Shown here: one piece after another, positions 1-32,000 of the stretch | Layout: every line of letters begins with the position of its first letter | How positions within the stretch are numbered: position 1 is the stretch's first letter | Source: Candidatus Iainarchaeum sp. | GTDB lineage: Archaea; Iainarchaeota; Iainarchaeia; Iainarchaeales; CSSED10-239 | Direction: 5' to 3' | DNA length: 32,000 nt | Assembly: GCA_003559395.1 (NCBI GenBank) | Contig: PWLL01000051.1 | Location: 1 to 32,000 of the forward strand | Made by a program: the position numbers and the translations under genes | The notes under the pieces: model-generated | The model's input: only the letters and a program-made list of their open reading frames with translations | What the model was told of the DNA's origin: nothing | The model's database searches: none

Positions 1-105
1 AAAAAAAACATATCATTAGATTAATAAATATATTTACACTATATATTATATCTGTCAAAAGACAAGTTAGTTTAAGATTATATTTAAATAATAAATTTGA
101 TAAAA

Positions 106-1302
106 ATGATCATAGGAATAGTAGGAGCACCAAATAAAGGAAAAACAACTTTTTTTAAAGCCTCAACACTAATGGATGTTGAAGTTGCAAACTATCCATT
201 TACTACAATAGATGCAAACAAAGGAGTGGGGTTTGTAAGAAACCAATGTATTGATAGTCATTTTAAAGTACAATGTAATCCAAGACATGGGTTTTGTAAA
301 GAACATACAAGATATATTCCTGTAGATATTATAGATGTTGCAGGACTTGTACCTGTAGCAAATGAAGGAAGAGGATTAGGTAACAAGTTTTTAACAGACC
401 TATATCAAGCTAACGCCTTAATTCAGGTAATTGATATTTCAGGTAAAACAAATCTAGAAGGAAAAACAACAAACAACGAAGAAAACGATCCAGCAAAAGA
501 AATAGCTTTTCTTGTTGAAGAAATAGATACATGGTTGTTTGGAATTTTTAAAAAAAATTTAGACAAAATCTCAAGAGAACAAAGAACAAAAAAAACAAAA
601 ACACAAACCGCTTTAATGACCTTTATGGGGTCTATGGGGGTTTCTGAAAAAAATCTAGATTTAGTTTTAAAAGAATGTTTACTAAAAGAAAAACTCTTAG
701 AAGACTGGACAGATCAACAATTAAAAGAATTTACTAAAAACATAAGAAAAACAACAAAACCAATAATTATTGCAGCAAATAAATTAGATGTGCCTGGCTC
801 ATATGAAAAATTAAAAAAATTAAAAGAAAAATTACCAGATATGAAAATTATTGGCTGTTGTGCAGAAGCAGAACTGGCTTTAAAATCTGCAAACAAAGCA
901 GGAGTTATTGACTATCTTCCAGGAGCTAATAACTTTAAAATAATTTCAGAAAAAATTAATGAAAAACAAAAACAAGCCCTAGAATTTATAAGAAAAGATG
1001 TACTTAAAAAATATGACTCAACAGGAGTACAAGAAATATTAGATTCAATAGTTTTTGAAACTTTAAAATATTTTTGTGTTTATCCTGGAGGTACTAAAAA
1101 ACTAGAAGACAAAGATGGGAACATTCTTCCAGATTGTTTTTTAATGCCACCAAGATCTACAACTCTAGATTTTGCATATAAACTACATACTGACTTTGGT
1201 AAAAACTTTATAAAAGCAATAGATGTTAAAACAAAAATGCTTTTAGGAAAAGACCATCTATTAAAAAATAATGACGTTATAGAAATTATTTCAGGAAAGT
1301 AA
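106..1302 (+). CDS. Obg/DRG/YchF-superfamily P-loop GTPase with C-terminal TGS-like domain
   Basis: ORF 97..1302 starts at TTG. The ATG at 106 puts the G1/Walker A motif GAPNKGKTT at the N-terminus. G3 is DVAGL and G4 is NKLD. The C-terminal segment GKDHLLKNNDVIEIISGK looks like a TGS domain. Confidence 0.85.
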   Translation: MIIGIVGAPNKGKTTFFKASTLMDVEVANYPFTTIDANKGVGFVRNQCIDSHFKVQCNPRHGFCKEHTRYIPVDIIDVAGLVPVANEGRGLGNKFLTDLYQANALIQVIDISGKTNLEGKTTNNEENDPAKEIAFLVEEIDTWLFGIFKKNLDKISREQRTKKTKTQTALMTFMGSMGVSEKNLDLVLKECLLKEKLLEDWTDQQLKEFTKNIRKTTKPIIIAANKLDVPGSYEKLKKLKEKLPDMKIIGCCAEAELALKSANKAGVIDYLPGANNFKIISEKINEKQKQALEFIRKDVLKKYDSTGVQEILDSIVFETLKYFCVYPGGTKKLEDKDGNILPDCFLMPPRSTTLDFAYKLHTDFGKNFIKAIDVKTKMLLGKDHLLKNNDVIEIISGK

Positions 1303-1590
1303 AAAAAATCTTTAAAAAATAAGCGCAGTGCTAACTTTTTTTAAGAAAATAATTCGTAAAAAGGCTTTGTTTTTTTATAAGGCGCGTTTAAGGGTTTGTT
1401 TATTTAAAAAACCATTTTTTGTGCTTTTTTTTAAAATCAAAGGAGACTTTGACCTTTAAGTCAACAATCTGTTTATAAAGGTTTCGGTCCTTATTATTAG
1501 TTATTCTGTCTAATTTTTTTTAGATAGAATTTGACCGTTTTAACAAACGACCTAAAACTAGGTTTTAGGAAATTACATTTACGGGATGAT

Positions 1591-1665
1591 AAAGTAGGAA
1601 AACCTTTATAAAAAGAATAATAGCAAGTTTTGCAAAATGCAAAAGATTCTTTTTTTTGATTTCAT
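1591..1665 (+). promoter_or_regulatory. 5' arm of the pre-23S rRNA processing helix
   Basis: aaagtaggaaaacctttat (1591-1609) is the perfect reverse complement of 4665-4683. agattcttttttt (1644-1656) pairs with 4631-4643. gatttcat (1658-1665) pairs with 4618-4625. Confidence 0.8.
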
Positions 1666-4617
1666 GTTACGCCAATTAGTGGATAACTTGGCTTGTAGAC
1701 CGATGAAGAGCGTGGCAAGCTGCGATAAGCTTGGGGTAGGCGCATGCAGCCTTTGATCCCAAGATACTTGAATCATCCAGTTTTTCTGGAAGGGAACCTA
1801 GGGAATTGAAGCATCTTAGTACCTAGAGGAAAAGAAAACAAACGTGATTCCGTTAATAGGGTCGACCGAAAGCGGAGAAGAACAAACCGAATCTCTTATA
1901 GTGATATAAGAGACATGTGGGGTTTTGGCTTATTTACTTCTTAAATACGAAGTTGAATTTTTTCTGGAATGTTAAACCATAGAGGGTTATAGTCCCGTAA
2001 ACATAAACTATTTAAGAAGATTTTTAAGATCCAAGAGTATTGCGCGTTGGATATCGCGTAAGAACATGGCAGGCACTTACTGCTAATTCTAAATATACTA
2101 CAAGACCGATAGTAAATGAGTACTGTGAAGGAAAGTTGAAAAGTACTCCTAACGGAGGGTTAAAAGCACTTGAAACTAATTGGTTACTGTACGGGCATGG
2201 CCTGAAAGTAATGACGATGGATAATAAGGGCGTACTTTTGTACAAACGTCATCTATCTGAACGAGGTTGTGCTGTCCGTCACGAAGCACGGGCGAGGGAG
2301 TTTATCTTTATGGCAAGACAAAGTAACGAAGTTACGGTGTCGAAGGGAAACCAATATGTTCGCAATTTTTTAATGAGGAACAAGGTGTTAACTGTGCCTT
2401 TAGTCATAGGGATATGACCCGAAACCAGATGATAAATGCTTGGGCAGGGTGAAGGCAACCAACTGGTTGTTGGAGGCCCGCAGCAGTACTAGTCTAACTG
2501 TTTGTGTGACCTGAGTATAGGACTGATAAGGTAATCTAATCTGGTGATAGCGGGTTCCTATCGAAAAATCTCTAAGGATTGCCTGGCTGAAGACCAATAA
2601 TAGGGTAGAGATACTGATTAGAAAGTATTGGAAAGAAATTTCCAGCTTTCTTGTCAAACTCCGAATTTATTATTGTCGTTGAATGCTGGAGTAGGGGCTG
2701 GCGGGTAAGCTGCTTGTCCAAAAGGGGAATAACCCAGACTACGATTAAGGTCCTTAAATACCAACTAAGTGTAAATGCGAAGGGAGTTTTATTTCCAAGA
2801 CAATTGGGAGGTTGGCTTAGAAGCAGCCATCCTTTAAAGAGTGCGTAATAGCTCACCAATCTAGGAATATTGCCCTGAAAATTAACGGGACTAAGTTGGT
2901 TACCGATATCGTAGAGCACATGTCAATGTGATCTGGTAGGTAGGTGATTTGGTAGAGTAGAAGCTAGGTTGTAAAATCTTGTGGATCTGCCAAATATATG
3001 GATCCTTGCGATAGTAACATCAAAGAAAAGTGAGAATCTTTTTCGCCGAAGGGGCCCAGGTTTCTTAGCACTAATTATTAGCTAAGAGTAAGTCGATCCT
3101 AAGTTGAGTCGTAATCCGATAAACAACGAAAGGGAAACAGGTTCATATTCCTGTACCAATAAAACACGTATGGCAACGTAAGTATCATTTTTGACAGTTT
3201 TGGCAAGGTGGAGTGTGCTTGTCTGCACATCTAAGTGTTGCAGACCTCTCGAGAATCATAATGATGAGAAGGAGGTCAGAGACACGAATGGGAGAGATCT
3301 TCCATTGAGGCCAAGATTCCATGAAAAGAGAATGATACAGTGTTTTATTGCTCGTACTTAGAACTGGAAAAGGTGTCCCTAGCTGAGTAGGCTAAGGCGT
3401 AATAGGAGAATTAAGTTAAGGGAATTCGGCAAATTAGCCCCGTATCTTAGGTATAAGGGGTGCTTACGGTTGTGTAAACTGTAAGTTTTAATGACAAAGA
3501 CCGTCCGACTGTTTATCAAAAACACAGGTGACTGCTAGCCTGAAAAGGTGTGTATAGTCACTGACTTCTGCTCACTGCTAGTACGTGAACATCAAGTTCA
3601 ATTGATCTAAGCGCTGGTAAAGAGCGGGCCTAACTCTGAGGCTCTCATGGTAGCGTAATACCTTGCCGATTAATTGTCGGCTTGCATCAAGGAAGTAACG
3701 AGATAGTCACTGTCCCTAACTTAAACCTAGTGAACTTGCTACGTGGTGAATATGCCACGGACGACCAATGGGAGGATAAGACCCCATGGAGGTTTACCAC
3801 AGTCTGATGTTGTGATATTGTTTTCATTATAGAGCGTAGATGGGAGTCGCTTATGCTGTTCTCGCCAGAGAGCAGATAGACGCCAATGTAACACCATCTA
3901 GTGAAGAAAATATTACTTAACGTTTCTTTGTAAACGGACAGCATTTGATTGGGTGGTTTGACTGGGGCGGTACGCCCCTGAAAAGATATCAGGGGCGTCC
4001 AAAGGTTTGCTCAAGCAGGTCAGAAATCTGCTTTAGAGGACAAGACCAAAAGCAAGCTTAACTGTGTTTCGCACAGCAAGAAACGCAGGAAGGAAACTTG
4101 GGTCTAGCGAACGCTAGTGTCCCTATTAGTGGGGGCCTAGTCTGACAGTAAACTTACCCTGGGGGTAACTGAGTTGTCGCGGGTTAGAGTCCACATCGAC
4201 CCCGCGGTTTGCTACCTCGCTGTTGGCTTACGGCATCCTGGTTGTGCATAAGCAGCCAAGGGTGGAGGTGTTCACTCATTAAAGCCGTACATTAGCTTAG
4301 TTAAGAACGATGCGAGTCAGTTTGGTTTCTATCTATTGGTCGTGTTGGTTGTCTGAGGGAAAGATACGTTTAGTACGAGAGGAACGATGTGTCGCAATCT
4401 CTGGTGTACCGATTGTCTGACAAGGCACTGTCGGGTAGCTACGTTGTATTTGATAAGAGCTGAAAGCATCTAAGCTCGAAGCGAATCCTGAAACGAGACA
4501 GCCATTCCTGCAGAGATGTAGGACGAGGACGCCGGAAGAAGACCGGTTTGATAGGTCAGTAATGTAAGACGGGAGTTTCTTACGACTGTTTAAGTTTTCT
4601 GATACTAATAGTCCGAG
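1666..4617 (+). rRNA. rrl: 23S (LSU) ribosomal RNA, archaeal type; ends approximate to about +/-15 nt
   Basis: Recognised LSU motifs: 5' GGAUAACUUGGC...GAUGAAGAGCGUGGCAAGCUGCGAUAAGC; GTPase-associated centre GGCUUAGAAGCAGCCAUCCUUUAAAGAGUGCGUAAUAGCUCAC (about 2812-2855); sarcin-ricin loop AGUACGAGAGGAAC (4372-4385). The 5' AUUAGU and 3' ACUAAU form helix 1. The region is GC-richer than its surroundings and is bracketed by a long inverted repeat. Confidence 0.95.
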
Positions 4618-4683
4618 ATGAAATCTTTTTAAAAAAAGAATCTACAACTTGTTGTTGTTTTTAGATAAAGGTTTTCCTACTTT
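4618..4683 (+). promoter_or_regulatory. 3' arm of the pre-23S rRNA processing helix
   Basis: Reverse complement of 1591-1665 in three blocks of 8, 13 and 19 bp with internal bulges. T-runs follow at about 4700-4708. Confidence 0.8.
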
Positions 4684-4944
4684 TTATCCGTAATACTATT
4701 TTTTTAAACTATTATTTTATAGTTGATTATGTGATATAAATTTTAAATATTAATCTTTTTTGTAAATTTATTTTTTTTAAGATAAATACATACAAAAAAA
4801 TACTTTTGCAACATAATATATTTAAGGTTTTATAGATGAAAGAAAGAGATAATTTACAAATAATAGTAGATACCTGTTTTTGGATTCGTGTTGTATATCT
4901 TGAATTAGAAGTCTATTTATTAAATTATTTTTTATATAAAAGAA

Positions 4945-5712
4945 CTATATTTTTTTCTTATGTTTGTTAATAAATATTGCTAAAGAAGAAGTAGAAAACA
5001 ATAAAATAAACAAAGAATATACAAAGAAAAATATGGTTTCTATTATTGGTATTTCTAATATCTCTAAAAAAGGAACTAATAGTAAAAAGACTGTAAGATT
5101 GATTGCCTCTAAGATAATTGCTAACAAGATAATAAATATCGTTATTAACCAAAATTTTTTTTTTAAAAATAACCACGCTTTCTGTAAGCCTTTTTTTAAA
5201 GATAAGTCGTTTTCTGAACCCATAAAAAATAAAGCTAAAAAGAAAACATATAAGACTATAAACAATAATAAAGTTAATAATATTAAAAAAATAATAGCTA
5301 TAGTTGTAATCTTTAATAATAATAAACTATATAAAAAACCAAAACAACACAAAATTAAAAAAAAAACTAAACAATATCTAAAAACAATAGCTGTGTTTTT
5401 TATGTTTTTTTTATTACTTATAATTGATATGATTATATATACAATATAGTTGTTTATAGAAAATAAAATAAAAAATAAAAATACTAACAAAACTAAATAA
5501 AAGCCAAACAACTCCATAATATGAAAAAATATAGGAGCTATACTCATAGTGGTTAATAGATCTAAAGAAGAAAAATCAATTGCATTTGCTAATAAATTTA
5601 AAAGATAATCACTTGTAAAAAAAGCAATAATATAAATCGCTGTGAATAATATCACAGGCAAAATAAACTTTTTTCTAAAAACGTTTAGTCCTTTTATTAT
5701 ACTTACTAACAT
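4945..5712 (-). CDS. Polytopic integral membrane protein, function unknown
   Basis: 255-aa ORF with about 6-7 long hydrophobic segments and short basic loops. I recognise no family motif. Confidence 0.6.
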   Translation of the reverse strand: MLVSIIKGLNVFRKKFILPVILFTAIYIIAFFTSDYLLNLLANAIDFSSLDLLTTMSIAPIFFHIMELFGFYLVLLVFLFFILFSINNYIVYIIISIISNKKNIKNTAIVFRYCLVFFLILCCFGFLYSLLLLKITTIAIIFLILLTLLLFIVLYVFFLALFFMGSENDLSLKKGLQKAWLFLKKKFWLITIFIILLAIILEAINLTVFLLLVPFLEILEIPIIETIFFFVYSLFILLFSTSSLAIFINKHKKKI

Positions 5713-5723
5713 TTATGTCACAT

Positions 5724-6221
5724 TTATTTTTTTACTTCTAAAGTTGTTCTGTGTTTGTGCGGAATCTGATTGAGAGTGTAAGTTATATCAAAACTATAAG
5801 TGCCTTCAAGAATATTCATTGGATCCTTAATCGTGTTTACGTTACATATTATTGTTCTTTTATTATTTTGAGCAATAATTGGCATCTCAATAAGGTCGTT
5901 TGGTGGCTCTGTGTTTGGACAAGATATAAAAAAAACATCTTCTACAGGCTCTATAAGTATCGTAGAATCTCTTGCATCTATTTCGCTATCGTTTCTTACA
6001 GTTATCTCTAGTTCTAAACTACTATGTTGAGAAAGAACATATGGAGAATGACTAAAACTCGTAGAAATGTTTCCTTTATTAAAACTTAAAAAAGAAAAAT
6101 TAATTGCAGAAACCATATAAAATAACAAAATAACTAATATAAAAGCAACAATTGCAATCAAAATCTTTTTTGTTCTATCATTAATATTTAATTTAAATTT
6201 CTTTTCTTTATATAAACTCAT
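5724..6221 (-). CDS. N-terminally membrane-anchored extracytoplasmic protein, function unknown
   Basis: The ORF runs to 6260, but the TATA-like AT run at about 6238-6255 favours the internal ATG at 6221 (MSLYKEKKF...). It has one TM segment (ILIAIVAFILVILLFYMV) followed by a beta-rich soluble domain. It sits 11 nt upstream of the 4945..5712 gene, so the two are probably co-transcribed. Confidence 0.55.
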   Translation of the reverse strand: MSLYKEKKFKLNINDRTKKILIAIVAFILVILLFYMVSAINFSFLSFNKGNISTSFSHSPYVLSQHSSLELEITVRNDSEIDARDSTILIEPVEDVFFISCPNTEPPNDLIEMPIIAQNNKRTIICNVNTIKDPMNILEGTYSFDITYTLNQIPHKHRTTLEVKK

Positions 6222-6311
6222 GTTTAAAAACCCATTATTTATAATATATATACTACCCAAAAATATATATATATATTGTTCTATATATATTTTATAGTAT
6301 AGTATTTTTAA

Positions 6312-6911
6312 ATGTGTGTTTTTATGTCCTACAAAGCATATCTTGATATTGAAGTATCAAATCTTAAACTTGTTATAAAATCAATAATAAAAAACTTTGA
6401 AGAAGAAAATCTTTATCTATTGCATAGACTAGACGAAGCTTTGTTAGAAAAAGCAATAATCGATAATGATGCCGATATTGTTAATCTTTCAGTTGTGGCC
6501 TATTGTTTTAGAAAATTGTTATCTAAAAAACACATCATAAACAATATAAAATGGCCAGAAATAAAACAGAAACTACTTGATAGTCTCTATAAAATACAAA
6601 AACACATAATAACAGGAGACCAAAAAGCAATCAAACAAGAAATACTAAACATAGAAAAAACTATAGAACATACAGACAATCTCTTTGGTTACTTTGTTCA
6701 AAATCTAGTTACAAATTCAAGAACAAAAATTGCGTCCTCTGCATATGGATATGGTTTGTCTTTATCTAAAGCATCTAAACTACTTTCTGTTAACAAAGAA
6801 CAAGTTATGAAGATTGTTGGACAAACAAAAATGTCTGATGAAGATGAAACTATAGAAAACATAAAAAAAAGAGTAGAATATATTATAGAAAATAAAGCAA
6901 AAGAAAAGTGA
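6312..6911 (+). CDS. Hypothetical protein with a C-terminal UPF0175/COG2886-like HTH; putative antitoxin-like partner of the next gene
   Basis: 199 aa; an alternative ATG lies at 6324. The C-terminal segment KIASSAYGYGLSLSKASKLLSVNKEQVMKIVGQT resembles the UPF0175 antitoxin HTH (Y..G.iSlgkAA.l.gv....f...l). Its stop lies 4 nt before the next start. Confidence 0.45.
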   Translation: MCVFMSYKAYLDIEVSNLKLVIKSIIKNFEEENLYLLHRLDEALLEKAIIDNDADIVNLSVVAYCFRKLLSKKHIINNIKWPEIKQKLLDSLYKIQKHIITGDQKAIKQEILNIEKTIEHTDNLFGYFVQNLVTNSRTKIASSAYGYGLSLSKASKLLSVNKEQVMKIVGQTKMSDEDETIENIKKRVEYIIENKAKEK

Positions 6912-6915
6912 TTAT

Positions 6916-7584
6916 ATGAAAATTGTATTTGACTCAGGAGTTATTATTAGTTTCTCAGAAACTTGTTTTTTGCCTCTATTAAGACCATTAAAAGAAGATA
7001 TTGGAGAATTTATAATAACCAAAGGTGTAAAAAATGAATGCGTTGATAGAGTTAGAAACAACATGAGACTAAAACTAAGCTCTCTAAGAATAGAAGACCA
7101 AATAAACGGATATGTTTTTGATGTTTATGAAGGAAATAAAGAACTAACTGAAAAAACAAACAAAATACTATCAATAACAAACAGTATATTTACTATCCAT
7201 AATAGACCTTTGAAAATTGTTGATTTTGGAGAAGCAGAATGTTTAGCTTTATTAGGTCTTACAAAAGCAACATGTATTGCAGTTGATGAAAGAACAACAA
7301 GAATGTTGATTGAATCACCAAAATCTCTTTTAGAAATATTTAAAAAAAAACACAGAACTAAAAAAATAAAAATAGATGAAGAAAAATATCAAAAATTTAT
7401 TAATGAGATTGGAAAAGTAAAAGCTATAAGATCAGTTGACTTGTTTTCATATGCTTATATAAGAAAATTGTTAAATAATAAATATCTTAATAAAGAACAT
7501 CTTAAAGCAGCCTTATATTCTTTAAAATTTAATGGATGTAGTGTTTCTTTTAACGAAATTGAAGGATATCTTAAAGAAATATAA
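6916..7584 (+). CDS. PIN-like (COG2405/DUF3368-type) predicted nuclease with a C-terminal extension
   Basis: N-terminal MKIVFDSGVII carries the PIN first acidic residue. Also present: GEAECLALLGL...CIAVDERTTR, matching the GEAE..A....DD..AR pattern of DUF3368-type PIN domains. Confidence 0.5.
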   Translation: MKIVFDSGVIISFSETCFLPLLRPLKEDIGEFIITKGVKNECVDRVRNNMRLKLSSLRIEDQINGYVFDVYEGNKELTEKTNKILSITNSIFTIHNRPLKIVDFGEAECLALLGLTKATCIAVDERTTRMLIESPKSLLEIFKKKHRTKKIKIDEEKYQKFINEIGKVKAIRSVDLFSYAYIRKLLNNKYLNKEHLKAALYSLKFNGCSVSFNEIEGYLKEI

Positions 7585-7621
7585 AAAATTGGTGTTTTTT
7601 AAGAATATTACTGTTTTTAAA

Positions 7622-7642
7622 TACTTTTGTACATAATATATA
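7622..7642 (+). promoter_or_regulatory. TATA-type promoter element (tacttttgtacataatatata)
   Basis: AT-rich TATA-like box centred about 30 nt upstream of the ATG at 7668. A near-identical copy lies at 4801-4822. Similar 'acataatatata' elements precede tRNA-Leu (16336-16353) and other genes. Confidence 0.5.
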
Positions 7643-7667
7643 TTTGTACAACAAAGAAAGAAAATCT

Positions 7668-8381
7668 ATGAAGATTGTAAAAAAACACACAACTTATTTT
7701 ATAAATCCAAAAGATGAAGAAGAAAGAAAGCTTATAGATAAGTATGTTTTTTCAGAAATTGAACTTAAAGAAATTACAGAAAAAGTTGCTTGTTTAATAA
7801 AAACAGAAGAAAATACAGAAACAAAAGAAATAAACACAAAACAAAAAATTACTGCTCTACTTAACGACAAGTCACTGGACTTTAAAAATAAACTAGAAGG
7901 AAGATTTGAAAAACTACTTAATAAAAAAGATTTAGCTGTTTTTAAAGAAATGGTTGAAAAGAAAGAAATTGTTTTAGATAAACTATCAAACAAATATAAA
8001 AACTTTTTTTATAAAGTAAATAATAAATCACAATCAAAAGAAACAATGGATGAAAAATTTGAAGAATTTAAAAAAAAAGAACATGTTATATTTTCACAAG
8101 ATAGCCTAGCACAGAAGTTTTCACAAACCTTTACTAAACAACTACAATCTGGAGAAATAAGAGGCACAAAATCTTTTGATAGATGTTATTATGTTGTCTC
8201 TAGTTCTGTTTTTGATAAGCTTAGTGACCAAATACTAAAACAATTTGAAAAAGACTTTACAATAAAAGAAGTTGCAGAAAAATTAAAAGTTTCTGAAGAT
8301 CTTATAAAATGTGTGTTAGAAATTCTTAAAGAAGAATGTTCGATAATAGAAAGAAGAAAAGGAGTATATTATAAAGTGTGA
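7668..8381 (+). CDS. Hypothetical acidic/basic protein with two winged-helix-like modules
   Basis: The ORF track start (TTG 7644) lies inside the TATA element, so the ATG at 7668 (MKIVKKH) fits a near-leaderless mRNA. Two wHTH-like segments both end in F/YYKV: ...KYKNFFYKV and FTIKEVAEKLKVSEDLIKCVLEILKEECSIIERRKGVYYKV. Confidence 0.5.
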   Translation: MKIVKKHTTYFINPKDEEERKLIDKYVFSEIELKEITEKVACLIKTEENTETKEINTKQKITALLNDKSLDFKNKLEGRFEKLLNKKDLAVFKEMVEKKEIVLDKLSNKYKNFFYKVNNKSQSKETMDEKFEEFKKKEHVIFSQDSLAQKFSQTFTKQLQSGEIRGTKSFDRCYYVVSSSVFDKLSDQILKQFEKDFTIKEVAEKLKVSEDLIKCVLEILKEECSIIERRKGVYYKV

Positions 8382-8386
8382 TTAAT

Positions 8387-9313
8387 ATGTCAATTACGAT
8401 GATATTGCTAATAGCAATTTTTATATTTATTGTAGGTAACATAATCCTAAGTTATCTAGAAAAAAAATCAAAAAATTGTTTGCCAGTAGATAAAGATATC
8501 TCTAAAGAAGTTTTATCTTCTAAAGTAGATGTTTTAAATAATAGAGTTGGATCTATGGAAAATAGAATCAATCTTATAAATATGAAAGATGTTAAGAAAA
8601 AACCTAAAAAGAAAAAAACAATTTATAAAATACCTAAAACTAAACAAATAAAAGCTAAAAAACCAGTTGTAAAGAAAAAACCAGTATCTAAAACAACTTC
8701 TAAAAAGTCAATATCTAAAAAAACTATAAACAAAAAACCAACATCTAAAAAACCAGTAACTAAAAAAACAAATACAAAGAACACTGGATTAAGTAAAAAA
8801 CCAATTACTAAAAAGATATCTACAAAGAAAAAACCAACAAAAAAGAGAACAATTTCTAAAGATCAAGTAGACTATTTATCATTAATAGAGATCTTAAGAA
8901 AAAGAGTTTCTGAATTAGAAAAACTTTCAGAAAAATCAACTCTTAAAAAACCAATACCTAAAAAAATAACAAATAAAAAACAAACAAACGTTGCACAAAT
9001 AAAAGCTTTAAGAAAAAGACTATCAGAACTAGAGAAAAAAATAGAAAAACCAATACCTAAAAAACCAGTCACTAAAAAAACACCTTCTAAACCTAAAAAA
9101 CCAGCCACTAAAAAAACACCAAAAGTTGATGTTTTAAATAAATATGAATATTCAAAAACAAAAAGCTCAATAATTAATCAACCACAAAAAACAAAGACAG
9201 AACCAAATAAAGAACTAGTCTTAAGACAAAATAACGAAAATCCACAAAAGAAAACATCAAGAAAAAGAATCATCGAAAGAGTAATAGAATCAGAAGATGT
9301 AGATGAAAATTAG
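8387..9313 (+). CDS. Membrane-anchored lysine-rich repeat protein (KKP[VIT][ST]KK repeats plus two coiled-coil-like repeats)
   Basis: The ATG at 8387 lies just after the upstream stop (8379-8381); the GTG at 8378 is an alternative start. One N-terminal TM segment (ILLIAIFIFIVGNIIL). In the segment at about 8594-8860 I count 38 Lys in 89 residues. LRKRVSELEKL...KKPIPKK is duplicated as LRKRLSELEKK...KPIPKK. Confidence 0.6.
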   Translation: MSITMILLIAIFIFIVGNIILSYLEKKSKNCLPVDKDISKEVLSSKVDVLNNRVGSMENRINLINMKDVKKKPKKKKTIYKIPKTKQIKAKKPVVKKKPVSKTTSKKSISKKTINKKPTSKKPVTKKTNTKNTGLSKKPITKKISTKKKPTKKRTISKDQVDYLSLIEILRKRVSELEKLSEKSTLKKPIPKKITNKKQTNVAQIKALRKRLSELEKKIEKPIPKKPVTKKTPSKPKKPATKKTPKVDVLNKYEYSKTKSSIINQPQKTKTEPNKELVLRQNNENPQKKTSRKRIIERVIESEDVDEN

Positions 9314-9322
9314 TTTTTAGGT

Positions 9323-9398
9323 GGCTCAGCTCGCCCATCTATCTTCATTCAAAATTTTTTAAAAATTTTGTCAGCAGGTGTTCAATATCATCACAGCC
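9323..9398 (-). ncRNA. Candidate C/D box sRNA (2'-O-methylation guide)
   Basis: Minus-strand RNA: GGCU-GUGAUGA(C)-UAUUGAACACCUG-CUGA(D')-22 nt AU loop-AUGAAGA(C' variant)-UAGAUGGGCGAG(12 nt)-CUGA(D)-GCC. It has a 5' GGC / 3' GCC terminal stem. TTTATAAAA (minus strand, 9431-9423) lies about 29 nt upstream. It forms a local GC-rich island in an intergenic gap. Confidence 0.45.
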
Positions 9399-9482
9399 AC
9401 ATATATTCTTAGGACCGATAGATTTTATAAATGTTAGTATAATATATATTAGTAAAGAAAAATAAATTAAAAGAAAATAAAC

Positions 9483-10154
9483 ATGAAAATAGGATTGATC
9501 GTAGAATGTTTTTTAAAATATATTAGAACAAATGATATTATAGCAATAGGAACTAGTGAACATGATACAGAACTAATAGACGAACTTGCAAAAATACTGA
9601 TTCTAAGAAAAATAAAAGTACATTTTGTTGCAAGTACAAACAAACAAGCAAGACACCTGCATGATCTAGGACAAGAAACCATCTCTTTAAATGAGAAAGA
9701 AATTGATATTGCTTTAGAGTTTGTAGATCAAGTAGATCAATATAATAATTTTGTAAAAAAAGATACCAAATCCTTTATAAGAGATAAGATGATTGCACAA
9801 TCCGCACTAAAATTGATTGTTGTTTGTGATAAACATAATCTTATAGAAAGCATAAACAAAGACGTATATGTTGAAGTTTCTAGTTTTGCATGGCAAAGAA
9901 CTTTACTAAACCTACAAAGTTATGGAAATGCTAGAATAGTTGTCGATGACGAACAAAAGTTTGTGAAAACAGAGATTGGACACTATATTGTAAGAATCAC
10001 TTTAGATAATAATATATCTTTAGAAGATTTTGAATATTCTGTAAGAAACATACCAGGCGTTTTGGAGACAGGAGTTTTCTTAGGTATGCTAGATGTTGTT
10101 TTTGTAACAGACTATCATAAAGAAGATAGCCTAATAGTTAAAAGAAGAATATAA
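9483..10154 (+). CDS. Ribose-5-phosphate isomerase A (RpiA)-fold protein, divergent
   Basis: Collinear with RpiA over the full length: IIAIGTSEH (vs GVGTGST), EFVDQVDQ (vs YVDGADE), FVKKDTKSFIRDK (vs MIKGGGAALTREK), VRNIPGVLETGVF (vs INAIPGVVTVGLF). Confidence 0.6.
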   Translation: MKIGLIVECFLKYIRTNDIIAIGTSEHDTELIDELAKILILRKIKVHFVASTNKQARHLHDLGQETISLNEKEIDIALEFVDQVDQYNNFVKKDTKSFIRDKMIAQSALKLIVVCDKHNLIESINKDVYVEVSSFAWQRTLLNLQSYGNARIVVDDEQKFVKTEIGHYIVRITLDNNISLEDFEYSVRNIPGVLETGVFLGMLDVVFVTDYHKEDSLIVKRRI

Positions 10155-10218
10155 AATAACTTACAAAAAAATACTAGAAAACCTTTATATCCTATAAAAA
10201 ACATACTTTTTCTTTAGA

Positions 10219-11982
10219 ATGTATCTAAAAATAAAAGAAGAAACTTCTTTAAAAAAAATAAAAACTTTAAAGAAAAACGTTTTTTTAAACTGCCCATATA
10301 ATTTTAGTAATAAAGAAGTTAACGTGCTTGAGTGTAAAAACTGTAAAACACCTAAATGTATGTCAGTTTGTAAAAGTAATGCTATTTACTTTGCATCAAA
10401 TCAAATAGTTGCAATAGACGAAAGTCTTTGTGTTGGTTGTGGCAGATGCTTAGAAGCATGTGAACAAAAAGCAATTATTCTAAAAAACAAAAAAGCAAAA
10501 AAATGTGATCTTTGTGCAAATAATTCCTTTCTTATGCCTTGTTATTATAATAATAAAGATGTTTTGGAGTTGTTAGAAGATACAAAAGCTAAAGAAAAAA
10601 CCTATTCTAAATATCTTGGATATACTATAAGAAGAGATATAAAAATAAACAAATATCTTTCAAAAGATAAAAAAATTGTTAATTGTGATGATGAGATTAA
10701 AAGATATGTTATCTCTGAACCCTTGTTGTCTTTACAAGAAATAAATATAATAAACACTATCTTAGACACATACAAAGACAAAACAATAGATACAGAACTA
10801 GAAGATAATTTTGAAAAAAAAGTGTTTGAAGATTTAGAAACAGAACTTGTAAATTATTGCTATTTTAATAATATTGTTCTGGATGATGACCAGTTTAAAT
10901 ATATTCTTCAACTAACCTACAATAATCTTTATAACTTTGGACCAATTACGTATCTTTTAGAAGATAAAAATCTAGAAGAAATTTCTGTAATAGGCACAAA
11001 AAAACCAGTCTATGTTTATCATAAAAATTTTGGATGGTTAGAAACCAACATAATATATATTTCAGAAAATATACTAAAAGAACTTATAAATAAACTATCA
11101 TGGTTTTCAAACAAATATATTACTTTAAAAAATCCTTTGTTAGACGCCTCTTTACAAGACAAATCAAGACTAAATGCAATCATTAATCCAATAACAGAAA
11201 GCTCAACAATAACCATAAGAATGTTTTCAAAAAAAGGATTTAGTTTAAAAGATCTTATTAATCTAAATACAATTACTCTAGAAGCCCTAGCCTTCTTAAG
11301 CCTTGTTTTTTTAACAGATTCAAATGTGTTGGTTGTTGGAAACACTGGTTCAGGAAAAACAACAACCTTAAACGCTCTTTTATCATTAGTTCCAGAAAAT
11401 GAAAGATTTGTTCTTGTAGAAGAAGTAAAAGAAATTAAAATACCACATAAACATCAAGTTTCAACAATCGTAAACAAAGAACTAGACGTTTCTTTAGAAT
11501 CTTTAGTCATAAATACTTTGAGAATGAGACCAGATAGAGTAGTTATTGGAGAAATAAGAAGAAAAGAAGAGTGTTTTGCATTAATAGACTCTATGTTGTG
11601 TGGGCAAGCAAAAGGAACATACACAACCTTTCATGCACAAACAGCAAACGAAGCCATATTAAGGCTTATGTCTTATGGCGTTATGGAAACTGATCTTTCT
11701 TCAGTAGATATTATCATTAATCAAAGAAGATATAATAGTTATTCAAAAAACCAAATACAAGAAAAAAGAAACATTTTTGAAATTGTTGAAGTTTTTTATA
11801 AAGATAAGAAAATACAGCAAAACAAGTTGTTTGAATATGATGCAGAAAAAGATAGGCTTGTAAAAAAGAATGACCCCAAAAAACTTATGGCTAAGTTTAA
11901 GATTGCTTTTAAGATAACATCTAAAAAAGACTTTGTTCGATTACTTGGACAAAAGAAAAATTATATTAAAAATCTGAAATGA
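10219..11982 (+). CDS. Type II/IV secretion-family (FlaI/PilB/VirB11-like) assembly ATPase with an N-terminal polyferredoxin-like Cys-cluster domain
   Basis: Walker A VGNTGSGKTTTLNALL (about 11335-11380), Asp box ERFVLVEEVKEI, Walker B DRVVIGEIR, His box TFHAQ. The N-terminal ~110 aa carry CKNCKTPKCMSVC, CVGCGRCLEAC and CDLCANNSFLMPC (about 10330-10545). Confidence 0.85.
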   Translation: MYLKIKEETSLKKIKTLKKNVFLNCPYNFSNKEVNVLECKNCKTPKCMSVCKSNAIYFASNQIVAIDESLCVGCGRCLEACEQKAIILKNKKAKKCDLCANNSFLMPCYYNNKDVLELLEDTKAKEKTYSKYLGYTIRRDIKINKYLSKDKKIVNCDDEIKRYVISEPLLSLQEINIINTILDTYKDKTIDTELEDNFEKKVFEDLETELVNYCYFNNIVLDDDQFKYILQLTYNNLYNFGPITYLLEDKNLEEISVIGTKKPVYVYHKNFGWLETNIIYISENILKELINKLSWFSNKYITLKNPLLDASLQDKSRLNAIINPITESSTITIRMFSKKGFSLKDLINLNTITLEALAFLSLVFLTDSNVLVVGNTGSGKTTTLNALLSLVPENERFVLVEEVKEIKIPHKHQVSTIVNKELDVSLESLVINTLRMRPDRVVIGEIRRKEECFALIDSMLCGQAKGTYTTFHAQTANEAILRLMSYGVMETDLSSVDIIINQRRYNSYSKNQIQEKRNIFEIVEVFYKDKKIQQNKLFEYDAEKDRLVKKNDPKKLMAKFKIAFKITSKKDFVRLLGQKKNYIKNLK

Positions 11983-12719
11983 CTATGAAAATAATCTCAG
12001 AAACCTTTTCAAAAAACAACAATGTTGGTTTTCTTGCGTGTGTTATTTTTATTTTGCTTATTTATTTCTCTTTAACAAAGATATATGTAATTAAGGTGCA
12101 ATATCTTTTTTATGCTCTTTTGTTTGTTGGTTTTTGTTTTTATATAATTATCTTTTATTCTAAAAAAATAAAATATGAAAATCAATATAAAGAAATATCC
12201 AAAGAACTTCCATTTTTTATAAACAATCTAGCAAACGATCTAGAAAAAAACATATCTATAAAGAACGCTTTAGAAAACAGAACAAAAGACGGCACTCTAA
12301 TTTCTTTAAAAATAAAACAAGCACTTAATAATGTTTCAAATAAAGGATATCATCTAAAAGATTCTTTATTGTTAATATCTAAAGAACATAAAGATTTTTA
12401 TGACGTTACATATCAACTAATAGAAATAATCAACTCAGGAACAAGAAACAAAGCCTATCCATTAAGAATTCTATCAAAGACTATGGTAGAAGAGCAGACT
12501 ATAAAGATGAAAAACTACTCAACAAAACTAAATCTAATTACCTTGTTATATATTGTTGTTTCTGCTATTGTTCCTGCAATGTTGTTAATGTTTTTTATAG
12601 TTGGTGGTAATTTTTTTGAAATTAGTTTTTCTCCAACAATGGTTGTTTTTATTTGTGTTGTTGTTTTTCCTGTTGTAGATATGTTATTGTTATTGATTTT
12701 AAGAAGTAGTTTGCCATGA
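11979..12719 (+). CDS. T2SS-F/FlaJ/TadB-like pilus platform membrane protein (single T2SSF domain)
   Basis: ATGA overlap with the ATPase gene. N-terminal TM segments, then a soluble helical domain (ELPFFINNLANDLEKNISIKNALE), then C-terminal TM segments, as in T2SSF-domain proteins. Confidence 0.65.
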   Translation: MTMKIISETFSKNNNVGFLACVIFILLIYFSLTKIYVIKVQYLFYALLFVGFCFYIIIFYSKKIKYENQYKEISKELPFFINNLANDLEKNISIKNALENRTKDGTLISLKIKQALNNVSNKGYHLKDSLLLISKEHKDFYDVTYQLIEIINSGTRNKAYPLRILSKTMVEEQTIKMKNYSTKLNLITLLYIVVSAIVPAMLLMFFIVGGNFFEISFSPTMVVFICVVVFPVVDMLLLLILRSSLP

Positions 12720-13531
12720 AAGAAATTTTAAAAAAAACAAGATATTTGTTGATTTTTGTAATTTTGTTTATCTTGTATGTGATTATAGAAGAAAGGTTTG
12801 TTTTTTTAATAGTTATTTTTTCAGTAACGATTGCTTTTTTCTTTATAAAACATCTTTTAAAAGCCTATAACAAAACAATTATAAAAAGAAATCTAGAAAA
12901 CACACTAACAGACGAAATACTAAAACTAACAACTATGAATCTTTCAGGAGATATAAAACAAATAGTAAATAGTTTGTGTTTTTCTAGAAACAAAACCCTT
13001 GCATATGAGTTTAGGATAATTCAGAAAAAAATCAAACAAGGACATAATATAAAAACTTTGTTTGATATTCTTAAAAACAAATACAATTCAGATATTTTGG
13101 ATAAATTTTTAAACTTAATAATAATTTCACATAAAACCGGTACCACAAGCTACAGTGATTTTAAAAATTTAGTAGATGAGTTTTTAAGATCAAAACAAAT
13201 TATGCAGGAAAGAAACTCTATGCTTCTTATGCAAAAATACACAATCATCTTTTCTGGAACCATAATCATTCCTGTTATCTTAGGTGTTGTGATTTCTTTA
13301 GTAGAAAAATTAAGTAGTTCTTTTGATATGTCTTCTTTAGGCTTTGAGATTAACAATCAGTTATTTGTGGTTGGTTATTATTGTTCTATTATTTATATAA
13401 TAGAATATATTATTATATCTTCAATATATTTAGCAACTATAGAAAACAATTCAAAGAAATTTATTGTTTATTTTTTAATATGTTTACCAATTAGTTTGGG
13501 TTTGTTTTTTTTAGCACCTTATGTTTTTTAA
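12716..13531 (+). CDS. Second T2SS-F/FlaJ/TadC-like pilus platform membrane protein
   Basis: ATGA overlap with the previous gene. Same TM / helical domain / TM layout. Together the two proteins (246 + 271 aa) match one two-domain archaeal FlaJ/PilC. Confidence 0.6.
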   Translation: MKEILKKTRYLLIFVILFILYVIIEERFVFLIVIFSVTIAFFFIKHLLKAYNKTIIKRNLENTLTDEILKLTTMNLSGDIKQIVNSLCFSRNKTLAYEFRIIQKKIKQGHNIKTLFDILKNKYNSDILDKFLNLIIISHKTGTTSYSDFKNLVDEFLRSKQIMQERNSMLLMQKYTIIFSGTIIIPVILGVVISLVEKLSSSFDMSSLGFEINNQLFVVGYYCSIIYIIEYIIISSIYLATIENNSKKFIVYFLICLPISLGLFFLAPYVF

Positions 13532-13811
13532 AATATAATTTTAATTATATTTTTATTTATAATTAAATAGTTTATTATATTTTTTATGATTTATTATTTT
13601 TAATATTATTAAATAAACATATATTTTGTCATTTTTTATAATATATAACAATTTTTTTTTTTAGAAATTGGGTTTTCTGCTTGTGGATTATTATAAAGTA
13701 GATTTATAGATCTTTCTATAGAAAAAAAAAACTTTTGAATCTTTATCTGTTTTTGATTTTAGTAAAAAATAACTTTTTTTAGCATCATCTTTTAAAAAAA
13801 CTTTCGCGTCT

Positions 13812-14111
13812 TTATTTTTTAATATATTTAAGTTCATGAGAGTCTTTTAAAAAATTTTTAATGTCTTTTGATTCTTCATAGGTCCATTGAAAGCCTCTAG
13901 GACCATATATAATTTTACCACTAACATATAAATAATCTAGAGCAAGTTTTAATGTAGAATACATTATTTTTTTAGACAGTTTTTCTTTAAGTTTAGATAT
14001 TTTTATTGGTTTATCTTTATTGTTTTTTAAATAATTTTCAATCATTAAAACAGTACTTAGATTAGGATATCTTATTTCTTTTTTTATTTTTTCTTTCATA
14101 ATAGTCATCAA
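13812..14111 (-). CDS. Small hypothetical protein, possibly winged-helix
   Basis: 99-aa ORF standing alone in a ~0.9 kb AT-rich gap. I recognise no family motif. Confidence 0.4.
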   Translation of the reverse strand: MMTIMKEKIKKEIRYPNLSTVLMIENYLKNNKDKPIKISKLKEKLSKKIMYSTLKLALDYLYVSGKIIYGPRGFQWTYEESKDIKNFLKDSHELKYIKK

Positions 14112-14463
14112 TTGATATTTTTTAAGTATGTTTATATACTATATAAGTTCCAAAAAGTTTTTAAATAAATCTTTTGTGTTTTTTTATTTTTGATTGTGAT
14201 TATTGTTTTCTTAGTATTTTTAATATTAATATATCTAAATAAAAAAGAAATATTAGACACACATTTAAAAGAATATGATGTTGTTATAATAAATGATTCT
14301 TTATTTGAAGAAATATATAACTTATTAAAAATTTTTGTAATGTTTGTTGTAATTTTATAATAAGTGATATATCTAATTTTTATAATATAAAAAAATGGGT
14401 TTTATAAAATAATTCTATTTATATAGTTTTTTGTTCCTATTATATATATATATAATATATTTT

Positions 14464-14546
14464 GCAGAGGTGGCGGAGTGGTCAAACGCGCTAGCCTGCT
14501 AAGCTAGAGTCTCACGACTACACGGGTTCAAATCCCGTCCTCTGCG
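14464..14546 (+). tRNA. tRNA-Ser (anticodon GCU)
   Basis: Cloverleaf: acceptor GCAGAGG/CCUCUGC, anticodon stem CUAGC/GCUAG with loop CUGCUAA, long variable arm AGUC-UCAC-GACU, T arm ACGGG-UUCAAAU-CCCGU. No CCA is encoded. A TATA-like run lies about 20 nt upstream. Confidence 0.93.
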
Positions 14547-14583
14547 TTCTATTATCTAATAAAAATGCCTGTTATTTAAAAAT

Positions 14584-15450
14584 ATGGTGGAAAACATGAA
14601 AATTTTAGAAAATACATATATAAAAGATATTAAAAAATTAAATAAAAAAATAGAAACAATAAAAAAAGAAGGAAAAGATAATATTCAAATAATCTCAGAC
14701 TTTGATAAATCTTTAACACAATTTATTGTTGATGGTCAACAATTTAAAAGTGTTATTGCTCAAATAAGAGATGGACTTTATCTTGGAGAAGAATATACAA
14801 AAAAAGCAAATGCGTTTTATGATTATTATCATCCAATAGAGATTGACCCAAACATATCTTTTCAAGAAAAAAAAGAAAAAATGAAAGAATGGTGGTCAAA
14901 ACATATAATCTTACAAGCAGAACAAGGACTTTCAAAAAAAATAGTAGATGAAGTTAATAAAAATTCAAAAATAAAACTAAGAGACTTTGTAAAAGAAGTA
15001 ATTTATGAAACAAACCAAAATAACATCCCTTTTCTAATATTGTCTTCAGGAATAGGAGATTTTATTGAACAAATTCTTAAAAATAAAGAATGTCTTTTAA
15101 ATAATATTTTTATCATTTCTAATTTTTATGATTATGATGAAAATGGTTTGGTTAAAGGATATAAAGAAAATGTTATTCATTTATTAAATAAAAATGAATA
15201 TGGTGTCAAAGAAACAAAATATTACGAAAAAGTAAAAAATAAAAAAAATATTTTGCTTTTTGGAGACTCTTTAAGTGATGTCAATATGTCTGATGGTTTT
15301 GATTATAAAGAGATTATTACGGTTGGTTTTTTAAACGAAAATAAAGAAAAATTGTTAGATATCTATTTAGATAATTTTGATATTGTTATAACTAATGACG
15401 GCTCATTTGAACAAGTATATAAACTTTTAAAAGAAATTGTTGGTTATTAA
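14584..15450 (+). CDS. HAD-superfamily pyrimidine 5'-nucleotidase, UMPH-1 / cytosolic 5'-nucleotidase III-like
   Basis: Motif I is ISDFDKSLT. LILSSGIGDFIEQIL, VKGYKENVIHLLNKNE and LLFGDSLSDVNMSDG closely parallel human NT5C3 (FIFSAGIGDVLEEVI, LKGFKGELIHVFNKHD, ILLGDSQGDLRMADG; human sequence recalled from memory). Confidence 0.75.
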   Translation: MVENMKILENTYIKDIKKLNKKIETIKKEGKDNIQIISDFDKSLTQFIVDGQQFKSVIAQIRDGLYLGEEYTKKANAFYDYYHPIEIDPNISFQEKKEKMKEWWSKHIILQAEQGLSKKIVDEVNKNSKIKLRDFVKEVIYETNQNNIPFLILSSGIGDFIEQILKNKECLLNNIFIISNFYDYDENGLVKGYKENVIHLLNKNEYGVKETKYYEKVKNKKNILLFGDSLSDVNMSDGFDYKEIITVGFLNENKEKLLDIYLDNFDIVITNDGSFEQVYKLLKEIVGY

Positions 15451-15565
15451 GTTTTTAATTTTATAAAAAATTAATTAAAAATTTAAAAAAATAAGAAAAA
15501 AAGATTTTTTGTAAATAAAAAACCTTTAATAAAAAATCTAAATTATACTATTAAAAGAAATAAGT

Positions 15566-15724
15566 TTAATATTTTCTTTTCTTTGCATAACAGTCTCTAC
15601 AAAAAACAGGCTTGCCTTCGATTGGTTTGAAAGGAACTTCACATTCTTTTCCACACTCTGAGCAAGTAGCCTTATGCATTTCACGAGGCCCATAATTTCT
15701 ATTGCCTCTATTAAAGTCGCTCAC
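15566..15724 (-). CDS. CxxC-x17-CxxC zinc-ribbon mini-protein (52 aa); absent from the ORF track
   Basis: My translation of the minus strand: VSDFNRGNRNYGPREMHKATCSECGKECEVPFKPIEGKPVFCRDCYAKKRKY*. GTG start at 15724-15722, with a GGAGG Shine-Dalgarno (plus-strand cctcc, 15734-15738) 9 nt upstream. The two CxxC pairs are exactly 17 residues apart. Confidence 0.7.
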   Translation of the reverse strand: MSDFNRGNRNYGPREMHKATCSECGKECEVPFKPIEGKPVFCRDCYAKKRKY

Positions 15725-15940
15725 TTTATCTTTCCTCCATACAATGTATTTGTTTTATACAAAAACAAAGTATATTCTTTTTATATAATATACTAATATA
15801 ATTAAGGTTAGATGACTTTATAAATGCATCTTTTTTTGTAAATTTTTGTTATTTGGGTGTAAACCTAAATATAACCATAGTTATAAATATATTTTGAATA
15901 TTAATATATATATAAAAGAAAGTTAAAGGAGGAAAAAAAG

Positions 15941-16264
15941 ATGAAAACCATAAATTATGTGTTAATAGGCGTACTAGTTATTTTTGTAGTAATGATTTTT
16001 GCATTACAACCAAAATATGAAGAAACAATTCCTGAAGACGCAGAATTAATGTTTTGTGAAGTAGATGCAGATTGTGTGCCTTTTCCTGCAGAATGTCATA
16101 CAAAAACGTGTATAAATCAAGAATATGCACACTTATATGAAGAACCAGAGGCTTGTACTATGATATTTGATTCAGAAGCAGCATATACTCCTGAATGTTG
16201 TGTATGTATAAATAATGTTTGTCTAAATCAAAATCTTGGTCGAGATATAGAAGATATAGAATAA
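15941..16264 (+). CDS. Small secreted or membrane-anchored cysteine-rich protein
   Basis: AGGAGG (15927-15932) lies 8 nt upstream of the ATG. N-terminal signal/anchor INYVLIGVLVIFVVMIFAL. There are 9 Cys in the ~80-aa acidic ectodomain. Confidence 0.65.
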   Translation: MKTINYVLIGVLVIFVVMIFALQPKYEETIPEDAELMFCEVDADCVPFPAECHTKTCINQEYAHLYEEPEACTMIFDSEAAYTPECCVCINNVCLNQNLGRDIEDIE

Positions 16265-16290
16265 CCATTGGTTATTCTTTCTTTTTTCTT
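16259..16290 (+). terminator. Hairpin plus T-run terminator
   Basis: Perfect 9-bp hairpin gaataacca-t-tggttattc (16259-16277) overlapping the stop codon, followed by tttcttttttctt. Confidence 0.55.
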
Positions 16291-16365
16291 AAAAATATGA
16301 TTTTTTAAAATAAATTATATTTATAAAGTGTTTTTAACATAATATATATATAATATTCTTTTTTT

Positions 16366-16447
16366 GCTGGAGTTCCCGAGCGGTCAAAGGGGCCAGACTC
16401 AAGATCTGGTGCTTAGTGCTTCACAGGTTCGAATCCTGTCTCCAGCA
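16366..16447 (+). tRNA. tRNA-Leu (anticodon CAA)
   Basis: Acceptor GCUGGAG/CUCCAGC, anticodon stem CCAGA/UCUGG with loop CUCAAGA, long variable arm, T arm ACAGG-UUCGAAU-CCUGU. The TATA-like aacataatatatatataat lies about 23 nt upstream. Confidence 0.93.
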
Positions 16448-16472
16448 TTTATAAAAAAAAGAGATTAAATTA

Positions 16473-17030
16473 ATGAAAAACAAATTTAAGAAAAAAACCT
16501 TTATTTTTTGGTTATTGTTAGTAATTGTTGTAGGTCTACTATTTTTAATAAAAAGAGATTTGTTTAATCTTGGTTTTTTAAATGTTTTTCTTGCAGAGTA
16601 TAAACTTCTTGCAGTTATTATATATATTTTTATACTTGCATTAACTGGACTTTTTTTAACACCATCTACTCCTTTTACAATAGCTTCTCTTTTATTTTTT
16701 TCTCCCTTTGAAGCTTTTGTTTATAATCTTATAGGAATTGTTTTTTCTTTAACCATTGCATATTATTTTTTACAATTTCTTGGATTTGATAAATTTTTAA
16801 AAAACAAATATCCAAAAAAGATACCATATATAAAAGAAAGACTTAAAAAAAAAGAATTTCCAATAATTGTTGTTTGGAGTTTTACTCCTTTTTTTCCTAC
16901 AGATCTTATAATTTATGCATCTAGTTCTTTAAGAATTTCTTATATTAAATGTTTGTTTGGTGTGTTGATTGGCGAAGGTGCCTTAAATGCAATTTATCTT
17001 TTCTCTTTAGGTGCTTTGTTTGTGCTTTGA
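16473..17030 (+). CDS. DedA/TVP38 (SNARE-associated, VTT-domain)-like membrane protein
   Basis: 185 aa with about 5 TM segments. General resemblance to the TVP38/TMEM64 layout (LTGLFLTPSTPFTIASLLFFSPFEAFVYNLIGIVFS...). The family assignment is tentative. Confidence 0.45.
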   Translation: MKNKFKKKTFIFWLLLVIVVGLLFLIKRDLFNLGFLNVFLAEYKLLAVIIYIFILALTGLFLTPSTPFTIASLLFFSPFEAFVYNLIGIVFSLTIAYYFLQFLGFDKFLKNKYPKKIPYIKERLKKKEFPIIVVWSFTPFFPTDLIIYASSSLRISYIKCLFGVLIGEGALNAIYLFSLGALFVL

Positions 17031-17037
17031 TTTTGTT

Positions 17038-17097
17038 TAGTTTCTTTTTTTTGTAACCTTTAAAAAACATGACAAAAAGAGTTTCTTTTTTTTGTAA
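17038..17097 (+). promoter_or_regulatory. Two perfect 19-nt direct repeats (agtttcttttttttgtaac) upstream of the regulator gene
   Basis: Copies at 17038-17056 and 17079-17097, start-to-start spacing 41 nt. They lie between the stop of 16473..17030 and the start at 17118. Confidence 0.5.
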
Positions 17098-17117
17098 CTC
17101 TAGATTTCACAAAAAAT

Positions 17118-17612
17118 ATGTTTAAAAACATTTTGTTTGTTATATATTTTATTATGGATAAAAAATTAGTGCTATTGATATCTTTTATTTCATTTGTTTG
17201 TTTGATGATTTTATTTAATTTGTTAATATATGACCAATTATCAGGAAATGCTTGTACATGTCCAAAAGTTGTTTCTCAAAACATGGTCCTTTTTTTTATA
17301 ACTTTATCAATAATTTTTACTGCTTCTTTATTTTATTATCTTTATTCTATATCATTAAGTAAAAAAGAAAAAATAATAGTTCATAATCAAAAAACAATTT
17401 TCTCTGTATTAAATGAAGATGAAAAAAAAATATTAAAAGAAATAATAAAAAATAACAACGTAATAGAACAAAAAAAACTATCCAAAAAATTTGGCAAAAT
17501 AAAAACACACAGAATTATTAAAAAACTCAAAGAAAAAAACATCGTTGTTATAGAAAAAAAAGGACAGGAAAATATTATTAAACTAATAGAAGGATTTAAG
17601 GTGAAAATATGA
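17118..17612 (+). CDS. Membrane-anchored winged-helix (MarR/ArsR-like) putative transcriptional regulator
   Basis: Two N-terminal TM segments flank a short loop with a CxC motif (GNACTCPK, tgt aca tgt at 17253-17261). C-terminal wHTH-like segment EDEKKILKEIIKNNNVIEQKKLSKKFGKIKTHRIIKKLKEKNIVVIEKKGQENIIKL. Confidence 0.55.
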   Translation: MFKNILFVIYFIMDKKLVLLISFISFVCLMILFNLLIYDQLSGNACTCPKVVSQNMVLFFITLSIIFTASLFYYLYSISLSKKEKIIVHNQKTIFSVLNEDEKKILKEIIKNNNVIEQKKLSKKFGKIKTHRIIKKLKEKNIVVIEKKGQENIIKLIEGFKVKI

Positions 17613-18790
17613 ATAAAAAATATCTAATAGTTTTAGTTTTGTGTTTTTTATCTTTATTTATGTTAAGTAACATAACAAACATAAATGCACAAACAACCAT
17701 AGACCAATCAAAAGAACAAGTAGAAATAAATTATTTTTATTCGCCTGGTTGTTCAGCATGTGCTCAAATGGAACTTTTTCTTGATAATTTAAAAGAAAAA
17801 TATGACGATGTAATTTTGAATAAATATAATCTGCAAAGAGAAAGAAAATTATTTGAAGATTTAATAAAAGAATATAAGGTTCCAGAAGATAGAGTGGGTT
17901 ATATACCAACAGTATTTATAGAAGAAGATTATTTTGTAGGATATGAAAGACAAATAACTAATTATATAGAATATATTGTTGCAACAAAATTAGGAATAGA
18001 TTTTGATCCAGAAGGACCTCAAAAACCAGAAGATTTTGAAGAACTAGAAAAAACAAGAGTACAAACAAGTATCTTAGGGATTTGGGACGTAGATGTTGGA
18101 TTTGAAGATAAATCAATCTTTTTTGCAACTATTATCTTAGGATTTTTAGATAGTCTGAATGTTTGTTCAATAACTGTTTTATTATTTTTAATAATATATA
18201 TGTTGTCGATAGGTTCCTTTAAAAAAACACTTAAAATAGGACTTGTCTTTGTTGCAGTCATCTATATTTTTTACTTTTTAGCTGTTCTTATGCTAACTTC
18301 ATTATTAAGTATTTTTGTTTTAAGATATGGATTAATGATTAGAATAATATTATCCATAATTGCAGGACTTGTAGGATTGATACTAATTAAAGACTTTTTC
18401 TTTTATGGAAAAGGAATATCACTAGAGATACCAAAGTTTGCAAAACCAATTTTAGAAAAATATCTTAAAAAAGCAACAATTGTTTCTACAATAATGTTTG
18501 CACTATTAGCATCTTTAGTAGAACTGCCCTGTACAGCAATATTTCCTTTAATTTTTTCAACTATACTTGCAGAATCAGGAATTGTTGGAGTTTCAAGATT
18601 ATTGTGGATTGCTCTATATAACCTAGTGTATGTTATACCATTACTTGTAATTATTTTTGGAGTTTATTTTTCATGGTTAAAAATAGAACACCTAAACAAA
18701 AATATAAACAAATACAAAAAATGGATGAAATTAATTGCAGGAGCAATGCTTATATTAATTGCATTATATTTTATAATACCTATTATATAA
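17609..18790 (+). CDS. Secreted glutaredoxin/thioredoxin-like domain fused to a CcdA/DsbD-like 6-TM thiol-disulfide transporter
   Basis: ATGA overlap with the regulator gene. Signal peptide, then YFYSPGCSACAQ...IPTVFIEEDYFVGY (CxxC Grx-like fold). Six TM segments follow, with one Cys each in TM1 (GFLDSLNVCSITVL) and TM4 (LVELPCTAIFPL), as in CcdA. Confidence 0.7.
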   Translation: MNKKYLIVLVLCFLSLFMLSNITNINAQTTIDQSKEQVEINYFYSPGCSACAQMELFLDNLKEKYDDVILNKYNLQRERKLFEDLIKEYKVPEDRVGYIPTVFIEEDYFVGYERQITNYIEYIVATKLGIDFDPEGPQKPEDFEELEKTRVQTSILGIWDVDVGFEDKSIFFATIILGFLDSLNVCSITVLLFLIIYMLSIGSFKKTLKIGLVFVAVIYIFYFLAVLMLTSLLSIFVLRYGLMIRIILSIIAGLVGLILIKDFFFYGKGISLEIPKFAKPILEKYLKKATIVSTIMFALLASLVELPCTAIFPLIFSTILAESGIVGVSRLLWIALYNLVYVIPLLVIIFGVYFSWLKIEHLNKNINKYKKWMKLIAGAMLILIALYFIIPII

Positions 18791-18812
18791 TGTATTATTT
18801 AAGGTGTGACCT

Positions 18813-19544
18813 ATGGGACTAATAAAATCAATAAAAAATCTTGGAAAAAATACTCTGTATTATCCAGGATGTTTAACAAAGTTTGTTTTAAAAGACATTA
18901 ACGATAACTATAAAAAAATACTAACAAAGATAGATATAGAATACATTACACTTAAAGACCTAGAAGTCTGTTGCGGAAGTCCAATACTAAACTGTGGACA
19001 CGAAGAAGAAGCAATTGAACTTATTAAAAAAAACTATAAGATTTTTAAAGAACACAGTGTAAATAAAATTATCACCTCTTGTCCAGCATGCTATCATACT
19101 TTCAAAAATACATATCCTAAATTTTTAGAAAAATGGGATCTACAAGTAGAACATATTACTCAAACTATCGATAAAGCAATAAAAGAAAAAAAAATAAATA
19201 TAGAATCACTAGACATAGATCTTACATATCATGACCCATGTCATCTAGGAAGATACTGTGAAATATATCAGGAACCTAGAAATATTCTTAAAAAAATAGG
19301 AAATATAAAAGAAATGAAACTTACAGAAAACTATTCTTTTTGTTGTGGAGGAGGATCAGGAGTAAAATCAAACTATACACCACTTGCAAACTCAATAGCC
19401 AAAGAAAGAATAGAAATGGCAAAAGAAACAAAAGCAAAATGTTTAACAACAACCTGCCCTATGTGCTATCTAAACTTAAAAGAAAACTCAAAAGATCTAA
19501 AAGTAAAAGAAATAAGTCAACTTATAATAGGTGAAGAAGAATGA
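18813..19544 (+). CDS. lutA: LutA/LldE/YkgE-like Fe-S oxidoreductase with two CCG cysteine-rich domains
   Basis: YYPGC...EVCCGSPI...SCPACYHTF and HDPCHLGR...SFCCGGGSG...TTCPMCYLNL form two CCG-type motif sets. The 243-aa length matches YkgE/LutA. Confidence 0.75.
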   Translation: MGLIKSIKNLGKNTLYYPGCLTKFVLKDINDNYKKILTKIDIEYITLKDLEVCCGSPILNCGHEEEAIELIKKNYKIFKEHSVNKIITSCPACYHTFKNTYPKFLEKWDLQVEHITQTIDKAIKEKKINIESLDIDLTYHDPCHLGRYCEIYQEPRNILKKIGNIKEMKLTENYSFCCGGGSGVKSNYTPLANSIAKERIEMAKETKAKCLTTTCPMCYLNLKENSKDLKVKEISQLIIGEEE

Positions 19545-20806
19545 ACTTAGAAAAAGATATTGAAAAATGTCAAATAACTCAAAAATTGATTTTGCCTATA
19601 ATGTACGACTATAAAAGAAAAAGAGATCTACTTATAGATGAAAATCAAAAAGAACAAATGAGAACTGAATTGCGAAAAATAAAAGAAAAAGCAATTGATA
19701 ATATAGAAGAACTTAAAAAAAAAGCAATAAAAAACTTAGAAGAAAACGGAATAAACGTTATTGAAGTAAAAGATAAACAAGAATTTGAAAATGCAATTAA
19801 AAAAATAATTGGTTCTGAAAAATTAATTACTAAATCAAAATCAAATGTTATAAAAGAAATAGAAATAGAAAAAATGTTAAAAGATAAAGAAATATTAGAA
19901 ACAGACCTTGGAGATTTTATTGTTCAAATAAGTGATGAAAAAAGTTTGCATCCTGTGACTCCAGGAATGCATCTTACACCAGAAAACATTGTAAAAACTA
20001 TTAAAGAAAAATTTGATAAAGAAGTTCAACCAACACCAGAAGCAATCGCAGCCTTTGCAAGACAATTTTTAAGAGATAAAATATATAAAGCCAAAGTTGG
20101 GTTGACAGGCGCAAACGTCATTTCTGCTGATGGAAGTATTTTTATTTTAGAAAATGAAGGTAATATTTCTTTAATATCTAGAATCGTTGATAAACATATA
20201 GTAGTAACCGGATGGGATAAAATAGTAGAAAATAGAGAAGAAGCACAAAAAATTGTTCAAGCGTCAAGCATCTTTGCCTCTGGTCAAAATTATCCTGTAT
20301 ATGTTAGTATAATTTCAGGACCAAGTAAAACAGCAGATATTCAAAAAAAACTAATCATTGGTGCTCAAGGAGCAAAAGAAGTTCATTTAATATTATTAGA
20401 TAATAAAAGAAGTGATTTACTAAAAACGGAATTTGAAGAACTATTATATTGTATTAACTGCGGAGCTTGTGTAAATCTTTGTCCTGTATATCATCAAATA
20501 TTTACCAAATATGGAAGTAAAGACTTTTCAGGACCAAAAGGAGTCATCACATCTTCATTTAGAGAAGATAAACAAAATGCCTATGAAAATGGAGCTTTCT
20601 TTTGTACATCCTGTAAACTATGTAAAGAAAACTGTCCTGTAAAAATAGATCTATCAGAACTTATAAAAAAACTAAGAAAAAAACTAGCAAAAGAAAAAAT
20701 AGAACCAGAAAATATTAAAGAAATGATAGAAAACACAAAAAAATATGGAAATCCTTTTGGAGAAATTGATGAGAAAAAAACACCTGATAAATTTTATTGT
20801 TGTTAA
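19541..20806 (+). CDS. lutB: LutB/LldF/YkgF-like iron-sulfur protein (LUD domain plus two 4Fe-4S motifs)
   Basis: ATGA overlap with the lutA-like gene. KSKSNVIKEI...ETDLGDFIVQI...HPVTPGMH...GLTGANVISADGSIFILENEGN parallels Bacillus LutB. Also CINCGACVNLCPV and CTSCKLCKENCPV. Confidence 0.75.
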   Translation: MNLEKDIEKCQITQKLILPIMYDYKRKRDLLIDENQKEQMRTELRKIKEKAIDNIEELKKKAIKNLEENGINVIEVKDKQEFENAIKKIIGSEKLITKSKSNVIKEIEIEKMLKDKEILETDLGDFIVQISDEKSLHPVTPGMHLTPENIVKTIKEKFDKEVQPTPEAIAAFARQFLRDKIYKAKVGLTGANVISADGSIFILENEGNISLISRIVDKHIVVTGWDKIVENREEAQKIVQASSIFASGQNYPVYVSIISGPSKTADIQKKLIIGAQGAKEVHLILLDNKRSDLLKTEFEELLYCINCGACVNLCPVYHQIFTKYGSKDFSGPKGVITSSFREDKQNAYENGAFFCTSCKLCKENCPVKIDLSELIKKLRKKLAKEKIEPENIKEMIENTKKYGNPFGEIDEKKTPDKFYCC

Positions 20807-22707
20807 TTTCTTTTTTCTTCTATTTCTTTTTTAAGATCCTCTATAAAACCTAGTAACTTTTTTTCTCCTAATATTTTATTATCTCTTGTTCTTATGTTTA
20901 TTGTGTTGTTTTCTTGTTCCTTATTACCAACAACTAAAATATAGTTTATTTTTCTTAACTCTGCATTTCTTATTTTTTTGTTCATTGTTTGTTGTTTAGG
21001 ATCTATATCTGTTCTTATTCCTTTTTCCTTTAAAGAAGAACAAACTTTGTTTGCATAATCAATATGTCTATCAGCAATAGGAAGAACAATAACCTGAACA
21101 GGAGCTAACCATAAAGGAAACTTTCCAGCAAAATGTTCAATCAAAACACCCATGAATCTTTCAACACTTCCTAAGATTGCACGATGTATCATAACTGGTC
21201 TTTTTTTTTCATTATTTGGCCCTTCATAAGTTAAATCAAATTTTTCAGGCATTTGAAAATCTAATTGTATAGTTCCGCACTGCCATGTTCTTTTAATAGC
21301 ATCAGTCATATGAACATCTATCTTAGGACCATAAAACGCTCCGTCTCCTTCATTTATTTTATATTCTTTTTTAGTTTTATCAAGAACATTTTTTAGTTTT
21401 TTCTCAGCTAAATCCCAAAGTTGGTTATCACCCATTGCGTTTGCAGGTTTTGTAGATAACTCCATATGGTATTTAAAACCAAAAGTAGAATATATTTCAT
21501 CAACAAAATCAATAAGTTTTTCAATCTCTTCTTCAATTTGTTCTTCAGTACAAAAAACATGCGCATCATCTTGTGTCATAAATCTAACTCTAAACAAACC
21601 AGATAAAACACCAGAAAGCTCATGTCTATGAACTAATCCAAACTCTCCTGCTTTTATTGGAAGATCTTTATAAGAATATTGATGTGCTTTATAGATTAAA
21701 AGATTTCCAGGACAATTCATTGGTTTTACAGCCTGTATACAATCGTCAATCTTTGTAAAATACATGTTGTCTTTATAATGATTCCAGTGACCAGACTGAT
21801 GCCAAAGTTTTTCATGTAAAATCAGAGGAGTCATATTTATTTCATAACCCTCTCTTATCATTATTTTTCTTACAAAACTAACTAACTCATTAAAAATAAT
21901 CGTACCATTATTATGGAAAAAAGGCATACCTGGCGCTTCTTCATGAAAACTAAATAAATCAAGTTCTTTGCCAATTTTTCTATGATCTCTTTTTTTTGCT
22001 TCCTCTATCTTAAAAACAAAATCTTGAAGATCTTGTTTGCTTGGAAAAGACACACCGTAAATTCTTTGTAATTGTTTGTTTTTAGAATCACCCTTCCAAT
22101 AAGCACCAGAAGCACGCAATAACTTTACTGATTTTATCTTACCTGTGTCTTTTACATGTGGCCCTCTACAAATATCCTGCAGCTCACCTAACTTGTAGAT
22201 TGTAACTTGTTTTTCTTCAATATCTTCAAGAAGTTCAAGTTTGTATGGTTCCTCTTTAAACATTTCTTTTGCTTTATCATAATCAACAACTAATTTTTCA
22301 AAAACAAGTTTCTCTTTAATAATTTTTTTAATCTCTTTTTCTATTTTTAATAAATCTTCTTCAGTAAAAGGATCTTTATCAAAATCATAATAAAACCCAC
22401 TATCAATAGCAGGACCAAAACCAATCTTAACTATAGGAAACAATCTTTTTACAGCTAAAGCTAAGATGTGAGAAGAGCTATGCCAATAAACTTCTTTTCC
22501 TTTATCGTGATTAAAAGAAATGACCTCTATTGTTGAATCTTTATCAACAGTTGTTTTAATATCAGAAAGAATATTATTTATTTTTACAACAACAGCATCT
22601 TTTAGTAAACTGTTATCTACTTCATTTATAATATCTTGTGCAGATAAGTTTTCTTTAACACTTATTTTTTTTTCTTCTTTGTTGTTTATTATTTTTATGT
22701 TTATCAT
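20803..22707 (-). CDS. thrS: Threonyl-tRNA synthetase, bacterial/eukaryal-type architecture (TGS + SAD editing + class II core + anticodon-binding domain)
   Basis: N-terminal TGS domain. Editing-domain motifs HSSSHILA and CRGPHV. Class II motifs FRVRFMTQDDAHVF and GAFYGPKID. 634 aa. Confidence 0.93.
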   Translation of the reverse strand: MINIKIINNKEEKKISVKENLSAQDIINEVDNSLLKDAVVVKINNILSDIKTTVDKDSTIEVISFNHDKGKEVYWHSSSHILALAVKRLFPIVKIGFGPAIDSGFYYDFDKDPFTEEDLLKIEKEIKKIIKEKLVFEKLVVDYDKAKEMFKEEPYKLELLEDIEEKQVTIYKLGELQDICRGPHVKDTGKIKSVKLLRASGAYWKGDSKNKQLQRIYGVSFPSKQDLQDFVFKIEEAKKRDHRKIGKELDLFSFHEEAPGMPFFHNNGTIIFNELVSFVRKIMIREGYEINMTPLILHEKLWHQSGHWNHYKDNMYFTKIDDCIQAVKPMNCPGNLLIYKAHQYSYKDLPIKAGEFGLVHRHELSGVLSGLFRVRFMTQDDAHVFCTEEQIEEEIEKLIDFVDEIYSTFGFKYHMELSTKPANAMGDNQLWDLAEKKLKNVLDKTKKEYKINEGDGAFYGPKIDVHMTDAIKRTWQCGTIQLDFQMPEKFDLTYEGPNNEKKRPVMIHRAILGSVERFMGVLIEHFAGKFPLWLAPVQVIVLPIADRHIDYANKVCSSLKEKGIRTDIDPKQQTMNKKIRNAELRKINYILVVGNKEQENNTINIRTRDNKILGEKKLLGFIEDLKKEIEEKRN

Positions 22708-23000
22708 ATATTATCACAAATATTTATATTATATAAATAATAGAGTAGTAATGTTTTTTTATTATATGTTTTTTTGTAAAATGCCTGTTTTGTTAAAAAT
22801 GTGATTATTTTTGTTTTTAAAAAGTCTTTTTTTTGTTTTTGTGTATTTTTTGCCTCTTTTTTTTAAAAATAAAGGTTTTAAACGCTTTTTTTTGTTTTTA
22901 GTTCGTTATTTACTCTTTATTTTTGTTTTTTAAAATAATTTTTATAAATACGTCACGTATTTTTATTTTTTTAAAAAGAAAAAGTAAACTCTAAAAAAAT

Positions 23001-23267
23001 GTGAACACCAAAGCTTCGAAAAACAGGGTTGCTGACTATCAACCTCCGCATAATCTCGAACCCGCACTCCAAAAAGCAACAACCGGCTAACATACTGCTG
23101 CTCCTTTCCAGGCCTGGCAGGGTTAGATAGCGCGATCGTTCTCCTTGGACGAGTCGTCAGCAACTATGCAGAGAATAATCAAACATCTTATTTTCCTCAG
23201 CTTTAGTATAACTCCAGCATATGCGGATTTCTGGTACAGGAGACCGCAAACTTCCCAGTCTGTTCAC
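23001..23267 (-). ncRNA. Signal recognition particle RNA (7S/SRP RNA), large Alu-containing type
   Basis: The minus strand carries the helix-8 signature CCAGGCCUGGAAAGGAGCAGCAG (GGAA tetraloop plus AGCAGC; compare E. coli CAGGUCCGGAAGGAAGCAGCC). Terminal pairing is GUGAACA (5') with UGUUCAC (3'). It is a GC-rich island. A U-run (AUUUUUUU) follows the 3' end, and a TATA-like tttttaaacatat lies about 25-30 nt upstream. Confidence 0.75.
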
Positions 23268-23424
23268 AATATAATTAATAAACGATATGTTTAAAAACCC
23301 TTTCGTAGATAATATTTAAAGAGAAAAAAATGTATTTTTTGAGTTATTATTTAAAATAAGCGTTTTTTAGGCTTCTTTTTATATAAACGCAGAAAAATAC
23401 TTAAAAAAATTGAGGTGGTTTAAT

Positions 23425-24522
23425 TTGAAATCTATAGTACAAAAAGCAATTCATACTGAAAAAACATCCTCTTCTTTAGACTATGATACAAAAGAAGAAG
23501 GAGAATTTGCGGTACCAAAAATAATGGTAATAGGAATTGGTGGTGCAGGAAACAACTCTGTAAACAGAATCTGTGCAATGGGAGCTGCAGGAGCAGAACT
23601 AGTTGCAATAAATACTGATAGACAACACTTAGGGATAATTTCAGACGATATAACAAAACTATTAATAGGAAAATCAGTAACTAATGGTTTAGGAGCTGGA
23701 GCATATCCAGAAATAGGAGCAAAAGCAGCAGAAGTATCTAAAGCAGCTTTAGAAGAAGTTTTAGATGGAGTAGACATGTTATTTATTACTGCTGGAATGG
23801 GTGGCGGAACAGGAACAGGAGCCTCACCAGTAATTGCACAAATAGCTAAACAACAAGGAGCAATCGTTGTTGCAATTGTTACATATCCTTTTGCTTTAGA
23901 AAGAGCAAGATTAATAAAAGCAGAAGAAGGAATTGATTTATTAAAAGATATTTGTGATACTGTTGTTGTTTTAGATAATAACAGACTAGTAGAATTAGTT
24001 CCAAACCTACCAATGCAAGACGCATTTAGAGTAGCTGACGAAGTAATTGCAAGAACTGTAAGAGGAATTACAGAAACAATTACAATTCCAAGTTTAATTA
24101 ATCTAGACTATGCAGATATTAGAACAGTCATGGGTGGAAAAGGACTAAGTGTTATTGCTGTTGGAGAATCTCAATCAGTAAACAAAATAGAAGAAGTTGT
24201 AGATGACACTTTGAAAAACGCATTACTTGATGTTGATATAACAGGAGCAACAGGATGTTTAGTACACATAACAGGTGGAACAGAACTTACTTTAGGAGAA
24301 GCAAACGCTGTTGGTGAAATGTTAACAGAACAAGTAGATTCTAACGCAGCAGTTATTTGGGCTGCAAGAATTGATCCTACCTTTGAAAACAAAATAGAAG
24401 TAATTGCTATTTTTACAGGAGTAAAATCTCCATTTATCAAAGGAAGTAAAAAGTTTACAGGTGGAAACAACCAAACCTTTTCTAAACAATATGATGACGA
24501 CTTTGGTTTAGATGTATTATAG
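23425..24522 (+). CDS. ftsZ: Cell division GTPase FtsZ
   Basis: GIGGAGNN, the tubulin signature GMGGGTGTGASPVIA, and NLDYADIRTVM. The ORF opens at TTG 23410, but a GAGGTGG Shine-Dalgarno (23412-23418) 6 nt before the in-frame TTG at 23425 favours that start. Confidence 0.93.
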   Translation: MKSIVQKAIHTEKTSSSLDYDTKEEGEFAVPKIMVIGIGGAGNNSVNRICAMGAAGAELVAINTDRQHLGIISDDITKLLIGKSVTNGLGAGAYPEIGAKAAEVSKAALEEVLDGVDMLFITAGMGGGTGTGASPVIAQIAKQQGAIVVAIVTYPFALERARLIKAEEGIDLLKDICDTVVVLDNNRLVELVPNLPMQDAFRVADEVIARTVRGITETITIPSLINLDYADIRTVMGGKGLSVIAVGESQSVNKIEEVVDDTLKNALLDVDITGATGCLVHITGGTELTLGEANAVGEMLTEQVDSNAAVIWAARIDPTFENKIEVIAIFTGVKSPFIKGSKKFTGGNNQTFSKQYDDDFGLDVL

Positions 24523-24596
24523 ATAAGAAGAAGAGTTTATGAAAATAAACCACCTTCTTTTTTTCTCTTTTTTTTTAAAATTATTCGTGAAAGATA

Positions 24597-25532
24597 ATGG
24601 TATTTACAAAAGACTTTTTATGGAAAAAAGACCTAAAAGTAAAAGAACTTGTAAATAATTATGAATCTGTTGGCTTTCAATCACATGAACTTTATAGAGC
24701 ATCAGAACTTGTAAAAAAGATGAAAAAAAACGGAGCCAAGATCTACTTAAGCTTTACTTCAAATCTTGTAACAACAGGACTAAGAGGTTTTTTTGCACAA
24801 ACTATAAAATATGGGTTGTGTGATGTTATTTGTACAACTGTTGGGTCAATAGAAGAAGATATAATGAAAGCTATAGGAGAAAAATTTACACTCGCATCAT
24901 TTTATTCAGACGATCAAGAACTTTATGAAAAAGGAGAAAATAGAGTTGGAAATATTCTTGTTAAAAACGAAAGTTATCAAAATCTTGAAAGTTACATGCA
25001 AGAGATGTTAACAGAAATATATAAGATTAAGAAAAAATGGTCTGTATGTGAATTGTTAAAAGAAATCGGATTGAAGATAGATGATGAAAACTCATTCTTA
25101 TATCAAGCAGCAAAAAAAGGAATTCCTGTTTTTTGTCCAGCAATAACAGATGGTTCCTTTGGGTTTGATCTTTATCTTTTTAAAAAAGAAAATCCTGAGT
25201 TTGAAATTGATGTTATAAAAGATTTTGAAGAAATAATATTTACTACTACACACGACGAAAAAAAAGGAATCATTGCTTTGGGTGGAGGAGTATCAAAACA
25301 TCATGTGATATTAACAACCCTTATAAATGGGGGTGCAGACTATGTTCTGTATATGACAACCGCAAGTCCACAATCAGGAAGCCTTTCAGGAGCAACCACA
25401 CAAGAAGCAAAGTCTTGGGGAAAGATAAAAGATAATGCTGATGCTGTTAATGTTTTTGGAGATGTAACTATCACCTATCCGTTGATGATGATAAAAGTTT
25501 TAGAAGATCTTACAGAAGAAAAAACGATTTAG
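24597..25532 (+). CDS. dys: Deoxyhypusine synthase
   Basis: NGAKIYLSFTSNLVTTGLRG, TTVGSIEEDIMK, GGGVSKHH and EAKSWGKI (catalytic Lys context), all collinear with eukaryotic and archaeal DHS. Confidence 0.9.
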   Translation: MVFTKDFLWKKDLKVKELVNNYESVGFQSHELYRASELVKKMKKNGAKIYLSFTSNLVTTGLRGFFAQTIKYGLCDVICTTVGSIEEDIMKAIGEKFTLASFYSDDQELYEKGENRVGNILVKNESYQNLESYMQEMLTEIYKIKKKWSVCELLKEIGLKIDDENSFLYQAAKKGIPVFCPAITDGSFGFDLYLFKKENPEFEIDVIKDFEEIIFTTTHDEKKGIIALGGGVSKHHVILTTLINGGADYVLYMTTASPQSGSLSGATTQEAKSWGKIKDNADAVNVFGDVTITYPLMMIKVLEDLTEEKTI

Positions 25533-25629
25533 TTTTTGTTTGATTTGTTGGACAAATGAAAAACAAACTACCCAAAAATATATAAAATGATTGTAACATA
25601 TAATTGTTTATAACTATTTACTTTTTTGT

Positions 25630-25703
25630 GCCTCGGTAGCTTAGTGGTCTAAAGCGCTAGACTCATAATCTAGAGATCGAGAGTTCAAATCTCTCTCGAG
25701 GCA
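25630..25703 (+). tRNA. tRNA with CAU anticodon (elongator Met, or Ile2 if C34 is modified)
   Basis: Acceptor GCCUCGG/UCGAGGC, D stem GCUU/AAGC, anticodon stem CUAGA/UCUAG with loop CUCAUAA, T arm GAGAG-UUCAAAU-CUCUC. The G1-C72 pair argues against an archaeal initiator. Confidence 0.9.
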
Positions 25704-25749
25704 TTCTATTTTTAAACATAATCAATAGTAAATATATTAGGTGAAATAT

Positions 25750-25959
25750 ATGAAATTATCTGCAATAATAACAAAAGAAGATAAGATTTATGTTGCATAT
25801 TGTCTAGAACTTAATGTCGTTAGTCAAGGTACTAATGAAAAAAGAGCACTTGCAAATCTTAAAGAAGCAGTGGAACTATTTTTAGAAGATGAAGATGTAA
25901 AAAAAGTAATTAAAAATATATTTCCTGCAAAAATGTATTCATTAGAAATTCCTGCATAG
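25750..25959 (+). CDS. hicB: HicB-family antitoxin (short form, no DNA-binding tail)
   Basis: KLSAIITKEDKIYVAYCLELNVVSQGTNEKRALANLKEAVELFLED matches the HicB/UPF0150 pattern. An AGGTGA Shine-Dalgarno lies 6 nt before the ATG at 25750 (ORF track start is GTG 25741). Confidence 0.8.
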   Translation: MKLSAIITKEDKIYVAYCLELNVVSQGTNEKRALANLKEAVELFLEDEDVKKVIKNIFPAKMYSLEIPA

Positions 25960-25970
25960 GAGATTTATAA

Positions 25971-26192
25971 ATGAGTAAATTTCCAATTCTTTCTGGTAAA
26001 GAACTAATAAAAATATTAGAAAAGAAAAACTTTAAGGTTGTTGGAAAAAAAGGAAGTCATGTTAGATTAAAAAAAATAACTAAAGATAGAATATATATTA
26101 CTGTAGTACCATTACATCAAAGAATATCTCCTGGTACTTTATTAGCTATTTTAAAGCAAACAAACTTAAGTAAAGATGAGTTATTTGATTAA
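25971..26192 (+). CDS. hicA: HicA-family mRNA interferase toxin
   Basis: LSGKELIKILEKKNFKVVGKKGSHVRLKK...VVPLHQRISPGTLLAILKQTNL is a textbook HicA/YcfA pattern. Confidence 0.85.
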   Translation: MSKFPILSGKELIKILEKKNFKVVGKKGSHVRLKKITKDRIYITVVPLHQRISPGTLLAILKQTNLSKDELFD

Positions 26193-26955
26193 TATGGATA
26201 AAGAAGTTGAAACATTCTATAATAAGATTGCAGATAGTTACTCTGATCATGATGATAGGGTGTGTGATAAGATTATAGAACATTTTATGTTAAAAAACAT
26301 TCCTAAAAAAAAACTAAACATATTAGATGCTGGTGCAGGAATTGGCAGATTTTCAAAACCATTATTAAAACTAGGTCATAAAGTTGTTTTGTCAGATATA
26401 TCTTTAAAAATGCTAAATAAAGCAAAAAATAATCTTAAAGAATATTCAAATGCAGAGTTTATTAAAAATTCAGTTGTTGATATGTCTCAATTTAAAGATA
26501 ATTCTTTTGATGTTGTAATTATGATGAATGCAATCTTAGATTACTGTTAAGATTATAAAAAAGCTATGAAAGAAACATACAAAGTTCTTAAAAAAAACGG
26601 TATATTTATAGGTACTGTAAATAATAGGTTAATTTATTGTAAAAATCATGAACTAATAGAAGAAAATTATGAACTTTTCTTAAAAAATATGAAGACAGGA
26701 AATAGATATATTGTATGGAAAGGTCAAAAGAAAGGACACACAAGCCATGAGTTTACTTTAGAAGAATTAAAAAAATCTCTTTTAAGTAAAAAATTCAAAA
26801 TTAAAAAGATTTTAGGAATATATAATCTTTTAGGAAAATATGAAATGAACGATCTAAAAGATAAACAAAAATTTATTCAATTACAAATAAAGTTTGCAGA
26901 AAAAAAAGAATATTTAAACAATTCTCAAGATTTCTTTTTTATTGCTCAAAAATAA
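26176..26955 (+). pseudogene. Class I SAM-dependent methyltransferase interrupted by a single in-frame TAA (26548-26550)
   Basis: ORFs 26176..26550 and 26566..26955 are in the same frame. The N-terminal part carries motif I ILDAGAGIGRFS, VLSDIS and FDVVIMMNAILDYC. After the stop comes DYKKAMKETYKVLKKNGIFIGTV, the post-motif-IV segment of the same Rossmann fold. An alternative start at 26194 avoids the overlap with hicA. Confidence 0.7.
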
Positions 26956-26990
26956 TAATTTTATAAAGTATTTATTTATTATGGCATATC

Positions 26991-27040
26991 CATAATATGG
27001 AGATCGAGAGTTCAAATCTCTCTCGATGCATTCTATTTTT
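26991..27040 (+). repeat. Direct repeat copy 2 of the tRNA-CAU 3' portion (anticodon to 10 nt past the 3' end), degenerate
   Basis: cataatatggagatcgagagttcaaatctctctcgatgcattctattttt compared with tRNA positions 25664-25713 cataatctagagatcgagagttcaaatctctctcgaggcattctattttt. The acceptor-stem G is changed to T at 27027. No D arm or 5' acceptor lies upstream. Confidence 0.85.
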
Positions 27041-27135
27041 TATAAATAAATAGTTTATTAATACAAACGTATTAAATAATCTAATAAAGTGTTATTTTAT
27101 AAATTTATTGAGACTAATATATATTTGTGATAAAT

Positions 27136-27330
27136 ATGAATGTAAAAGAATCTTTAATAAAAGAAATTAATAAAGCTCCTGAGCCAATACTTGAAGAAAT
27201 ATTAAATTATACCATGTATCTAAAAATTAAAGTTAATCTACTTAATACAAATAAACCAAACACTTACGAATCTGCTTTTGCAAAAGATTGGCTTACAAAA
27301 GAGGAAGATGAAGCATGGAAAAATTTATAG
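27136..27330 (+). CDS. DUF2281-like antitoxin
   Basis: MNVKESLIKEINKAPEPILEEILNYTMYLK...EEDEAWKNL resembles DUF2281 antitoxins. It overlaps the downstream MazF gene by 16 nt. The ORF track start is GTG 27127. Confidence 0.6.
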   Translation: MNVKESLIKEINKAPEPILEEILNYTMYLKIKVNLLNTNKPNTYESAFAKDWLTKEEDEAWKNL

Positions 27331-27617
27331 AAGGAGACATTGTTGTTGTTCCTTTTCCTTTTTCTGATTTAAAAAACTTTAAAAAAAGACCTGCTTTAGT
27401 TCTTTCAACCTTAGATGGAGAAGATGTAATTATACTTCAAATAACTTCTCAAAACAGATTAGATAAATATACAATAACTATTAAAAAAGAAGATTTTGAA
27501 GAAGGCAAATTAGATATAGATAGTTTTGTTAGATGTGATAGAATATATACAATTGATAAAAATGTTGTAATATATAAGATAGGCACATTAAAAAATATAA
27601 AATTTAATATTATTTAA
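27315..27617 (+). CDS. MazF/PemK-family toxin endoribonuclease
   Basis: GDIVVVPFPFSDLKNFKKRPALVLS...VIILQITS...SFVRCDRIYTIDKN matches the PemK/MazF SH3-like fold pattern. Confidence 0.75.
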   Translation: MEKFIEGDIVVVPFPFSDLKNFKKRPALVLSTLDGEDVIILQITSQNRLDKYTITIKKEDFEEGKLDIDSFVRCDRIYTIDKNVVIYKIGTLKNIKFNII

Positions 27618-27665
27618 AATAAAGTATTAGACATATTAAAATAAAAATTTATTTAGAAATTATTT

Positions 27666-27697
27666 GTTCAAATCTCTCTCGAGGCATTTTATTTTTA
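27666..27697 (+). repeat. Direct repeat copy 3 of the tRNA-CAU 3' end
   Basis: gttcaaatctctctcgaggcattttattttta compared with 25683-25714 gttcaaatctctctcgaggcattctattttta: 31 of 32 positions identical. Confidence 0.85.
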
Positions 27698-27724
27698 GTA
27701 ATATTTTTATGATATTATTTAAAA

Positions 27725-28330
27725 TCAGATAAGATGTTTACTACAATTAAATATATGCATTTTATGATTTTTATCTTTATCAATTTCAAATATACTTATA
27801 CTTGCATTATCTAATCTAGGCTCAGGAATTATAATTGTAGAATCTTTATAATTTGTTTTTTCTTTTATTACAAAATGAATAACTTGATTTATACCATAAT
27901 GCCCAATTATTAAAATTGTGTCTGAAGATTTATGTTTTTTAATTATTTTTTTAATAAACTTATTTGCTCTATTATAAAGTTCTTTTAGTGGTTCTCCATT
28001 AACCATATCTTCTTTAATTATTGATGTGCTTTCTAAAAGATTAAGTTGTTTTTTTGTTTTTCTTTGCCAAATCCCTAAATTTCTTTCTCTAAGTTCTTTA
28101 GTAATCTCTATAGGTGTGTTTATGTGATATTTTGAAATTTCCCTTGTGGTATCTGATGCTCTTTTAAGATCACTAGAATAAATATAATCTATTTTTTCAT
28201 ATTTTAATCTTTCTGAAAGTTTTATTGCTTGATTAATTCCTAATTCTGAAAGATTTCCTTGTAATTGCCCTTGCATAATTTTTTTCTTGTTTTCTATGGT
28301 TTGTCCATGTCTAGTAATTATTATTTTCAT
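27725..28330 (-). CDS. Histidine phosphatase superfamily (phosphoglycerate mutase / CobC-like) protein
   Basis: N-terminal IIITRHGQT (RHG catalytic motif), SDLKRASDT, and ILIIGHYG (second catalytic His). Confidence 0.8.
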   Translation of the reverse strand: MKIIITRHGQTIENKKKIMQGQLQGNLSELGINQAIKLSERLKYEKIDYIYSSDLKRASDTTREISKYHINTPIEITKELRERNLGIWQRKTKKQLNLLESTSIIKEDMVNGEPLKELYNRANKFIKKIIKKHKSSDTILIIGHYGINQVIHFVIKEKTNYKDSTIIIPEPRLDNASISIFEIDKDKNHKMHIFNCSKHLI

Positions 28331-28586
28331 AAATAACTTAAGAATAAACTATAATAAATAATTAATGTTTTTAATAACATTTTTTCATTAATAATAATTT
28401 TTAAATAAGCTATATATTATCTATTTAATATTTATGAAAAAGAAGAAAACAAATAAGAAAAAAACAAAGAAATAATTTCCTTTTTCTCTTTTATTTTCTG
28501 TTTATAAACTATTTGTTACTATATATTATATATTAATATACAAATATGGTATATCAAAAACAACTTACAAAAAGGAAAAGATAAAT

Positions 28587-29870
28587 ATGACTAATTCTAA
28601 TAATAGCTTTACTAGCTTAATTAATGATGAAAAAGTTTTGTCTGCTATAAGAGACATAGGAATAGACACACCAACAGAAATACAAATAAAAACAATGCCT
28701 TTAATAATAAAAGGCCAAAACATTATTGCACAATCAGCAACTGGCACAGGAAAAACAATTGCTTTTTTATCTGCAATCTTGTCTATGATGAACAAACAAA
28801 AAAAAGTGCAATTTTTAATAATTGTACCAACAAGAGAACTTGCAAATCAAGTATTTTTAGAAACAAAAAAACTTCTAAAATATAAGGATTTTAGCGCTTG
28901 TGTTATATTTGGTGGTACCTCTATAGGTCTTCAAGCAAAACAATTAAGAAATGCTGATGTGGTTATAGGAACGCCTGGAAGACTAATAGATCAATTTGAA
29001 AGAAACAATTTAAAATTAGACTCTGTTAAATATTTAGTACTTGACGAAGCCGATAGAATGTGTGATATGGGGTTTTTTAAAGAAATGGTGAAAATTATAG
29101 ACAAAACACCTAAATCAAGACAAACCCTATTATATTCAGCAACAATTAATAAAGATGTTTCAGCACTTGAAAAAAAATATTTGTCCTCAGCAAAAAAGAT
29201 TATCATAGAAACAAAAGTGGACCCGAATAATCTTCTACAAGAATATTATGTAGTTAAAAAAAAACAAAAATTTGCTTTGCTTTTACATCTTCTTAAAAAA
29301 AACTCTCAAAAGTCAATTGTATTTAGTAATACTAAAAGTTTTGTTGATTTAATATATGATAATCTAAAAATTAAAAACGTTGATTGTTATAAACTACATG
29401 GTGGACTAGAACAAAGAAAAAGAACAAACACTATTGCAAAATATCATACACACAAAGATGCAGTCTTGATATCAAGTGATGTTTCTTCAAGAGGAATTCA
29501 TGTTGATGATCTTGATTGTATTTATAATTATGATATCCCTAGAGAAGAACTACAATACGTACACAGAATAGGAAGAACAGCAAGAGCAGGTAAAAAAGGA
29601 AAAGCAATTGCAATAATTTCAGAAAAAGAAGAAGAAAAATTTAAAAGAATGTGTAAAAGATTAAAATATGTTGTTGTAAAAAAAACAACGCCTGAAATAA
29701 ATTTGGTAAGTATGGAAAAAATAGAAAAACCAGATTTGTTTAGCAATAATAAAAAAAAGTGTTCTAATCAAAGAACTTCTAAAAGGTTTTCTAATCAAAG
29801 AACTTCTGATTTTATAAAAAATAGAACCAATAGAAGATCTAGAAATAAAAATAGACCTAGAAAAAAGTAA
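28587..29870 (+). CDS. DEAD-box ATP-dependent RNA helicase with a basic C-terminal tail
   Basis: Q motif TPTEIQ, motif I AQSATGTGKT, PTRELA, DEAD, SAT, HRIGRTARAG. The Arg/Lys/Asn-rich tail carries a 27-nt tandem duplication (ttctaatcaaagaacttct at 29762-29780 and 29789-29807). Confidence 0.92.
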   Translation: MTNSNNSFTSLINDEKVLSAIRDIGIDTPTEIQIKTMPLIIKGQNIIAQSATGTGKTIAFLSAILSMMNKQKKVQFLIIVPTRELANQVFLETKKLLKYKDFSACVIFGGTSIGLQAKQLRNADVVIGTPGRLIDQFERNNLKLDSVKYLVLDEADRMCDMGFFKEMVKIIDKTPKSRQTLLYSATINKDVSALEKKYLSSAKKIIIETKVDPNNLLQEYYVVKKKQKFALLLHLLKKNSQKSIVFSNTKSFVDLIYDNLKIKNVDCYKLHGGLEQRKRTNTIAKYHTHKDAVLISSDVSSRGIHVDDLDCIYNYDIPREELQYVHRIGRTARAGKKGKAIAIISEKEEEKFKRMCKRLKYVVVKKTTPEINLVSMEKIEKPDLFSNNKKKCSNQRTSKRFSNQRTSDFIKNRTNRRSRNKNRPRKK

Positions 29871-29909
29871 GATTGAGTTATTTATTATCTAACAAAAAGC
29901 CTTTTTTCA

Positions 29910-30671
29910 TTAATCTAATAAAAAGTTTTTCTTTAACAATCTAACAAACTCATACTTTGCTTGAACATATTCTTCCAAAAGATCATAAAGATATTTTTTA
30001 CTAACTTCATAATTAGGATATAAAAAACTTTTGACTTTATATTGATGTGCTCTAAAAGGAAGATAATAAAGCCCACCTAAAAAAATGTTTTTAAAAACAT
30101 TTCTTTTAGATGCGTGAACATAACTTGTAAAAACAGTTTTTCTAAATAAAGTGTTACATACAAATTTAAAAAATATTTTTCTTAATCTTGTAACTTTATA
30201 TTTTATTTTATATTTTTTCTGATCTTTAAAATAATATCTTTCAATTACTCTATCAATTAGTGTGTTTTGTTGTTTTCCAACAATTATTTTTTCTTGAACT
30301 GAAGTTTTTGCTTGTAAATAAAATTCTAAGACCATATGTTCTACTTGATCATACATTTTATATTTTTTAAGATAGCCGTGAATGTATTTATCTAAAACAA
30401 AATGAGAAATAAAACCAATGGCAAAAGATTTTTCTTTGTTGTTTACTGCATTCTTTAATAATTGTTTTCCAAAAACAATTCCAAAATTAAGATCATAAAG
30501 ACCATGAAGATACCAAGAAAGGTTGTTTTTGTTTGGAAAAATATTTACATAAAAAATGTCTGGATATACAGCCCCATAACAAAGCTGTTCTAGATCTAAA
30601 CCTTTAAAATGTTTTTGATTTTCTAAATATATTTCTTTTATAAAACTTATATGATTTTGTTGTGTTGCCAT
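29910..30671 (-). CDS. Putative metal-dependent hydrolase, zinc phospholipase C-like family
   Basis: N-terminal NH, then GAVYPDIFY and GFISHFVLDKYIH, resembling the His/Asp metal ligands of Zn-dependent PLC-like proteins. The assignment is tentative. Confidence 0.4.
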   Translation of the reverse strand: MATQQNHISFIKEIYLENQKHFKGLDLEQLCYGAVYPDIFYVNIFPNKNNLSWYLHGLYDLNFGIVFGKQLLKNAVNNKEKSFAIGFISHFVLDKYIHGYLKKYKMYDQVEHMVLEFYLQAKTSVQEKIIVGKQQNTLIDRVIERYYFKDQKKYKIKYKVTRLRKIFFKFVCNTLFRKTVFTSYVHASKRNVFKNIFLGGLYYLPFRAHQYKVKSFLYPNYEVSKKYLYDLLEEYVQAKYEFVRLLKKNFLLD

Positions 30672-30767
30672 ATTTTATCTTGTTTTTATGTTTTTTATTA
30701 ATAATATATATGGATTAATCATTTTATAAATCTTCCTTTTTTTAAACAATAAAAAAATTGCTTGTTT

Positions 30768-31403
30768 TTATTTTTTGTTCATTTCTAAAAGTCTATGTAC
30801 GTCCCACACAGTGATGTTTGGAAAACGTCTTTGTAGTTCTTTTAAAGATTGATTTTTTGTGTTTATTTCAGAAATTTTTTGATGAGGATTTTTTCTAATT
30901 CTTCTTTCTGATATCACTTTTCTTTTTTTAATATCTTTTAGTAGATTTTTTATTTCATTATTTAAAAGTGTATTTTTATCAAATTTAGATTGTGGTTTTT
31001 TTCTTTTATTATATAACTGTTCTAATGTTATAATTTCTGCAATCTCTTTTTGTGGTAAATCTTTAAATCTAAAATTAGGGCCATATTTTTTAATAAATCT
31101 ATCTTTTACTTTTTGAAATTTTTTTCTATCTGTTAATTGTAAAAAAGTCATTACTTCTCTAACACTTATATTTGGTCTTTCTTTTACAAGACCTACAAGT
31201 TTTGAAAATTGATAAGAAGGATTTTGAATAAATGTTTTCATTAATTGTATGTGTGTTAGTTCTCCTTTTTTATAAGATTCATAAAGATGTGGGTTTTCTT
31301 TTTTTATGTGTTTTTCAAAAGAACTAGGCAGTTCTTTGTTTGCAACTTTTTTTTTTTGAGAAGGTGTTAATCTTCTTTTTAGTTCTGATGGTAGTTTTGG
31401 CAT
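30768..31403 (-). CDS. Basic hypothetical protein with an internally duplicated short motif
   Basis: 211 aa, Lys/Arg-rich. RPNISVREVMTFLQL and FPNITVWDVHRLLEM are two copies of a helix-like motif. I recognise no family. Confidence 0.5.
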   Translation of the reverse strand: MPKLPSELKRRLTPSQKKKVANKELPSSFEKHIKKENPHLYESYKKGELTHIQLMKTFIQNPSYQFSKLVGLVKERPNISVREVMTFLQLTDRKKFQKVKDRFIKKYGPNFRFKDLPQKEIAEIITLEQLYNKRKKPQSKFDKNTLLNNEIKNLLKDIKKRKVISERRIRKNPHQKISEINTKNQSLKELQRRFPNITVWDVHRLLEMNKK

Positions 31404-31537
31404 AAAAAATCATTTTTGTCCTAAGTATATATATGTTTAAAACCTTTAAAAATATATTCTTTAAAAAATAAAGAGTTGTTTTATAAAACTTTTCTAAGAT
31501 AATATATATATAATAAAAATTATTCTTTGTGATATAT

Positions 31538-32000
31538 ATGATGACCATGTTTTTTGAACTAGCACTTATTGTAGGAATTGCAACATTATTAGGTTTGTTA
31601 ATGAAATTGCTAAGACAACCAATAATTATTGGCTACATAATAGCAGGATTAGTAACAGGTCCTTATCTTTTAAACTTAGTCACATCCCCGCAAACTATAG
31701 AAATATTTTCTAGTATTGGTGTTGCTTTGTTGTTGTTTGTTGTAGGTCTTAATCTAAACCCAAAAACAATAAAAGAAGTAGGAAAAATATCATTAATAAC
31801 AGGTCTTGGACAAGTTATCTTTACATCAACTATTGGTTTTTTAATTTCTTTGGCTTTTGGATTTAATATTATTACGTCTTTATATATATCAATTGCATTA
31901 ACCTTTAGTAGTACAATAATAATAATGAAATTAATAACAGACAAAGGAGATGCAGACAGACTATATGGAAAAATATCTATTGGTTTTTTAATAGTTCAAG
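31538..32000 (+). CDS. CPA2-family (Kef/NapA-type) monovalent cation:proton antiporter; 5' part, runs off the window
   Basis: My translation: MMTMFFELALIVGIATLLGLLMKLLRQPIIIGYIIAGLVTGPYLLNLV...SSIGVALLLFVVGLNLNPK...TFSSTIIIMKLITDKGD. This is a typical Na+/H+ exchanger N-terminus. It is missing from the ORF track because no stop occurs before 32000. Confidence 0.8.
   Translation, partial: MMTMFFELALIVGIATLLGLLMKLLRQPIIIGYIIAGLVTGPYLLNLVTSPQTIEIFSSIGVALLLFVVGLNLNPKTIKEVGKISLITGLGQVIFTSTIGFLISLAFGFNIITSLYISIALTFSSTIIIMKLITDKGDADRLYGKISIGFLIVQ

Follow-up and report, generated by a model that had tools for sequence, protein, structure and literature searches.

A putative CCG/Fe-S-driven thiol relay encoded by a four-gene operon of Candidatus Iainarchaeum and by related loci of DPANN archaea and CPR bacteria

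In the 32,000-nucleotide stretch of DNA from Candidatus Iainarchaeum sp. analysed here (GCA_003559395.1 PWLL01000051.1:1-32000; the window), four co-directional genes, here called R, TC, A and B, occupy positions 17118-20806 of the + strand. The reading that we prefer, and hold to be slightly more likely than not, is that a 2-hydroxyacid-driven, HdrBC-like disulfide reductase formed by A and B would feed the CcdA-like membrane relay TC through a C-terminal Cys-Cys arm; this coupling is a genomic inference, without biochemical evidence. An earlier note, made from the sequence alone, had suggested that an Fe-S/CCG enzyme could feed or drain a membrane thiol-disulfide shuttle, and comparative genomics supports this idea while leaving the direction of flow unsettled. 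No description of a thiol relay linking A/B to TC was found in the literature searched and, if the proposal is true, it would represent an undescribed way of powering cell-surface thiol chemistry across numerous very small symbiotic archaea and bacteria.

Organization of the Operon

The four-gene operon read in the earlier note is confirmed, with the ORFs as described, both ATGA overlaps and the 22-nt gap (Table 1). The R/TC overlap lies at 17609 ('aaggtgaaaatATGAat') and the A/B overlap at 19541 ('ggtgaagaagaATGAac'), while TC ends with TAA at 18788-18790 and is followed, after 22 nt containing 'aaggtg', by the ATG of A at 18813; the ribosome sites in the operon are of the GGTG(A) type. The start proposed for the block, 17038, failed, as this position belongs to the promoter/operator region and is outside any gene. 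No terminator-like site was found inside the four-gene block; one is present at 16258-16278, 3' of the ORF for a small protein with nine cysteines, and a tRNA at 16366-16447 separates the operon from this protein and from a DedA/VTT protein. These two proteins had been indicated as possible clients, a suggestion that is unsupported because neither is conserved: across 80 related loci the 9-Cys protein had no matches and the DedA/VTT protein just one, weak. A Pfam scan of the window ORFs of at least 90 aa revealed no thioredoxin (Trx), thioredoxin reductase (TrxR) or lactate permease.

Table 1. Coordinates of the genes, conserved cysteine codons and proposed regulatory site of the operon.
Feature	Position	Strand	Description
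R	17118-17612	+	Membrane-anchored winged-helix regulator; probable start 17145
TC	17609-18790	+	Signal peptide, Trx/Grx-fold domain, 6-TM core of the DsbD/CcdA superfamily
A	18813-19544	+	Cytoplasmic, HdrB/LutA-like; both of its CCG motifs are complete
B	19541-20806	+	LUD domain, HdrC-like 2x[4Fe-4S] domain and C-terminal tail
C48-S-A-C51 codons	17750-17761	+	CxxC active site of the outward-facing Trx-like domain; conserved
Cys186 codon	18164-18166	+	TM1, family motif D-x-x-N-P-C; aligned to DsbD Cys163
Cys308 codon	18530-18532	+	TM4, motif E-L-P-C-T; aligned to DsbD Cys285
B tail	20750-20803	+	GNPFGEIDEKKTPDKFYCC-COOH; ends with the vicinal pair Cys420-Cys421; putative mobile redox arm
Proposed R operator	17039-17098	+	Two identical 19-nt repeats AGTTTCTTTTTTTTGTAAC, at 17039-17057 and 17080-17098

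The Membrane Protein TC

The signal peptide of TC (aa 1-27) is followed by an extracytoplasmic Trx/Grx-fold domain (aa ~36-127) and by a 6-TM core (aa ~168-389), whose helices were placed at 168-201, 204-232, 235-264, 291-322, 328-353 and 359-389 in AlphaFold models (pLDDT 84.9 for the full protein and 86.7 for the TM-only model). Cys186 and Cys308 are invariant across 33-43 TC homologs, and the family consensus around the CxxC is GCPHCA, the motif in the window being CSAC. The earlier description of a secreted Grx/Trx-like CSAC domain fused to six TM helices, with one Cys in TM1 and one in TM4, thus held.

The assignment of the core to CcdA/DsbD holds at superfamily level only, and not at Pfam threshold. 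In Pfam the window protein gave a weak Trx match only, without DsbD_TM (PF02683) or DsbD_2 (PF13386) even at E<=1; among 33 TC relatives, SfLAP was matched by 14, DsbD_2 by four and DsbD_TM by one. Against the PDB, the TM-only model matched CcdA 5VKV best, with probability 0.91 and TM 0.45/0.46 over 220 columns, but with an E of 0.36; every other PDB match has a probability of 0.15 or less. In hhalign the two TM cysteines are set on the FTPC (Cys163) and SPCT (Cys285) motifs of DsbD, at E 8e-4 and a probability of only 24%. A weak match of the core to the organoarsenical permease family ArsG was also recorded (E 0.0018).

Proteins A and B and the Cys-Cys Tail

The reading of A as a LutA-like double-CCG protein held: PF02754 matches it in two stretches (6e-34), and its conserved cysteines (20, 53, 54, 90, 93, 143, 177, 178, 215 and 218) form ten CCG columns whose conservation is 98-100% in 44 A proteins linked to TC. 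In heterodisulfide reductase, this motif holds the non-cubane [4Fe-4S] clusters that carry out disulfide reduction. A matches HdrB 5odc (1e-10) and 9ojn (1e-20), and its scores against two HdrB models (51.8 with a cut-off of 345, and 23.9 with a cut-off of 450) are below equivalog level. Its identity to Escherichia coli YkgE is only 25%, and all 10 CCG cysteines are kept in A whereas YkgE has lost two.

The description of B as a LutB-like protein with LUD and 2x[4Fe-4S] domains held as well, with a LUD match at aa 60-286 (1e-39) and a Fer4_8 match (3e-12); the HdrC-like 2x[4Fe-4S] domain spans aa 300-369, carries two CxxCxxCxxxCP motifs in the sequence and falls in a region (residues 287-385) matching HdrC chains at 3e-5. 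The score of B against TIGR00273 is 285, below the LutB equivalog cut-off of 444.8. B and E. coli YkgF share 30% identity in an alignment that stops at B residue 387 (YkgF 394); the extension of YkgF (residues 395-475) has no counterpart in B, which ends instead in a 19-residue YCC tail. The eight cluster-ligand cysteines of B, as read from the sequence, are complete without counting this tail.

The pattern GNPFG-x8-12-[YF]CC-COOH ends all of the visible Fe-S partners in TC-A loci (51/51). Three CC-tailed representatives picked blind to genomic context all came from B-TC-A loci, and three CC-less LutB-like representatives (five loci) all belong to A-B pairs without TC and have no [YF]CC tail. 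The covariation of the Cys-Cys tail with TC in the loci examined is evidence that goes beyond the original idea; its role as a redox arm is inferred from conservation and covariation only.

Conservation of the Linkage and Module Swaps

The linkage of TC with A passed the conservation check strongly. In genomic loci with a TC homolog, drawn from DPANN archaea and CPR bacteria, A adjoins TC in 41 out of 80, and where ORF clustering called both genes (40 loci) A is directly downstream of TC on the same strand in 34, with a median gap of 1 nt; conversely, TC is directly upstream in all 13 loci found with A as the query. TC-A loci span DPANN phyla and CPR bacteria, with both archaeal and bacterial labels, and show three different gene orders and unrelated flanking genes.

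In 13-14 loci the LutB-like B is replaced by a GlcD-like FAD enzyme and a 115-aa 2x[4Fe-4S] protein, TC-A remaining constant. The electron-input module is therefore interchangeable, either LutB-like or a GlcD-like flavoenzyme with a small ferredoxin, which extends the original idea. Where TC is TM-only, a separate gene with a signal anchor can supply the Trx domain.

About half of the TC loci are without A, so TC can function in the absence of A/B; in L001-L003, the loci of the three closest TC homologs, R is present and A/B are missing from the neighbourhood. Four A-less loci (L040, L044, L052 and L055) are apparent operons of TC with TrxR, Trx or Grx-like genes, and in a further TC locus, L059, which does have A, TC-A is followed by TrxR-Trx; the TrxR enrichment near TC rests on five loci. 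The TrxR-linked TC homologs carry CSKC, CKAC and CHAC motifs. ArsR-type regulators, a CDF transporter and MinD/NifB-like Fe-S genes are found in some TC loci.

Neither LutC nor a second LUD protein was found in the window (ORFs of at least 90 aa) or in related loci. The reported absence of LutC at the locus thus held, yet it is not special, since archaeal LutA-LutB pairs lacking LutC also occur without TC.

Proposed Mechanism

In the mechanism that we propose, B would act in the cytoplasm on a 2-hydroxyacid, with lactate as the likeliest candidate, and the electrons of this oxidation would pass to A, which would reduce the disulfide of the two adjacent cysteines at the very end of B. The flexible arm that bears them would then exchange with the Cys186/Cys308 pair buried in the TC core, and the core would hand electrons to its own outward Trx-like CxxC domain, which would reduce extracytoplasmic targets; A/B would thus replace the thioredoxin and thioredoxin reductase of classical CcdA. 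The physical coupling, lactate as the donor, the substrate and the outward direction are all inferred. The outward direction is favoured by the TrxR, Trx and Grx-like genes beside A-less TC, which are the classical CcdA reductants, and by the fact that both input modules fall in families known as respiratory lactate/2-hydroxyacid dehydrogenases (LutB/LldF, LdhH, GlcD).

Several points count against this mechanism: the fold match, hhalign probability and Pfam result for the window TC are modest or negative, the A-less loci are numerous and include those of the closest homologs, and a catalytic role of LutB without LutC is unproven. Moreover, the dominant CPHC is a DsbA-type oxidising motif, which agrees at least equally well with an oxidative as with a reductive role, and the lactate/pyruvate couple (~-190 mV by textbook figures) has little reducing power for a relay of the thioredoxin type.

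Comparison With Known Systems

CcdA/DsbD share with TC the six-TM core, one redox Cys each in TM1 and TM4 and 'PC'-type motifs, and their pathway (thioredoxin to CcdA/DsbD-beta to ResA, CcmG, Etrx or DsbD-gamma) also includes an extracytoplasmic Trx-fold CxxC partner, which in TC is fused as in DsbD/DipZ; their classical reductants, TrxR/Trx, are carried by some TC homolog loci. TC is nevertheless a distinct sequence family, with the motifs DGxNPC and ELPCT and a KDFFFYGKGxSLEIP cytoplasmic loop, Pfam puts it in SfLAP/DsbD_2 rather than DsbD_TM, and its conserved genomic partner is a CCG/Fe-S enzyme and not thioredoxin. The outward CPHC-type Trx-fold domain coupled to a membrane redox partner recalls DsbA-DsbB/VKOR, but TC lacks the quinone-binding four-helix fold of DsbB/VKOR and the fold predicted for its membrane core is DsbD-like, on a modest match.

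In LutABC/LldEFG and LdhH (LldGH), the LutA-like and LutB-like genes overlap in the same order as A and B, whereas our operon is without LutC and the YCC tail takes the place of the YkgF extension. The alternative layout, absent from this window, resembles GlcDEF/Dld-II, its GlcD-like FAD protein, small ferredoxin and A corresponding to GlcD plus a split GlcF; unlike GlcDEF, it has no GlcE, its ferredoxin part bears the YCC tail, and it is linked to TC where GlcDEF is linked to quinone.

With HdrBC/HdrD, A shares the two complete CCG motifs of HdrB, and the ferredoxin domain of B resembles HdrC. DsrK, which also belongs to the CCG proteins, has its target cysteines on the flexible C-terminal arm of DsrC and is a direct precedent for a Cys substrate borne at the C-terminus of a protein; the arm proposed here differs in belonging to the Fe-S subunit itself and in carrying vicinal cysteines. 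No HdrA, MvhD, HdrE or DsrM partner is present in the operon, all the A/B scores are far under the equivalog cut-offs, and the proposed membrane partner is a thiol-disulfide carrier rather than a b-type cytochrome; A/B are inferred to work like HdrBC without being HdrBC. C-terminal vicinal or near-vicinal cysteines that shuttle between a buried site and an external partner are known in high-Mr thioredoxin reductase (GCUG/SCCS) and in MerA; B belongs to an unrelated protein family and the analogous role of its tail is only inferred.

Alternative Explanations

The same machine could possibly run in reverse, as a quinone-independent oxidative folding system. An outward DsbA-like (CPHC-type) domain would oxidise secreted thiols, electrons would pass inward via Cys186/Cys308 to the Cys-Cys arm, A would oxidise the arm, as proposed for the sHdr of sulfur oxidisers, and B or the GlcD-like module would dump the electrons on pyruvate or another 2-oxoacid. 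CPHC is in fact the commonest motif (20 of the 32 A-linked TC sequences with a CxxC within the first 140 residues), the TrxR-linked homologs bear non-CPHC motifs, and all the coupling evidence is neutral on direction; DPANN and CPR hosts are not known to have quinones and respiratory chains, and DsbB or VKOR could therefore not be reoxidised in them. Against this reading, transfer from a DsbA-like centre (~-120 mV) to pyruvate would be uphill by textbook potentials, and the known activity of GlcD/LutB-type enzymes is the oxidation of 2-hydroxyacids. The HdrB-type CCG sites that have been characterised act as disulfide reductases, TrxR/Trx, encoded beside related TC genes, work in the reducing direction only, and the motif in the window is CSAC and not CPHC.

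It is unlikely, in our opinion, that no direct electron transfer takes place, with A/B as an ordinary cytoplasmic lactate (2-hydroxyacid) dehydrogenase and TC as an ordinary thioredoxin-fed CcdA that are merely co-regulated, for example in a redox-stress regulon under R. This would agree with the A-B pairs standing alone in other archaea, with the many A-less TC loci, sometimes accompanied by TrxR/Trx, and with the arrangement of L059; however, it leaves unexplained why A, and not B, is the constant immediate neighbour of TC, why TC-A persists despite the dehydrogenase swaps, and why [YF]CC ends every TC-linked partner and none (0) of the TC-less ones examined. Still less probable is a relay of a thiophilic ligand (a soft metal, a metalloid or a sulfur/selenium species) that would start at the outer CxxC, run through the Cys pair of the TM core and end at the C-terminal Cys-Cys, along a path like MerP-MerT-MerA, with A/B then reducing the ligand. 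The layout is like that of the mercury path, where MerA likewise relies on a C-terminal Cys-Cys pair, and the ArsG match and the ArsR-type, CDF and MinD/NifB-like genes of some TC loci point the same way. On the other hand, the TC-A-B loci themselves are without metal-resistance or sulfur-trafficking genes, the outer domain has a Trx/Grx and not a heavy-metal-associated fold, and both TM cysteines align with the redox cysteines of DsbD.

The Regulator R and Its Putative Operator

The description of R as a regulator with two TM helices, an extracytoplasmic C-x-C loop (ACTCP) and a cytoplasmic winged helix held on domain matches and homolog conservation. The wHTH is DUF7343/MarR-like; the window R gave a weak DUF7343 match, and 16 of the 17 R family members match this domain (best 1.7e-13). 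The CxC loop is retained in 18/20 homologs and, facing outward, would probably allow R to sense the outside thiol/disulfide state, which is an inference. Alignment with homologs indicates that the ATG given in Table 1 is the probable true start. R homologs adjoin TC in 20 of 80 genome loci and in 4 of 13 metagenome loci.

The two 19-nt repeats flank a TATA-like TTTAAAAAA box and each contains the imperfect palindrome GTTTC-N8-GTAAC. GTTTC-N7-8-GWAAC is the putative operator, inferred from sequence, through which R, as a membrane-tethered wHTH protein, would control the operon. The pattern has two matches in the window against 0.17 expected and, among the loci containing the palindrome, it lies at the R/operon boundary in ~24 out of 27.

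Genomic Setting and Organization of the Operon

The DNA of the window is very AT-rich (~24% GC outside the rRNA) and encodes a 23S rRNA and an SRP RNA, both of archaeal type; together with the nearest relatives of the proteins studied, found in MAGs labelled Pacearchaeota and Woesearchaeota, this identifies the organism as a DPANN-type archaeon. The 23S rRNA gene stands alone, with a GC content (~40%) far above the surrounding 24%, and neither 16S nor 5S rRNA was detected in the 32-kb window.

The four-gene block reported in the earlier note held as described. It consists of R (a membrane-anchored winged-helix regulator), TC (a secreted Trx/Grx-like domain fused to a six-TM core of the DsbD/CcdA superfamily), A (an HdrB/LutA-like protein) and B (a LutB-like LUD and 2x[4Fe-4S] protein), joined by ATGA overlaps at 17609 and 19541 and by a 22-nt gap ahead of 18813. 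GGTG(A) lies upstream of each downstream start and no terminator-like hairpin was found inside the block. The matches of a sigma-70 promoter scan were at shuffle level and are meaningless for an archaeon. B and the convergent threonyl-tRNA synthetase gene share 4 nt (20803-20806) at their 3′ ends, leaving no terminator space between them. None of the other scanned window ORFs of at least 90 aa encodes LutC, Trx, TrxR or a lactate permease, a result that holds for these 32 kb and not for the rest of the genome.

Coordinates of the genes in the window and of the Ig-like secreted proteins at homologous loci (L-numbers)
Feature	Sequence	Position	Strand
R	window	17118-17612	+
TC	window	17609-18790	+
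A	window	18813-19544	+
B	window	19541-20806	+
23S rRNA gene	window	1655-4628	
Four ORFs upstream of secretion ATPase	window	6312-9313	
Secretion ATPase with ferredoxin domain	window	10219-11982	
246-aa ORF	window	11979-12719	
T2SSF-like membrane protein	window	12716-13531	
UMPH-1 family ORF	window	14584-15450	
Ig-like secreted protein	L008	6857-7264	
Ig-like secreted protein	L014	4937-5335	
Ig-like secreted protein	L047	9490-9942	
Ig-like secreted protein	L064	3914-4351	
Ig-like secreted protein	L099	829-1605	

TC, a Divergent DsbD/CcdA-Superfamily Protein

Among 8000 candidates scored, at least 251 TC homologs were found at E ≤ 1e-3, a lower bound, in MAGs of DPANN and CPR lineages and a few others. 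In the alignments the CxxC of the N-terminal domain is conserved, D181, N184 and C186 in TM1 and E305 and C308 in TM4 are invariant, and the loop KDFFFYGKGxSLEIP, which must be cytoplasmic if the Trx domain lies outside, is strongly conserved. In the AlphaFold model (pLDDT 84.9) a signal peptide precedes a Trx-fold domain and six TM helices. Pfam gave only a weak Trx match and no DsbD model matched the window copy; among 33 relatives, SfLAP matched 14, DsbD_2 four and DsbD_TM one. The full-length model returned thioredoxins alone in the fold search, and the TM core was then modelled separately (pLDDT 86.7); its sole credible PDB match is the CcdA 5VKV (probability 0.91, TM 0.45, E 0.36). The alignment profile searched against PDB sequences recovered only Trx/Grx chains, so CcdA is out of reach by sequence alone. 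An hhalign comparison with Escherichia coli DsbD placed C186 on FTPC (Cys163) and C308 on SPCT (Cys285), with E 8e-4 and a probability of 24%. From the alignments, models, Pfam relatives and hhalign taken together, we conclude that TC is a divergent DsbD/CcdA-superfamily member with both catalytic cysteines in place, and not a canonical CcdA.

A and B as a Proposed HdrBC-Like Module Genomically Linked to TC

In Pfam, A carries two CCG domains (6e-34) and B a LUD domain (1e-39) and Fer4_8; in NCBIfam the two jointly cover the LdhH/TfrB/GlpC-type architecture, with all scores far below the equivalog cut-offs. The best solved relatives of A are the 'iron-sulfur-binding reductase' 9ojn (1e-20) and HdrB (1e-10), and the Fer4 domain of B matches HdrC at 3e-5. 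Across 44 TC-linked A proteins the full set of ten CCG cysteines is conserved, whereas two are missing from E. coli YkgE.

The TC profile retrieved 80 loci from genomes, in which tblastn with the window proteins detected A in 41, R in 20, full B in ~27 and the ferredoxin part of B alone in ~14. For 40 of these loci ORF clustering identified TC as well as A; in 34 of the 40, A directly follows TC on the same strand, at a median gap of 1 nt, and the flanking genes are otherwise unrelated between loci. In the converse search, A retrieved 13 loci from metagenome contigs, and TC lies directly upstream in all 13. The TC loci bear archaeal labels that include Pace-, Woese-, Aenigm-, Nanohalo-, Micr-, Parv- and Altiarchaeota, as well as the bacterial labels Saccharibacteria, Shapirobacteria and other Patescibacteria. 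Three layouts recur: (R)-TC-A-B, as in the window; B and a small gene, then TC-A (with R, where present, divergent); and TC-A-c4-c5. In the second layout, when TC consists of the TM part only, the small gene encodes a signal-anchored Trx-like CxxC protein; in the third, c4 is a GlcD-like FAD oxidase (FAD_binding_4 and FAD-oxidase_C; TIGR00387 at 1e-56) and c5 a 2x[4Fe-4S] protein of 115 aa.

The linkage is not without exceptions. The three closest TC homologs (L001-L003, 51-53% identity) keep R and its palindrome, and no A or B occurs within 10 kb of TC; in these genomes the Fe-S partner has been either lost or moved. The idea of a natural TC-A fusion as Rosetta-stone evidence was set aside because the C-terminus of TC is predicted to be outside the cell.

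A-less TC homologs at four loci (L029, L042, L046 and L057) belong to a separate conserved cluster with a DUF134 HTH, NifB/dinitrogenase-cofactor-like small proteins, MinD-type ATPases with ferredoxin inserts and a CDF transporter, a hint at another, perhaps metal-related, use of the family. In five loci TC-A is adjoined by a small secreted Ig-like protein with the conserved motif P-x-C-x-x-C-x-G-I-x-x-G-x-[HY], which might be an extracytoplasmic client or partner and has no homolog in the window. The suggestion that a 9-Cys secreted protein and a DedA-like protein next to the operon were clients failed, as neither is conserved.

The C-Terminal Cys-Cys Tail Tracks TC

The motif GNPFG-x8-12-[LMF][YF]CC-COOH ends 27/27 B proteins, 12/12 c5 proteins and one c4-c5 fusion, and the same end is present in L078 and in all seven metagenome copies with a visible 3′ end; the C-terminus of E. 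coli YkgF is instead longer and different. We searched 1.84 billion representatives with B residues 290-421 and listed the best 150 matches, of which ~34 have the CC end. Many others have GNPFG but a different continuation; they comprise LdhH-type fusions (640-727 aa) and LutB-like proteins with GNPFGEPxEKRxxW near the end. Context lookup of three divergent CC-tailed representatives revealed B-TC-A in all three; in one of them TC consists of the TM part only and a CPHC Trx protein is encoded separately, after A. Three CC-less representatives, covering five loci, instead belong to LutA-LutB pairs without TC and without LutC; a further negative-control lookup (P0126), on a 1.6-kb contig, was uninformative. 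The tail thus tracks TC (51/51 vs 0/3 families without TC). B has eight Cys ligands for its two ferredoxin clusters without the tail, so the tail cysteines are extra and were rejected as ligands of these clusters.

Archaeal LutA-LutB pairs without LutC or TC occur at L101-L105, with LutB tails of the GNPFGEPxEKRxxW type and not YCC; the two-subunit 'LutAB' therefore seems to be a normal archaeal form.

Regulator and Probable Operator

The window R has a weak DUF7343 match. Its homologs share two TM helices, an outer-loop C-x-C (18/20) and a DUF7343/MarR-like wHTH (16/17). Upstream of R, two identical 19-mers containing GTTTC-N8-GTAAC lie on either side of a TATA-like box (2 matches observed in the window vs 0.17 expected), and in ~24 of 27 palindrome-bearing loci the palindrome is at the R/operon boundary. 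This is good evidence, from sequence alone, that the palindrome is an operator.

Direction of Electron Flow

We favor outward, reductive flow through TC, by a margin that does not settle the question. It is supported by the neighbors of A-less TC genes, with a same-strand TrxR gene no more than 0.7-1.3 kb away at three loci (L040, L044 and L055) and Trx at a distance of 23 nt at L052; by the two input modules, both from families known for oxidizing 2-hydroxyacids; and by the fact that HdrB-type sites reduce disulfides.

In the bolder inward reading, the system would be a quinone- and oxygen-independent machine forming disulfide bonds in organisms that lack respiratory chains: the outer domain, acting like DsbA, would be reoxidized by a DsbD-fold protein running 'in reverse,' and electrons would pass inward through the C-terminal Cys-Cys arm to the HdrB-like cluster and on to a fermentation intermediate such as pyruvate. 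In its favor, CPHC is the dominant CxxC motif, and the hosts, generally held to be quinone-less anaerobes, would require some substitute for DsbB or VKOR. The TrxR-linked TC homologs have non-CPHC motifs, and that of the window TC is CSAC. We consider inward flow unlikely; if true, it would represent a third kind of DsbA reoxidase beside DsbB and VKOR.

Relation to Known Systems

The system resembles in its working a combination of CcdA, HdrBC/DsrK-DsrC and a respiratory-type lactate dehydrogenase, but fails the family-level tests for CcdA, LutABC and HdrBC. We read it as a relay of the DsbD type whose dedicated Fe-S electron partner is new; physical coupling, tail role, substrate and direction are all inferred from comparative genomics. 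No description of a link between CcdA/DsbD and CCG/LutAB, or of the YCC tail, was found in the literature searched (open-access papers and bioRxiv only). To our knowledge, no characterized DsbD/CcdA-type transporter is fed other than by thioredoxin, and the characterized CCG/HdrB-type enzymes all act on a small heterodisulfide, on a quinone or on DsrC. Direct coupling of a CCG/Fe-S dehydrogenase to a cysteine relay across the membrane would, if true, be a new mode of electron input for envelope thiol chemistry.

The system occurs in DPANN archaea and CPR bacteria, lineages of minimal metabolism in which quinones are generally held to be absent. It is not understood how such cells maintain their pili, their attachment proteins and the thiols of their surface proteins. 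The invariant tail offers a concrete, mutable handle and the conserved regulator-operator pair a testable regulatory circuit, while annotation would gain for genes called 'LutA/LutB' or 'hypothetical/thioredoxin family,' now read as lactate utilization and unknown.

Other Genes in the Window

One secretion ATPase, of the T2SSE/archaellum type, has a 2x[4Fe-4S] ferredoxin domain at its N-terminus, which is unusual for a pilus ATPase. It is followed by a 246-aa ORF without Pfam match and a T2SSF-like membrane protein; the four ORFs upstream, also without Pfam match, are possibly pilins. A further ORF strongly matches (1.6e-71) the UMPH-1 pyrimidine 5′-nucleotidase family, mainly known from eukaryotes and here present in a DPANN-type archaeon.

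Follow-up and report, generated by a model that had tools for sequence, protein, structure and literature searches.

Two toxin-antitoxin islets bounded by partial tRNA-Met copies in a Candidatus Iainarchaeum contig

Tyrosine integrases that insert into tRNA genes classically cross over at the anticodon loop or at the T-loop. Cis-mobilisable elements (CIMEs) and the tandem accretion of genomic islands are known at bacterial tRNA and tmRNA genes, and the "gene capture" of plasmids and viruses that have integrated into Sulfolobus chromosomes was reportedly described by She et al. in 2001.

Among archaeal mobile elements, SSV1 and SSV2 of Sulfolobales and pTN3, pT26-2 and TKV of Thermococcales/Archaeoglobales target the 3' part of a tRNA gene (PMC7253208, PMC8371274). 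Integrases with the PF16795 domain form the "suicidal" class, in which the int gene is split on integration (PMC8371274). A suicidal integrase and two direct att sites suffice in vitro for excision into circles (PMC7253208), and related exogenous integrases excise elements with a split int gene (PMC7253208, PMC8371274). In a 2021 review the suicidal system is described as a hyperthermophile trait, with no mention of DPANN archaea (PMC7253208, PMC8371274). In the PYG1-type islands of Thermococcaceae, the insert lies between one complete tRNA copy and one partial one (direct repeats of 44 bp), and such partial copies may be misread as tRNA genes (PMC9897764).

The tRNA-Met locus and its three direct repeats

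The window analysed here is a stretch of 32,000 nucleotides from a Candidatus Iainarchaeum sp. contig (PWLL01000051.1); the loci collected for comparison are designated by L numbers. Downstream of a deoxyhypusine synthase gene (DHS; 24597-25532, + strand; Pfam DS, E-value = 5e-102), the conserved left flank of the hotspot, ARAGORN places a tRNA-Met(CAT) gene at 25629-25704 (+ strand; Rfam tRNA, 73.9 bits at 25630-25703). This gene is intact, and its G1-C72 pair assigns it to the non-initiator type. The conserved right flank is a DEAD-box helicase gene (28587-29870, + strand; Pfam DEAD, 1.2e-46) exhibiting 87.5% identity with that of L098.

A first-pass annotation of the window had reported three direct copies of the tRNA 3' part, and formal alignment confirms them. 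Copy 1 (attL, 25664-25713) is the tRNA 3' part from the anticodon plus 9 nt of flank. Copy 2 (26991-27040), at once the attR of the proximal islet E1 and the left border of the distal islet E2, matches the tRNA at 47 of 50 positions and spans from the CAT anticodon to 9 nt beyond the tRNA 3' end; its AATATGGAG variant is common to the att2 of L109. Copy 3 (27666-27697), the attR of E2, matches at 31 of 32 positions by local alignment and spans from the T-loop to 7 nt beyond the tRNA 3' end, with a sharp left boundary (ATTATTT/GT..AAATC) that is alike in the att copy of the relative L097. All three are on the + strand and each reaches about 10 nt beyond the tRNA end (TTCTATTTTT). The copies exhibit Smith-Waterman scores of 85 and 59, and no shuffle exceeded 29. 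The window contains the 23-nt core GTTCAAATCTCTCTCGAGGCATT three times (with 0, 1 and 0 mismatches), and 100 dinucleotide-preserving shuffles gave no match to it at up to 3 mismatches. A repeat search returned one three-copy direct family (25664-25713; 26991-27040, 94%, 47/50; 27647-27696), the last member of which is replaced by 27666-27697 as the true third copy under local alignment. Copies 2 and 3 begin abruptly on their left side, without gradual erosion, and both in the window and in L109 the copies farther from the tRNA are shorter or more degenerate.

No att-type repeats were found behind the other two tRNA genes of the window (Ser-GCT and Leu-CAA), and no candidate fourth copy scored above the shuffle level on the right side of the histidine phosphatase gene described below. 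It should also be noted that 28361-28400 aligns to the native tRNA flank of L098, a suggestive match in AT-rich sequence. Among 67 other tRNA genes in the collected loci, a single one, the tRNA-Leu gene of L114, exhibits a nearby partial copy (Smith-Waterman score 36).

The extra copies might be functional RNA elements (3' halves of split tRNAs, processing signals or terminators), or the result of local duplication or misassembly. Copy 2 indeed has an intact T-arm hairpin preceded by an 8-bp hairpin (z = -3.2), and a cassette promoter region lies just downstream of each copy. However, copy 2 scores 17.4 bits against the Rfam tRNA gathering threshold of 29, copy 3 has neither an Rfam match nor a stable fold, no matching 5' half was found for a split tRNA, and the full tRNA gene is intact. 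The DNA between the copies is not duplicated, the two units carrying different genes, and an empty site exists in relatives. The whole arrangement recurs in the Logan assembly of run SRR490128, with genes 100% identical and the three att copies and their flanks identical; the att-MazEF-att unit recurs in L090, a contig from another run. Accordingly the arrangement is not an assembler artefact, and we give this group of explanations very little credence.

Copy 2 had also been read as an anticodon-arm-like fold left by a displaced older tRNA. Its match to the Rfam tRNA model has an E-value of 4.7, and its minimum-energy fold is an unrelated 8-bp hairpin (ATTATGG/CCATAAT); we reject this reading. 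By standard attR logic, the left part of copy 2 would be derived from the element and not from an older tRNA.

The proximal islet E1 (25705-26990, + strand, 1.29 kb) holds three genes. The first encodes a 69-aa HicB-like putative antitoxin (25750-25959, + strand), assigned by position and conserved pairing with HicA rather than by profile: it exhibits a weak match to Pfam DUF7387 (E-value = 4e-4), its best PDB match is 2yzt (E-value = 0.42), and an NCBIfam profile search gave no match. HicA is preceded by a 69-aa partner in L109, L112 and L118, and this pairing is kept in all homologous loci. The HicA toxin (73 aa; 25971-26192, + strand) matches Pfam HicA_toxin (PF07927, 2.7e-17) over the full profile length and is itself full length in comparison with homologues of 72-74 aa. 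The third gene (26194-26955, + strand) is a class-I SAM-dependent methyltransferase pseudogene, bearing an in-frame TAA at 26548-26550 in the catalytic domain. The Pfam domain is cut at this stop, and Methyltransf_25 becomes complete (profile 1-97/97) when the stop is masked. No att copy lies between HicA and the methyltransferase. The methyltransferase behind HicBA in L109 was considered as an ortholog of this gene and rejected, the similarity being 32% over the N-terminal domain only.

The distal islet E2 (27041-27665, + strand, 0.63 kb) consists of a leader/promoter region of about 95 nt, a 64-aa DUF2281-like antitoxin candidate (27136-27330, + strand; Pfam DUF2281, sub-threshold E-value = 0.0018) and, overlapped by 16 nt at its start, a MazF/PemK toxin gene (27315-27617, + strand; Pfam PemK_toxin, 3.4e-14). 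Partners 78-96% identical to the 64-aa candidate precede MazF in L090-L096. Profile and solved-structure searches gave no significant matches for the antitoxins. The MazF of the window is 100 aa long and ends at a premature TAA, which costs it 9-13 C-terminal residues relative to homologues of 109-113 aa; by comparison of the translation with L092 (...NIIKNKVIDSLELK), residual codons NKVLDILK, followed by a stop, run to 27644.

This gene content is as the first-pass annotation had described it, with weak profile matches for the HicB-like and DUF2281-like proteins. The annotation had counted three TA-like modules, whereas the window carries two recognisable predicted ones, HicBA and MazEF. The third, a UPF0175/PIN-like pair at 6312-7584, exhibits no Pfam match at E<=0.01, and we reject it as a TA module: its single NCBIfam match, MbpA, is sub-threshold at 17.8 bits against a cut-off of 90.

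The description of both units as integrase-less also stands. A Pfam search of E1 and E2 found no recombinase, and tblastn of the 32-kb window with the reconstructed integrase described below returned att codons only. No Int(N) or Int(C) coding sequence lies beside any of the three att copies of the window: the att reading frame closes 7-14 codons past each copy, and the sequence ahead of copies 2 and 3 contains nothing Int-like.

Empty site, other occupants and integrases in relatives

By blastn, window positions 23000-25710 correspond to 8381-11133 of L098 (83.5% identity; 84% with L097) and positions 28458-29287 to 11242-12066. The variable segment in between (25711-28457, 2.75 kb) has about 108 nt in its place in L098. 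In L098, L099 and L101 (DHS 86% identical), the gene order is FtsZ, DHS, tRNA-Met, about 240 nt and DEAD helicase, which constitutes an empty site. The first-pass annotation had anticipated an empty site in which the tRNA is directly followed by the histidine phosphatase gene. The empty site is found in L098, but there tRNA-Met is followed by the helicase gene, the histidine phosphatase being missing as well. This branch-1 histidine phosphatase (27725-28330, - strand; Pfam His_Phos_1, 1.9e-37), of low GC content (0.18-0.24), may be a third and oldest unit with no recognisable att.

A different occupant is found in L084 and L097 (DHS 89% identical). They have the DHS-tRNA promoter region and the tRNA in common with the window and diverge exactly at the tRNA end, after GGCA, where a 0.54-kb unit with one DUF6122 gene is followed by an att copy. 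One att left boundary, ATTATTT/GT, has different cargo behind it, DUF6122 or MazEF. In 80 loci of species-level relatives (DHS at most 73% identical) and in L103-L108 (77-78%), tRNA-Met never follows DHS, and synteny is too eroded for an empty site. Downstream of the islets, the large ORFs of L090 and L097 exhibit no orthology.

On metagenome contigs, an integrase gene lies at the tRNA-Met 3' end, apparently intact in one case and pseudogenised in another. The L087 ORF adjoining the tRNA matches PF16795 (Phage_integr_3, 8e-29) and the SSV1 integrase structures 3vcf/4dks (1e-11), and its frame runs on through att. In L086 the same Int(C) half follows tRNA-Met, interrupted by stop codons. L083 ends in an RHH-like ORF that extends across a partial tRNA-Met copy in the frame used by the L087 integrase, and the two ORFs joined give a reconstructed integrase of 337 aa. 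Int(N) ORFs run into partial tRNA copies in L109 and L003, and the L092 integrase exhibits a PF16795 match of 1.4e-28. The location of attP inside the int ORF, with Int(C) reading out of the tRNA and Int(N) into attR, is found in L087, L086, L083, L109, L003 and L092. Both the PF16795 domain and attP inside the int ORF, characteristic of SSV-type elements, are present in these relatives' elements and absent from the window. Since attP sits inside an SSV-type int gene, an integrated element is left without an intact integrase. The integrase-bearing element (L083+L087) and the att-flanked islet of L097 belong to one metagenome assembly. No match to the att core (23 nt, 21 nt) or to the reconstructed integrase was found in IMG/VR viral contigs.

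The empty site, the different islet at the same tRNA and the integrases abutting the tRNA-Met 3' end in relatives support the initial interpretation of the repeats as att-type scars of tandem integration into the tRNA 3' end. The repeats could also be portable homology rather than recombinase sites, the islets having arisen by homologous (Campbell-type) recombination of the tRNA gene with circular or linear DNAs carrying a tRNA 3' fragment or by shuffling via the 30-50-nt repeats. Near-perfect repeats of 32-50 nt are in principle long enough for homologous recombination, the window contains no integrase, and precise loss leading to an empty site is equally expected from repeat recombination. 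We consider such an origin very unlikely, however, as the repeats have their boundaries at the anticodon loop and at the T-loop, PF16795 integrases with exactly this att in their ORF occur at this tRNA in relatives, and other tRNA genes so rarely (1/67) have a partial copy nearby.

Homologous cassettes occur in other settings: next to an N-terminal integrase fragment, flanked by att copies, and after tRNA-Leu. The whole E2 unit, including both att junctions, exhibits 87.7% identity to L090 over 718 nt. In L092 a MazEF cassette (MazF 73%, antitoxin 81% identical) lies directly upstream of the Int(N) promoter of the PF16795 element, a position from which it would adjoin attR after integration, as in E2. 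The homology of E1 to HicBA cassettes of other genomes begins at 25706, immediately 3' of the tRNA (blastn: 81.6% identity with L112 over 25706-26195, 80.2% with L109 over 25699-26192). The junction between the att(Met) 3' end, the CTATTTTTAAA leader and HicB is common to the window, L109 and L114, which suggests that the module travelled already trimmed; independent decay in each host fails to explain it. In L109, a full-size element ending in Int(N)-attR is followed by att-separated units of 0.5-1 kb (radical SAM, HicBA, methyltransferase). Between tRNA-Leu and ThrRS, one genome carries HicBA and another, with flanks 87-93% identical to those of the first, carries MazEF+GrpB; at their left end, the cassettes at tRNA-Leu retain no more of att(Met) than a stub of 9-10 nt. 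DNA identity between the cassettes is about 81%, above the level of the adjacent host ThrRS genes (about 70%), which indicates horizontal movement of small modules. About seven comparable units of 0.5-1.3 kb at other loci likewise have no Int(N)/Int(C) fragments, in a sample biased by its gathering through MazF and HicA searches.

Origin of the islets

We propose, with a probability of roughly 0.6, that the locus is an accretion array of captured and heavily reduced elements, of which the toxin-antitoxin modules are the survivors. The 3' half of tRNA-Met would be an attachment site at which mobile elements found in DPANN (Iainarchaeota-like) archaea integrate, using SSV-type "suicidal" tyrosine integrases with attP inside the integrase gene. 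Integration would regenerate the tRNA at the left, leave a partial tRNA copy (attR) behind at the right, and split the integrase gene into Int(N) and Int(C), whereby the element would be trapped. Repeated integrations into the regenerated tRNA would push units outward, the most distal being the oldest. Reductive deletion may then have spared loss-resistant modules (HicBA, MazEF) and a few passengers, namely the methyltransferase, now a pseudogene, and perhaps the histidine phosphatase. The segment 25705-27697 today comprises two att-delimited modules without integrase that are not self-mobile. Related elements likely acquired such [att-TA cassette] modules via att x att recombination and transported them as cargo, which would explain their presence in other genomes and at another tRNA.

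The visible decay, that is the methyltransferase nonsense codon, the truncated MazF and the degenerating att copies, counts in favour of this accretion of reduced elements, as do the MazEF cassette beside the Int(N) promoter in L092 and the full-size element of L109 with its trailing att-separated units. The lack of int fragments weighs against it, because random deletion should often leave such fragments, and so do the sharp left boundaries of copies 2 and 3, the pre-trimmed shared junction, the cassettes being closer than ThrRS, and the lack of any integrase gene in the 32 kb of this genome covered here.

A tentative alternative, rather unlikely in our estimation, is that the att-delimited units of 0.5-1.3 kb are themselves the units of mobility, in the manner of integron cassettes, and are moved by an SSV-type integrase in trans. 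The segment between direct att copies would form a small circle with one att and re-insert at the tRNA or at any att; the integrase of a co-resident or superinfecting element would build and shuffle arrays of single-gene or single-operon cassettes. The units are all cassette-sized and free of int remnants (E1 and E2, DUF6122 in L097, MazEF in L090, HicBA in L114, and those of L109), and the same kind of cassette with the same att-leader junction occurs in different arrays with different neighbours. The alternation of DUF6122 and MazEF behind one att left boundary, and of HicBA and MazEF+GrpB at the tRNA-Leu site with its 87-93% identical flanks, points in the same direction, as do the excess of cassette over ThrRS identity and the compatible integrase element (L083+L087) sharing an assembly with the L097 islet. 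Excision in vitro by a suicidal integrase with two att sites, and the action of exogenous integrases on split-int elements, are also in line with it (PMC7253208, PMC8371274). However, the att(Met) stub at the tRNA-Leu cassettes implies that these did not arrive by a clean att(Met) x att(Met) event. E1 has no internal att, copy 3 has no anticodon-side half of att and is maybe a poor substrate, the sample of units carries the search bias mentioned above, and the pseudogenes within units suggest elements no longer active. We find doubtful the corresponding general claim that in Iainarchaeota-type DPANN archaea tRNA 3' ends anchor integron-like arrays of one- to three-gene cassettes (TA, methyltransferase, radical SAM, DUF6122), each delimited by a tRNA-end copy, which SSV-type integrases acting in trans from plasmid- or virus-like elements would excise, move from genome to genome or from tRNA-Met to tRNA-Leu sites and back, and re-insert, with no resident integrase.

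The first-pass annotation had offered two options, deletion remnants or miniature elements mobilised in trans. This is still the right pair; the evidence leans towards deletion remnants, or modules carried as cargo, over mini-elements moved in trans.

Comparison with known systems

If the islets are captured SSV-type elements, the self-splitting integrase, described for hyperthermophilic Sulfolobales, Thermococcales and Archaeoglobales, would also operate in DPANN archaea, whose genomes are tiny; a defined attachment site, together with an integrase of 337 aa that can be reconstructed, is at hand for testing. This would also be a route by which reduced genomes acquire accessory genes and retain them. 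A single tRNA end serves as a hotspot, the content of which is wholly different between relatives with 86-89% identical neighbouring genes, and the genes persisting there are mostly toxin-antitoxin modules. The recurrence of integrase-free att-bounded units at two tRNAs makes trans recombination as a form of archaeal gene-cassette exchange testable. Partial tRNA copies are markers for such islets, besides being a known source of false tRNA calls.

As in SSV1, SSV2, pTN3, pT26-2 and TKV, the target is the tRNA 3' part, the direct repeat extends from the anticodon or T-loop region to the tRNA 3' end, and the relatives' elements exhibit the PF16795 catalytic domain and attP within the int ORF (PMC7253208, PMC8371274). 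In contrast to these 9-40 kb elements, the units of the window are 0.6-1.3 kb long and free of any int fragment, and the hosts are DPANN archaea from metagenomes. The units are in tandem, an arrangement that, according to Badel et al., was never encountered in Thermococcales with integrases of this class (PMC7253208, PMC8371274). The PYG1-type islands likewise have their insert flanked by a complete and a partial tRNA copy, but are about 9-23 kb long and keep their integrase, whereas three copies and units under 1.5 kb are found here (PMC9897764).

Like CIMEs, the islets are att-flanked, integrase-less and tandemly arranged beside a tRNA gene, with TA modules as putative stabilisers, and from their structure they could be mobilised by the integrase of a neighbouring or incoming element. 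They differ from CIMEs in belonging to an archaeal recombinase class with attP inside the gene, in the far smaller size of the units and in having no conjugation or mobilisation functions. Unlike integrons, the locus has no IntI, attI or attC; its repeats are tRNA 3' copies and not attC-like imperfect palindromes, the array is anchored on a functional tRNA, and cassette mobility is putative. It nevertheless resembles chromosomal integron arrays in its promoter-poor cassettes of one or two genes separated by recombination-site repeats, its richness in TA modules, and the turnover between relatives at the scale of cassettes. As in the gene capture of Sulfolobus, a split integrase would trap the element, and decay would leave att-flanked foreign genes fixed; unlike in Sulfolobus, the pieces here are single TA operons, and the same trimmed modules are found in several genomes and at two tRNAs.

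Two islets bounded by partial copies of tRNA-Met

The window contains a tRNA-Met(CAT) gene at positions 25629-25704 of the forward strand (ARAGORN; Rfam score 73.9 bits). The 3' part of this gene (copy 1, 25664-25713; hereafter att(Met)) is followed by two further copies in direct orientation. Copy 2 (26991-27040; 47/50 identical) extends from the CAT anticodon to 9 nt beyond the tRNA end, and copy 3 (27666-27697; 31/32 identical) begins at the T-loop. Their local alignment scores (85 and 59) are well beyond the shuffle maximum of 29, in agreement with the threefold direct repeat described in the first-pass annotation. A 23-nt core occurs three times in the window and had no match in 100 dinucleotide-preserving shuffles with 3 mismatches permitted. 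The region recurs in the Logan assembly of run SRR490128, where every gene is 100% identical and the three att copies and their flanks are identical as well, showing that the repeats are not an assembly artefact. The idea that the repeats reflect a functional RNA or an artefact fits the data poorly, and we regard it as very unlikely.

The gene content previously proposed for the two islets was largely recovered. The proximal islet (25705-26990) encodes HicA (E-value = 2.7e-17), a 69-aa HicB-like protein assigned from its position alone, as neither profiles nor PDB gave a significant match, and a class-I SAM methyltransferase in which a TAA codon at 26548-26550 breaks the domain. The distal islet (27041-27665) encodes a 64-aa DUF2281-like protein, presented earlier as an antitoxin (weak match), and MazF (E-value = 3.4e-14). 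As had been noted, neither islet encodes an integrase; no integrase homologue was found within the 32-kb window, though the source genome may encode one elsewhere. The MazF sequence ends at 100 aa, against 109-113 aa in its homologues. A premature TAA is present in the 27615-27644 segment, and the eight codons beyond the stop (NKVLDILK) still match the C-terminus of the intact homologues. The window MazF may be attenuated or inactive. The G+C content is 0.18-0.25 over 25800-28600, against about 0.3 in the core genes of the window. A perfect 8-bp hairpin (26976-26998; TTATTATGG CATAT CCATAATA; z = -3.2) lies shortly after the methyltransferase stop and overlaps the left edge of copy 2. It may act as a terminator or as a palindrome bound by a recombinase.

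A third toxin-antitoxin (TA) module, proposed as a UPF0175/PIN-like pair at 6312-7584, was not substantiated. At 199 and 222 aa, the two ORFs far exceed the usual size of proteins in those families. No Pfam family matches them at E<=0.01, and their sole NCBIfam match (MbpA) scores 17.8 bits against a curated cut-off of 90.

The tRNA-Met site in related genomes

The tRNA-Met gene is flanked by FtsZ and deoxyhypusine synthase (DHS) genes. Among species-representative genomes, the best DHS relatives, at 68-73% identity, carry the labels Candidatus ainarchaeum, Iainarchaeum, Diapherotrites or Forterrea; by these labels the host is placed as a DPANN archaeon of the same type. Distant relatives lack a tRNA behind DHS.

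In close relatives, the tRNA-Met site is either empty or differently filled. Three comparison contigs (L098, L099 and L101; DHS 86% identical) exhibit the order FtsZ-DHS-tRNA-Met, followed after about 240 nt by an orthologue of the DEAD helicase of the window. By blastn, window segments 23000-25710 and 28458-29287 match adjoining parts of L098 with only about 108 nt between them. Since these two flanking alignments nearly abut, the segment 25711-28457 is extra in the window. The empty site anticipated by the first-pass annotation thus exists, but the histidine phosphatase gene (27725-28330), expected to follow the tRNA there, belongs to the variable segment, and the DEAD helicase follows instead. 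No att copy was found to the right of the phosphatase gene. The native 3' flank at the empty site is GGCAttcaaTTCTATTTTTAATAAT, which explains why the window repeats run beyond the tRNA end. Two other contigs (L084 and L097; DHS 89% identical) share the tRNA and the DHS-tRNA intergenic region with the window, the similarity stopping precisely where the tRNA ends. From this point they carry a unit of 0.54 kb whose only gene is DUF6122, and behind it a partial tRNA copy, the left boundary of which (ATTATTT|GT.AAATC) is that of window copy 3.

Suicidal integrases targeting tRNA-Met

One metagenome scan with a 21-nt core identified 8 loci. In one of them (L087), the ORF immediately after the tRNA-Met 3' end matches PF16795 'Archaeal phage integrase' (E-value = 8e-29) and SSV1 integrase structures (1e-11), and its frame extends back through the tRNA segment (...SSNLSRGIFSISLEAF...). 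A second contig of the same assembly (L083) ends in a partial tRNA-Met copy beginning at the anticodon stem, through which a ribbon-helix-helix-like ORF passes in the same frame (...THNLEIESSNLSRG). Joined on the inferred contiguity of the two contigs, each of which stops at an att repeat, these ORFs form a 337-aa protein. The same C-terminal half, Int(C), is found behind tRNA-Met in L086 (57% identical, interrupted by stops), and L109 and L003 have homologues of the N-terminal half, Int(N), that read into partial copies of tRNA-Met and of a tRNA-Ser-GCT type, respectively. In SSV-type "suicidal" integrases, which contain the PF16795 domain, integration divides the integrase gene itself (PMC8371274, PMC7253208); the layout in these loci is the defining one of this class. 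The tRNA-Met 3' half is an attachment site for PF16795 integrases whose gene encloses attP. An origin of the islets by recombination without any integrase accords poorly with the data and seems to us highly improbable.

Several additional features of these loci were observed. In a shifted frame, the tRNA-Met 3' end CAAATCTCTCTCGAGGCATTT (window 25686-25706) encodes QISLEAF. The integrases of L087 (around 6136-6107, reverse strand), L086 and L092 (690-713) exhibit an (S/Q)(I/L)(S/L)LEAF motif right after the att segment. In L092, whose element targets tRNA-Thr, the DNA at this motif (CCTCAAATCTCTCTAGAAGCC) agrees with the tRNA-Met core in 16 of 21 nucleotides. An older, frame-shifted att(Met) may form the 5' end of Int(C), as predicted by att-switching models. 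The putative tRNA-Met-targeting element encodes a restriction-endonuclease-domain protein (L083, 130-747) and a 655-aa N6/N4 DNA methylase (L087, 1931-3898), suggesting that a mobile element of DPANN archaea transports restriction-modification genes as cargo. In L092, a module of promoter, Int(N) and att(tRNA-Thr GGT) is tandemly repeated (413-688, 3308-3583 and 6967-7086), and at one junction Int(N), att and Int(C) are contiguous yet frameshifted. Such tandem suicidal-integrase elements are an arrangement never observed according to Badel et al. 2020. The 5.6-kb metagenome contig L082, found solely because one of its tRNAs shares a 21-nt T-arm/acceptor sequence with the window tRNA-Met, contains twelve tRNA-Leu/Ser genes within 1.1 kb (586-1716).

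Recurrent TA cassettes and the origin of the islets

The same trimmed modules occur elsewhere in integrase-bearing and att-flanked contexts. In L092, whose PF16795 element targets tRNA-Thr(GGT), the promoter and Int(N) of that element are immediately preceded by a MazEF pair (73% identity for MazF and 81% for the antitoxin); after integration this pair would adjoin attR, as in the window. A contig from another run (L090) is colinear with the entire distal unit (87.7% identity over 718 nt): it has tRNA-Met/att and then the leader found in the window, an antitoxin gene, a MazF gene that is intact at 109 aa, and a degenerate version of copy 3. The contig ends at the att repeat, and the right-hand neighbour of the unit is unrelated. 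In L109, an element ending in Int(N)-att precedes a series of genes separated by further att copies: a radical SAM gene is followed by att2 (score 53; shuffle maximum 25), HicBA (80% identical at the nucleotide level to the cassette of the window) by a degenerate att3, and a methyltransferase unlike that of the window by the stub att4. Three occurrences of the 10-mer TTTTAAGGCA were counted.

Cassettes were also found behind tRNA-Leu(CAA). In L094, a stub of the tRNA-Met end, 10 nt long (GCTCGAGGCA), lies ahead of MazEF. In L114, the HicBA cassette with its leader (81.6% nucleotide identity, homology starting from window position 25706) lies between tRNA-Leu and a partial copy of that tRNA (score 48; shuffle maximum 28), again with a tRNA-Met-end stub at the left. 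The flanks of L094 and L112/L114 are 87-93% identical, and the cassettes at the same site differ. Between tRNA-Leu-CAA and ThrRS, L094 carries MazEF and GrpB (1582-2752) and L114 carries HicBA with the partial tRNA copy (347-932); by these arrangements, whole cassettes turn over at this site, which makes it a second hotspot. Of 67 other tRNA genes in the comparison loci, the tRNA-Leu of L114 alone has a partial copy of its 3' end close by when the same threshold is applied. The ThrRS beside these cassettes is 61-62% (amino acid) and about 70% (nucleotide) identical to the window ThrRS, against about 81% nucleotide identity for the cassettes, ThrRS being an imperfect clock here: the L098 copy (1514-3466) is only 49% identical to the window copy (20803-22707), with more distant relatives at 61-66%. 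One lineage seems to have a replaced (xenologous) ThrRS.

The units of the window are att-bounded and lack an integrase gene. We favor, with a probability of about 0.6, an origin by serial integration, trapping, deletion down to TA modules, and spread by att x att recombination. Repeated integration into the regenerated tRNA would place the oldest units outermost, an order which agrees with the att copies becoming shorter or more degenerate outward in the window and L109. The split integrase would trap each element. Deletion in a reduced genome would then leave nothing but TA operons, which resist loss, and some passenger genes; of the surviving islet genes, two now have premature stops. Finally, modules headed by att would be picked up and spread by related elements via att x att recombination.

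Alternatively, the small units may themselves be mobile, moved as circles by an integrase acting in trans. Integrase remnants are wholly absent from about seven such units, though this sample was drawn by searches with the toxins themselves. Their att boundaries are sharp, with junctions common to different hosts and cassettes exchanged at one site, but the tRNA-Leu cassette copies have truncated att(Met) stubs, window copy 3 is a half-site, and no att lies between HicA and the methyltransferase of the proximal islet. Excision needs just an integrase and two att sites in published biochemistry (PMC7253208). Against this alternative, no circle or excision junction was seen in the assembled contigs. 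Overall we consider this alternative possible but rather unlikely.

The process favored here, serial integration followed by trapping and reduction, is of a known kind, in which suicidal integrases target a tRNA and the integrated element is captured and decays. It differs in host group, DPANN being absent from the 2021 review of suicidal integrases; our literature searches turned up no paper connecting SSV-type integrases with these DPANN lineages. Badel et al. never saw stacking for this integrase class in Thermococcales, whereas the window units are tandemly stacked. Unlike known captured elements, those described here are reduced to cassette-sized, recurrent, att-bounded modules.
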